DNA of 62,019 nt, filler included. It is 10 parts of 10 records of this genome, joined end to end, with 100 filler letters (N's around TTAATTAATTAA, not from the genome) between each part and the next. Parts side by side here need not be neighbours in the genome. Positions count along the whole stretch, not along the records: positions 56,125 to 62,019 come from SRR31147125_242631; 9 more parts are not named here. The stretch is one strand, 5' to 3'. Below the pieces are notes generated by a model, which saw only the letters and a program-made list of their open reading frames with translations, was not told the DNA's origin and searched no databases. Position numbers and translations under genes: made by a program. This document shows positions 1 through 62,019 of the stretch, piece by piece (within the stretch, counting starts at the first letter, position 1; each line of letters starts with the position of its first letter).

Positions 1-486
1 GAACCGGTAGACCCGGGCCATTTCCAGCAGACTTTTATCCACCACAGCCATGCCGTCGGCCACATGGACAAAAATCACCGGGGCGGCCATGGCCGATGCA
101 ATGGCCACCACCATCCGGGTGCCCATGCCGAACCAAAGCATGAAAACCACCACGATAACCACACCGGGCACGGTCATGAGCATCCACCGCAAAGGCTCCA
201 CCAGGGACCGCAGGGCAGGGACCAGGCCTGCGGCCACGCCCAGGCCTGCCCCCACGGTCACGGCAATTCCCAGGGCCATGCCCATGCGCTCCAGGGTGAT
301 CAGAAAATGGGCCCTTAAAAATTCCAAATCCCGGACCAGTTCCAGGGCGGCGGCCAAAGTCTGGGCCGGGGAGGCCACCACCAGGCCGGACCAGGCGGCC
401 GAAGCCCACTGCCACCCGGCCAGGAGGATCAATAGGCCTGCCGCCCGTCCCCCCCATATTTTCAAAGCACTTGGCTGCCCTCCCAT
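1..486 (-). CDS. ABC transporter permease, SsuC/TauC type (3' end off the window)
   Basis: Manual translation from ATG 486 is open to position 1: hydrophobic, ending in the EAA-like loop VDKSLLEMARVYRF. Absent from the ORF track because it has no stop in the window. Confidence 0.85.
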   Translation of the reverse strand, partial: MGGQPSALKIWGGRAAGLLILLAGWQWASAAWSGLVVASPAQTLAAALELVRDLEFLRAHFLITLERMGMALGIAVTVGAGLGVAAGLVPALRSLVEPLRWMLMTVPGVVIVVVFMLWFGMGTRMVVAIASAMAAPVIFVHVADGMAVVDKSLLEMARVYRF

Positions 487-1460
487 CAATGGTCCCCCAT
501 AAAAATCCCGCGGACAGGCGGTTTATCCCCCACGGCCCAGGGGTAGCGTGCATGGATCTGGCCGAGGAAAAAATAGGCGGCATCAAAAGCCTTGGGCCCG
601 GATACCAGGCGGCCGGCGGTATAGCCGGCCCTGAGACTATCATTCTGACCGGCCTCTTCCTTGCCAGCACGGACCCGGTCAAAAAATTCCGCCAGAATTG
701 GGGCGGATTTTCTGGCGATGGCCCCGGCCTCCTGGGGATGTGCCGTGATCCAGGACCTGGCATCTTCATAGGCCGCCAGGACCTCCCGGATCCGGCCGGG
801 CCTTTGTGCCGCATTGTTAAAGACAGCCAGGGCGCCTACATAGAGGGGGATCCCGTCGAATTTTTCCTGCCATACCCCGGGGATATCCAGGTACTTAACC
901 AGGGCCCCCGCCTTCCCGGACCTGGTAACGGCCAGGGTGGCGGCGGGTTCGGCCAGAATGGCATGGTCGGCCCGGCCCAGCCCCATGAGGTTCACCGCCT
1001 CAAGGGGGCCGCCCGTGCGGACAAAGTCCAGGCCGGTATCCGGAAAAAGGATGTTGAAAATAAGCTCGGGCATCTCTTTATGGCCGAATGGAAAGGCCAG
1101 GGTCCCCTGCAATTTTCCGTCGGAACGGGTGGCTTTTCGGGCAGACACCACCCAGGAACGGGACTTGAACACCCCGGCGATTTTGACCTTTACCCCTTTG
1201 GCCAAATAGGCGGCAGCCCCGGAGGTGGTGGAAATGGACCCGTCCACCCGGCCCCCTGCGATGAGGGCCCGGGCCTGGTCGGGAGAGTGCCAGGGGATGA
1301 ACTCCACTCCGCCCATATTCCTGTCTTCCATGACGGCAAAGACCAGGCCCTCTGCCACAGGGGGACCGGTGATCCTGAGCCGGTCCGCTTTTGCTGCTGC
1401 AGGACCGGCCAGAACCAGGGTCAGAATCAGAGCCAGAATCAAAATCAGGGCCTTTTTCAT
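486..1460 (-). CDS. ABC transporter substrate-binding protein (SsuA/NMT1-like)
   Basis: Signal peptide MKKALILILALILTLVLAGPAAA; ADHAILAEP motif; coupled to the permease. Confidence 0.8.
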   Translation of the reverse strand: MKKALILILALILTLVLAGPAAAKADRLRITGPPVAEGLVFAVMEDRNMGGVEFIPWHSPDQARALIAGGRVDGSISTTSGAAAYLAKGVKVKIAGVFKSRSWVVSARKATRSDGKLQGTLAFPFGHKEMPELIFNILFPDTGLDFVRTGGPLEAVNLMGLGRADHAILAEPAATLAVTRSGKAGALVKYLDIPGVWQEKFDGIPLYVGALAVFNNAAQRPGRIREVLAAYEDARSWITAHPQEAGAIARKSAPILAEFFDRVRAGKEEAGQNDSLRAGYTAGRLVSGPKAFDAAYFFLGQIHARYPWAVGDKPPVRGIFMGDH

Positions 1461-2505
1461 TGGGTTTTCCCCTTCCTGGCCACCACCAGTTCACCCTGGC
1501 CGGCGGGCAGGTCCAGGATCCTGGTCTCAACGGGATCGAATCCGGCCTTTTCCAGGTGGGCTGCGATTTCCCCCTTGTCAAAAGAGACATCCTGGCCCTC
1601 CAGAGCAAGGGAAAGCCGGGAAAGGACCACCCCCTCCGGGGCGGTCCTTTCCCGGGTCAGGCCCTCGTGGAGGCAGACAAAGACCCCGCCCTCGGCCAGG
1701 CGGGCCCTGAGTCCGGGATAGAATGTATCAGGTTGCTTCACATAATAAAGGGTATGGCTGGCCCAGATGATGTCATAGCCTTCTCCCAGATCCGCCTCAT
1801 TGTAGTCCCCGGGAATAAAGGAAATTCGGTCTGCCATCCCCTCCTTTTCCACCTCTTTTTCGGCCAGGGCAATGATGGCGGGCATATCGGCCAGGACCCC
1901 GGTCATCCCGGGCCTGCGCCGGACCATTTCCATGCCGATGAGCCCGGGGCCGCCCCCGATGTCCAAAACCCGGGTTGCGGTATTGAATTCAGGCAGGGCC
2001 TGGACCAGGTCTGCTGCCAGGGATGCCATGCCCCCCGCTGGTAGGCAGCCAGATGGGCCACAGCATGCTCCCATTTGGCCTCGCTCTCCAGGATCTCCCC
2101 TTTTTCCGGGGGGCCGTTGCGGACGATATGGGCGATTTTATCCAGATTCCGATGCTGCATGGCCACCATATTCTTTACCAACCCACCCATGAAGGTGGGG
2201 CTTTTGGGGACCAGAAAATGGCGGGCAAAGGAGGTATTGGCATACCGGCCAGATTCTTTTTGGACCAGGCCCAGGCTGACTGCGGCATCCAGGAAATATT
2301 TCAGTCCGTCAGGCTCGCATTGAATATCCAGGGCCCGGGCAAGTTCCCCAAGGGTCATGTCCTTATCTTTGCCTTCCGGTTTCAAGGGAGCGGTTTCCAG
2401 GACCCCTGCCAGGTCCAGGTCAAGGGCCGCATTCAGGACGGCCATCTTTACAGGCCCCTGAAAAATCTCAAACAGGGGCGTCATGGGGGGAAAGGAATTA
2501 TTCAT
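1457..2505 (-). CDS. SAM-dependent O-methyltransferase (dimerisation domain + Methyltransf_2), frameshifted near 2030
   Basis: ORF 1903-2505 gives the N-terminal dimerisation domain; ORF 1457-2074 has VLDIGGGPG. The join falls in a C run. Confidence 0.8.
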
Positions 2506-4570
2506 TTAAAACCTCCAGTTCAGGCTGATGCCGAATGTTCGGGGATCTCCGTCCTCAATCAGGGTGTGGCCGGTTTTTATCTTGGATTTTCTATTGGCGT
2601 AATGGGTGTCAAAAAGGTTGCGGCACCAGACGGAAAGATCAAAATCACCGAACCTGTAACCCGCCTTGACATTGGTCAAAAAATACCCGTCATCCGCCAC
2701 GGCATTGGCCGCGTCAAAATACCGCCTGCCTGCCCAGGAGAGGTCTGCCGATCCGTAGAGTCCATTGTCACTATAATAGCCCAGGCCCAGGTTGGCTGTC
2801 AGTTCCGGCGCCCAGGGCAGGGCCTTGCCGCTGTAGTCCACAGGCTGTCCGCCCACGGTTCCGACCCACTCGTCGATCCGGGACCGGGCATAGCCGATGC
2901 CGCCGAAGAGTTCCAGATTATCCAGGACAAAGGCGGAGACTTGCAGCTCAAGTCCTTTGGTTACGGCCTCGGCCGCATTGGAGTACCTCCAGGCCCCGGG
3001 CCCGCCGCCGGGCACCTCTTCCCGGACCTGTTTATCCTCAATGGTGGTGTAGAATAGGGAAAGGTCGGCCTGGATACGGTTATCCCAGAACCGTGTTTTT
3101 ACCCCGGCCTCATAGTTCCGGGTATATTCCGGGTCATAGGTGAAGGCTTCCTCTGAAGAGGCGGAAAAGCAGTCATACCCCCCTGCCAGCCATCCCGTGG
3201 AAAAGGTGATATAGGTATTTACCCCCTGGGCCGGGGCATAGGAGAGGGAGACCATGGGCAGCCATTCAGTCTCGCTGATCTCCCGGTCATAGGTCAGGGT
3301 GCGGCCGGCCCGGGTATAATCCTGGTGTCCGTCTCCGTCAATATGCTCCAGCCTCAGCCCGGCCGTGGCCGAAAGGTTTTGGGTCAGGGCCATGGTGGCC
3401 TGGCCGAACAGGGCCGATGTCAGGATCCTGGTGTCGGTGATCCGCTCATTGCCCATCCTCGGGTTGACATGGTTGAGCCGCCATATATTGTCCAGACTTT
3501 CATGGCTGGCATAAAGGCCGGCCAGCCAGGCGGTGCCATGGGCCTTGCCCCCTGTCAGACGAAATTCCTGGCTCCAATTGTCCTGGGTCATATCGATGAA
3601 GGAATGGCCCAGGGGCCTGGGGGTCCGGTCAAAATCCATGATATGGTCCCGGGAGAACCGCTGGTGGGAGGTAATGGAGGTCAGATCAGCGCCCCCTAAG
3701 GCCGCCCGGATGCGCAGGGCCTGGCCCAGACTATCTTTTTCGGCCAGGTCCGCCTCATTGGTATAGACCTGAAAGGGATCCAGGGCCCAGGGCCCGTCCT
3801 CAAACCTGAAGGTAGAAATCCCCCGTTCCTCGTCCATGGCGTCCAGGAACAGGGTTGCGCTGAAGGTCTCCGTGGGGGCCCATTTCAGGCTGGCCCGGCC
3901 GGAAAACCGCTCTTTCTTCCCCACATCATCCCGGCCGTCCACCCGGTTTTCCATATACCCGTCCGTTAAAAGCCCTTCCAGGGTCAGGCCCCAGAAAAGA
4001 CGGTCAGGGGTCACGGCCCCGCCTGCAGAGAGGCCGGCGGACCAGGTATTATAATTGCCGGCCGTAACAACGGTCCGGGCGTAGGATTCATTGCCAGGCT
4101 CTTTGAGAACCAGGTTGATCACCCCGGAGGAGCTGTTTTTCCCGTACAAAGTGGACTGGGGGCCCTTGAGGACTTCCACCCGTTCCACGTCAAAAAGGGA
4201 CTGGGACTGCATATGGGAAAGGGGGAAGGCCACATCATTGATATAGAGGCCCATGGGGGAAAAAAGGGAGGTGTCGATGGTGGAAATCCCCGGGCCACAA
4301 ACGCATCCCCGGAGGTGGCTGTTTTATAATAAAGGTTGGGCACCATCCGGCTGATCTCCCCGGTGGTGGACAATTGGTGATTTTCCAGGAACCGGTTTTC
4401 CAGGATGCTGATGCTGCCGGCAAATTCACTGGCATTGGTTTCCCGCTTGGACGCGGTGACAATAACGGTTTCCTGGTATGGTTCCGGCGCCTTTGGCATA
4501 TCCTGGGCCCATGCCGGCAGGGCAAATGCCATAATGACAGAAAAGGCGGCAAGCCGCAGAAAAAAATCAT
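2506..4570 (-). CDS. TonB-dependent receptor (frameshifts in the 5' part)
   Basis: ETVIVTASKR TonB box, VERVEVLKGPQSTLYG plug motif, C-terminal WRF. The 5' part is split over frames near 4260-4290 and 4560. Confidence 0.9.
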
Positions 4571-4669
4571 ATAGAGATCCTCCGTAGTGGTTTAAGGTGC
4601 TTTGGGGCCGTTCAAATCCACAGCCGCTTGCAGACCTTATAGTGGAAACCACACGAAAACTATCATTTG

Positions 4670-4697
4670 CGGAACATAAAAGAACAAACCCGGAACA
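4670..4697 (-). promoter_or_regulatory. Direct repeat with 21-bp period, putative AraC-family site
   Basis: CGGAACA at 4670 and 4691. The minus strand reads TGTTCCGGGTTT, resembling the repeat at 5774-5804. Confidence 0.45.
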
Positions 4698-4780
4698 GAT
4701 TTTAAGCCTTGAAAACCCCAGACAAGCCTGATAATAGTTAGGCATTGAAAACTTTATGCGAGCAACCCCCAATAGCTGCT

Positions 4781-5786
4781 ATGGATGTCATGATCCAAAC
4801 CCGGGCCGGAGACTTTACCCGGTTCAAAGAAACAACGGCCGATACAGGCGGCATTACCCGCCGGTTGCCTGATGATATAGGGAATGGCGGCTTTTCCACC
4901 CTCCGCCTGGGGTCTGAAATGGAGATCTGCCTCAGTCACTGCCGGTTTGACCGGGATTACCGGGCAAAGGTTTCATGGCCCTCTCCCATGGTGGTCTTTG
5001 CCTTTGTCCTTTCCGGCCGCACCCAGACCTGGAACGCCTGCCATCCCGGCCCCATGGACATGGCGCCCTGGCGGGGCCTATCTCCATTATTTTGAAGACC
5101 CTGTCCTGACCCGGGAAACCCCCGGGGGAAAAGAGCTCAAGGCCCTGGTCATCCGGGTGGCCCCGTCCAGGCTGGCCCGGTTCCTCAGCCATGATCCGGA
5201 CGGCCGGTCCGGCGAACGCCTGACCCGGGATCTGAAACGCCGATACCTGTTTGCCTCCCACCCCATGACAGGGGAAATGACCACCACCCTTTTCCAGGTT
5301 TTTAACTGCCCCCACCAGGGCATGATCCGGCAGATCTACCTGGAAAGCAAAGCCATGGAACTCATCGCCCTCAAGCTGGCCCAGATTCTGGAGACGGGCG
5401 GTCCCCGTCCCCTCAAGCCCGAAGAACACGACCGGATCCTGGCGGCCAGGGACCTGATCCGGGACCGGCTCCAATATCCCCCGTCCCTGCCGGAACTGGC
5501 CGCCCGTGTGGGCATGAGCCACTCCCGGCTCACCCGGGGCTTCCGCAGGGTTTTCGGATGCACGGTATTCGAATTTCTGCGGCAGGAGCGGCTGGAATAC
5601 GCCAGGCGCCTGGTCTGGCAAAACGAGATGAGCCTGACCCGGGTGGCTTTTGAGGCAGGGTTTTCCGGGTCCAGCCATTTTGCCGCCGCCTTTTTAAAGC
5701 AGTTCGGGGTCCGGCCCTCGGCCTATAGAAAAACCGCTGTCCCCCCCGCCCAACAAATAGTCTCCCAAACAAATTCTGGGATTTAA
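4781..5786 (+). CDS. AraC-family regulator (PchR-like), frameshifted near 5070
   Basis: IYLESKAMEL, PPSLPELAARVG and VAFEAGFSGSSHFAAAF HTH motifs; N-terminal part lies in ORF 4745-5095. Confidence 0.88.
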
Positions 5787-5804
5787 AAAAAAAGTTCTGG
5801 GTTT
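5774..5804 (+). promoter_or_regulatory. Direct repeat with 21-bp period upstream of the second receptor, putative AraC-family site
   Basis: TTCTGGGATTTAA at 5774 and TTCTGGGTTTAA at 5795. Confidence 0.5.
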
Positions 5805-5876
5805 AATATCCCTCCCCTCTCTCCTCCCCTATACTGGGTGCTGGTATTGTGAATACGTTTGCAAAAGGAGATTTAG

Positions 5877-8056
5877 ATGAACAAAACCAAACATACTGCC
5901 CTGGCCGCGGCCCTCTGCCTGACCCTGGCAGGGCCCGGGCTCACCGGCCTGGCCGCAGAGGAAGGCGCACCGACACTTCAATTGGAAAATGTGACGGTAA
6001 CGGCCCAAAAGAAAAAGAAAACCTCCAGCATGTGCCGGAAAGTATATCCGCCATATCTTCCCAGGATATAGAGGACGCCGGCCTGACCCGGACCACCCAG
6101 ATCCATAGAGTGGTACCCAATTTTGCTGTGAACAGCTCCAACAACCCATGCACCACCGGGGCTGAGATGTTCAATATCCGGGGCCTGGGGAATCTGTACG
6201 AAGGGGATTCCGCTGTAAGCATATACGTGGATGATGTGCCGGTCACAGATTCCTCCCAGTTTGCATTCGCCCTGGACAATGTGGAACGGATCGAGGTGCT
6301 AAGGGGGCCCCAGGGCACTCTCTACGGGATGAACACCGAAGGCGGGGTCATCAATATCATCACGGCCCAGCCCCAGGACCGGTTCCAGGGGAACCTGGGC
6401 ATGTCATACGGCAATTATAATAAATACCGGATTTCAGGGGCCATGAACGGCCCCCTCATCCGGGACAGCCTATTTGCCGGGATCTCTCTTATGACCGAAT
6501 CCACGGACGGGAATGTGGATAATAAATTTACCGGCCATGAGATGAACGGCTGGAAATCCTATACCGGCAGCGGCAAGCTGCTATGGACCCCGTCCGACCG
6601 GCTGAACCTGCAGCTCAACCTGTCCGCCGCAGACAATGACGACGGCACCTGGGTATGGCAGGTCAAGGACAAGGCAGCCTATGCCAAGGCCTGGGGAACG
6701 GCTATTGACGACCATGAGGTGGCGGTAAACGAGGAAGGATACGCCCGAAACGACTCCAACACCCAGTCCTTGAAAATTTCTTATGACTGGCCCTGGGCCC
6801 ATCTTACCTCCATTACCTCCAGGACGGCTAAAACCGCAGAAGTTAACAGTGACCTGGACTGCACGGTAAAGGACTTTATGTCATTTTTGGATACCCGGGA
6901 TAAAGAGCAGTTCAGCCAGGAACTGCGCCTGGCCTCACCTGAAGGAAAGGATGAATTTTCCTGGATCATGGGCGCTTTCTTATCCAGGCAAACCGCAGAC
7001 AACACCCTTGATTTTCATTTCGGCAAGGATTGGGCCCGTCAGTATAATGACATCACAACAGGGACCAAGGAAAGCACCACCTGGGCTCTTTTCGGCCAGT
7101 CCGGGGTCAGGCTGCTGGACAAACGGTTGGGCCTTACTGCAGGGCTCAGGTACGAATATGCAGAACGCTCAATCGACCGGGACCGGTATTATATCATGGC
7201 CGGGCGCAGGATTGAAGCCAACAACCCCATCCTGGGGCGGATGGCGTCCAGGCATAAGGGAAAATACGAAAGGGAGCTGGACTTTAGTTCATGGCTGCCC
7301 AAATTCACCCTGGATTTCAGACACAATGACCGGGTCATGACCTATGCGTCCGCCGCTCTGGGGTACAAGGCAGGAGGATTCAGCCTCAAGGTCAATGATC
7401 CGGACCTGGCAGGATTTGACCCCGAATATGCCTGGACCTACGAGGCAGGCATCAAATCCAAATTCCTGAACAATAGGCTCATGGTCAATATCAGCGGATT
7501 CTTTACTTCTGTGGACGATTACCAGGACAGGATGGTGATTGACAGGATCCCGGTCATGACCAATGCAGCAGAAGCCACCATATTCGGCGGAGAAGTGGAA
7601 ATGCGGTTCAGACCCGTAACAGGGCTTTTGCTCACAGGCTCCCTGGGCCTGATCCGGGCCGAGTACGACGCTTATAAAGACAAGGTCGGCGGCCAAACCG
7701 TCTCCTTTGACGGAAACACCATCGCCATGACCCCGGACTACCAATACAACCTGGCCGCCCTCTACAGGTTTGCCAACGGGATCTATATCCGGGGCGAGGT
7801 GGCCGGGACCGGGGCCTATTATTCCGACAGGGAAAACAGGGAGGCCACCCGCCAGTCGGCCTATGAGATCGTCAACGCCAAAATCGGATATGAAGCTGAA
7901 AATTTTGACATCTATCTTTTCGGAGAAAACCTTTTTAACACCTATTATTTTTCCCAGATCCACGACACCAGCATGTACAGAATCCCGGGCGTGACCGAAG
8001 CCGGTTTTGCAGGAGAGCCTTTACGGGTGGGTGTTATGGTAAATTACAGATTCTAA
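5877..8056 (+). CDS. TonB-dependent receptor (frameshift near 6010)
   Basis: Signal peptide and LENVTVTAQK in ORF 5877; VERIEVLRGPQGTLYG and C-terminal YRF in ORF 5849-8056. Confidence 0.92.
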
Positions 8057-8066
8057 AGGAGACAAA

Positions 8067-8500
8067 ATGAAAAAAGCAGGCTTTTACCTTTCCATTCTAG
8101 TGTTTATATCTTTCACCCTGATCCAGGCCGGTTTCTGCCACGGGCTATGGGTCAATGTCCATAAAAACGATATCCATCCCCCTGGCCATGTGATCACCAG
8201 TGTGGGCTTCGGCCATATTCCCCCCATGGACGATCTTTTGACCAGCACACACGGCACCCTGGCACTTGAGGCATACAGGCTGGTGGATCCGCAGAATACC
8301 ATGACCGACCTGCCCAAACCGGATCTCAAAGTGGTTTCGGTGGAGACAGCGTCCCCTCTGGCCATCTTCAAAGGAGATCTCGGCACCTGCAGGATGGGGC
8401 TTGCGCCCGATTCCCATACCGGCACCTATACGGTGGCGGCCAGGGCCGAGGATACCTTTTATTCGGTATGGATGGACCAAAAAGGGGAGATCCACAGGGG
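8067..8500 (+). CDS. Exported DUF4198-like protein (partial)
   Basis: Signal peptide followed by HGLWV and a later GFGH, typical of this metal-uptake-associated family. Confidence 0.6.
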
Positions 8501-8600
8501 NNNNNNNNNNNNNNNNNNNNNNNNNNNNNNNNNNNNNNNNNNNNTTAATTAATTAANNNNNNNNNNNNNNNNNNNNNNNNNNNNNNNNNNNNNNNNNNNN
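8501..8600. other. Artificial contig linker
   Basis: N44-TTAATTAATTAA-N44 (stops in all six frames). Confidence 0.99.
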
Positions 8601-9344
8601 CGAATACGGCATGTATGCCTGGACTCCTGAAGACGCCGTTCTGGCCCTAAGGGAACAGGCCGTCACCCTGTACGCAGTCCGGTTCGGCCCTGACCGGGAC
8701 ACGGCCCTGGCGGAAGTCGCCCGTGCGACCGGAGGAGCCGTGTACGATATCGACGGTGAATCGGAGTTGGAGGGCCTGTACGGACGAATCAGGGAGCGGG
8801 TCCTGGCCGAGTACCGGATTTCCTATCGTCCCCGACCCACCGGCGCCGTCCGGACAGGCGTGGCGCTGGAACTTGTCTCCGGTTCTTCCCGGGGCGAACT
8901 GGAGTACCTTTCCGGTTTCGTGATGGGCAGTCCTGCCGGCATGAACCATGTATTGCTGTCGCTGCTGGCCATTCCCGCGGCAGCGCTCATCCTGTGGCTG
9001 CTGTTCCGGCTGAAAGCCGCCGATATGCCCGACAATGCGTCCCTCGGACGGCTCCGCCCCAACCCGGCGAGAGCGCCACGGTTGTTCTGAGCCAAGGTAA
9101 AACGGTGATCTCCCCCGGCCCCGGTGGATCGGGAACGGTCATCGCGTCCTCCGACTCCGGCGACGCGCCGGCTTCATCCGGTGGAACCATCATCGTGGAG
9201 CAGGGCAAAGACGGAAAATGGCGGGCCAGCGGAAAAGAGACCCTCGTGGTGAACAACCGGAAGGTGGATTCGACGGTCCTGGAAGACGGTGACGTAATCA
9301 GGGCGGGTGAGGAGCTGATCGTCTTCGACGATGGGAACAGCTGA
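8601..9344 (+). CDS. VWA-domain membrane protein with C-terminal FHA-like domain (5' partial, frameshift near 9058)
   Basis: VTLYAVRFG...LAEVARATGG (VWA C-terminus), a TM helix, then TLVVNNRKV...LEDGDVIRAG (FHA C-terminus). Confidence 0.65.
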
Positions 9345-11079
9345 CCGGCACCCCTACCTGAGTGAGGGGATCATCGCCTATATAGGCAACAAGCGCCGGC
9401 TCCTGGGACTCATCGGAGAGGCGGTGGCCCGGGCGGCCGGCCGGTCGACCGACCCAGGCAAATTCGGTGATTCACAGTCCGGTACCCCGGGCAGCGGTCC
9501 CCTGGCCGGCCTTCGTTTCGCCGATCTCTTTTCCGGCAGCGGCATCGTCTCTCGTTTTGCCCGTTTTCAGGGCATGCATGTGACGGCCAACGACTGGGAA
9601 CCTTATGCGGACGTGCTTTCCCGGGCATGGCTGCAGCCGCGGCCGGAGGACATCACCCGGATTTTCGGTTCGCCCGACGGTCTGGAACGGGCCATCGGCG
9701 AACTGAACCGGCTGTCGGCACCATCGGCGGAAGACACTTATCTGGCCCGGTACTATGCACCGTCGTCCTTCAACAACGAAGAGGCCGATTACAGACGGGA
9801 GCGTCTGTTCTACACTAGGGAAAACGCCCTGAAGCTGGACGCCGCCAGGGATTTTCTCGACGGCATGGATCTCTCCGATTCACCGGAAGGTCCGGGAGAT
9901 GATGATGAACGGATGCGCCGGAGCTTGCTCCTTGCCCCGGTTATCTACGCCGCCGCCACCAATGTGAACACATCGGGGGTATTCAAGGCCTACCACCGGG
10001 GATTCGGCGGCCATGGGCGGGATGCCCTTGGCCGGATTACCGCGCCGATTCAATTCCGGGCACCGCGGATTATCGACGCGCCTGCCGGTCGTGTCTTCTC
10101 CATGGATGCGGCAGAGCTTGCTGGCAGTGGGGCGATCCGTGACGTGGACATCGCCTATCTGGATCCGCCTTACAATCAGCATCAATACGGCAGTAATTAC
10201 CACCTGTTGAATACCCTTGTGCGATGGGACAGGATACCCGAGCCTCTGGAACTCGGTTCCGACGGACGGCTGCTCAGGAAGGCCGGTATCCGTCAGGACT
10301 GGACCGAAACGCGCTCGCCTTATTGCTCCGGCAGAACCGCCGAGGCGGCGTTCGGCGCACTGCTGGAGAACCTGGAGGCGCCGCTTCTCCTGATCAGCTA
10401 CAGCACCGACGGCATCATCCCATTCAAAAGGTTGCGCAGCCTCTGTGAAGGCTACGGACGGCTCAGGCTGGAAGCCAATCCCTATGTCACCTACCGTGGT
10501 GGCCGCCAGAGTGTGAACCGGCGGGACGCCAATCTCGAGTTCATCCTGATAGTGGAGAAGGGGAAGACCACAAGCCGGAATGATAGAAACGGCCTCGATG
10601 CCGTCCTGGCCCGGCGAAAGCTGCAGCTGGCCGGCGGCGATCTGTATCGCCCGGAGAAATTGAGAACTCTGGGTAAGGTGGACGGCAGCATCTGGACGCC
10701 TTGTCTTCCGGGAGGGGCGATATCACTGCCAACCATCCACCTGGCGCGGCTGGAAAGGCTGCCGGATCCCGACAGTCTTTCTGGAAAGGACGTCAGGGCG
10801 CTTTCCGAACTTCTTGATGAAGCACGATGCCGGAGCCGCGATGAAGAACTGCTGGTAATCGAGGAAATATGGAAACAGAATCCCGGCCGCTGCGCGGGGC
10901 TGCTCAAACAGGCGCCGAGGATACTCCGTAAGATGGCGCACCGCAAATACAGAGACGAGTACGAAGGTCACCTGAAAACCCTGAAGGAAATCGGGAATGT
11001 CCACAGTGAGGATTTCCTGTCGATCGCCGGCTCCCTGGAGAAGGTGGAATTGATCGCCGAACGTCGATTCGCCGGCTGA
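9331..11079 (+). CDS. DNA adenine methyltransferase (D12/FokI-like) with C-terminal extension
   Basis: YIGNKRRL, DLFSGSG (motif I) and YLDPPY (motif IV). Confidence 0.9.
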   Translation: MGTADRHPYLSEGIIAYIGNKRRLLGLIGEAVARAAGRSTDPGKFGDSQSGTPGSGPLAGLRFADLFSGSGIVSRFARFQGMHVTANDWEPYADVLSRAWLQPRPEDITRIFGSPDGLERAIGELNRLSAPSAEDTYLARYYAPSSFNNEEADYRRERLFYTRENALKLDAARDFLDGMDLSDSPEGPGDDDERMRRSLLLAPVIYAAATNVNTSGVFKAYHRGFGGHGRDALGRITAPIQFRAPRIIDAPAGRVFSMDAAELAGSGAIRDVDIAYLDPPYNQHQYGSNYHLLNTLVRWDRIPEPLELGSDGRLLRKAGIRQDWTETRSPYCSGRTAEAAFGALLENLEAPLLLISYSTDGIIPFKRLRSLCEGYGRLRLEANPYVTYRGGRQSVNRRDANLEFILIVEKGKTTSRNDRNGLDAVLARRKLQLAGGDLYRPEKLRTLGKVDGSIWTPCLPGGAISLPTIHLARLERLPDPDSLSGKDVRALSELLDEARCRSRDEELLVIEEIWKQNPGRCAGLLKQAPRILRKMAHRKYRDEYEGHLKTLKEIGNVHSEDFLSIAGSLEKVELIAERRFAG

Positions 11080-11165
11080 TCGGTTCCTGGTGCTATTGCC
11101 CAGCAGGTGGGCTATCGGTATGATTGCGCCACAATTGTGACGCATTATGCGGAAAGGGGGCCGAT

Positions 11166-11609
11166 ATGGGCCAGCGGGGCGAGATATTCAGTACAAGGAT
11201 TTTCGCAGAGGAAGGCGCCAAAACCTTCTTTTTCAACGTCAAGGAAAACAGGTTCCATGACAAATACCTGAACATCGTTGAAAGCCGGAAGACAGACAGG
11301 GGCTTCAAGCGATCCTCTATCGTCGTTTTCAGCGAGGACATCGACAAATTCCTGACGGTTCTGAGCCGATCGATTACGGTTCTGAGAGAAGGTCGACATC
11401 CGGTGGAAGAGGACCTGGTGGTGGGTGGTGGACGCCGCCGCTATGATTTTCTCAGTCCTCCCCGGGGAAACAAAGCTCTTCGGATCATCGAAACCCGGGA
11501 TGATGCCACAGGATCCCGCCGGGAATCGGTTATGGTGTCACTACCGGTGTTCAACGACTTCATGAAGGGAATGGAAAAAGCCGTCTTAGTACTGAAGAAT
11601 CCTGTATAA
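11166..11609 (+). CDS. PUR-family (DUF3276) nucleic-acid-binding protein, apparently two repeats
   Basis: GEIFS...KTFFFNVKENR..DKYLNIVES...RSSIVVF matches spirochaete PUR proteins; a second similar unit follows. Confidence 0.8.
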   Translation: MGQRGEIFSTRIFAEEGAKTFFFNVKENRFHDKYLNIVESRKTDRGFKRSSIVVFSEDIDKFLTVLSRSITVLREGRHPVEEDLVVGGGRRRYDFLSPPRGNKALRIIETRDDATGSRRESVMVSLPVFNDFMKGMEKAVLVLKNPV

Positions 11610-11616
11610 TGAACTT

Positions 11617-12642
11617 ATGAACTCCCTGGGGATTGCCATCGACGGGGGACGGTACGTACGTATCGACTCCCGGATAGGAGAGCTGCCGCGAAACGTCCGC
11701 CTGCGAGCTCTTGATGCGTCCCAGCGAAGTGCCGTACTGGATTTCTGCCGATTCCGTCGGGGTAAAGCCGACATCATCAGGAGCCACCGGGTCCGGGGGC
11801 TGAAGAGCCGAGCCGGAGAACCGGCGGAACTCAGGCTCAGGATCGAACGCCGCGGCTGGGCGATCTGGGAAGTACGAGTATCCGGTGCCGGCAGTAAAGC
11901 CGAAGTACTACGTCTGAGGACCGGCGTGGGGCTGTGGCCGATCCTTATCCCCGCGGCAGGGCTGTTCGGCCTGCTCATCTGGCTCCTGATCAATTTCACA
12001 ATCCTGAATCCCGGATCGGCGGTTCCCCCGAAAACCGAAACCGGAATCTCCGGAGTCGAACAAACGGCGGCGGCACAGCCGTCAGATCCTGCGACCACGG
12101 CATCGAATCCGGTAGTAGCTGAAGCCGCGGCCGTTGAAACAGCGACGCCTGATGCCGCTGATGACCCGGCGGATACCAGACAATCATCTGCAGAGGGAAC
12201 GGCGGCGAATGATTCTGATGCACCGGAGGATGCCGTTGCTGAGGTGGATCCGACCACCGACGAACCGGCCGTCGACACCGCGACTCCACAGAACTCAGCC
12301 GCGGCACCGCTTCCGGCGCCGATTACCGTGTATTTCCAACCGGAGAGCGCCGAACTGAGCACCCGGGCGATACGGGATCTCGACGACCTGGCGGCTCAGA
12401 TGCGGGATGGAATGGTTCTCGATGTGGACGGTCATAGCGCCGACTACGGTACCGAAAGAGGTCAATTGGCCCTGTCCCGGCTCAGGGCCCGGAATGTCGC
12501 CGACTACCTCAGAGCGGCGTATCCCGGGACGCTGAATGTCACGGTGAACGGCTATGGCTTTAACCAGCCGGCGACCAGGGACCCGGGTCGGCAGGAGCTG
12601 AACCGGAGGGTCACGGTGACCCTGAGCGAGGTGGACGAATGA
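11617..12642 (+). CDS. Membrane-anchored OmpA-domain protein
   Basis: TM helix, Ala/Asp/Pro-rich linker, then VYFQPESAEL, DGHSAD, LSRLRA and NRRV. Confidence 0.88.
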   Translation: MNSLGIAIDGGRYVRIDSRIGELPRNVRLRALDASQRSAVLDFCRFRRGKADIIRSHRVRGLKSRAGEPAELRLRIERRGWAIWEVRVSGAGSKAEVLRLRTGVGLWPILIPAAGLFGLLIWLLINFTILNPGSAVPPKTETGISGVEQTAAAQPSDPATTASNPVVAEAAAVETATPDAADDPADTRQSSAEGTAANDSDAPEDAVAEVDPTTDEPAVDTATPQNSAAAPLPAPITVYFQPESAELSTRAIRDLDDLAAQMRDGMVLDVDGHSADYGTERGQLALSRLRARNVADYLRAAYPGTLNVTVNGYGFNQPATRDPGRQELNRRVTVTLSEVDE

Positions 12643-12706
12643 TCCCGCCGGGGCTTGTTGTCTGTCCGGTGAGGCAGTGGGTATAATGGTCGGCACCGGA
12701 GGCAAG

Positions 12707-14186
12707 GTGTTTCTCAAACGTATCGAAATCCTGGGCTTCAAGTCCTTCGCAGACCGAACCGTCATCGAATTCACCGATGGTATCACAGCACTGTTGGGTC
12801 CCAACGGTTGTGGCAAAAGCAATATCGTCGACGCGATCAAATGGGTTCTCGGTGAGCAGTCTTCCCGGAAGATGCGCGCCGAAAAAATGGAAGACGTCAT
12901 CTTCAGCGGCACCGAGAGCCGCAAGGCCCTCAGTGTCGCCGAAGTAACTCTTGTCATCGCCAATGAAAACGGCCTGTTGGAAATCGACCGTCCGGAGATT
13001 GCCATCAAGCGTCGGATCTACCGGGAAGGGGAAGGTGAATACTTCCTCAATGGCACCCCTGTACGGTTGAAGGAAATCCGTGAGCTTTTCTTCGATACCG
13101 GCGTGGGCAAATCCGCCTATTCGGTGATGGAGCAGGGGCAGATCGACCAGGTGCTGTCGAACAAGCCCGAGGAACGTCGCTATCTGTTCGAGGAAGCGGC
13201 GGGTATCACCAAGTTCAAAATGCGCGGCGGAGAAGCCGAACGCAAACTGGCCCGGACCGAAGAAAACATGGCTCAGGTGGAAAACATCCTCCATGAAGTG
13301 CGCCGCAACTATGAAAGCCTGAAAAAGCAGACCGATAAGACTTTGCAGTACCGGAGTCTCCGGGAAAAAATCTTCGATCTGGACAAGGATCTTAAACTCC
13401 TGCAATGGCGGGACCTGGAAGAGAACCGGAATAAAAAAGGCGATCGCCTGGAATCCCGAATCAACAAACATGGCGAAATCGTCGCCAAGATCGACGAGAT
13501 GAAGGCGACATTGGCCAATGAACTGGATGCCGTGAACGAGATGGAATCCAGGCTTATTGAGGACCAGAAGCTCCTGTACGGCATGGACCTGGAGAAGGAA
13601 AACCAGGAAGCCCAGGTGAAAACCCTCAGGGAACGGCGGAGCGAGGCGGAAGAAGCCGGCAAGGCTGCTGCGGCCAGAGAAAAAAATGCTGTTGAGTCGC
13701 TATCGGCTCTCAATGAATTGAAATCCAACCGGGAGAACGACCTCAAGGGATTCAGGGACCGCCTGAAGGAAATTGACGTCAATATCACCACCCTGCAGAA
13801 ATCCATCAGTACCGCCGAAGAGCGGATCGCCGGCAACACTGCCGAGTCGGATAAAGTGAATACCGGCCTTTCGGACGAGGAGAAGAGTCGGGAATCGCTG
13901 CAGGAAGATCTTCGTGGGCTCACCGATGACATCGTCAAGGAACTTGATCGCGGCCTGGCCGATTCCGGGTTCGACCGGAATGAACGGCGCAAACTGGAAG
14001 AATCCATCGAATCCCTGCTGGAGGAGATCAAGATTCGGGCCGACGGTCGCGCCACCCTCCTGGAAGATCAGCTGAGCCTTTCGGACGGCGATCAAATTAA
14101 AGACCTGTTGAAAGGTGCCGCCTCTGATATCTCGGGTCTGAAAGACTCGCTGGACGAGCTGTCCCGGCTGTTCGATGAATACAAGG
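12707..14186 (+). CDS. smc: Chromosome segregation protein SMC (partial)
   Basis: GTG start, FLKRIEILGFKSF, Walker A GPNGCGKSN, FEEAAGI, coiled coil. Confidence 0.95.
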
Positions 14187-14286
14187 NNNNNNNNNNNNNN
14201 NNNNNNNNNNNNNNNNNNNNNNNNNNNNNNTTAATTAATTAANNNNNNNNNNNNNNNNNNNNNNNNNNNNNNNNNNNNNNNNNNNN
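14187..14286. other. Artificial contig linker
   Basis: Same 100-nt linker. Confidence 0.99.
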
Positions 14287-14706
14287 CCGCTGCTGCTGGC
14301 CTCCGGAGAGCTGGGAGGGCTTCCGGTCGTCATAGCCCTGAAGCTGTATCATGTCCAGGATGGCCCGGCCTTTTTCGATGGCCTCGGCTTTCGGGACTTT
14401 TCTGGATATGAGGCCGAAACAGACATTCTCCATCACCGTGAGGTGAGGAAAGAGGGCATAGCTCTGGAAGACGGTGTTCACCGGACGTTCCCTGGCCGGG
14501 ACAGGGGTGATGTTGTCGTTCCCTAGGATCACCAGGCCGCCGTCGGCCAGCTCCAGGCCGGCGATGATACGGAGCAATGTCGTCTTGCCGCATCCCGAGG
14601 GACCCAGGAGAGTAAAGAACTCTCCGGCCTCCACTTTGAGGTCTACACCCTTGAGGGCATGGACGTCTCCAAAACTCTTGCGTATCGCGTATGCATTCAG
14701 GCTCAT
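14287..14706 (-). CDS. potA: Spermidine/putrescine ABC ATPase (partial)
   Basis: GPSGCGKTT, RPVNTVFQSYALFPH, LSGGQQQR. Confidence 0.8.
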
Positions 14707-14794
14707 CACCGCCTGAAAACGCAAACCACATGCCAGATTTCGGAATGGCTGGATATGAATACAGCTTAATACTTACGGATCAAGGACATATTTT

Positions 14795-14822
14795 TACATA
14801 CATACAGAGATGTATGTATGTA
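14795..14822. promoter_or_regulatory. Perfect inverted repeat, AcrR-type operator
   Basis: TACATACATACA-GAGA-TGTATGTATGTA, upstream of potA. Confidence 0.75.
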
Positions 14823-14885
14823 TTTGTAAAGGCCGGGACCTACTAAAATGTAGGTCGATAATGCATTTCATACATTGTTGTTGTT

Positions 14886-15500
14886 TTATTCTGCCGGTCT
14901 GATTGGTCGGAACAGTTCCCTGAGCAGGCGATCGGGCCTTGATGACTCGGGATAGAACGCGGTATCGAAACTCCAGCTGTCATAGGCGCCGTCGACGAAG
15001 GAATAGAGAATATAGGCAAACTGCCGGGCATCGGCTTCGGCGGCGATGTATCCCTGGTCCTGCAGGTTCTCCAGGGCATGAATATAGGCGTCCACCAGGG
15101 CTCTCTGCTTCTGCTGCTCGTTTTCTATGATCGGCGCCATCGCGTCCACATACTCCATCCGGGAGTAGACGATACCGATGAACATGCGGAACCTCCGGTT
15201 TGTGTTCAGCAGCTTTAGGGGACGGCCTACATCGGCGATGAACTCGTCCAGGTCGGTGTATTCCTTTCGGTCATAGTCCTCCGGGCGTGCTTCAAACTCC
15301 TCGGTGAGCGCGTCATACAGGGCGAAATACAGATCCTGCTTGTCCTTGAAATGCCAGTAGACAGCGCCTCTGGTAACCCCGGCGCGGTCCGCGATTTCGA
15401 CGAGGCTGGCACTGCTGACGCCTTTCTTATGGAAGGTTTCCAGGGCGGCTTCGAGGATATTTTTTCTGGTTCTGGCGGCTTCTTCTCTGGTGCGTCTCAT
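14886..15500 (-). CDS. TetR-family regulator (AcrR/TtgR-like)
   Basis: MRRTREEAARTR...IADRAGVTRGAVYWHFKDK. Confidence 0.92.
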   Translation of the reverse strand: MRRTREEAARTRKNILEAALETFHKKGVSSASLVEIADRAGVTRGAVYWHFKDKQDLYFALYDALTEEFEARPEDYDRKEYTDLDEFIADVGRPLKLLNTNRRFRMFIGIVYSRMEYVDAMAPIIENEQQKQRALVDAYIHALENLQDQGYIAAEADARQFAYILYSFVDGAYDSWSFDTAFYPESSRPDRLLRELFRPIRPAE

Positions 15501-15629
15501 TGTAGCTGATTATACCGGAGATCCTTCCGGGGTCATCAAGACCCGGCGGATGCGGCAGAGCAACTGGTCATGAATTAGAATTCATTACCAGAGCCGGATC
15601 TGTCACCGCAGATCCGGCAGGAGGACGCC

Positions 15630-16457
15630 ATGGATATGAGTTCGTTTTCAATCGTTCCTCTGGATGATTCGAACAGTCCGGCTTTCTGCCATTGCCTCGA
15701 GGAATGGTCCGATGAGATGAGAGAAGCCGGAACCCTGAAGTGCGACTGGGTGGAAGCGATGAGAGACCAGGGCCTCGGTGCCCTCCTGGCCCGGAACGCC
15801 GCCGGGGAGTATGTGGGAATGATCCAGTATTTTCCCACTGAACTCTCTTCCGTGGACGCTCCGGACCATTACCACATCCACTGCTGCTGGGTGCATGCCT
15901 ACAAAGGGAAGGGCGTCGGCGACTGGCGGGGCCGGGGAATCGGCCGGGCTCTGCTGGCGGCTGCCGAAGAAGACATCCGCGGGCGCGGAGCCGCCGGAAT
16001 CACCGCCTGGGGATTGAGCATTCCGGTCTGGATGCGAGCCTCCTGGTACAGAAAACAAGGATTCCGGAAGGCCGGTGCCGATGGAATGATGGCCCTCATG
16101 TGGAAGCCCCTGGTGGACGGTGCTGCACGCCCGGCCTGGAGGAAACCGTCCGATGAACTGCAGGCCCGGTCCGATGATGGTACCGTCCGCGTTCTCTCCG
16201 TTGTCGGCGGTGTCTGTCCTGCAGTGAATATCACGCAGGAACGGATGCGTAAAATAACCGGGGAGTACGGAAACCGGGTGGACTATCGCCGGATTCTGAT
16301 TCGCACTCCGGATGATGTCCGCCGATGGGGCGTCACCGATGTCCTGAGCGTCAACGGCAATATCATTCCCCTTGGGCCGCCGGCCTCGGAGAAGAAACTC
16401 AACCGCATTCTCGGCAGAAGCCTTCGGAAGGTTGGTCGCGGTCGCGCACAGGGATAA
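15630..16457 (+). CDS. GNAT-family acetyltransferase (YoaP-like)
   Basis: WRGRGIGRALL acetyl-CoA motif, WYRKQGF, extra C-terminal domain. Confidence 0.75.
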   Translation: MDMSSFSIVPLDDSNSPAFCHCLEEWSDEMREAGTLKCDWVEAMRDQGLGALLARNAAGEYVGMIQYFPTELSSVDAPDHYHIHCCWVHAYKGKGVGDWRGRGIGRALLAAAEEDIRGRGAAGITAWGLSIPVWMRASWYRKQGFRKAGADGMMALMWKPLVDGAARPAWRKPSDELQARSDDGTVRVLSVVGGVCPAVNITQERMRKITGEYGNRVDYRRILIRTPDDVRRWGVTDVLSVNGNIIPLGPPASEKKLNRILGRSLRKVGRGRAQG

Positions 16458-16536
16458 TACCGGATCGCCAGGGTATCCGATTGTCAGTCTCTTTTTGTGT
16501 TATCAGATCGATGCGGAGCCCGGGTCGGGGCCGGTA

Positions 16537-18342
16537 TCAGCTCAGTACTTTTTCGTAGGCCTCGACGAACTTCTCTTCAATGCCCAGGGCCCGCAGCTTC
16601 TCCGGCGTCGGCCGGCCCCGGTCGTCCCATCCGCGGTAAGCATAATACTCGTCCATGGCCCGGGTGAAGTCCTCCTCGGTCATGGCGATGTCCTTCGGCG
16701 GACCCGCCTTCAGCAATTCTTTGTGGAAGCGTCCCGGCAGCTTATCCTCGCTTCGGTCGAAGCCGGCCATGATGTTGTACATCCTCTGGAGATTGAAGAT
16801 CCGCTCACCGATTTCATAGACTTTCTCCGCCGACCACTCGCCGCCGAAAGTAGCGCCGTATAGTTTACCGAGGGTACCGTCTTCAATAGGCCAGAAGTCG
16901 CAGACCCCCATGGAGAACTTGGCGAATTGACTGTTCTGCATGTCCGCCACCAGCTTGGCCTTGCCTTCGAAGGTGAAAGGATCCAGCTGCCCCCAGGCCT
17001 CCTCGGCGATGGGGTAGGCACTCATATGGCAGCCTCCCCGGGGAGCGCTGACGTAGGCGATGCCCATGCCCCAGGACCCCCGGGGATCGTAGCCCGGGAG
17101 TTCCATGCCTTTCACCTGGATGGCGAACTCTTCCCCGCCGTACTGTGCAGCCAGTGCCTTCGAGCCGGCGCTGGCTTCCGCGCCGATTCCTTCTTTCCGG
17201 GCCATGGCTTCCAGCATGGGCCATACTTTATCGGCCTCGCCGAAGCGGATGCCGAAATCGTGGATGCCCTTTTCGGTGGCCTCCATCATGTAGGCGATGG
17301 TGCCGCCGGCGCTGATGGTATCCAGTCCGAGGTCGTCGCAGTCGGAGTTGAAATGAATCACATCCTCCACGCTGCCCAGCCCGATGGAGGAACCGCCGAG
17401 GGCGATGGTTTCGTATTCGGGGCCTTCCACGTTGTGGGCGCCTTTGGCCACGTAATTGCCGCAGGCGATGCCGCAGGAGAAACAGGCCTTTTTGTTCAGC
17501 CGGGCTTCCTTGAAGGAGGCGCCGTTGATGGATTCCGAGTGCTTGAAGGTGCCTTCCTGGAAGTTCCGGGTGGGCAGCAGTCCCGACTCCTGGCTGTAGT
17601 CCACCAGGCAGGTGGTTCCCAGGTCGTAGATTTCATTGTCCGGTGAGATGACCTCATCGTCCTCGTGGGCCTTGCGTGAAATCTCCAGGGTGGCCTTCAT
17701 GTCCGCCACCGGCACGTCCAGCCATCCTCGGAAGGCGATGGCCTTCAGTTTCTTGGAACCAAGCACGGCGCCCATGCCGCCCCGGCCCAGCTGCCGGAAG
17801 CGTTCGGAGGAGATGCAGGACATCGGAACCAGGTTTTCGCCCGCAGGTCCGATGGTCATCACCTTGGCTTTGTCATCGTCGAGCTTGAGCTTGACGGCAT
17901 CTTCGGAGGCGAAGGATCCCCGGCCCTTCAGCTCGGGAACAGGGATGATTTCCCTCCGCTCCGGATCCACGTAGAGACAGCTCAGTTCAGCGGCAGCACC
18001 GATAATCACCACCGCGTCAAAGCCGGCGAACTTGATTTCCGCGCCGATATGGCCGCCGACCGAACCGTCGGAGATGGTACCTGTCTGGGGAGAACGGGAG
18101 GTGACCGCCAGCTTGGCCGACGACGATACGATGGTCCCGGTCATGATTCCCGGAGTGAGAACAACGGGATTGCCCGGACTCAGTGGGTCCACGCCGGCAC
18201 CGGCGTACTCCATGAGCAGCCTGGTGCCCAGGCCCTTCTGGCCGGTGTATTTCTCGGCCCATTCCTTCGGAAGGGCTCTCTCGTCGAAATTGCCGGTACT
18301 GAGGTCAACCAGCAGGTATTTGCCGAAGAAACAGCTGCTCAT
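16537..18342 (-). CDS. aor: Aldehyde:ferredoxin oxidoreductase (AOR family, usually tungsten)
   Basis: IGPAGENLV, GRGGMGAVLGSKKL, CFSCGIAC, EGPEYET, DDLGLDTIS. Confidence 0.93.
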   Translation of the reverse strand: MSSCFFGKYLLVDLSTGNFDERALPKEWAEKYTGQKGLGTRLLMEYAGAGVDPLSPGNPVVLTPGIMTGTIVSSSAKLAVTSRSPQTGTISDGSVGGHIGAEIKFAGFDAVVIIGAAAELSCLYVDPERREIIPVPELKGRGSFASEDAVKLKLDDDKAKVMTIGPAGENLVPMSCISSERFRQLGRGGMGAVLGSKKLKAIAFRGWLDVPVADMKATLEISRKAHEDDEVISPDNEIYDLGTTCLVDYSQESGLLPTRNFQEGTFKHSESINGASFKEARLNKKACFSCGIACGNYVAKGAHNVEGPEYETIALGGSSIGLGSVEDVIHFNSDCDDLGLDTISAGGTIAYMMEATEKGIHDFGIRFGEADKVWPMLEAMARKEGIGAEASAGSKALAAQYGGEEFAIQVKGMELPGYDPRGSWGMGIAYVSAPRGGCHMSAYPIAEEAWGQLDPFTFEGKAKLVADMQNSQFAKFSMGVCDFWPIEDGTLGKLYGATFGGEWSAEKVYEIGERIFNLQRMYNIMAGFDRSEDKLPGRFHKELLKAGPPKDIAMTEEDFTRAMDEYYAYRGWDDRGRPTPEKLRALGIEEKFVEAYEKVLS

Positions 18343-18749
18343 GTCGCCGCCCCTTTTTTCTCGAACAGGCTGATGACGCCCTTGGGGCACCAGGCTACGC
18401 ACTGCGGTTCACCTTCACAGAGATCGCAGATCACTGCCTTGTCGGAGCTGTCGAGGTAGATGACGTTCTTCGGGCAGTTGTCCACGCAGGTACCGCAGCC
18501 TACACACTTTCCGGCATCGACGATCATCCAGCGGCCATTGTCGCTGATTGCGTCTTCGGGACAGACCCGCGCACATTTGCCGCAATGGATACAGTGATTC
18601 GAACTGATGGAAATCCCCGAGTCGCTGTACTCGTGGACGATCGTCAGCCTGGCTTTCTCCGGGTTGAAGACGCCTTCATGGGCTGCTGAACAGGCGAGCT
18701 GGCACATCTTACAGCCGGTGCAGTCGTCGTATGCGAGTCTTATGGGCAT
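18339..18749 (-). CDS. 4Fe-4S dicluster electron-transfer subunit
   Basis: Start MPIRLAYDDCTGCKMC, four Cys clusters; stop overlaps the aor start. Confidence 0.9.
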   Translation of the reverse strand: MPIRLAYDDCTGCKMCQLACSAAHEGVFNPEKARLTIVHEYSDSGISISSNHCIHCGKCARVCPEDAISDNGRWMIVDAGKCVGCGTCVDNCPKNVIYLDSSDKAVICDLCEGEPQCVAWCPKGVISLFEKKGAAT

Positions 18750-18923
18750 ACATCCTCCAGATGCGGGTTTCGCAGATCGGGTTGTGTGCGCCCAGTGTAT
18801 CCGCGTCGATTCCGGCCGGGCAAATCGAAAGACCTGATATACACCAGATAACAGAGAAATAACAGGCCGATGGCGCCGGATGGGAGATGGAGGACTCTTC
18901 CGGTTCGATATAATGGGGGCCGC

Positions 18924-19136
18924 ATGGCGGAAACCATCACTGTCAACGGCGAAACACTGGAGTGGCGCGCCGACCTCGATCTCTTCGACATCTTCCGGAC
19001 CATCGGCTACAAACTGAAGGTGCCGGTGGTGCTGGTGAAGGTGGATGGTGAAACTGTCGTGAAGTCCCGCTGGAAGGAATACCGCGTCCCCTCTGGCGCC
19101 GATATACAGGTTAGGAATATCTTCAACGGAGGGTAG
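18924..19136 (+). CDS. ThiS/MoaD-like sulfur carrier
   Basis: ITVNGE at the N-terminus, C-terminal GG, 70 aa. Confidence 0.8.
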   Translation: MAETITVNGETLEWRADLDLFDIFRTIGYKLKVPVVLVKVDGETVVKSRWKEYRVPSGADIQVRNIFNGG

Positions 19137-19205
19137 GCGACACCACCTCCGATGATTCATGGATACCGCAGTCGCCCCCACGGGGGAGACAGAAGAGGAC
19201 AGGTC

Positions 19206-20510
19206 ATGACTACCGAAGAACTGAGAATCAAACGAGCACGCTATATGGCGAAGGGCACGGCCAGTGCCGCCGATTTCTACGTGGAGAAGGGTGACGGTGC
19301 CCTGCTTGTCGACATCGACGGCAATGAATACATCGATTTCGCCGGCGGCATCGCCGTAATGAACGTCGGCCACTCCCATCCGAAAGTGGTGCAGGCCATC
19401 AGGGACCAGGCTGAAAAGTTCACCCATACCTGCTTCATGGTGACGCCCTACGCTCCGGCAGTGGAACTGGCCGAAAAACTGTGTGAAGCGGTTCCCGGCG
19501 ACACACCGAAATCCTGCATGTTCATCAACAGCGGTGCTGAAGCAGTTGAAAACGCGGTGAAAATCGCCCGCTATGCCACCGGACGCAAGGCTGTCATCGC
19601 TTTTGACGGCGGATTCCATGGCCGTACTCTCCTGGGCATGACCCTCACCAGCAAAGTGAAGCCCTATAAGTACGGATTCGGCCCCTACGCCCCGGAGGTG
19701 TATCGAGCGCCCTATCCCTATCCCTACCGCAATCCCTACGGCCTGGCCGCCGATGACGATGCGGCCCTGACGAAGGCCTATGTCGGCGTCCTGGAGGAGA
19801 TGTTCATCTCCCGGGTGAGTCCCGACGACGTGGCGGCGGTTATCATCGAACCGGTTACCGGCGAGGGCGGATTCGTCGTGCCTCCCGCCGGGTACATGGC
19901 CGCCCTCAGGGAACTCTGCGACCGGCACGGCATCCTGCTGATCGCCGATGAAGTGCAGACCGGGATCGGCCGGACGGGTACGATGTTCGCCATGGAGCAC
20001 TGGGGTGTGGAAGCCGACCTCACCACCACCGCCAAGAGCCTGGCCGCCGGCATGCCCTTGTCTGCCGTCGTCGGGAAAAAGCACATCATGGACACCGTGC
20101 ACCAGGGCGGCATCGGCGGTACCTACGGCGGGAATCCGGTGGCCTGTGCCGCCGCCAATGCCGTGTTCGACATCTTCGAAGCCGAGAATCTGCTGATCCG
20201 CAGCCGGGAGCTCGGAAGGATGCTGGTCGAGAGTTTCACGGCGATGAAAGCAGAATTCCCGGTGATCGGCGAGGTCAGGGGACTCGGTGCCATGGTGGCC
20301 CTGGAGCTTGTCAGTGATCGGGAACGCCGTACTCCGGCACCGGATCAGGCCAAAGCCCTCGTGGCCTTCGCCCGGGAGAACGGCCTAGTTCTTCTTTCCT
20401 GCGGAACCTTCGGCAACGTCATTCGTGTTCTGATGCCCCTGGTGATCAGCGATGAACTACTGGAGAAAGGGTTGTCCATCATGGAAGAAGGGTTTCGGGA
20501 CATCGGCTGA
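19206..20510 (+). CDS. gabT: 4-aminobutyrate aminotransferase (class III PLP)
   Basis: IDFAGGIAV, SGAEAVENAVK, FHGRT, ADEVQTG, AKSLAAG, GGTYGGNP. Confidence 0.88.
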   Translation: MTTEELRIKRARYMAKGTASAADFYVEKGDGALLVDIDGNEYIDFAGGIAVMNVGHSHPKVVQAIRDQAEKFTHTCFMVTPYAPAVELAEKLCEAVPGDTPKSCMFINSGAEAVENAVKIARYATGRKAVIAFDGGFHGRTLLGMTLTSKVKPYKYGFGPYAPEVYRAPYPYPYRNPYGLAADDDAALTKAYVGVLEEMFISRVSPDDVAAVIIEPVTGEGGFVVPPAGYMAALRELCDRHGILLIADEVQTGIGRTGTMFAMEHWGVEADLTTTAKSLAAGMPLSAVVGKKHIMDTVHQGGIGGTYGGNPVACAAANAVFDIFEAENLLIRSRELGRMLVESFTAMKAEFPVIGEVRGLGAMVALELVSDRERRTPAPDQAKALVAFARENGLVLLSCGTFGNVIRVLMPLVISDELLEKGLSIMEEGFRDIG

Positions 20511-20623
20511 CGGCGTGAAGAGTTCCGCGCCGCAGGATTATTTATACTCCTGACAAGATGACTATCCCGAACTGATATATTGCGATTTTGATGATCCAGT
20601 TTTGATGAACTATAGTTTAGTCG

Positions 20624-20753
20624 ATGAGTTCTCCGCTCACCTCACGACTATCTCTCTCCTGTCTGATACTGGTGCTGTGTCTCCCAATCTTTCCCGGAAC
20701 CATCGCCGCCGATGAAGTCATCAGGGTGGGAGCCTATGACAATCCTCCGAAAA
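20624..20753 (+). CDS. Exported protein with solute-binding-like start (fragment)
   Basis: Signal peptide then IRVGAYDNPPK; truncated by the linker. Confidence 0.5.
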
Positions 20754-20853
20754 NNNNNNNNNNNNNNNNNNNNNNNNNNNNNNNNNNNNNNNNNNNNTTA
20801 ATTAATTAANNNNNNNNNNNNNNNNNNNNNNNNNNNNNNNNNNNNNNNNNNNN
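20754..20853. other. Artificial contig linker
   Basis: Same 100-nt linker. Confidence 0.99.
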
Positions 20854-20984
20854 GCGAATTTATTTTTTCGCGAGCCCTTAGCAAAACGGCTTTCCATGAA
20901 AAAACATTCGGGATCATCCATAGTAGCGTGGAAATTGATTGAAGCGTAATTATTGTTCCCATTTTGAATACAGGAGGCGGTTCT

Positions 20985-21518
20985 ATGATCGACGTCAAAA
21001 ATTATAGTAAACCGGACCGGTTGAAAGACGGCACGGCGATAACGATCCGGGCCATCCGTCCCGAAGACAAGCAGATGATGCGCGATGCTTTTTACGAACT
21101 CGAAAGGCAATCTCGCTACATGAGATTCTTCGGTTTTAAAGACAACATCACCGATGATGAACTAAAAAAGGCTACGGAGGTGGATTTTGAGAATGAAGTT
21201 GCACTCGTGATAACAACGATCGTAGCGGGTCAGGAGATCATCATCGGAGCGGGCCGTTATATCCTTTTCTCCTTGGCTGCCGGCAAACCGCCAGCAGCCG
21301 AAGTCGCGTTTACCGTAGAAGAAGACTACCAAGGTCAAGGCCTCGCCAGCCGCCTGTTCGTGCACCTGGCAGACATCGCCCGGGCAAAAGGTGTAGGTTC
21401 ATTTGAAGCGGAGGTCCTGCCGCAAAACAAGCCCATGCTTGCTGTTTTTGAGCGCCAGGGACTGACAATGAACACAAAGCGCATGGATGGGTTCATCCAT
21501 GTGTCCCTTGCCCTTTAA
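20985..21518 (+). CDS. GNAT acetyltransferase (Pat-like GNAT domain)
   Basis: LKDGTAITIRAIRPED, SRYMRFF, AEVAFTVEEDYQGQGLA. Confidence 0.88.
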   Translation: MIDVKNYSKPDRLKDGTAITIRAIRPEDKQMMRDAFYELERQSRYMRFFGFKDNITDDELKKATEVDFENEVALVITTIVAGQEIIIGAGRYILFSLAAGKPPAAEVAFTVEEDYQGQGLASRLFVHLADIARAKGVGSFEAEVLPQNKPMLAVFERQGLTMNTKRMDGFIHVSLAL

Positions 21519-21604
21519 CACTTCTTTGTCTCAGCCCGAACTAATCGTGTTTGGGGCCATCGACCGAACCATCAACGATTCAACTTAAATCGAAGGAAAA
21601 AAAA

Positions 21605-23860
21605 ATGACAGCACCCGAATCGGAGAGATTGACTTCTCTGCAAACTGCCTGGATGGAATACCTTGTGGACGCCGACCAACGAGCCGTTCTCTATTGGGAT
21701 GTCATGCGACGTCGCGGCAACCAGTATTTTGAACACATGGAGAAGAAAGCGCCCCATGTACTGCAATTTGAATACGACCCGATCATGACAGGCAAAGATC
21801 TGCCGCAACCGGTCAACTACGCGCTGGTGCAGATCCGTCCTTCCAAAAACGCGGGAACGGATCCCAAAAAGCGTCCTTTTGTGGTCATTGACCCCCGTGC
21901 CGGTCACGGTCCCGGCATTGGTGGGTTCAAACCGGAAAGTGAGATCGGCGTGGCACTGAGGGCAGGTCATCCCTGTTATTTCATTGGTTTTCTGCCCATG
22001 CCCGAGGATGGTCAGACCATCGAGACGGTGATGAATGCCGAGGCCGCCTTTCTCCAACGTGTGATTGAACGGCATCCCCAATCGGACGGGAAACCGGTCA
22101 TTATCGGCAACTGCCAAGCCGGGTGGGCCGCGATGATGCTGGCAGCCACGCACCCTGACGTGTGCGGCCCGATCATCGCCGCAGGCTCTCCCCTCTCCTA
22201 CTGGGCCGGTGTTCGCGGCGAAAACCCCATGCGATACTCCGGAGGGCTTTTAGGTGGCAGCTGGCTTACGGCACTTACCAGCGATATGGGCAACGGCAAG
22301 TTCGACGGCGCATGGCTGGTGCAGAATTTTGAAGGACTGAACCCGTCCAACACCCTCTGGTCAAAACAGTACAACCTCTACAAAAAGATCGATACGGAAG
22401 CCGCGCGATACCTGGGATTCGAACGTTGGTGGGGCGGGCATGTGATCTTGAACGCCGAAGAGATCCAATATATCGTGGACAACCTTTTTGTGGGGAACAA
22501 GCTTCCCTTTGCCGAGGTCGTGACCGCCGACGGTATGCGCGTGGATTTCAGAAAAATCCGCACTCCCATCGTCTGCTTCTGCTCAAAGGGTGACAACATC
22601 ACCCCTCCCCAACAGGCCCTGGGCTGGATCCTCGACCTGTACAAAAATGTTGGCGACATACGCGGCGCCGGCCAGACCATTGTGTATGCCATCCACGAAA
22701 ATGTCGGGCATCTGGGAATTTTTGTCTCCGGCGGTGTGTCCAAAAAAGAGCACACGGAGTTCGCCGAGAACATCGATCTCATCGACTGCCTGCCACCAGG
22801 GCTATACGAAGCCGTCATCAGGGAAAAATCAGATGCGACAGAAAACCTGGACCTGGTGAGCAACGACTATATATCCCGATTCGAACCCCGGACCCTTGAC
22901 GATATACGCGCCTTGGGCGGAAACACAACAGACGATGAACGCTGTTTTGCAACCGTGTCCCGGCTGTCCGAAGCAACCAACGGTCTTTATCGAACCCTGT
23001 TTCAACCCTTTGTTCAGGCAATGGCCACGGAACAGAGCGCTGAATGGCTGCGCAAGATGCACCCCCTGCGGCTGACGTACGAACTGGTATCCGACAAAGA
23101 CCCGCTGATGAACCAAATGGAAAACGCTGCCGCATACGTGAAGGAAAACCGGCAGCCGGCTGCCCCCGACAATATTTTTCTTGAATGGCAGAACCTTTTT
23201 TCCGAATTGACAGTGAAAAGCCTGGATTTTTACCGCGACTGGCGAGACATGATGTCCGAACAGCTCTTTTTCGGTATCTATTCCCAGCCCTGGCTCCAAG
23301 CCCTGTTGGGACTCAGGGCGTCCGATGACGCTTCGCAACGAAATCCCGGTTGGGACCCGGATCATAGGGCCTACGTTAACCGACGCATCGAAGAACGCCT
23401 GGCAGACCTTGAAAAGGGCGGTCAGAAAGAGGCGTTGATCCGTGCGGTGCTCTATGTGCGTGCCCCTGAAAAGGCTGTGGATGAGCGCGGATTTGAAATG
23501 ATCCGCCGCATCCGGAAAGAACACACCCCGGATGTCAGTTTGGACCGGTTTAAACAAGTGGTTCGGGATCAGTTTTTTATGCTCGGGCTTGACGAACGCC
23601 GGGCCGTTGATGCCATTCCCACCCTGCTCGAAGGGCATGAGAAAGAGATTCCGGAACTGCTGGAACTGGTCCGCAAGGTGGTGACGGCCTCGGAGAGACT
23701 CGGCCCTGAATCGCAAAAACGTCTGGCGGAAATTGAAAAATTATTTGCCGTAAAAAAACCGAAAACCGCGCAAATGAGAGCACCTAAATTCAAAGCAAAC
23801 GCAAAAGGCACACCAAAACCCAAGGCGGCTGAAAAGAAAGGTACAAAAACAAGGAAATAA
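21605..23860 (+). CDS. DUF3141 alpha/beta hydrolase-fold protein (PHA synthase-like)
   Basis: DPRAGHGPGIGGFK, GNCQAGW, GDNITPPQQAL, HLGIFVS; Lys-rich tail. Confidence 0.85.
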   Translation: MTAPESERLTSLQTAWMEYLVDADQRAVLYWDVMRRRGNQYFEHMEKKAPHVLQFEYDPIMTGKDLPQPVNYALVQIRPSKNAGTDPKKRPFVVIDPRAGHGPGIGGFKPESEIGVALRAGHPCYFIGFLPMPEDGQTIETVMNAEAAFLQRVIERHPQSDGKPVIIGNCQAGWAAMMLAATHPDVCGPIIAAGSPLSYWAGVRGENPMRYSGGLLGGSWLTALTSDMGNGKFDGAWLVQNFEGLNPSNTLWSKQYNLYKKIDTEAARYLGFERWWGGHVILNAEEIQYIVDNLFVGNKLPFAEVVTADGMRVDFRKIRTPIVCFCSKGDNITPPQQALGWILDLYKNVGDIRGAGQTIVYAIHENVGHLGIFVSGGVSKKEHTEFAENIDLIDCLPPGLYEAVIREKSDATENLDLVSNDYISRFEPRTLDDIRALGGNTTDDERCFATVSRLSEATNGLYRTLFQPFVQAMATEQSAEWLRKMHPLRLTYELVSDKDPLMNQMENAAAYVKENRQPAAPDNIFLEWQNLFSELTVKSLDFYRDWRDMMSEQLFFGIYSQPWLQALLGLRASDDASQRNPGWDPDHRAYVNRRIEERLADLEKGGQKEALIRAVLYVRAPEKAVDERGFEMIRRIRKEHTPDVSLDRFKQVVRDQFFMLGLDERRAVDAIPTLLEGHEKEIPELLELVRKVVTASERLGPESQKRLAEIEKLFAVKKPKTAQMRAPKFKANAKGTPKPKAAEKKGTKTRK

Positions 23861-23900
23861 AAGCAGATTTTTACTCATCCAACAGGGAGCAGACACAAAG

Positions 23901-25310
23901 ATGGTGACCAATAAAACATTTGATGAAATCAAGGTCGGCGACACCGCCGTCATGGAGCGAACCCTGACGAAGCAGGATATCGATTTGTTCGCCATCCTGT
24001 CCGGGGATATGAACCCCACCCATTTCAGCGACGAGTATGCACAGATGCTGCTGGAACGGCACAAACTCGTCGGTCACAGCATGTGGGGCGGCTCTCTCAT
24101 ATCGAGCCTGCTGGGCAACGATCTACCCGGTCCGGGTACCGTCTACCAGTCCCAGCACCTGGATTTTCAAACTGCGGTTGAATTGGCCGACACGCTGACC
24201 ATCCGCGTGACTGTCAAGGAAAAGCTTCCCACCGAAGGCAGTCTGATCATGGACTGTCTGGTGGTCAACCAGCGTGGGGAAAAGGTCATTACCGGAGAAG
24301 CCAAGATCAAGGCCCCCACCAAAAAACCGACGGATGCGGCGTCTCCCTATACCGACATGGAAATTCGTCCCACCGACTCTTTCAAGAAGCTGATTGCCCG
24401 TGTGGAGGACTGGGACCCCATTCCCACAGCTGTCTGTCACCCATGCAGCCGGGACGCGCTCAAGGGCGCCATCGATGCCGCAAAGGCCGATCTCATCGAA
24501 CCAATCCTGGTGGGCCCTGAAGACAAAATCCGCGCGGTAGCCGAACACCTGGACCTGGATATCAGCGCCTATCGCCTGATCAATACCCGCCACAGCCATC
24601 AATCGGCCACCGAGGCTGTGTCCATGTGCCGCAAGGGTGAGGCGGATGCCCTCATGAAGGGCAGCCTGCACACGGATGAACTCATGCGCGCGGTGGCCTC
24701 GCGGCAAAGCGGTCTACGCACGGAAACCCGCATCAGCCACGTCTTTCTTTTTGATGTGCCCACCTATCCGCGCGTCTTGTGTATCACTGATGCGGCCATC
24801 AATATTTATCCCACACTGGAAGACAAGGTCGACATCATTAAAAATGCCATCCAACTGGCCCATTCCCTGGGTGATGACAATCCCAAAGTGGCGATTTTAT
24901 CGGCGGTGGAAACCGTCAACCCCAAAATCCCTTCAACCGTTGAGGCGGCAGCCCTTTGTAAGATGGCCGACCGTGGGCAGATCCAGGGAGCGACCATCGA
25001 CGGCCCCCTGGCCTTCGACAATGCCATCAGCAAAGAGGCCGCCTTGATCAAGGGGATCGAATCACCGGTTGCCGGAGAGGCGAATATTATGGTTGTGCCC
25101 GACCTGGAGGCCGGCAACATGCTGGGAAAACAGCTCTCCTACCTGGCCAAAGCAGACTCGGCCGGTATTGTGCTGGGAGCCCGAGTACCCATTATCCTCA
25201 CCAGCAGGGCCGATTCCGCAGAAGCGCGGCTGGCTTCCTGTGCGGTGGCGGTGGCCTATGCCTATTGGAAACTTGAAAACGAAGATCTGAAAAGGAGCCT
25301 ACCGTCATGA
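23901..25310 (+). CDS. Bifunctional MaoC enoyl-CoA hydratase/phosphate acyltransferase
   Basis: SGDMNPTH and LPGPGT (MaoC); MKGSLHT, DGPLAFDNA and ILTSRAD (Pta/Ptb). Confidence 0.92.
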   Translation: MVTNKTFDEIKVGDTAVMERTLTKQDIDLFAILSGDMNPTHFSDEYAQMLLERHKLVGHSMWGGSLISSLLGNDLPGPGTVYQSQHLDFQTAVELADTLTIRVTVKEKLPTEGSLIMDCLVVNQRGEKVITGEAKIKAPTKKPTDAASPYTDMEIRPTDSFKKLIARVEDWDPIPTAVCHPCSRDALKGAIDAAKADLIEPILVGPEDKIRAVAEHLDLDISAYRLINTRHSHQSATEAVSMCRKGEADALMKGSLHTDELMRAVASRQSGLRTETRISHVFLFDVPTYPRVLCITDAAINIYPTLEDKVDIIKNAIQLAHSLGDDNPKVAILSAVETVNPKIPSTVEAAALCKMADRGQIQGATIDGPLAFDNAISKEAALIKGIESPVAGEANIMVVPDLEAGNMLGKQLSYLAKADSAGIVLGARVPIILTSRADSAEARLASCAVAVAYAYWKLENEDLKRSLPS

Positions 25311-26305
25311 CAGAAGGCATTGCCGTGATCAACGGCGGATCTTCGAGCATCAAATTTTCCGTATTTTCAAGTGAGGAAAACAGGCCCCCGGAATTTTGTT
25401 TCGGCGGGCAGGTGGAAGGCATCGGCGTGGCGCCCAGGTTTGTGGCCAAAAAGCCGGACGGAACCTTGATGGAAGAAAAAAATGGCAAAGCAGTCCGGGT
25501 CTCAACCGCCGGAGCCTATTGGAATTTTTGATCGAGTGGGTTTCGGAGAACCTGGGCGATATTAAAGTAAGGGCCGTGGGGCACCGGGTGGTCCACGGTG
25601 GAGAACGATACAGCTCTCCTGTCCGTGTGGAACCCTCGGTTTTGGAGACATTGGACGCCTTCATTCCCCTGGCGCCCCTTCATCAGCCTCACAACCTTCT
25701 ACCCATCCTCACCCTCGCGGAAATCAACCCGGATTTACTACAAGTGGCCTGCTTTGACACGGCATTTCATGCAACCAATCCGGCGGTGGAAAGAAATTTC
25801 GCACTCCCGCGCAGACTCACGGAGGAAGGTATCCACCGATACGGGTTTCATGGTCTCTCCTATGAATACATTGCCCGAACCCTGCCGGGAATCGATCCAA
25901 AAGCCGCTGACGGCAGGGTCGTGGTGGCCCACCTGGGAAGCGGTGCCAGCATGTGCGCCATCCGGAAAGGAAAAAGCATCGCTTCCACCATGGGGTTCAC
26001 TGCCGTGGAAGGTCTGCCCATGGGCACCCGAACCGGCAGTCTCGACCCCGGCGTTATGCTCTACCTGATGCGCCAGAAAAACATGGATGGAGATGCCATC
26101 GAAAACCTGCTGTACAAGCAGTCGGGACTGTTGGGCATTTCCGGTATCAGCAATGACATGCGCGTGCTAATCGATAGCGATGATCCGAAAGCCAGGGAAG
26201 CCATCGATCTTTTCGTCTACCGCATCTGCCGTGAACTTGGCAGCCTGTCGGCCGCCGCTGGGGGATTGGATGCCCTGGTGTTCACCGCCGGCATCGGCGA
26301 AAATT
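25307..26305 (+). CDS. ackA: Acetate/propionate kinase (partial; frameshift in A run near 25480)
   Basis: INGGSSSIK, GHRVVHGG, FDTAFH, RYGFHGLS, MGTRTG. Confidence 0.93.
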
Positions 26306-26405
26306 NNNNNNNNNNNNNNNNNNNNNNNNNNNNNNNNNNNNNNNNNNNNTTAATTAATTAANNNNNNNNNNNNNNNNNNNNNNNNNNNNNNNNNNNNNNN
26401 NNNNN
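26306..26405. other. Artificial contig linker
   Basis: Same 100-nt linker. Confidence 0.99.
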
Positions 26406-27096
26406 AAAAAAAGAGAGCTAAAACCATACCGCACCTACAAACCAACCGGCAGGAAATGCCCCCGGGTTTCCCCATGAGCTGCCCGGCATCAATTTGAAAG
26501 CTGCCGTAAATCGGTTGAGTTGCAGTGAAAACAGTATTCGAAGGATGTTGAATAATTTTTCAGAGCAATATGAATCTGCGGCAGATGATATCCGGAAATT
26601 CATGGATGAGGGTCGTTTCCTTGATGCGCAAAGGGTGGTACACAGTGTGAAAGGAATTTCGGGAAATTTATGTGCTGAAGAGCTGTACACTGCATCGAAA
26701 AACCTGGAAGAGGTCATCAAACAGGAAGAAATTGAAAAAATCTTGCCGTTATTAGAGAGTTTTAAAGCGCAGTTGGCCATTGTCATCGACTCTCTGAAAA
26801 GCCTTGAGCCGAAGATATTAACGGCAGTACCTACCGTTGAAGAGAAAAAACGGGATGCAGACCCGAATCAGATCGGACAGGTTTTGACGGAAATGGTGAG
26901 TCTTCTTAAAAAAAAGCGGGCCCATGGCTGGAAACTCTTAGAGCTCTTACTGAGCCACATTCCGGACGCCGGATTTCATGAAGAGAAAATAGGTCTGGAA
27001 AAAGCCATGAATCGGTTGGATACCCAAGCGGCTCTCTCGCTTCTGTCTACACTGGCTGAAAAACTTAATATTTCTATCAAAGGAGTCGGGGAGTGA
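26406..27096 (+). CDS. C-terminal Hpt domain of a hybrid sensor kinase (5' partial)
   Basis: LPGINL...VHSVKGISGNLCA Hpt motif. Confidence 0.85.
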
Positions 27097-29697
27097 ATGA
27101 GACTGTGCAAAAACCCAAGATTCTGATCGTGGATGATGCTCCTGAAAATATATGGACACTCATTGAAAATTTGGAAAAAACATATGAGGTCATGTATGCC
27201 ACCAGTGGAGAGGACGGCCTGGAAATCGCTTTCTCAGACGATCCACCGGATCTGATTCTTCTGGACATCATTATGCCTGGAATGGACGGATATCAGGTCA
27301 TAAAACAACTGAAAGGTGAAAAACAGACCTGTGACATTCCGGTGATTTTCCTGACCGCCAAAACCGACGACGAAGATGAGACGGAAGGATTCAGGCTGGG
27401 GGCATGGGATTATATCACCAAGCCTTTCAGCATGCCTGTTGTAAAGGCCAGGATTCAATCCGTTATCAATCTGAAACGGGAAATGGACCGCAGGTTCTTT
27501 CTCAAAACCCAAATGGAACGCCTCAATTTGCAGCTGGAGAGTCAAGTTCAGCAAAAAATTGAAGAGCTCCAAGAAGCCAGGAACGCACTGGATTTTCATG
27601 AAAAAAAGTACCGTCTTCTTTTTGAAAAATCCGACAAAATTACCCCTTCCCGGAAAAAGATACTGATTGTGGATGACAATCCGGAGAATATTCATCTCCT
27701 GTCGGATAACCTGGAGGAGGATTATGAGATTCTGTATGCCACAGACGGAAAGGATGCCCTGGAAACGGTTTTCTCCGGAGATCATCCGGATTTGATTCTT
27801 TTGGACATCATGATGCCGGGTCTGGACGGGTATGAGGTTTGCGGAAGGCTGAAGGCCAATGCCGAAACCTGGGAGATTCCCATCATCTTCATCACTGCAA
27901 TGAATCGGGAGGATGATGAAACAAAAGGACTGAAACTGGGAGCCATTGACTATATTTCCAAACCGTTCAGCATGGCGGTCGTTCGGGCCAGAATATCCAC
28001 TGCATTGCGTCTCCAGGAGGAGATGGATAGACGTATCATGCTGACACAACAACTCAAGGAGATGAATCAGGATCTGGAAAACAGGGTCAATGAACAGGTG
28101 GTAGAGTTAAGGCAGGCCCATGAGGCGCTAAAAGAGAGTGAGAGTCGATACCGTTCCATTTTTGAAAATGCGGTGGAAGGAATTTTCCAAGTGTCGCTTG
28201 AAGGCAACATGTTGGATGCCAGTCCGTCAATGGCACGGATTCTTGGATATGACTCTTCTGAAGAGTTGATTTCATCTGTCACCGATGTAGCGACCCAATG
28301 TTATTTCAACCCGGATGATCGCAGTACGCTTCTCCATTTACTGGCTCAAGCTCCCGATGGAGTGGTCCGGGGATATGAAACCAGAATGAAAAAAAGGATG
28401 GGAGCATCATTTGGGTCTCATTTTCAATCCGGTTTGTGTCTGGTGACCGAGGGCAGACCCTCTTTACCGAAGGATTCTGCATGGATATTACCGGACAGAA
28501 AGAAACTGAAAAGCGTCTTCGGGAGAGTGAAAAACAACTTCGCCAGGCCCAGAAAATGGAAGCAATTGGTACGCTTGCCGGTGGAATTGCGCATGACTTC
28601 AACAACATTCTTCATCCAATTATGGGGCATGCGGAACTTCTTTCAAAAAAATTACCTGATGCGAGTCCGTTTAGAAAGCACCTTGAGCAGATTCAATCAG
28701 CATCAAGGCGGGCGAAAAAACTGGTGGAACAGATTCTGACATTTTCCCGTCAGCAGCCCGGAGAAGTTCGACTGATGGGAATACAGCATATTGCCAAGGA
28801 AGTCATTAACCTTGTCAGATCTTCAATTCCCGCCAACATAAACATCCGGCAAAACATTGATAATCAGTGTGCTCCAATCAAGGCGGATCCAACCCATATT
28901 CATCAGATATTAATGAATCTTTTAACCAACGCCTATCATGCCATGGAGGAGAGTGGCGGAGAGCTGACAATAACCCTCAAAGAGGTACTGGTAGATGCCC
29001 ATCAGATACCCGTCTTGGATTTAAAACCCGGCAATTATGCCTGCCTCACAGTTGCGGATACAGGTACAGGAGTACCGGAAGAGATGAAGGAAAAAATCTT
29101 TGACCCGTTCTTTACCACAAAACCAAAGGGAAAAGGCACCGGGCTGGGTCTTTCAGTGGCTCACGGCATTGTAAAAAGCACTGGTGGCACAATAAACCTC
29201 TTTAGTATCCCCGGCAGAGGGGCAGAGTTTCATGTTTATCTGCCCATCGCCGAAAGTTCCGCAAAAAAAGAAATCAAAGCCGTACCAGTGTCAAGGAGGC
29301 CATTTGCGAGGGAAATGAAAAGATTCTTTTTGTGGATGATCAAGAAGAGAACATCGTGATTGCAGAACAGATGCTGGAGCAATTAGGCTATCAGGTGATT
29401 TCATATACCGACAGCCCTGCCGCCCTTGACGCTTTCAAAGAAAATCCTGATCAATTTGATATGGTCATGACTGATCTGGCAATGCCTGGGATGACCGGAG
29501 ACAGATTGGCCGTTGAACTCTTAAAGATACGTCCGAATATTTCAATATTGCTATGCTCGGGACTCAGTGATCAATTGAGTAAACAGGAATTGCTTTCTGT
29601 TGGTATAAAGGGATTTATATCAAAGCCTTACAATGAGAATGAGCTTTTTCAAAAAATTCGTGAACTGCTGCGATTAAAGAGCGGTTCACAGTTGTGA
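27093..29697 (+). CDS. Hybrid kinase REC-REC-PAS-HisKA-HATPase-REC (two frameshifts)
   Basis: Two ILIVDD/PDLILLD receivers, [28 protein letters not shown] and a final REC. Breaks near 28390 (A run) and 29290. Confidence 0.85.
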
Positions 29698-29876
29698 AAT
29701 CCCCCCAACAGTCCAATTACGCAAGACACCCACACCATCATTTTATTGATGGCAATCTCCCCCGCCAAATTAATCTAACTCAGCAAGTTCGTTAATCCTC
29801 TTGTTTTGTTACGACTTCGATCACTTCGTACTCTTTGAATCGGTTTGTGTTCAAAGAATACGAATCTCCATTTATT

Positions 29877-29889
29877 TATCAACTTATTA
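29877..29889 (+). promoter_or_regulatory. IHF consensus site
   Basis: TATCAACTTATTA matches WATCAANNNNTTR. Confidence 0.45.
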
Positions 29890-30029
29890 ACCCATAGAAG
29901 GAAATGAAAGAAAAGAGGGGAATCTTTCATGGCTAAGCACGAGTACATTTCGACTCAATAAAAATGTCGATCTGATTAGCGTCAATATTTTATTCCATAT
30001 TTACAGTATGTTATTGGTAAGGATTATGA

Positions 30030-30045
30030 TGGTACTCTTCTTGCT
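30030..30045 (+). promoter_or_regulatory. Sigma54 -24/-12 promoter
   Basis: TGGTAC-TCTTC-TTGCT, about 100 nt upstream of the permease. Confidence 0.7.
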
Positions 30046-30142
30046 ATTAACATTAAAAAAGTTCGAGTTCCAAAATTCCGGAGAATAATTTTGAATTCGG
30101 CAAGGCCAAAACGTGAGTTACAACTTAAGAAGGAGATGAAAA

Positions 30143-31576
30143 ATGGGATTTCATTTGAGTCATGCATTGAGAGAAGATGGTAAAGAACAGCCAGGTATCA
30201 AAATGGGGATTTTTACTTTCAGACTCCCCTTTGTCCATTATCCTGTGGAAATGCCTGAAGTCATCCAAGCACTTTTTATGTTTGTTACCGGACTGGCTGC
30301 CACAGCTTTTTTGCAGGATATGTTTGGTATGCCATTTGAGATTGCGCTGACCATTGTGCTGTTTCATGAAATTACCTATTGCCTTCATCAAACATTGGGA
30401 GATCCGCTTATATCTGGGTGGATCACTCCAGCAGTCCCTTTAACCATTGGATTTTTGGGTAAGTATTCCATGGGAATTGACAGGCTTGAAGCATTGATCG
30501 CGCTTCAGGTTTGCGTGGGAATTCTGTTTCTTGTTTTCGGGATCACCGGCATGGCAAAAAAACTGACCACCTGGCTACCCAATGCAATCAAATCTGGTAT
30601 CATCATGGGGGCTGCCATTGCAACGGTCGTCGGCAAATATGGCTTTCTTCCTGCAGCCGCCGGCGGAAAAGGCTTTGCCGTTTATCCATTCAGCATTTCA
30701 ACCGGGATGGGGATCGCATTTTTTCTTCTTTTTTCAAAGGGCTTTAAACAGATGCGCCGGCAAGCCAGTGTCGGCAGCATGGTCGGCATCGTTGCTAAAT
30801 ACGGCATGGTTCCCGGCATTATCGGGGGAATGTTGGTTGGGTTTATTACCCAAGAAGTGCCGCTGCCAACCATTGACAACTGGGGCTTTTTTCTCCCTCA
30901 TTTCGGAACCGTATTCTCTGAATGGTCAATTTTCGGAGTTGGTGTCCCGTCATTTGACGTGATTGTTTCAGCCCTTCCCATGGCGGTTGTCGCCTATATC
31001 ATTGCATTTGGAGACGTTGTCGTGGGGGAAACCGTTATGAAGCGAGCGAACAAGCTCAGACCGGATGAGCATATTGACATGAATACCAATCGTACCAATG
31101 TCGTTTGCGGAATTCGCAACTTGATTGAAGGATGCCTGGCTCCCACAGTCACTTTGGCCGGCCCCCTCTGGGCAGCAATGACAGTGGCGGTAACAGAACG
31201 ATATACACAGGGTAAGGAAGCCATGCACTCCATTTTCGGGGGGACCGGAACGTTCAATATCACGAAATTCATGTGTCTGTTCCTGGTTCCCTTGGTCTCC
31301 ATTTTTAAACCCGTCCTTCCACTGGCCATTGCTTTGACGTTGATGGTGCAAGCATTTGCTTGTTTCTTTATTGCCCTGGAGATGGTGGAAACCTCGGAAG
31401 AAAGAGGCGTCGCCGGTGTTACAGGCGCTATCCTTGCAGTCAGCGGTGCAGCATATGGTCTGGCAGCTGGATTGATTTTATATTTTTTGATCATGAAAAT
31501 GGGATTTCGATCATCCGACAAATCGTCGATAGAAGAAGTCAATTTAGCCATAAAACCTGTATCGATTAAAAATTGA
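30143..31576 (+). CDS. Polytopic membrane transporter (NCS2/xanthine-uracil permease-like), substrate unknown
   Basis: Many hydrophobic segments, GWITPAVP, AYIIAFGD; RBS AAGGAG. Confidence 0.7.
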   Translation: MGFHLSHALREDGKEQPGIKMGIFTFRLPFVHYPVEMPEVIQALFMFVTGLAATAFLQDMFGMPFEIALTIVLFHEITYCLHQTLGDPLISGWITPAVPLTIGFLGKYSMGIDRLEALIALQVCVGILFLVFGITGMAKKLTTWLPNAIKSGIIMGAAIATVVGKYGFLPAAAGGKGFAVYPFSISTGMGIAFFLLFSKGFKQMRRQASVGSMVGIVAKYGMVPGIIGGMLVGFITQEVPLPTIDNWGFFLPHFGTVFSEWSIFGVGVPSFDVIVSALPMAVVAYIIAFGDVVVGETVMKRANKLRPDEHIDMNTNRTNVVCGIRNLIEGCLAPTVTLAGPLWAAMTVAVTERYTQGKEAMHSIFGGTGTFNITKFMCLFLVPLVSIFKPVLPLAIALTLMVQAFACFFIALEMVETSEERGVAGVTGAILAVSGAAYGLAAGLILYFLIMKMGFRSSDKSSIEEVNLAIKPVSIKN

Positions 31577-31659
31577 GGGAGAAACTGACCGCTCGAGAAT
31601 TAACACGTTTACATTGAGATAGCTATAAGGGGTCAATTTTGTAGGTATTTCCGACTTTT

Positions 31660-31759
31660 NNNNNNNNNNNNNNNNNNNNNNNNNNNNNNNNNNNNNNNNN
31701 NNNTTAATTAATTAANNNNNNNNNNNNNNNNNNNNNNNNNNNNNNNNNNNNNNNNNNNN
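31660..31759. other. Artificial contig linker
   Basis: Same 100-nt linker. Confidence 0.99.
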
Positions 31760-32383
31760 CCCGAAAGATGTCGTCGAAGAGATCGGTTACTGGCAGGACC
31801 GCTATGGTATCATGGATTTTGTCTTCTATGATGATGCCCTGTTGGTGGACACGCGAAGGCATGCCAATCTCATTTTGGAGGGTGTCATACGAAGCGGAAG
31901 AAAACTCTTCTTTCATACCCCCAACGCAGTTCATATCAGGGAGATCGATGCCGAAACGGCGCGCCTCATGTACAGAGCCGGCTTCATACCCTGCGCCTGG
32001 GGCTGGAGACCACGGCGTTTGACAGCCGCGACGAATTGGATCACAAGGTGACGGCGGAGGAGTTTCATCGCGCAGTGGCGCACCTGAAGGCGGCCGGCTT
32101 CGATGCAAGCCAGATCGGTGCCTATCTGCTGGCCGGGCTCCCGGGGCAATCGGTCGCTTCAGTGGAACATTCGATCGGAGTGGTCAAGTCGGCCGGTATC
32201 ACTCCGGTACTGGCCCATTTTACGCCGATTCCCCACACCCGGATGTGGGCGGCTGCGGTAGCCATCTCCCGCTATGACCTGGCTGTCGATCCAATCTACT
32301 GTAACAATGCCATCTTTCCCTGTCATGGAGAGGAATTCTCCTGGCAGACGCTTTCCCGGCTCAAACGATTGGCGCAGTCTTGA
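31760..32383 (+). CDS. Radical SAM protein, C-terminal part (frameshift near 31990)
   Basis: DFVFYDDALL, FHTPNAVH, LGLET, AYLLAGLPGQ, FTPIPHT. Confidence 0.7.
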
Positions 32384-32387
32384 GGAC

Positions 32388-35022
32388 CTAAAACAGGACC
32401 TGGATATTTTTGACACGCGAGACCATGTCCGAAAGTTTTTGCGCCAGGTCTTTGGCAAACACCTGGGCCGATTTCGTCTCGTTGGAATCGAAACCCTTTG
32501 CTACACCGGCCACGCGCATCTGCACCGGTACACCCTGGACTTCAAGCGGTTTTGAATGGAGTTGGTGAAGGACACGCGCCAGCGCCTTTCTGGCCTCTTC
32601 ATAAGGCGCCATGGGCAGCAGCACCAGCATTTTGTTCTTTCCGATTTGGGCAATGTAGTCCATGGAGCGGAAGGTGCTGTAGAGTGTGTCCAGGGCGGTC
32701 TCTGGGATCTCTTTGTTGGTGATCTTACCATTGGCCTCTTGGTTTATCGGTTTGGCTGAAACAAAGGCGAAGGCGAGCACGGATAAGGGGGAACCATAGC
32801 GTTCGGATCGGGCGATCTCCTTGTCCAGTACGAACATCACCTCCTCAGAGGTGAGAACGCCCTCAGGCATGCCCCTGCCTTCGATGGCCTCTCTGCGGCG
32901 CTTCTTTGTCCGGTTGATCTCTTTATGGATCTGACTGAAGTTGTTCTCTTCAATTTTACCGGCATCAACTTTGGAACGGATCTCTTGCAATACTTCCGTC
33001 ATCTCTTCGTCGTCACCGACGTTATGCTCCAGCGTCTGGAGCACACTGAGCATCTTGGGCGCCTCTTTGACGGTTTGGCTGGATTGGTTTTGCAGCCACT
33101 CGACGCGCATTCGGTCCAGAACCGATTCCATCTTCTCATTGAGGCGCGTCTCCATGCGCGAGAGCACTTCGGCGTTAACGTTCATCTCGTTGAGTTTTTT
33201 CAGGACGGAAGATTCGACGCTGGTCATCAACTCCTTCACCTCGGCGTCACTGTCCTCGTCGCCCGACTCTGCGGCCTCCTTGGCCATCTTCTGCCCTATA
33301 TGCTCGACATACTCTACCATGATGTCCGAGAGCAGCGCCTCGTCGCCCCCGCCCTTACGGATTTCCGAGGCCAGGTAGATCAGTTCTGCGGCCTGGGTCG
33401 GATTGCGTTTGATCTCCTCGATCAGACCGTCACCGTCCAGTCCAATGGTCTCGGAACTCTCCTCGAGAATTCTGGAGAGTTCATCGCTCTGCAACTCGTT
33501 GCGCAGTTCGTGCAGCAGGTTCAGGTAGTCGGCCATGGGCATGCCTGCTTCCAGCAACACCTTACGGATCTGAGGAAGCAATCGTTTCAGCTCACCGACT
33601 TCCGGGATCATGCGGCGGATGATGTGGGCGAAACGCTGGGTGCTGATCTGACCGGACTGGTACTCCTCTTTGATCAGTTCGAGGAAGACCTGATCGGTCA
33701 GGTCATTTGCTTTCCTGAGGATTGCGGCTTCGTTGGCATAGGCGACCCCCAGCGCCTTTTGGGCCTGAATGCCTTCGAAGAGCTGCTTTTTCATGTCGAA
33801 AATTGCTTCGGAGAGCTCGGATAACCCTATCTCGCCTTCACCTCCCAGATGCCGCTCAACCTCTTTGTGCATCAGCTCTAACTGGTGCAGCAATAGCGGG
33901 CCGCGTTCCTTGCCGGCTTCGTCGCCTTCATCGGCGGCGCCTCCCGCTCCTTGCCCGCCACTTGCAGCAGACGCGCCTGTTGCTGATCCTTCACCTGCTT
34001 GGCCGCCCCTGCCCACTCCGACGGATAGGGCACCGCCGGCGCCGCCTATCGAACCGGGTCCGGCTCCACCGCCATACCCTGCTGTTCCCGGGCCACTGCC
34101 TGTGCCTGCGCCGACACCTGTACCGGCATAGCCGCCGGCTCCCAGATTGCCGCCCGGCATGCCTTCCACCCCCGCCGGCTGCACCGGAGCCTGATCCGCC
34201 GCCTCCCGACAGGGACTCTTCGGCCAGGGTGTCGGCCTCTTCGCCGGACAGGGTTTGATCGGCTTCATAATACGACGCTTGGCCACCCCCACCAGTGCCA
34301 CCTCCACCGGTGCCTGTTTCAGGTTCGGCGGCTCCCCCTGCAGATGCGTCGCCCGCCTCTTCCTGGTACTCACCTGCGGCCGCCAGATCAGCCTCGATCA
34401 TCTTCTGGGTGAAATCCTTGGGGTTGGACATCAGGTTGGTGATGTTGAGCGTATTGGCAAACTCCTCCGACAACACACTCTCGAGCAGGGTGTCCAGGAA
34501 GCGCTTGCGCGTCTCCTCGTCGTCCGAGTCGAGCATCGGCGTGACATTCTTGAGCGTTTCGCGTGAGACCACCTGGTCGTCTTCGGTTACTTTTTTGAAT
34601 ATGACATGGTTGACCTTGACGTTGAAAACACCCTTTTTAACCAGGGCGTTCTTTACGGCGTCGGCATCGGACATCTGGGCCAGCTCGGAAAAGACCTGTG
34701 AAAAGATGGAGACTTCACTCTCCTTCAAACCTTTATCGAAGGATATGGATTGGATGCCGCTTTTCTTAAACAGTGCGGCTATCCGGCCGACATTGATCCG
34801 TGGATCCAATTGCTCTTCATCGATATAGAACTGCCCTCTGTTGAGGATGAAGACCAGAGGGGACAGCTCATCGAGCAGGCGCTCCGCGGCTGTTTTCACA
34901 TCGCTGACAGACTGTTTGATGAGCGGGTGACTGGCTTGGTACATCAACGTGCGGTTGAGCAGAAGTGAGAGTGCACGACCGAAGTGACCCAGTTTGATTT
35001 TAAAAGTGTTGTTTTGCTCCAT
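32388..35022 (-). CDS. Large helical protein with Gly-rich linker and degenerate C-terminal GGDEF domain (frameshift near 34170)
   Basis: ORFs 33991-35022 and 32388-34373 join in a G run. EIARSERYGSPLSVL...FRSMDYIAQIGKNKMLVLLP is GGDEF-fold-like but lacks the GGDEF motif. Confidence 0.65.
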
Positions 35023-35034
35023 CGTCTCTTCCCT

Positions 35035-35934
35035 TTAGGCAGCAGGCGATTTATTGGATAACCACTCTTCAAGATCTTTGGCAAACTCCCGGCAAGACGG
35101 GTAACGTCGATCTTGATTGTAGGCAACCGCTCGCAATACAATTTCGTCCAGTTCCTTATCCGCCTGTGGATTGACCTGGGATGGCGTCTTGCTGAAGATC
35201 CGGTCTTGCAGCCGCAACTTGATCTTCAGCAATTTGACGGCCGAATCGTAGGGCGGATAGGGCAGGCCGCCGCAAAGCATCTCCAAAAGCATGACACCAG
35301 AGGCGTAAACGTCGGCGCGACCGTCGACGATGCCGGATATGATCTGTTCCGGCGCCATGTAGGTCGGCGTTCCGACCAGGATGCGATTGTCGTCGTCCGA
35401 TCCGCCGTAGGACCGCGCTACCCCGAAATCGGTAATAATCGGCCGCTTTGAATGGCCTTCGATCAGTATGTTCCTTGGTTTGATATCCCTGTGAACCACC
35501 CCAAGTTTATTGGCATAATCTAATGCATCCAGTATCTTGAGGATGATGCGAAGGGACGTCTTGACGGGAATCGTTCTTTTGGAGGGCAGCACATTACGGC
35601 GTGCCTGGCGGATGTAATAGGCCAGTGAATTGCCTTTGATCAGCTGCATGGTGAAGTAGAGGAAGTCATCCGTTTCACCCACCTCGTAGACCGGAATGAT
35701 GGCGGGATGGGAGAGGAAGGCGGCGGCCTCGGCCTCTTGCTGGAACAGCTCCGCTATCCTGGGGGTCAGCAGCACTTTGGGCAGCACTTTTACGGCAATC
35801 TGGCGTTTCAGTGATTTCTGGAACGCCACGAAAACCACCGACATGGCCCCACGGTCCAGCTGTTTGAGCAGTCGGCTCGTACCGACCGTCTGGCCCACCA
35901 GATGGTCAAAATTCATTGTTCTAATGGACGCCAT
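35035..35934 (-). CDS. Hanks-type Ser/Thr protein kinase (kinase domain only)
   Basis: AVKVL, HRDIKPRN, TDFG, GTPTYMAPE, DVYASG. Confidence 0.95.
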   Translation of the reverse strand: MASIRTMNFDHLVGQTVGTSRLLKQLDRGAMSVVFVAFQKSLKRQIAVKVLPKVLLTPRIAELFQQEAEAAAFLSHPAIIPVYEVGETDDFLYFTMQLIKGNSLAYYIRQARRNVLPSKRTIPVKTSLRIILKILDALDYANKLGVVHRDIKPRNILIEGHSKRPIITDFGVARSYGGSDDDNRILVGTPTYMAPEQIISGIVDGRADVYASGVMLLEMLCGGLPYPPYDSAVKLLKIKLRLQDRIFSKTPSQVNPQADKELDEIVLRAVAYNQDRRYPSCREFAKDLEEWLSNKSPAA

Positions 35935-36249
35935 AGCAAGGTCTCCAACTCAGTTGACGATATTAATGAGATTCCGATTCCGAATGTACCATAGCCATGC
36001 TCATCATCCGAACGCAGTTCCGCAAGAGTGATTGTCGTTTAAGATAATCTCAACTACCATAGCAACAAGCCCTCCATATCGTCCATCATTTTATTACAGC
36101 ACGATAGATTTGTTCTTTTTATTATCGACACTTATTCCAGGACCTTGAGCTAATGCAGAGCAGTCCGGTAGGATCTTGGGGGTCACACCGGCCGTCTAAG
36201 TGGGGAGGGATAGATTGGACAGGCCTGAATCGAGATCACTTTTGCGCGG

Positions 36250-36471
36250 CTATTGATTGCCGAATCCGTTCTGATCGCCGCAATCGGGGCATTGCCAAGT
36301 GATTCCGTTGCACGACATACCCCACACATTCTCTTCCATGCAGCTCTGGCAGATCTGGAAACCGCATCTGCAATGCCAGCAGAATGGAAAGCTTTGGCGG
36401 CAACAGTGGCACTGTTGCTGAGTCGGTCGTCGCCAGCGCCGCTTGCGACGGGAGGTGGATGTGGTGGCCAT
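36250..36471 (-). CDS. Small Cys-rich putative zinc-binding protein
   Basis: 73 aa with 11 Cys, including CxxC pairs (CHCC, CQSC, CPDC). Start uncertain (36471 or 36507). Confidence 0.6.
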   Translation of the reverse strand: MATTSTSRRKRRWRRPTQQQCHCCRQSFPFCWHCRCGFQICQSCMEENVWGMSCNGITWQCPDCGDQNGFGNQ

Positions 36472-36681
36472 ATCGATTTGGTTCTGTGCTGTGGATTGTC
36501 TCGTCAAGTTGTGAGCCGCTGCGCTGTGCGACCGCCTTGTCGTTTTATACCATCCATGTTAGTAGATCGAAACCGCCGGAGTTGGCACCCGGCTGCGTTC
36601 CGAAAGCCGGACCGAAGCTAACTCAGCCGAATCTCGCTGTCAAGCAGCGCTCAGATGTACCGGCCGATAGTGCCGAAACAC

Positions 36682-36742
36682 CCCAGGACAAGAAACCAGG
36701 GCAAGCACCAGGACTATAACCAGGACTATAACCAGGACCATA
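36682..36742 (+). repeat. Five tandem ~12-bp repeats (ACCAGGACTATA consensus)
   Basis: Units at 36682, 36695, 36707, 36719 and 36731. Confidence 0.85.
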
Positions 36743-36748
36743 ATATAG

Positions 36749-37030
36749 ATGAGCCCAGAGACTCCATCTGCAAGTCAGGATACGGCGCGCCCCTGCCTCT
36801 ATTTAATTGACGGCAGCGCCTATGTCTACCGCGCATTTCATGCCGTTCGCGGTTTAAGCAATTCCAAAGGAATGCCCACCAACGCTGTTTTCGGTTTCAC
36901 GCGCATGTTGATCAAGCTGATTCAGGACCGCAGCCCCGGGCATATGGCCATGTTTTTCGATGCCAAAGGGCCCACATTCCGCCACGAGCGCTATCCCGAT
37001 TACAAGGCCAACCGGCCGCCCATGCCGGAG
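36749..37030 (+). CDS. polA: DNA polymerase I, 5'-3' exonuclease N-terminus (partial)
   Basis: LYLIDGSAYVYRAFHA, PTNAVFGF, FRHERYPDYKANRPPMPE. Confidence 0.93.
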
Positions 37031-37130
37031 NNNNNNNNNNNNNNNNNNNNNNNNNNNNNNNNNNNNNNNNNNNNTTAATTAATTAANNNNNNNNNNNNNN
37101 NNNNNNNNNNNNNNNNNNNNNNNNNNNNNN
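37031..37130. other. Artificial contig linker
   Basis: Same 100-nt linker. Confidence 0.99.
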
Positions 37131-38565
37131 GATTGAGCGGTATGGCATCGAAGGGAGAGCATTCGCCATCAAATCGCATGCTGAGTACTTCCGGCCGCTC
37201 CCGGGGCTGCGGACCTGCTTTGCCATCCAAGTCAATCATTTTGGCCTGACTCAGAAGATAGAGCAGCTGTTCGACACTCTCAGCCTCCTGGTGTAACCCA
37301 CCGGAGGCAAGGCGCTGCAGGCAATGTTTGATCTGCGCTTCGGTATACCCGCACTGCCGGGGGTCGGCGCCGATGGCGATGAGCATGCCCACGATGCGCC
37401 GGCACTTCTCACAACGACCGCAGGGTGCGACACGGTCACCTTTTTTGCTGGTGGCGTGACATGACATCTGCAGCTGCTGCAGGTCCGGGAAGCGTTTCGT
37501 CAATATCGTCTCGATGAGCATCTCCGAGAGGGGGCGCAAGATGGAGAATTGGCTGACGCCCCACCCTTTTTGCATAAAATAAGCGGACATGGCCCGGTCG
37601 AACAGAACACTTTGATCATAGAGGCCATCGTAGTGTCGAACACCGTCATGGTTGGCCTGCACGGTGGTGTCGTACTCATCGCCGATGAGCAGGCGGCCTA
37701 TTCCGCGCTTGCGCATCAGGGGCAACACCCCGAACAGAAAGACAGCCACGGTCCACAGCCGGATCGGATACTCGTCCGAGCGGATGTCGGCAAAATCGGA
37801 ACGGATAAACGTCAGTCTGCGCAGCATCCAGGCAAACAGCCGGTCGCTGTTGACCCACACGCGGGCCGTATTGGGCACGTAACGTTCAAAATGGCGATAG
37901 GCATTCAACGCGGTGAACCAGTGCCGGCCCGATTCGTTGACAAAGATCGGATGAACTTCACCTTTGAGGCTTGCTTGCGAAGCACCGCCGGTAATCTCTT
38001 GCATTAAACCAAAACTGAGCAGGCTGTCTTTGCCGCCGCTGGATAGAATACAGTGGCGGTGCCGATCAGTTGGCCAGCGTTGCCAGCGCGTGGGTTTGGC
38101 TTTCTCTCTGTTCTGATCTACAAATCGCAAGCGCGCTTGAAGGTAGTTTTTCCTTACGACAACCGGTAGCTTACTGACCTCTCCCTGCAGAAACGGATTG
38201 GGCTCCAGGAGCTTTTTGACGTAAATCTCTTTGGCTGTATTTTCGGCCATGGTGCGCAAAAAACGGCGGTCAGATCCGTCGAAAGGGCCATGAAAAACCA
38301 TCTCCCGGCAAAAGAGGCCATAATTGAGCGCCACTTGAGCACCGATCATGGTGGCCAAATTGACTGACTCAGGCTCTTTAGGATCAAATACACGCTCCTC
38401 GTAGGAGTAGATCAGATCAAACTGCTCCGTCCGGCCCCCCTGTTCCACCAGGTACGGCATGATCAGCCGCTTGTCCTCCAGCCGCAAGGGACCAACCTGC
38501 AAGCGATCGATTACCAACAGCGCTTGCAACGGATTGTCTGCGTAGGAATTTTGGGAAGTACTCAT
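37131..38565 (-). CDS. PP-loop ATP pyrophosphatase-family protein, MurL-like (3' partial)
   Basis: SSGGKDS PP-loop, FSILRPLSE, SCH...CGRCEKC. Confidence 0.65.
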
Positions 38566-39650
38566 CGCTTTTCTTCCAACCGTCTGATGACGAGCGTTGC
38601 CAAGGCCCCGGCGCCATCATTGAGTACGTCGAAGGCCGGCAATCCTGTCTCTTGTTGAATACTTTCAAAAGTTTGGGGCAGCCTTTCAGGGACAAGCCCC
38701 TCATGGTTGACCGTTACCGCCACAACCGGCTTGCCGGAGAGCAGTTCCACTGCCTGGATTTGAATAGGCAGGGGGTGTAGGGGATACCCGGGAAATCCGT
38801 CGTAATCCTCTCTTGCCGGCGCATGCTGCAGAATCACAATATCCGGACGGCCGGCAGCCAGGATCTCGAAACCGCCCGGGTAGGCCGGGTTCATTAAACT
38901 GCCTTGGCCTTCGATCACAATGACCTGGGGATGTTGCTCGTTCCACGCCGACCACACCGCGTGCTCTATCTCACCGGAGACAAAATCATTGACCAGCGAA
39001 TCGAGTACGATGCTGTACCTTGCCCCTTGCAGCCATGCGGTTTGACCGGTTCCCACCATCTCGGCAGCGACACCGGCCGCCTTCAGGGCCTGCACCAGCA
39101 GCCACGCGGTTGTGCGTTTGCCCACGGCCGAATCGGTTCCCAACAGTGCAATCTTGAGGGCATCCACATGCTCGATCTTGCCGTTGAAAAAGTGCAGTTC
39201 GCTTCTTGGCGGCGGCTTGCGGATGTCCCGAATACGGCACCCCTTCTTTTCCGCCAAAGCGCTCATCATCGGGTCCTCCGACAAAAAGTCATGCAGACCG
39301 GCGTCCACATGCAGACCGGCCTCCAGGGCCGCCCTCATCGCTTTGCGATCCTCACTGCTCAAACGGCCCCCATCCGGTGCCAGGCCGACAACCAAATGGG
39401 TTGGCGGAACACCACTTTCCGCGTGCGCGGCCAATGCTTCGGCCAAATCCACGTGGACAGATATACCACTGGCCAGCCCGTCGAGTACCTGGCCGGCATC
39501 CTGGCCGGCATAGCAAGCATCGATAACCCCCAAAATTCGATACCGCTGCGTATAGCGAACGAGGCCGTGGGCCGTCTTGCCGTTGGTGGTGTTGAAACCG
39601 CCTTGGCAGTAGATCAGGGCGTTGCCTTCTGGCATTTGTCGTTGTTCCAT
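38562..39650 (-). CDS. DUF1611 protein (DgcN-like)
   Basis: GKTAHGLVRY, GLHDFL, GTDSAVGKRTT, TGQT, DFVSGEIE, EGQGSL. Confidence 0.88.
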   Translation of the reverse strand: MEQRQMPEGNALIYCQGGFNTTNGKTAHGLVRYTQRYRILGVIDACYAGQDAGQVLDGLASGISVHVDLAEALAAHAESGVPPTHLVVGLAPDGGRLSSEDRKAMRAALEAGLHVDAGLHDFLSEDPMMSALAEKKGCRIRDIRKPPPRSELHFFNGKIEHVDALKIALLGTDSAVGKRTTAWLLVQALKAAGVAAEMVGTGQTAWLQGARYSIVLDSLVNDFVSGEIEHAVWSAWNEQHPQVIVIEGQGSLMNPAYPGGFEILAAGRPDIVILQHAPAREDYDGFPGYPLHPLPIQIQAVELLSGKPVVAVTVNHEGLVPERLPQTFESIQQETGLPAFDVLNDGAGALATLVIRRLEEKR

Positions 39651-40705
39651 TTAGGCTTTCCTTCCCGTCAGGATGACCACATAGCGGTCACCGGGCAGCG
39701 GATCGGTCCGGTGGCGTTCGATAAAAGCAATCAAACCGGCCGTGGATGCCGGCAAGACCTGCAACCCCTCTTTTTCGCGCAGCAAGCGTGAATACTGTCG
39801 CATGGCTTTGTCCGAAGCATTGGCGGCCCATCCATGGGTCTCACGGATAGCGGTCAGGGCCAAATCGCCATCGATGGAGTGCCAGTTGATGAGCGGTTCG
39901 TTAATGGATGTCTCACGAATGCGCTCCGGTTCCAGATCCATACATGTGTCATGCCCCGACAAAAAAGAGTGCACGATGGGGTTCTTGCCAAATGATGAAC
40001 CGGCCACGATACGCGGCATATGAGAAGTTTTGCCGCGCCGGAACAGACTCAAGAAGCCGCGGTACAGGCCGACCAACGTCGTCCCGTTGGACACAGGTAC
40101 AGCCACCACCGCCGGTGCGTCTCTGAGTTCGTCATAGATCTCGTAGGCAATGGTCCCGTATGCCTGGATTTGCAGGACGGTATTCTCTCCGCCCGGATTG
40201 GCATCATAGCAATCATGGTCGTGGGCATATTGCCGGGCCGCTGCGACTGCCGCCTCATAATCACCGGGAATCCTTCGAATCTCGGCACCGAGCCGGACCA
40301 TCTCGTCCACTCTTTTGGTATGATAGTGACCGGGAAGAAAAACCATACTGCGCAGACCGGCCAGCGAGCACGCCATGGCAGCCGCGACACCATAATTGCC
40401 GCATGTGGCCACGGCAACCGTCTCGAAACCACGGCGCAAGGCATCCATGGCCTGGGCGAATGCAATCCGATCCTTCTGAGTGCCGGTAGGATTGCCCCCC
40501 TCAAACTTCAGATATAGCTGGCGGAGCCCTACCTCCTCTCGATATTGCGCGTGCGCACCATCAAGGTATCGCCCACTTGGGAGTCGATAATATCTTCAAA
40601 CGCTTCCAATCGAACCGAAAGGTCCTGGGATGAATCGGTGGCCACTCTTCGCTGGCTATCGACGTCCTTGACCGTATCATCCACAACCCCATTAGCGCCG
40701 TCCAT
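39651..40705 (-). CDS. PLP-dependent fold-type II enzyme (threonine synthase-like), frameshift near 40535
   Basis: VGDT, LYLKFEGGNPTGTQKDR, ATCGNYG, PVSNGT. Confidence 0.85.
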
Positions 40706-40799
40706 TAAACTGTAGCGTGAATTGATATCATTGTTCTCCAACATGCGCCGCACCTTTAGAATTAAATTGCAGCAGCGTTACACGCTGCCCATAAATGAA

Positions 40800-40834
40800 G
40801 CGGGGTGCCGTCCATTTACAGGACAACACCCCGC
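40800..40834 (-). terminator. Stem-loop after the small exported protein gene
   Basis: GCGGGGTG..GTCC / GGAC..CACCCCGC, T-rich on the minus-strand 3' side. Confidence 0.55.
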
Positions 40835-40852
40835 AATGTGTTGTAAAAAAGG

Positions 40853-41125
40853 TTATTCCACCACTTTAAAGCTGGTCACGGTGATGGTCTTGATGCCCTC
40901 TTCTTCCATCAGGGTGCCCTGAACCACAACCTTTTTGCCGGTATTTTCAGCAAGCTCTCCGCCCTTTTCATCATCAGCGACCTCATAGACATCACCCGCT
41001 GCGGTGACGATCTGAAAGTCGTCGGTCATTTCGCCGGAGACGGTCACATCACCAGCCACGGCGATACCGATACCGAAAATGGCCAAAAAAACGAGGGTAA
41101 GCAACACGCAGGTTTTTGCTTTCAT
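40853..41125 (-). CDS. Small exported OB-fold-like protein
   Basis: RBS AAGGAG, signal peptide MKAKTCVLL..., GKKVVVQGTL. Confidence 0.75.
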   Translation of the reverse strand: MKAKTCVLLTLVFLAIFGIGIAVAGDVTVSGEMTDDFQIVTAAGDVYEVADDEKGGELAENTGKKVVVQGTLMEEEGIKTITVTSFKVVE

Positions 41126-41176
41126 TTTATTCTCCTTGTCTGAGTTAGGAACGAATATTTCGTCGTTATCACCATA

Positions 41177-41192
41177 ATCAATTTGTGTGCCA
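41177..41192 (-). promoter_or_regulatory. Sigma54 -24/-12-like promoter
   Basis: Minus strand TGGCAC-ACAAA-TTGAT (variant -12). Confidence 0.55.
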
Positions 41193-41573
41193 TATTTTAA
41201 CCTGCTGTATTTATACAACTTTTTCTAAGATGTGCTTTGAGGTTCGGAACCCGAAGTTCCGCCATATAAGCCGCAGTGCTTCGCCCGTTGGCTGATGGCC
41301 GATTTTGAATTTGTTTAGGCGGGTGATTCCCCATAGAGGAAGTGGAATCTTCGGTTCCTGTTCAGGAGAAAAAGGAACTCACATTTCTTATCTATCGCAT
41401 GGATCATCGCAAGAGGGTCTGATTCCATAATCTAATCTTAATAAGGCCTGGAAGATAAATATCGTTCCTGGATTTTCTCCTATTAGCGGCAATCAGGCAT
41501 TGATTGATCTGTTCACCTTTATTATGTAAAGATTCATTTGTTCGGGTGCAACCCAAAGCTTGCAGAGGTGCCA

Positions 41574-42249
41574 TTGCAATCCCTGTTGATCATCTCCACC
41601 CTAAGCGGACGACATTGAGAAGATTCGATCAGCTTTCGAACCTGGCGTGAACATCGAAAGCGCAGTCGATGTCCCGCAAGCCGCCAAAATGACTGAACAG
41701 ACGCGATATGACGGCTTGTTTGTCGATCTGGAAATACTGATGAATTCGATGGGCGACGATGCGTTCAGCACGATTGCAGATCTTTTTCGAAAGCAGACCC
41801 CCTCCATAACAATCGTCGTCATGGCGGCACCCGGAAAAATTCGCCAGGCGGTTAGCATGGTCAAGCAAAGCGCTGACGACTACATCACCTATCCCATCTC
41901 CTGTGACGAAGTGCTGCTGGTAGTCGACACCTTAAAGAAAACAGAAATTCGTCAATCGGAACTGGACTATTTGCGGGATAAATTCTGGAAAGATGATGCC
42001 CGAGAGGTGATCCAAACCAAAAGCCCGGCGATGGCCTCGGTGTTTAAGAAAATCCGATCGGTGGCGGCCACCAAGACAACGGTGCTCCTGACCGGTGACA
42101 CCGGCACCGGGAAAAGCGTGATGGCCAAATTGATTCACCAGCACAGCAACCGCCATCGATCTCAATTTATCAGCGTGCATTGCGGCGCCATACCGGACAC
42201 GCTGCTCGAAAGTGAACTTTTCGGCCATGAAAAAGGGGCTTTTACCGGG
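41574..42249 (+). CDS. Sigma54-dependent regulator, REC-AAA+ (partial; probable frameshift near 41600)
   Basis: GDTGTGKS, HCGAIP, ESELFGHEKGAFTG. Confidence 0.88.
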
Positions 42250-42349
42250 NNNNNNNNNNNNNNNNNNNNNNNNNNNNNNNNNNNNNNNNNNNNTTAATTA
42301 ATTAANNNNNNNNNNNNNNNNNNNNNNNNNNNNNNNNNNNNNNNNNNNN
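42250..42349. other. Artificial contig linker
   Basis: Same 100-nt linker. Confidence 0.99.
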
Positions 42350-42350
42350 G

Positions 42351-42395
42351 GACCTGAATCTGGTGGCCTTCGATCGCGGGCGGGAAGTAAAATAG
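42351..42395 (+). CDS. C-terminal tail resembling a 2-oxoacid oxidoreductase gamma/IorB subunit
   Basis: DLNLVAFDRGREVK*; only 14 residues visible. Confidence 0.35.
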   Translation, partial: DLNLVAFDRGREVK

Positions 42396-42418
42396 AGTCC
42401 ATCCGGAAACGGCATCTT

Positions 42419-42483
42419 TTTCACCCGGGTTCCGCGTCGGATGGCGGATTCGACCCCTCCATCCGTTTTGAACCCGGGTGAAA
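42419..42483. repeat. Intergenic palindromic (REP-like) hairpin
   Basis: TTTCACCCGGGTTC / GAACCCGGGTGAAA with inner CGGATGG / CCATCCG. Confidence 0.65.
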
Positions 42484-42524
42484 GCTACCATTTTGAGAGT
42501 GACATTGAAGCGGGGGAACGCACA

Positions 42525-43903
42525 ATGGAAATAGCCATCGTCGGCGCAGGTGTCCTGGGATCCATCTTCGGCAGCCTTTTCGCGGAGAAGGGATTTTCGG
42601 TGACCCTGATCGAAGTGCTCACCGAGCGGGTGCGCCTGATCGGCAAGGAGGGCCTGTGGATGCAGTGGCCTGAAGGGAAGCGCACCCATTCGCGTATCGA
42701 CATCACCGCGGATGTCAGCACGGTGGGCGTCAAGGATGTGGTGATGGTGGCGGTCAAGGGATACCACACCCGGTCGGCCATCGAGAGTGCCTTGCCCATG
42801 ATCGGCGAGGAGACCACGGTGCTGTCGGTGCAAAACGGGCTGGGAAACCTGGAAGTGATTGCCGAGGCCGTGGGGCCGGAGCGGGTGGTGGGCGGCATCA
42901 CGGCCCATTCGGGCATGCCGGTCAGCATGAACGAGGTTCGCTATGTGGGCGGTCTGGGGCCCTTGCTGGTCATCGGCCCCTATGACGGCGTGGCCCGTCC
43001 GGGTTTCGAGAAGATCGTCAAACAGTTCCAGGGCGTCGGGCTGGACGTGCACACCACACCGGATATCAATGGCGTGATCTGGAAAAAGCTGATCGCCAAT
43101 GTCTCAACCAATGTGGTCGCGGCCCTGACCGGCCTCACCGGCGGCACGGCGGTCAACCATGACCCGTCGGTAAACATTATCCGGGGCCTGAGCCGGGAAT
43201 TGGCCAGTGTTGCCCGCGCCAAGGGCATCGACATCCCGGAGCTGGACGATCCCCTTGAATTTTCCCTCAAGGCGTTTGCCTCGACCAAGGACAACCGGGT
43301 GTCCATGCTGCAGGACGTGGAGGCCGGGCGTCCCACGGAGATCGGCAACCTCAATGAAGTGATCGTTTCCGAGGGGAAGCGGTTTAATATTCCCACGCCT
43401 TACAACGAGGCGGTGTCCTGGCTGACCCGCGGGGTCGAGGAACGCAACCGGCAGAAGCTTTCCGTGGTGGAGTCGGCCAGCGAGCCGGATGCCGTGCGCG
43501 ACGCCATCAAGGATGAGGACCTGGACGCCCTGCGCCAGGCCCTGGAAACCTCCCCCTGGCCCGCGCCCTGTCGATTTGTTTCACCGAGTTCAAGGCCGGC
43601 CGGGCCACGGCCAAGCTTCCGGGCACGGCGCAACTGCCCAATTTTTTGGGCTACACCCACACCGGCGCGCTGTTTACCCTGGCGGAGCAGACCATGGCCG
43701 CCGTGGCCAATTCCCTGGGGCATGTTGGCCTGCCGTTGAATTGCGACATCGAATTCCTACACGCCGCGGATCCGGCCGAGGATGTGATCGCCACGGCGCG
43801 GGTGATCGACACCCAGGGCCGCATCGCCCGGGTGCAGGTGGAGTTGACCCAGGAGGACCAGCCGGTGGCGAAGGTGTCCGAAATGGTGTTTTTACGCAAA
43901 TAA
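42525..43903 (+). CDS. Ketopantoate reductase-like (PanE/ApbA) domain fused to a PaaI hotdog thioesterase (frameshift in C run near 43555)
   Basis: IVGAGVLG, VQNGLG, WKKLIAN, SMLQD; then NFLGYTHTGALFTLAE in the shifted frame. Confidence 0.8.
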
Positions 43904-43917
43904 TATAGGATGGGAAC

Positions 43918-45510
43918 ATGCCGATCACCGAGATATTGGCCCGGAACGCATCGCTTTACGGTCAGGATGTTGCCTTGGTTGAAAGAGACCCCGCGACCCA
44001 TTCGCGGCGGGAAATCACCTGGTCGGCATTTGACCGGCAAGCCAATCAGATCGCCCAGGCATTGCTGAAACAGGGCATCCAAAAGAATGACAAGGTCGTT
44101 CTGTTATTGATGAACTGCCTGGAATGGCTTCCCCTTTATTTCGGCATCCTGCGCACCGGGGCCTGGGTGGTTCCGCTGAACTTCCGCTTCAATGCGGAAG
44201 ATATCGACTACTGCACGACGATGGCGGAAGCCAAGGCGCTGTTTTTCGGTGAAGTCTTCATCGATCGCATTAACACGATCAAAACCGTGCTCGACAAAAC
44301 GATTCGCAAATATATCTTTGTCGGCCCCGAAGAGACGCGTCCGGATTACGCGGAAGATTACCATGCTTTCTTCCTTGGCGCCGACACCGCTGATCCCGGG
44401 GTTGAGATCGGCAACACCGATAGTGCCGGCCTCTATTTTACTTCCGGTACGACGGGACGCCCCAAGGGTGTCCATTTGATCCATCAAAACCTCGAATTTG
44501 CCTGCCACGTGGAAAATAATCACCATCGGCAGACCCGTGAGGATAACTTTCTTTGCATCCCGCCCCTATATCATACCGGTGCCAAAATGCATTGGTTCGG
44601 TAGCTTCCTGGTGGGGGGCAAGGCCGTTATTCTAAAAAGTATTCAACCAAAGGATATTCTCGATGCGGTTTCCGAGGAAAAGGCGACCATCGTCTGGCTC
44701 CTCGTTCCCTGGGCGCATGATATTCTGATTGCCATCGAAGACAAGAAAATTGATTTGGCAGATTACGATTTGGATCAGTGGCGATTGATGCATATCGGCG
44801 CGCAGCCGGTTCCGCCGGCGTTGATTAAGAAATGGAAATCGATTTTTCCCCACCATGCCTACGATACCAATTACGGGTTGACCGAGTGCACGGGGCCGGG
44901 ATGTGTTCATCTGGGGATCGAGAATACGCACAAAGTCGGCGCCATCGGTGTCCCCGGATTCGAGTGGGCGTGCATGATTGTTGATTTCAACGCGTGGATA
45001 AACGAACAGAAATTGACCCCGGCCCCACCCGGAACCAGCGGCGAACTGGCCGTCAAAGGGGCGGGTGTAATGAAGGAATACTACAAGAATCCCGAGGCGA
45101 CGAACGAAGCCCTGAAGGACGGATGGCTGCTTACCGGCGACATTGCCCGGCAGGACGCGGACGGGTTTTTCTGGTTGGTGGACCGTGCCAAGGACGTGAT
45201 TATCACCGGCGGTGAGAACATTTTCCCCGTGGAGATCGAAAGCTTTATCATGGATCATCCCAAAGTGCAGGATGCCGCTGTTATCGGCTATCCGGACGAA
45301 CGGTTGGGGGAGATTGCTCTGGCGGTTATTAAAGTCAAACCGTCGCAGACCATGACCGAAGAGGAGTTCACAGTTTTTTGTGAAGGATTACCGCGTTATA
45401 CCAGGCCTCGCAAGGTGATTTTCGCCGATGTTCCCCGGAGTCCGACCGGAAAAATCGAAAAGCCGAAATTGAGGAAAAAGTATACCGGGCAGAGCGGTAT
45501 TTTGAGTTAA
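43918..45510 (+). CDS. Acyl-CoA synthetase (AMP-forming)
   Basis: YFTSGTTGRPKG, YGLTE, TGDIA, SPTGKIEK. Confidence 0.93.
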   Translation: MPITEILARNASLYGQDVALVERDPATHSRREITWSAFDRQANQIAQALLKQGIQKNDKVVLLLMNCLEWLPLYFGILRTGAWVVPLNFRFNAEDIDYCTTMAEAKALFFGEVFIDRINTIKTVLDKTIRKYIFVGPEETRPDYAEDYHAFFLGADTADPGVEIGNTDSAGLYFTSGTTGRPKGVHLIHQNLEFACHVENNHHRQTREDNFLCIPPLYHTGAKMHWFGSFLVGGKAVILKSIQPKDILDAVSEEKATIVWLLVPWAHDILIAIEDKKIDLADYDLDQWRLMHIGAQPVPPALIKKWKSIFPHHAYDTNYGLTECTGPGCVHLGIENTHKVGAIGVPGFEWACMIVDFNAWINEQKLTPAPPGTSGELAVKGAGVMKEYYKNPEATNEALKDGWLLTGDIARQDADGFFWLVDRAKDVIITGGENIFPVEIESFIMDHPKVQDAAVIGYPDERLGEIALAVIKVKPSQTMTEEEFTVFCEGLPRYTRPRKVIFADVPRSPTGKIEKPKLRKKYTGQSGILS

Positions 45511-45574
45511 CCCCTATTTGAAGCCCTTTGCGCTTTTCACCATATCCCAGGAGAAATCATATCGGATTGCAGCG

Positions 45575-46813
45575 TCAGATTTCATGCGCTATCAGATCGT
45601 GGTATGTCTCCCGTCTGCGCGCCAGAATAACCTTTTCTCCATCCACGATCATTTCGGCGGCCCGTGGTCGGGAATTATACTGGGAAGACATGCTGAAACC
45701 ATAGGCTCCGGCGGAAAAAACAGCCAGCAGCTCTCCGGGCTCCACGGCAGGCAGCGTTCGGTCCAGGGCTATAAAATCAGAGCTTTCACAGATCGGCCCG
45801 ACCACGTCCATGGTCAGTTTCGTTCGTCCCGTGGGGCTTACTTCACCGATACGATGGAACGCCTGGTATAGGGACGGGCGTACCAGATCGTTCATCCCCG
45901 CATCCACGATGACAAAATGTTTGGCCGGTGTTTTTTTAGTGTAAATCACCCGGGTGACCAAGATGCCGGCATTGCCGGCAATGGCGCGGCCCGGTTCGAG
46001 AATAACGTTCAGCTTCCGGCCGGCCAGGGTTTCTCCAATGGCCCGTCCCAGGTCCTTGGGCAGTGGTGGGGATTCTTTATCGTAAGTGATCCCCAGGCCG
46101 CCGCCCAGATCCAGATAGCGGATATGGATACCCGACACTTGCAAGTGATCGGCAAACGCAGGCAGTTTTTCCAGGGCGTCGGTAAACGGCGCGATCCGGG
46201 TAAGCTGGGAGCCGATGTGGCAATCCATGCCCACCGGCTCCAGAGCCGGATGGCGCTGGGCCATCGAATAGGCGCCGGTGGCCTCCAACATGTCCAGACC
46301 GAACTTGTTTTTCTTGAGACCTGTCGAAATGTAGGGATGGGTGTGGGGATCCACGTCGGGGTTGATGCGGATGCTGACGCGCGCCATGGTATTCATCTGC
46401 CGGGCAATGGCACCGATGCGCTCCAGTTCCTGGACGGATTCCACATTGAACATGAGGATGTCGGCGTCGAGGGCTTCCATGATTTCGTGATCCTGCTTGC
46501 CCACACCGGAAAAGACGATTTTGCGCGGATCGATACCGGCGGCCAGCGCCCGGAACAACTCGCCACCGGATACGATATCCGCCCCTCCGCCCAGGCCGCC
46601 CAGCAGCCGCAGCAGGCCGACATTGCTGTTGGCCTTGACTGAAAAGCAGGTCAGGTGGTCCAGCCCGTCCAGGGCCCTGTCAAACGCCCGATAGTGACGC
46701 TTCAGGGTCTTCGTGGAATAGACGTACAGTGGTGTGCCATATTGGTCGGCCAAGTCGCTGACGCGAACCTCTTCCGCCCATAGTTCGCCCTTGTGGTATT
46801 CGAAATAATTCAT
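45575..46813 (-). CDS. lysA: Diaminopimelate decarboxylase
   Basis: FSVKAN, HIGSQ, EPGR, GPICESSD, GAYG, YNSRP. Confidence 0.96.
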   Translation of the reverse strand: MNYFEYHKGELWAEEVRVSDLADQYGTPLYVYSTKTLKRHYRAFDRALDGLDHLTCFSVKANSNVGLLRLLGGLGGGADIVSGGELFRALAAGIDPRKIVFSGVGKQDHEIMEALDADILMFNVESVQELERIGAIARQMNTMARVSIRINPDVDPHTHPYISTGLKKNKFGLDMLEATGAYSMAQRHPALEPVGMDCHIGSQLTRIAPFTDALEKLPAFADHLQVSGIHIRYLDLGGGLGITYDKESPPLPKDLGRAIGETLAGRKLNVILEPGRAIAGNAGILVTRVIYTKKTPAKHFVIVDAGMNDLVRPSLYQAFHRIGEVSPTGRTKLTMDVVGPICESSDFIALDRTLPAVEPGELLAVFSAGAYGFSMSSQYNSRPRAAEMIVDGEKVILARRRETYHDLIAHEI

Positions 46814-47033
46814 TTTCCCACCCTCTCCTGTTTTTTATGGATAATAACACCAAGATTCATTTTTTAACCATAAAAAAGTTGACCCGTTTAACTTGACGAC
46901 CGACAAATGGCCGGCAATCCGTAGGCAGGGAAACAAACGGTCGACAACAGGCATTTCATCCGGCAGGGAGGCTGGTTGGCGGTTCCTCCAATTGCATGGC
47001 GACGTGCGGATGAGATAAGAGGCAGTACTATTA

Positions 47034-47501
47034 CTATTTGATGATCGGATACACTCGCCCCCTGGCAAGCTGAATCAGATCGGCACTTTTCATTTCAATG
47101 GTGCGGCTATTCCTGCCGCTGCCGCAGAACACATTGCCCAGGGGAGCCAGCGTCTGATCGAAGACGACGCGGATGTCTTCCCGAACCGGAAACGGACCGA
47201 CGCCGCCGATCTGGAACCCCAGTTCGGATTCGACCTGCTCCGGCGAGATGGATCGTAGGTCTTTGCGCTTGACGTCCATGGCATCGGCCAGTTTCTTGTA
47301 GTGAATGCGCACGTTTCCGGTCACCGCCGCCAGGATCCAATGGGCGCCCTTGATCCGAAAAACAACCGTTTTCAACAAGTTGTGCGTCAAGTGGGGTACT
47401 TTTTGGTGCGCCTCGTCCACGGTGGTGACCGGCGTGTGTTCGTGAACGATATAGGCGAAACCACTATTTTTCAGCATTTCGATGACTTTGGCGTAGATCA
47501 T
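47034..47501 (-). CDS. YbaK/ProX-family tRNA editing-domain protein
   Basis: LLKTVVF, GFQIGGVGPF, CGSG. Confidence 0.85.
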   Translation of the reverse strand: MIYAKVIEMLKNSGFAYIVHEHTPVTTVDEAHQKVPHLTHNLLKTVVFRIKGAHWILAAVTGNVRIHYKKLADAMDVKRKDLRSISPEQVESELGFQIGGVGPFPVREDIRVVFDQTLAPLGNVFCGSGRNSRTIEMKSADLIQLARGRVYPIIK

Positions 47502-47518
47502 CTTTTCTACCCTTGCGG

Positions 47519-47615
47519 AAAAGCCTGGGGCCTTCAGATACGGCGTTGCCAAAGGATCGCAGGAGCGATCATCGCTTTACCCTCGGCGTCTTGTCGCTGA
47601 AGCCCTCAGGCTTTT
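47519..47615. repeat. Intergenic inverted-repeat element
   Basis: AAAAGCCTGGGGCCTTCAG / CTGAAGCCCTCAGGCTTTT (17/19 match) with inner GATCGC/GCGATC. Confidence 0.6.
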
Positions 47616-47685
47616 AAAACGTTGGGGTTGTCCCTAACCATTGCATCAACCCATTATCCAGCCCATGCCTAACAATTGTATCCCG

Positions 47686-47989
47686 CTATAGCAAGGTCAA
47701 ATACCGGTTAACCTCCCATGGCGTCACATGTTTCATGAATTCTCCCCACTCGCTCTTTTTCAACTTGATATACTCATCGGCGATGGGCCCCAGGCCGGAC
47801 TTGACCACCTCGTCCGCCTCGAGGGCGTCGATGGCTTCCAGCAGATTCTGGGGCAACAGACGCATGCCGCGTTCGCGCCGCTGATCAAAGGAGAGATCCC
47901 AGACATTCTCACCGATGATCGGATCGCCGGGATCGATCTTGTTCTTGATGCCGTCCATTCCGGCGGCCATGTGGGCGGCCATGAACAGG
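47686..47989 (-). CDS. Glutamine synthetase-family C-terminus (5' partial)
   Basis: AAGMDGIKNKIDPG, LPQNLLEAIDAL, VTPWEVNRYL. Confidence 0.85.
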
Positions 47990-48089
47990 NNNNNNNNNNN
48001 NNNNNNNNNNNNNNNNNNNNNNNNNNNNNNNNNTTAATTAATTAANNNNNNNNNNNNNNNNNNNNNNNNNNNNNNNNNNNNNNNNNNNN
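47990..48089. other. Artificial contig linker
   Basis: Same 100-nt linker. Confidence 0.99.
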
Positions 48090-50730
48090 GCAGAGAAGTT
48101 GGTGTGGAACAGCCCCGAGGTGAAGCCGTGGAGTGTGTGTACGGTGGCAGGAGTGTGTTTACAAAGGTTCTGCGTCTTCACAAGGGCTTTGGGGTCAAAC
48201 CTGTGTACACTGCGGACGACGTCAAGGACCTCGAGGTGGATCAGCTGCCGGGCGTGTATCCGTTCACACGTGGGCCCTATGCTACAATGTATACACGTGC
48301 GTTATAAGGACAAGAACAGTGAACGCACCAGAACGCTGAATTGAACGCCGCCCCAGAACGCCCGTGGACGATTCGTCAATATGCGGGATTCTCAACGGCC
48401 GAGGAGTCGAATGCTTTCTATCGTGCAAATCTTGCTGCTGGGCAAAAGGGCTTGAGTGTGGCTTTTGATCTTGCTACACATCGTGGGTGTGTACGGAGTC
48501 ACAGAAGGAAGATTGTGCGAGAAGAGTTGCTAATAGCCGATCCAGATATGATTCCGATCATCCACGTGTGCAAGGTGATGTGGGGATGGCCGGTGTGGCC
48601 ATTGACAGCGTGGAAGATATGAAGATCTTGTTTGATGGTATTCCACTGGATAAGATGTCCGTCAGCATGACCATGAATGGTGCCGTTCTTCCTATCATGG
48701 CCATGTATATTGTTGCAGCCGAGGAGCAAGGTACACACATCACAAAGTGGAACATCGGATATCTGACCCCGAGCACAGGTGTTAAGCCCAAAGACTTGAC
48801 AGGAACCATTCAGAACGATATTTTGAAGGAGTTCATGGTTCGAAACACCTACATCTACCCCCTGAGCCCTCTTTGCGAATCGTATCCGATGTGATGGGAT
48901 ACACGGCCAAGAACATGCCTCGTTTCAATTCCATTTCCATTTCGGGATATCATATCCAAGAGGCAGGCGCTACGGCTACGATCGAGTTGGCGTTCACCAT
49001 TGCAGACGGTCTGGAATACGTTCGATGTGCCCAACGCGCCGGTCTGGACGTGGATGCCGTCGCACCACGTTTCTCCTTTTTCTTCGGCATGGGATTGAAC
49101 TTCTACTTTGAAATTGCCAAATTGCGAGCGGCACGACGTTTATGGGCAAAACTAGTCAATGAGGAATTTCATCCTCAAAAGGAGGAGTCTCTACGTCTGC
49201 GTACCCATTGTCAAACATCTGGCTGGTCCCTGACCGAACAGGTGACGTAACGAGACACCCTCCCCCCACGCACACACACGCACACAGCCCACACACGCCC
49301 ACACACGCCCACAGGATCCGTACAACAACATCATTCGAACAACCATTGAAGCCATGGCCGGAGCTTTGGGTGGTACCCAGAGCCTTCACACCAACTCCTT
49401 TGATGAGGCCATAGCGTTACCGACAACCTTTTCCGCACGAATGTCTCGCAACACCCAACTTATTCTCCAAGAGGAGGCAAACATCTGTCGAGTATGTTGC
49501 TATGCATGCAGCATTTGCTTGCTCATATCAATCACATGGCACAGGTGGCGGATCCGTGGGCTGGATCCTATATGATGGAGTCCCTGACAAAGGAACTTGA
49601 AGATGGTGCCATGAAAGTGATCAAGGAGGTGGAAACAATGGGAGGAATGGCCAAGGTGCGCATATATCTCCTTGCACACACTTCTAACTTGTTTCAAAGG
49701 CTATTGTGGCTGGAATGCCCAAGTCCAAGATTGAGGAATGCGCAGCCCGTAAGCAGGCGTGCATCGATTCAGAATCCGACGTTATTGTGGGCGTCAACAA
49801 GTATCGTCTTGAAAAGGAGGAATCCATTCAGGCTCGTCAAATCGATATGTCCGCCGTTTTGCACTCCCAGCTTGAGCGCTTGGAGAGAGTGAAGGCAACA
49901 CGTGATCCCGTGAAGGTACAACAAGCACTGAACAAGCTAACCAAGTTCACCGAGACGGGCGAGGGCAACTTGCTCGAGGCATCGGTCGAAGCTTCACGCG
50001 CCCGGTGTGTTGGAAGGGTGTTATGTGTATGGGGACGTGAGAATGATAGAGTAAGGAATTCAGGTGTACCGTTGGGGAAATCAGCGGTGCCATTGAGGCG
50101 ATTGTGGGGCGTCACAAGGCTGTGGACACCGTTATCAGTGGTGTCTATCGCTCAAGCTTGGGGAAACAGGCTGAGGACTCTGTTCACCAAGTACTGAGTC
50201 GAGTAGAGACGTTCGAGAAGCTCGAAGGGTTTGTGTCCCGTGTCCCGTGTTCCAGCCTTTTTCCTGACAATGCGCCCTTCAAAGCCGTCGACCCAGAATC
50301 CTTGTTGCCAAAATGGGCCAAGATGGACACGATCGCGGTGCCAAAGTGATCGCATCGGGCTTTGCTGACCTCGGATTCGATGTCGATGTTGGCCCCTTGT
50401 TCCAAACCCCCACGGAAGTTGCCAAGCAGGCAATTGAGGCAGATGTCCACATTGTGGGCGTGAGTTCCCAGGCAGCAGGCCATCTAACTCTCGTTCCGGA
50501 AATGATGAACGAGCTAAAGAAACAAGGCGGAGAGAGCATCAAGGTTGTTGTGGGCGGTGTCATCCCTCCCCTGGACTACGATGCATTGTATGACATGGGT
50601 GTATCGTGCATCTTTGGACCAGGTATGTGTACGTGTGTCCTGTACCAATCTAACAACACACACAGGCACGAAAATCGCGGATGCTGCTTCGGGAGTGTTG
50701 GATTCTTTCAAGAATGGAAGCAACCAGTAG
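48090..50730 (+). CDS. MMUT: Eukaryotic methylmalonyl-CoA mutase, spliced, 10 introns (5' partial)
   Basis: Removing GT-AG introns 48120-48184, 48297-48356, 48487-48545, 48731-48778, 49242-49314, 49492-49544, 49656-49699, 50005-50063, 50229-50284 and 50623-50665 restores [35 protein letters not shown] and [19 protein letters not shown]. One C is missing near 48860. Confidence 0.95.
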
Positions 50731-50763
50731 GAAGCCGTTTACGTCGGGGATGGAGTGTGGTGT

Positions 50764-55977
<5,214 letters not shown>

Positions 55978-56024
55978 CTGGATCGTAACAAGAAGAAGTG
56001 AGAGGCGGATCACCCAAAGGAACA

Positions 56025-56124
56025 NNNNNNNNNNNNNNNNNNNNNNNNNNNNNNNNNNNNNNNNNNNNTTAATTAATTAANNNNNNNNNNNNNNNNNNNN
56101 NNNNNNNNNNNNNNNNNNNNNNNN
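56025..56124. other. Artificial contig linker
   Basis: Same 100-nt linker. Confidence 0.99.
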
Positions 56125-56544
56125 CACACAAATTGGCGCTCTCCCCTGCTCTATACGCTCGACACAAAACTCGCACTTGCGCATCTTGGCGTCGGTCTCC
56201 GCTTCGAATTGCGGAACGTCCCACGGGCAGGCCTTCAAGCACTTTTTAGGGCACCGATCGGCCCCCACACATTTGTCCCTATCGACCACGACGATCCCGT
56301 CCGCCTCTCTTTTCGTGATGGCGCCTTCAGGACACGCCTGGATGCAAGGCGGAATCTCGCAATGGTAGCATGGCGAGGCCAGATAGGCGGCGAAGAGATC
56401 CGGAAAGGCGCCGCGCTCAAAACATTTCACGCGCATCAGATTCACCGGTCCGGTGTTGATATCATACCAATCCTTGCAGGCCACCATACAGGTGTAGCAC
56501 CCCGTGCAACGGGTCTGATCAAAGTATATGCCGATCTGCGTCAT
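56125..56544 (-). CDS. dmsB: DmsB-like Fe-S subunit (partial)
   Basis: FDQTRCTGCYTCMVACKD, CYHCEIPPC, KCEFC. Confidence 0.88.
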
Positions 56545-58817
56545 GAGGTTCTCTCCATTCTTTTTTCAGGGGATCGCTCGACTTCAACCAGGGCGCTGTT
56601 CATGGGAAAGGCGCCACCGGGAGACGGTTCGTCCAGGGTCAAGGTGTTGCCGCAACCGCCGAGGTCCACCCCCTTTTCATCGGGAGCATACCAGGCGCCC
56701 TGAAAAACATTGACCACGCCCGGCATGATGCGCTCGGTGACCCGGGCGGTCGTACGGATTCTGCCGCGATCATTAAACACATCGATCGTGTCGCCGTCAT
56801 CAATCCCCCTTGCTGCTGCATCTGTGGGGTTTATCCAGGTACACTGGCGCTCCAGTTCCTTCAGCCAGGGAACCCGCTCGAGGGTCGAATGGGTGCGGAT
56901 CTTCGAGTGGGCGGTGAGCAGCTGCAGGGGATATTTCTCAGCCAGGGATGCATCGTAATGTTCGCTGTGGCCGAGGTACTTGGGAACCGACGGGATGCGT
57001 GGATTGTTCATCTCGGCCAGGTGGTCGCACTCGATCTCTATCTTGCCCGAGAGAGTGGGGAACGGATGATTGTCCGGATCCTCGACCTGTTCTTTGAATG
57101 CCACGATCGGTTCAGGCATCTTGATTTTCAGAACGCCTTCGCGCCGCATTGCGTCGTAGTCCTCGATATCCTTTCGGCGCGAGGTGAAGATGCGCAGGAT
57201 CTCGTCATCGGAGAGCTTGAAAAAATCGTCGGGCACGCCCAGACGCGGCGCCAGCTCCCGGCAGATCTCCAGGTCCGATTTCGATTCGTATAGGGAGTCG
57301 ACCGCCTTATTGAGGTAGATGTAGTAGGGCGATCCGAGCCAGGGCGGCGCGATGTCGGTACGCTCCATGAAGGTGTTGACCGGCAGGACGATGTCGGCAT
57401 GCCTGGCGGTGGCGGTCATAAACTGCTCGTGCACAACCACAAACTCGAGTGATTTCAACGCCTCTGCGCCACGGTTGCTGTTGGGGTACTGGTTGAGGCA
57501 GTTGCTGGCCACGATGTAGGCCATTTTGAGATCCGCCGGATAGCCCCCCGCCCTGCCGCGCAAGATGGCGTCCCAGATCTTGCTCTGATGGATGCGGGCA
57601 CTGGTGGCGTTGGTGCCGCCGCTCAACTTGAAAAGGGTGTTGGGGCGTGGCAAGGCGCCGTTCTCCACCGCATTGGACGAAGGAATGCCTTTGGACTTGT
57701 CGATTTTCTTCTTGGGGTCCTTCTTCATGAGATGGCCGGTTTCACGACTGGAATAGGCCCGCATGAAGCCGGAGGCGTATCCGCCATTGATCCCCACATT
57801 GCCGGTGAGAGAACACAACACCGCCGCGCTGCGGGCATACTGTTCACCGATGGCCGTTCGGGCCGGTCCCCACCCGGCGATGAGTGCCGCCGGCTTGGAA
57901 GTTGCGTAAGCCCTGGCCAGCTCGAGGATCCGGTCCGCAGGCACCTTCGTGATTGCCTCCGCCCATTGAGGCGTTTTGGGAACGCCGTCCTCGCTGCCCA
58001 GCACGTAGTCTCTGTACGCCTTGTATCCTACCGTGTGTTTTTCGACAAAGGCTGCATCGAACAGCGACTCGCTGATGATCACATGGGCCATGGCGGCCAG
58101 CATGGCGGCATCGGTGCCCGGCCGAATGGGAATCCATTGATCGGCAAAGGTAGCAACCGAATCGGTGTAGCGCGGATCGATGGCCACGATGCGGGCGCCG
58201 TTCTCTTTGGCGCGCGCCAGCCAGAGGCCGGTCTCCGGATCCCAGATGGTGTTGGCCGGGTTCCAGCCCCACATGATGATCAACTTGGAATTGAGCAGGT
58301 CCTCGCGTGAATGGCCGGTTCGAATCGTTCCATATGTGGCCATAGACGCAAACAGTGCCCCTTCATAAGAAGGGATGCCCCAGTAGCGGGTATAACCGCC
58401 GAACTGGGTCAACAGCATGCCCGGAGCGGTCGGTCCGTGGAGCATCCCCTGGTTGCCGGCCCCCGGCAGAAAAAGGATGGCGCTGTTGCCGTAGGTGGAC
58501 TTGATTCGCTTCAGTTGGTCGGCCACCGTGTCGAGTGCTTCATCCCAGCCGATCCTTTCAAACCTGCCCTCGCCTCTTTGGCCGACCCGACGCAACGGAT
58601 GCTTGAGGCGGTCGGGCGAATATAACCGTTGGCGATAGGCGCGGCCGCGGGAGCAGGCACGGACCTGGGGAGACTGCCCCGTATCGGACTCAAAACGGAT
58701 GATCCTGCCGTCCTTGACATGCGCCTTGAGCACGCAACGTCCGCCGCAATCGTGGCAGCAGCCGGTATTGACAATGGAAACAGCGCCATCGCTCGTTCTT
58801 GATGGCCCATCGGTCAT
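56541..58817 (-). CDS. dmsA: DMSO reductase-family molybdopterin oxidoreductase, catalytic subunit
   Basis: CCHDCGGRC, DRLKHPL, IRPGTDAA, ADIVLP, RTHST, GAWY. Confidence 0.85.
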   Translation of the reverse strand: MTDGPSRTSDGAVSIVNTGCCHDCGGRCVLKAHVKDGRIIRFESDTGQSPQVRACSRGRAYRQRLYSPDRLKHPLRRVGQRGEGRFERIGWDEALDTVADQLKRIKSTYGNSAILFLPGAGNQGMLHGPTAPGMLLTQFGGYTRYWGIPSYEGALFASMATYGTIRTGHSREDLLNSKLIIMWGWNPANTIWDPETGLWLARAKENGARIVAIDPRYTDSVATFADQWIPIRPGTDAAMLAAMAHVIISESLFDAAFVEKHTVGYKAYRDYVLGSEDGVPKTPQWAEAITKVPADRILELARAYATSKPAALIAGWGPARTAIGEQYARSAAVLCSLTGNVGINGGYASGFMRAYSSRETGHLMKKDPKKKIDKSKGIPSSNAVENGALPRPNTLFKLSGGTNATSARIHQSKIWDAILRGRAGGYPADLKMAYIVASNCLNQYPNSNRGAEALKSLEFVVVHEQFMTATARHADIVLPVNTFMERTDIAPPWLGSPYYIYLNKAVDSLYESKSDLEICRELAPRLGVPDDFFKLSDDEILRIFTSRRKDIEDYDAMRREGVLKIKMPEPIVAFKEQVEDPDNHPFPTLSGKIEIECDHLAEMNNPRIPSVPKYLGHSEHYDASLAEKYPLQLLTAHSKIRTHSTLERVPWLKELERQCTWINPTDAAARGIDDGDTIDVFNDRGRIRTTARVTERIMPGVVNVFQGAWYAPDEKGVDLGGCGNTLTLDEPSPGGAFPMNSALVEVERSPEKRMERTS

Positions 58818-59197
58818 AGTATCCTCCTCATTATCATCGAAATCTCATAAAGGTTCACCTTGAACGAAATCATGCTTTTGATGGTGCCGATTTACATCAA
58901 TAGAACAACCTGGTGGTCAGAATCAAGTGATTGATAAAATCGGCCACTGTTCGATATCATCGAATTAGCGTTCATCTTTAAATAGAGTATAGACAACGCC
59001 CTTACAAAAGTGCATTTTATGAGGTATGTTTTGCTTTGACCGGGATCGATCTGGATCGATCCGGACCCGCGCCATTAACAATTGAAGATGAACCGCGATT
59101 TTCAGCGAGCCGACATTGAACAAAATACAACCCATCTCAATCCGATAACGATATATTTTCGATATAATTGTTTAATTTATAAAAAAGGAGCAGTATA

Positions 59198-59722
59198 ATG
59201 GCTGAACCGATTAAAAAAATTCTCTTTACGTCCGATCTTTCCGAGGAATCCATAGAAGTTTTCGAACAGACGGTAGGGTTGGCGTTTCAAACCGGCGCCT
59301 CAATCACCTTGCTGCATGTCATCGACAACCTCACCTCCGACAACCAGAAGCGAGTCAGCTATTTCATCGACAGTGAACTTTATGAAAGAATCAGGCAAGA
59401 GGGTCAGGAAACCGCCCAAAAGGCGCTGATCGGCAAACAGAAGTCCCTTCCGGTCATTCAGCAAGCCATGCAGGAGCACTATGTAAAAACATCTGAAAAA
59501 GTGAGTGGCTCGGGGAATCCGGTGACCATCGATTCAATTCAGGTCTTGTACGGCAATCCGGCCGAGAAGATTCTGGAGGTTGCAGAGTTGTCGCTATGCG
59601 ATTTGATTGCCATGGGCTATCATAAAAAGGGTTCGATATTCAGAGCGCTTGCCGGAAAAGCCGAAAAAGGGGTGATGAAAAGGAGTAAAAAACCGCTCTT
59701 CCTGGTGCCGCTCGGCGAGTAG
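59198..59722 (+). CDS. Universal stress protein
   Basis: KKILFTSDLS, ITLLHV, GNPAEKIL, DLIAMG, PLFLVP. Confidence 0.9.
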   Translation: MAEPIKKILFTSDLSEESIEVFEQTVGLAFQTGASITLLHVIDNLTSDNQKRVSYFIDSELYERIRQEGQETAQKALIGKQKSLPVIQQAMQEHYVKTSEKVSGSGNPVTIDSIQVLYGNPAEKILEVAELSLCDLIAMGYHKKGSIFRALAGKAEKGVMKRSKKPLFLVPLGE

Positions 59723-60109
59723 CGGAGTTCATCGGCAGCATCAACTTCAAAACTGATGTTGCCGATCAAAATGGAGCCCCTTTCGTTTGGCCGCATTGGA
59801 AAGGGGCTGCAGAAATATGGATCGTTTCTATTCAGAACCCGTCGAGGCAAACCGAACCGTCCTAATTATCGTTTCGATTCGGCGAGACGTTGACTAACTT
59901 TCGCGTTTTTGACATAACCCCCATGGGATAGGCTTCAACTCCTCCACGTCTTGCAAAATCTAAACGGGTCCCGTTTGCCTAAGCATCCTCCCCTGTGCAA
60001 AAAGGTGACGGCATTAATTAACCATGTTGCTATCCTGGTTGCAAACTCAGCGCGGTCACTTCCATTACAGTGCCAGGGTCGAGTCTGTTTCTGACTAACG
60101 GTTGGTGGT

Positions 60110-61462
60110 ATGAAATCCAAATTCGACATTCTCATTATCGACGACGATCAATTTGTGACCGAATCACTGGCAGAGTTCCTCTCCATGAATGAGTACAATG
60201 CCCTTATCGCTGATAACGGTGCAAGCGGACTCGACCATTTTGAGACCTACCATCCGCCCATCGTACTACTGGATCAAGAGCTGCCGGACAAAAAAGGTCT
60301 CGACGTGTGTCGCGATATTCTCGAACTGGACCCCTCCGTCAAAATCATCTTCATCACGGCGCACGCATCGATCCGCTACGCGGTGGATGCCATGCAGACC
60401 GGGGCGTTCAACTACCTGCCCAAGCCGTTTTCACTGGAAGAGTTGTTGATATCAATCCAGATGGCATCCAAAAGCTTGAAGCTCGAAGGCAAGCTCAAAG
60501 CCCAGGAGTATGAGAACAAGCGCAAACGCACCGGAACAAAGCTCATCGGCCGATCGGATGCAATCGGCCGGCTGCGCGACCAGATCGATCTGGCGGCGGC
60601 ATCGGACTCGGCGGTGCTGATCACGGGTGAGACCGGTGTTGGCAAAAACCTCATCTCCAAAGAGATTCATCGACGCCAAAACGCACGGGAGCCGTACCTG
60701 ACCATCAACTGTTCGGCCATCCCCGAAAATCTGATCGAGTCGGAATACTTCGGCCATGAGAAGGGGGCATTTACCGGGGCGGATACGCGCCGGGAGGGCA
60801 TCTTCGAACTGGCCGATGGGGGGACGCTGGTCCTGGACGAAATCGGCGACATTCCCTACCATCTCCAAAGCAAACTTCTCTCGGTATTGGAAGAGAAACA
60901 GGTGCGCCGCATCGGAAGCGCCCACTCCATCAACGTCGATGTCCGTATCATCGCCCTGACCAACCGGGATCTGGCCGAAGCCATTCGGGAGAAGCACTTC
61001 AGGGAGGATCTTTACTATCGCCTGGCGGTTATCCACATCAAAGTGCCTACGCTGCGCGAGCACATGGAAGATGTGCCGGAACTGGTAAAATATTTGACCG
61101 GTATTTTCTGCGGTGGAAACGTCACCATATCGGACAGCCAGCTGGACAGGCTCATGGCCTATTCATGGCCGGGAAATGTGCGCGAACTTCGAAATATCAT
61201 TGAACGTGCATCGCTTCTTCGCCAGGGCAATGAGATTCTACCGGCCGAGCTTCTGGCCACATCCAGTAACGAATCCGCTGAAATGGACTGTCTCGAAAAG
61301 CAGTCGCTCACTGCCGAAACGATCATGCCCTTGGAAGAGATCGTCAAGCGGCATATCCTGGGAGCGCTTAAGGCATGCGATGGCAACAAGAGCCAGACAG
61401 CAAAGCAGCTGGGACTCTCCCTTTCAACACTGAAAAGGAAGCTAAAAACTTACGAAAATTAA
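60110..61462 (+). CDS. NtrC-family sigma54 response regulator (REC-AAA+-Fis HTH)
   Basis: IIDDD, GETGVGK, GAFTGA, WPGNVREL, GNKSQTAKQLG. Confidence 0.95.
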   Translation: MKSKFDILIIDDDQFVTESLAEFLSMNEYNALIADNGASGLDHFETYHPPIVLLDQELPDKKGLDVCRDILELDPSVKIIFITAHASIRYAVDAMQTGAFNYLPKPFSLEELLISIQMASKSLKLEGKLKAQEYENKRKRTGTKLIGRSDAIGRLRDQIDLAAASDSAVLITGETGVGKNLISKEIHRRQNAREPYLTINCSAIPENLIESEYFGHEKGAFTGADTRREGIFELADGGTLVLDEIGDIPYHLQSKLLSVLEEKQVRRIGSAHSINVDVRIIALTNRDLAEAIREKHFREDLYYRLAVIHIKVPTLREHMEDVPELVKYLTGIFCGGNVTISDSQLDRLMAYSWPGNVRELRNIIERASLLRQGNEILPAELLATSSNESAEMDCLEKQSLTAETIMPLEEIVKRHILGALKACDGNKSQTAKQLGLSLSTLKRKLKTYEN

Positions 61463-61464
61463 AC

Positions 61465-61522
61465 GGACCAAAACTGGGTCAATATGACCCGATAGCTCAT
61501 TTTGGACCAGTCCATCTGAACC
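61465..61522. promoter_or_regulatory. Putative enhancer (UAS) boxes
   Basis: Palindrome GGGTCA-ATA-TGACCC at 61476-61490 plus degenerate copies (GCTCATTTTGGACC, GTCCATCTGAACC), followed by an AT-rich tract. Confidence 0.6.
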
Positions 61523-61621
61523 ACTTCCCTATTTAGAGCCCATCAAACGTATCAATTTCAAATACGTTATCCTTCTATTTTTATTATATTTTATAATATA
61601 ATATACAATATTTGAACTAAG

Positions 61622-61637
61622 TGGCACATATCTGGCA
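61622..61637 (+). promoter_or_regulatory. Sigma54 -24/-12 promoter
   Basis: TGGCAC-ATATC-TGGCA with GG-N10-GC spacing intact. Confidence 0.65.
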
Positions 61638-61647
61638 TTCGAGCTAT

Positions 61648-62019
61648 TCCGAGATAAGCCGCTACAATATTCAAGAGTGGAAGATGAAACTGCTGAGCTG
61701 AAATTGAGTGGAAACGGTATAAAGGGACCGAAACGGAATCTGCGACTGAAACTGAGCTGACTGGTTAACTTGAGCACGACTACGGAGCTGTAATTCAGGT
61801 ACCAATAGCTGAAATCAAATTACGACGATCATACTGAGCTGAAACCTCCCTTCCCCATACCTGTGACAATAGATATGACCCCTGATCCGGATCTCGAACT
61901 AAAAAGGAGCTGATGTAGCGGCTTCTTCTTTTTCTAAAGGCGTCGCGAGGTATATATACCCTCTAAATATATCTCCATTTAAAACGGAATCCCCCGACCT
62001 CAGGGGGATTCCGTTTTTT
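61648..62019 (+). ncRNA. Candidate ~370-nt repeat-rich non-coding RNA
   Basis: Lies between a sigma54 promoter and a terminator; no plus-strand ORF of 60 aa or more; repeated AGCTG(AAA); 11-bp long-range stem. Confidence 0.55.
61981..62019 (+). terminator. Intrinsic terminator (possibly bidirectional)
   Basis: AAAACGGAATCCCCC-GACCTCA-GGGGGATTCCGTTTTTT. Confidence 0.9.

Follow-up and report, generated by a model that had tools for sequence, protein, structure and literature searches.

A probable non-coding RNA gene with a CUGA array downstream of a sigma-54 activator gene in Desulfatitalea-like genomes

To our knowledge few bacterial systems in which an RNA titrates a protein are understood (CsrB/CsrA, CrcZ/Hfq-Crc, 6S RNA and GlmY), and all of these come from a few model groups. 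CsrB, RsmY and RsmZ carry many copies of a word of 3-5 nt and titrate dimeric CsrA, and CrcZ, the gene for which lies downstream of cbrB, titrates Hfq/Crc through a short single-stranded motif that it bears in several copies. Sulfate reducers possess many sigma-54 activators. Several of them are described as targeting ncRNAs of unknown function (PMC4641369), and in Desulfovibrio vulgaris sigma-54 dependent ncRNAs lie downstream of DVU0653 and DVU0679 (Dv_sRNA2), the mapped target of activators of this type being an ncRNA of unknown function just past their own gene (PMC3333781, PMC4641369). A further account gives CrcZ an RpoN promoter and places that of NrsZ in the tail-to-tail gap between ntrC and PA5126, NrsZ having modular repeats that are whole stem-loops with an identical loop of 8-12 nt and being processed to ~40 nt (PMC4253122).

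The locus considered here occupies positions 61465-62019 of the window, by which is meant the whole stretch of 62,019 nt that was analysed, made up of 10 parts from as many records, joined with filler. Palindromic sites for the activator, a tract rich in A+T, a -24/-12 promoter, AGCTG cores, an inverted repeat and a terminator are found in it (Table 1), and all the features that an earlier note had named are present in the window sequence where it had placed them. Judged from the sequence, what lies downstream of the activator gene is very probably a conserved, activator-linked non-coding RNA gene, the product of which, at ~285-370 nt, would represent a family not yet described. The note had read the locus as a new RNA, and this stands in so far as the RNA is discrete, non-coding, conserved and has no match in Rfam, but its motif is CUGA instead of AGCUG. 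Both the RNA family and the CUGA motif appear to be undescribed, and a literature search on Desulfatitalea small RNAs found nothing. The arrangement of activator followed by RNA is already known; the comparison with cbrB-crcZ drawn in the note is apt, and as the layout is common to ntrC-nrsZ and the Desulfovibrio ncRNAs it is not itself new.

Table 1. Features of the activator-RNA locus (positions along the window; a full stop in the strand column means that no strand is assigned)
Feature	Position	Strand	Details
NtrC-type response regulator and sigma-54 activator gene	60110..61462	+	450 aa; Pfam Response_reg, Sigma54_activat, AAA_lid_14, HTH_8
Putative activator binding sites	61465..61510	.	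perfect palindrome GGGTCAATATGACCC (61476-61490) flanked by inverted repeat GGACCAAAA/TTTTGGACC (61465-73 / 61500-08)
AT-rich tract, binding sites to promoter	61552..61621	.	84% A+T in the 70 nt before the -24 box, 46% window-wide
Predicted sigma-54 type -24/-12 promoter	61622..61637	+	TGGCACATATCTGGCA; one mismatch to TGGCAC-N5-TTGCW
5' arm of closing helix	61651..61666	+	core AGCCGCUACA 61657-61666, leader extension 61651-61654
Interior with 10 CUGA	61667..61913	+	no conserved secondary structure; CUGA at 61693, 61698, 61746, 61752, 61757, 61809, 61834, 61839, 61882, 61910
Conserved GGAAGAUGA box	61679..61687	+	exact in 7/8 RNAs; no role assigned
Alternative local hairpin	61904..61935	+	AAGGAGCUG/CGGCUUCUU then CUUUUUCU; 9 pairs, 4 G-C
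3' arm and U-rich tail pairing with 5' leader	61914..61930	+	UGUAGCGGCUU; inverted repeat, consensus fold
3' extension	61936..61980	+	poorly conserved in alignment
Strong two-way intrinsic terminator	61981..62017	.	15-bp stem (61981-61995 with 62003-62017), A run before, T run after

The gene ahead of the RNA had been taken to be NtrC-type, which its domains bear out; the protein falls below every NCBIfam equivalog cut-off and is presumed to be the activator of the RNA promoter. The palindromic boxes proposed as activator sites are likewise found just past its stop codon, the palindrome, a putative site, lying ~140 nt ahead of the -24 box, a position that fits the layout class, in which activator sites lie ~100-150 nt upstream and next to the activator gene. 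Half-sites resembling TGACCC and GGGTCA occur 15-60 nt past the stop codon in all eight loci with the RNA, and also in many of the operon-type loci described below, and GGGTCANNNTGACCC is matched 4 times in the window when as many as 2 mismatches are allowed, 3.6 matches being expected. The AT-rich tract noted earlier is confirmed, with at least 67% A+T in 7 of the 8 homologues; a strict IHF consensus was seen at only one of the eight RNA loci, L006. Taken alone, the promoter match is not significant, because TGGCAC-N5-TTGCW at one mismatch is found 3 times in the window when 2.2 matches are expected by chance, and its weight rests on conservation: the proposed -24/-12 box, as TGGCA[CT] with an element 10 nt further on, is aligned in 8/8 RNA loci, the GC of the -12 element being kept in five, with TTGAT in L003, L004 and L038. 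Half-sites, AT-rich tract and -24 box are all aligned and conserved together with the RNA across the eight loci. From the spacing of the promoter, transcription is predicted to start near 61648.

Seven further Desulfatitalea-like genomes carry this unit behind the orthologous activator gene, giving eight copies with that of the window, and the activators ahead of the RNA in these seven loci are 68-84% identical to that of the window. It is present in 8 of 8 loci in which the activator is at least 68% identical and downstream DNA is available; the contig of L007, marked as RNA-type in a quick tree, ends within the activator gene. The eight genomes belong to one lineage, seven are metagenome assemblies, and the RNA sequences represent only about four independent lineages. 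A blastn search with the window region retrieved L001, L006 and L002 only, the other four homologues being recognised by eye and from the conserved arms, and a profile of the eight RNAs gave no further match, either elsewhere in the window or among the 73 remaining loci. The genes beyond the RNA vary by locus (CO dehydrogenase/prismane, MFS, GAF, DUF2889 or unknown), and the activator and the RNA alone travel together. The enclosed length is steady at 267-285 nt across the eight copies and the interiors are ~50% identical between lineages, while the arms are invariant; close relatives differ by single-base indels.

The strong terminator reported by the note is present in the window and an equivalent hairpin is visible in 7/8 loci, with none in the stretch read for L005; at L001 and L006 a convergent gene ends ~20 nt past it. 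The claim that the region lacks a sizeable plus-strand ORF also holds, the longest inside 61640-62019 being of 27 aa. A conserved small peptide, which the note had named as a finding that would overturn its reading, was looked for on both strands of the eight RNAs, and no ORF is common to the clades. That a small protein is encoded here might be suggested by the resemblance of GGAAGAUGA to a ribosome-binding site followed by AUG and by ORFs of 15-102 aa on both strands, but the ORF from the conserved AUG stops after 5 codons in the window, no frame is shared across clades, frames break between the near-identical L003 and L004 (an 88-aa minus-strand ORF of the former is split in the latter) and close relatives are separated by single-base indels, so that this explanation can very nearly be dismissed. 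The Infernal search of Rfam proposed in the note matched no family, whether at E-values up to 1 in the window region (58000-62019), up to 5 in the RNA regions of L003 and L005, or at the gathering score in five loci. The sole hit in the window region, NrsF-like and lying on the terminator, had E 0.69 and 20.5 bits where the gathering score is 60, and was rejected as due to chance.

An 11-bp stem had been proposed to enclose all six AGCTG repeats, and 61656-61666 and 61914-61924 are indeed complementary over 11 nt (100%). The arms AGCCGCUACA and UGUAGCGGCU are invariant in 8/8 copies, and the arm sequence has no further exact match in the window; nine pairs of the closing helix are identical in all eight, and the tenth is A-U in six and A.C in two. 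With arms that do not vary, it is complementarity and energy, and not covariation, that speak for pairing of the core. Of the covariation among homologues for which the note had called, the helix extensions have one compensatory change each (in the leader/tail extension one pair, AU:3 GC:1), and the core arms have none. The closing stem forms part of the minimum-energy fold in all eight short forms and in five of the eight long forms. In the fold of the full-length window RNA a local hairpin displaces the long-range helix, as it does in L006 and L038, the helix having a pair probability of 0.14 and costing 2.9 kcal/mol to force. This hairpin, which appears when the whole predicted 372-nt transcript is folded to minimum energy and which by eye is retained in L001, L006 and L002 with one-sided changes, is possibly an early terminator in competition with the closing helix. 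Folded to a consensus, the eight sequences share only the closing helix and 8 weak pairs; these pairs are poorly kept and the folds of subclades contradict each other, and no shared interior helix was convincing.

After the 5' arm comes the conserved box, which in L002 reads GAAAGAUGA and of which GAUGA is invariant in 8/8; no conserved pairing partner for it was found in the eight RNAs. A 9-nt box exact in all but one of them and without a conserved partner would suit a seed, and the layout of the locus matches that of NrsZ (PMC4253122), both of which favour a base-pairing regulatory RNA of the NrsZ/Qrr kind, in which the box or exposed stretches that contain CUGA pair with mRNAs and which is maybe cut shorter. 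We consider this unlikely, if deserving of attention. The box resembles a ribosome-binding site and not its complement, and nowhere else in the window is TCATCTTCC, the complement of GGAAGAUGA, matched exactly. What all the repeats have in common is an element of only 4 nt with variable flanks, and this is not long enough to pair specifically; repeated stem-loops are absent, and no repeat unit exceeds the 11-nt CTGAGCTGAAA, which occurs in 2 copies, save for matches of 64-80%. Nor is there a tandem-repeat module in the window RNA, (CTGAC)x4.8 being confined to L005.

The six AGCTG cores are where they had been reported (61696, 61755, 61786, 61807, 61837 and 61908, with CTGAGCTGA at 61693, 61752 and 61834); AGCTG occurs 59 times on the plus strand of the whole window (0.95 per kb), and 4 of its 13 copies of GAGCTGA fall within 61695-61913. 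As a motif of the family, however, AGCUG does not survive the comparison, being only a subclade flavour of the CUGA that the homologues share. The ANGGA motifs to which the note had also drawn attention do not stand out, numbers being near chance (5 in the region and 1-4 per RNA in the eight), and GGA occurs 4-10 times per RNA with ~4 expected. There are 10 CUGA within 61657-61924, and any other 268-nt stretch of the window has at most 7. Each of the eight RNAs has 8-11, with a total of 75 as against a single UCAG, the complement, and the density is 29-41 per kb in the RNAs against 3.0-4.2 per kb in the flanks (~8-10x). The pooled count compares with 34.7 in dinucleotide shuffles (z = 8.4), which makes CUGA the top tetramer, and each of its four positions is specific, any single-base variant reaching at most 24; taken sequence by sequence the shuffles are weak in L003, L004 and L038, in which 19-41 of 1000 reach the observed count. 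The words often form doublets or triplets with a spacing of 5-6 nt, and their flanks are not conserved among repeats. In each of the eight sequences conservation is higher at CUGA columns than in the rest of the interior (0.86 against 0.62 for the RNA of the window), in a test biased by the tendency of aligners to anchor on words that sequences share. L003 and L004, which are near-identical, differ at individual sites that read CUGA in one and UUGA in the other, with 8-9 CUGA kept in each. In single-sequence folds the unpaired fraction of CUGA is 0.48-0.63 against 0.39-0.49 for the rest, a mild difference that vanishes in L006, where the two are equal.

Three further readings of such an array may be considered. 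In kink-turn RNAs CUGA is the word of box D and RUGAUGA that of box C, CUGA and GAAA are core words of the hammerhead, UGAA self-pairs via tandem G.A pairs, and standard folding programs model sheared G.A and kink-turn elements poorly. This likeness of words, with the tight enclosed length, would agree with a compact scaffold, recognised as a whole, in which the CUGA, GAUGA and GAAA words take part in sheared G.A pairs in tandem or in elements like the kink-turn, but such a scaffold is improbable: none of the eight RNAs contains RUGAUGA and CUGANGA appears a single time, the conserved GAUGA is separated from the helix by 16 nt where a terminal kink-turn needs 3 nt, no ribozyme or other Rfam family is matched, and CUGA sites shift between close relatives, as would not be expected if they made fixed tertiary contacts. 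Readings as a kink-turn, box C/D or hammerhead RNA as such were rejected, given the absence of RUGAUGA and of any Rfam match. The RNA could also be a decoy for another RNA, e.g. a small RNA or tRNA loop with UCAG, and not for a protein. The near-absence of UCAG from the interior leaves CUGA free for pairing in trans, and UCAG corresponds to U33 together with the anticodon of tRNA-Leu(CAG), but only a structured pocket would make four base pairs strong enough, the flanks of CUGA are not conserved and no candidate partner was seen, all of which makes an RNA target decidedly improbable.

The third reading, and the one preferred here, is that the RNA is a multivalent CUGA decoy for an RNA-binding factor, which is quite possible, if somewhat below even probability. 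Sequestration is suggested by the multiplicity of the motif, its strand asymmetry and the lack of conserved internal structure, and as in the sponge class one short word is present many times, enriched over background and strand-specific. The NtrC-type regulator would bind the palindromes just past its own stop codon and activate the sigma-54 promoter across the AT-rich tract, with a start near 61648; the 5' end and a segment ~260 nt downstream would then pair as a helix of 10-16 bp that closes off the interior, shielding both ends and holding the array together. With the two-component system on, the CUGA array would titrate an RNA-binding factor, the likeliest being a multimeric protein that reads a 4-nt word, and thereby relieve the mRNA targets of that factor, as CrcZ does for Hfq/Crc and CsrB for CsrA. 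We know of no CUGA-binding protein, and neither the window nor literature searches on CUGA yielded a candidate, the papers retrieved being on snoRNAs, ribozymes or unrelated subjects. Taken as a whole, an activator-driven RNA with a closing helix and a multivalent CUGA decoy is the best explanation of the locus, at close to, but a little short of, an even chance.

Activators at 55-62% identity, in sister lineages, have the same binding-site and promoter module ahead of a kinase-Roadblock-GTPase operon, and of 32 operon-type loci that were scanned, 25 have a -24/-12-like box at varying distance downstream of the activator gene. CUGA is not enriched in the operon leaders of these sister loci (7 in 2936 nt). 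A remnant of the kinase operon was sought at the RNA loci by tblastn with five operon proteins, which gave 0 matches; in the window these proteins found only an unrelated kinase at 28586-29242, at 22% identity. An operon at this position behind the same module would suit the view that there is no function at the RNA level, the locus being an orphan promoter left after loss of the kinase-GTPase operon or an element acting at the level of DNA. This is very improbable, given arms and a box (7/8) that are kept despite interiors of ~50% identity, a maintained length, the strand asymmetry of the CUGA words, a terminator visible at all but one locus and the lack of any operon remnant. At one and the same promoter an RNA has apparently taken the place of an operon for G-protein signalling, which makes a clean case of regulon rewiring. 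It is conceivable, if rather doubtful, that there has been a swap of outputs, the sister activator module driving a conservon-like kinase-Roadblock-small GTPase operon and the Desulfatitalea module only the RNA, and that the RNA, with its ~10 CUGA words inside a closed loop, acts as the sponge in a new pair of regulators of which a CUGA-reading protein is the other member; if true, this would be a post-transcriptional switch separate from Csr/Rsm and Crc/Hfq. A sharply defined 4-nt motif in a conserved RNA offers a concrete handle for finding a new RNA-binding regulator, the value of which is limited in that the family is known, from sequence, in 8 genomes of one lineage only.

Amongst described systems, the predicted promoter with its GG-N10-GC pattern, the position of the putative binding sites and the lack of a conserved reading frame would place the locus in the class of activator-adjacent sigma-54 ncRNAs. 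The Desulfovibrio ncRNAs, compared by description only, share a sulfate-reducer host and a response-regulator-type sigma-54 activator, and the parts of their descriptions available mention neither a CUGA array nor a closing helix (PMC3333781, PMC4641369). NrsZ shares an RpoN-type promoter right after an NtrC-type gene, a gap facing a convergent gene and a repeated RNA, but the unit here is 4 nt, without repeated hairpins, and there is no match in sequence. In contrast to CsrB, RsmY and RsmZ, GGA is at chance level, no Rfam family is matched and the words do not lie in repeated hairpin loops. CrcZ of Pseudomonas differs in that the present RNA has no Rfam match, lacks the A-rich word AANAANAA (0 in each of the eight RNAs), carries CUGA instead and has a long-range closing helix, but the succession of activator gene, binding sites, sigma-54 promoter, long non-coding RNA and terminator is the same in both.

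Comparison of sequences shows that the activator gene is followed by a non-coding unit that is conserved and linked to it. The unit has a promoter-like and a terminator-like end, and in it invariant complementary arms enclose a strand-specific array of the word CUGA. The NtrC-type gene, palindromes, AT-rich tract and -24/-12 box proposed in the earlier note were all recovered in place on reading positions 59400-62019 and by scanning, and its 11-bp long-range stem and strong terminator were likewise borne out. The activator reached no equivalog cut-off in NCBIfam and is therefore regarded as an uncharacterised NtrC-family response regulator.

Features of the activator gene and of the predicted RNA region in the window
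Feature	Position	Strand	Remarks
NtrC-family activator gene	60110-61462	+	450 aa; receiver, sigma-54 interaction, AAA lid and Fis-type HTH domains
Perfect palindrome GGGTCAATATGACCC	61476-61490		just 3' of activator stop codon
Inverted repeat GGACCAAAA/TTTTGGACC			just 3' of activator stop codon; inverted-repeat scan
AT-rich tract			3' of palindrome/inverted repeat; 84% A+T
-24/-12 promoter-like box TGGCACATATCTGGCA	61622-61637		pattern match, one mismatch
Closing-helix arms	61656-61666 / 61914-61924		11 nt, perfectly complementary
AGCTG cores	61696, 61755, 61786, 61807, 61837, 61908	+	RNA region
Intrinsic terminator	window end		15-bp hairpin and T run

Genome contigs queried with the activator protein gave 80 loci, the first 41 of which (L001-L041) are 55-84% identical over the full length and derive almost entirely from Desulfatitalea, Desulfobacterales or "delta proteobacterium" metagenome assemblies. 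The window intergenic region matched L001, L006 and L002 by blastn, these forming a subclade with the window, and the unit was recognised in a second subclade (L003, L004, L038 and L005) on reading the downstream DNA. AGCCGCTACA, followed 267-285 nt on by GTAGCGGCTT, is common to all eight RNAs, and a profile built from them matched only these eight when run against the window and all 80 loci. The eight sequences represent about four lineages, and the homologues were all found through activator linkage; L007 (73% identity), whose sequence ends within the activator gene, lies outside the tally. No linkage other than that of activator gene and RNA is constant: the window, L001 and L002 have a universal stress protein gene 5' of the activator gene, L006 has an ORF that matches it in size and location, and the second subclade lacks it, while beyond the RNA are found a convergent prismane/CO-dehydrogenase gene ending about 20 nt past the terminator (L001, L006), a convergent MFS gene (L003, L004), a GAF gene (L005), a DUF2889 gene (L038) or a gene of no assigned kind (L002).

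The promoter match alone proves nothing, since the window contains three sigma-54 patterns at one mismatch and 2.2 would be expected. In the alignment of the eight RNAs, the -24 box TGGCA forms an invariant or nearly invariant block; the -12 GC is kept in five loci, and the element reads TTGAT in L003, L004 and L038. One of the other two patterns (30030-30045, plus strand) lies about 100 nt 5' of a 477-aa ORF without a Pfam family (30143-31576), itself 3' of Hpt, response-regulator/PAS and receiver genes. The other (41177-41192, minus strand) falls towards the 3' end of an ORF of 121 aa on the minus strand (40853-41218), likewise without a Pfam family. It is upstream of a cluster of minus-strand genes, with a divergent truncated activator fragment some 450 nt away at 41647.

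The repeats had been described as AGCTG cores accompanied by ANGGA motifs. All six cores are present, and four of the window's 13 copies of GAGCTGA lie within 61695-61913, but k-mer counts over the eight interiors identify CUGA as the common word, with 75 copies, 8-11 per RNA (GCUGA 30, CUGAA 36), whereas AGCUG is found 14 times and in only four RNAs; the listed ANGGA items also exist, but in the eight RNAs GGA, ANGGA and A-rich Hfq-type words are either no commoner than chance would give or missing. CUGA density is 29-41 per kb in the RNAs against 3.0-4.2 per kb in the flanks of each locus, and the pooled count stands against a mean of 34.7 in dinucleotide-preserving shuffles, a null that retains much of the CUGA signal (z = 8.4, top of all 256 tetramers). 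The observed count was equalled or exceeded in 0-6 of 1000 shuffles for the window, L001, L006, L002 and L005, and in 19-41 of 1000 for L003, L004 and L038. Each position is specific: NUGA gives C 75, U 18, A 12, G 6; CNGA gives U 75, G 21, C 7, A 1; CUNA gives G 75, A 10, C 3, U 3; and CUGN gives A 75, C 24, G 15, U 13. Over the eight RNAs, about 2,180 nt in all, there is a single copy of the complement UCAG, against roughly 8 predicted from the flanks. Copies of CUGA are frequently spaced 5-6 nt, L005 carrying a tandem (CUGAC) x 4.8, and the near-identical L003 and L004 exchange CUGA and UUGA at individual sites with totals steady at 8 and 9. CUGA columns are better conserved than the remaining interior columns in all eight sequences, a difference inflated by the word-anchored alignment, and in single-sequence folds the word is only slightly more exposed than the rest of the RNA. 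The near absence of UCAG would also suit an RNA-RNA decoy, in which the array would pair with another RNA; the variable flanks of the core place this reading below a protein decoy.

The interior is poorly alignable (about 47-52% column identity), and the invariant or nearly invariant blocks include the 5' arm and the 3' arm with the following UU. RNAalifold retained the closing helix alone, with nine pairs identical throughout and a tenth that is A-U in six RNAs and A.C in two. Covariation among homologues, which the earlier note had proposed as a check, is missing from the helix core because the arms never vary, and is confined to one compensatory pair in each subclade's extension: the window subclade has an extension formed by the 5' leader and the U-rich tail (pair 6-294, G-C in the window only, A-U in the other three), and the second subclade has an inner extension (pair 24-300, A-U in three sequences, G-C in L005). 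The helix appears in the minimum-energy fold of all eight RNAs ended just past the tail and of five ended at the terminator. For the full 372-nt window transcript the predicted fold takes a local hairpin (61904-61927), and forcing the long-range helix costs 2.9 kcal/mol; the two are mutually exclusive, and the hairpin, taken together with the CUUUUUCU after it, resembles an early terminator. A non-canonical G.A-rich fold of the RNA is ranked below the protein decoy. About 12 nt 3' of the 5' arm, GGAAGAUGA is exact in seven RNAs (GAAAGAUGA in L002), and a base-pairing RNA with this word as its seed would account for such constancy; it too is ranked lower. The palindrome GGUACC lies inside the RNA of the window (61799-61804), L001, L003 and L004, at a relative position that differs between the subclades, and L006 has GGAUCC at the aligned place; the palindromes may have arisen by chance or may mark a place where the RNA pairs with itself (dimerisation).

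A small peptide, whose conservation would have explained the region, is another lower-ranked reading: ORFs of 15-102 aa occur on both strands of the RNA regions, but none on either strand is common across clades, and the 88-aa ORF of L003 is split in L004. The minus-strand ORFs are longer, as expected since the plus strand is full of UGA. It had also been considered that the terminator might serve only a convergent gene; it is two-way and probably serves such a gene too, but this leaves the conserved RNA domain upstream unexplained. Between closing helix and terminator lies a C-rich word, CACCCUCCCUC in L001 (5838-5870) and L006 (5838-5862), CACCCUCCUCU in L002 (5845-5862) and absent from the second subclade, which resembles an anti-Shine-Dalgarno sequence and in L006 and the window appears to be paired inside a local hairpin.

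Among 33 other orthologue loci (L008-L041 without L038; 55-62% activator identity), 28 have a five-gene operon 3' of the activator gene (e.g. L016 5595-8741), encoding a short sensor-less histidine kinase, a Roadblock/MglB-like protein and a Ras-like small GTPase. Its two further products, of 243 and 156 aa in L016, belong to no family of Pfam or NCBIfam. Three of the remainder end early (L014, L024, L031), and L018 and L026 have neither operon nor RNA. In many of these loci, though not in all, the operon has TGACCC-type sites and a -24/-12 box ahead of it, at varying distance. None of the five genes was found within the flanks examined of the RNA loci, nor CUGA enrichment in the operon leaders. 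The operon is similar to the actinobacterial conservon, a G-protein system, and is a conservon-like module under apparent sigma-54 control. In a quick tree, which counted L007 as RNA-type without proof of an RNA there, RNA-type activators group together with weak support (58) and one change needed, and 31 operon-type activators make up a starred clade. Most simply, this promoter module would have had its output exchanged in one lineage. A relic promoter, with which the shared promoter elements would agree and the conserved arms and array would not, is ranked below the decoy model. The long promoter-to-kinase-gene leader of L021 (about 5800-6060) holds a long inverted repeat, GCTGAGCATGGAGATATC ... 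GATATCTCCATGCTCAG, which may be an inserted small mobile element.

Single-base details of the window RNA need care, since many window genes are split and the window may carry assembly indels. Assembly indels or pseudogenes are suggested by methylmalonyl-CoA mutase (48487-50194), which is read as three neighbouring ORFs that match successive parts of PF01642, and by several incomplete genes: a second sigma-54 activator present as a 216-aa fragment (41647-42294), a 109-aa N-terminal piece of a 5'-3' exonuclease (36749-37078), a partial acetate kinase (25396-26361) and a partial ABC ATPase (14239-14724). The gene at 9331-11079, whose 582-aa product has a D12-class N6-adenine DNA methyltransferase domain, adjoins DUF3276, OmpA-like and SMC/AAA genes and may belong to a restriction or defence island.

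Transcription would be by sigma-54 under the neighbouring regulator, the closing helix would form in the RNA, and the RNA would act as a decoy. This sponge model is tentatively ranked first, at somewhat less than an even chance, because several features speak for a multimeric RNA-binding protein over base pairing: the many copies of a 4-nt core whose flanks vary, their tandem spacing of 5-6 nt, the avoidance of the complement and the want of conserved internal helices. Rfam 15, a search proposed as a check on novelty, gave no family for the RNA regions, and membership in the CrcZ, NrsZ, Csr/Rsm and kink-turn families was tested and rejected. Searches of the openly accessible literature found no description of this RNA or of a bacterial CUGA-array RNA, and it is a real RNA family that is apparently undescribed. 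The layout, an activator gene followed by an RNA, is that of cbrB-crcZ. It is shared by ntrC-nrsZ, where the RNA adjoins the activator gene (PMC4253122), and by the Desulfovibrio non-coding RNAs downstream of DVU0653 and DVU0679 (PMC3333781, PMC4641369), and is thus already known from these systems.
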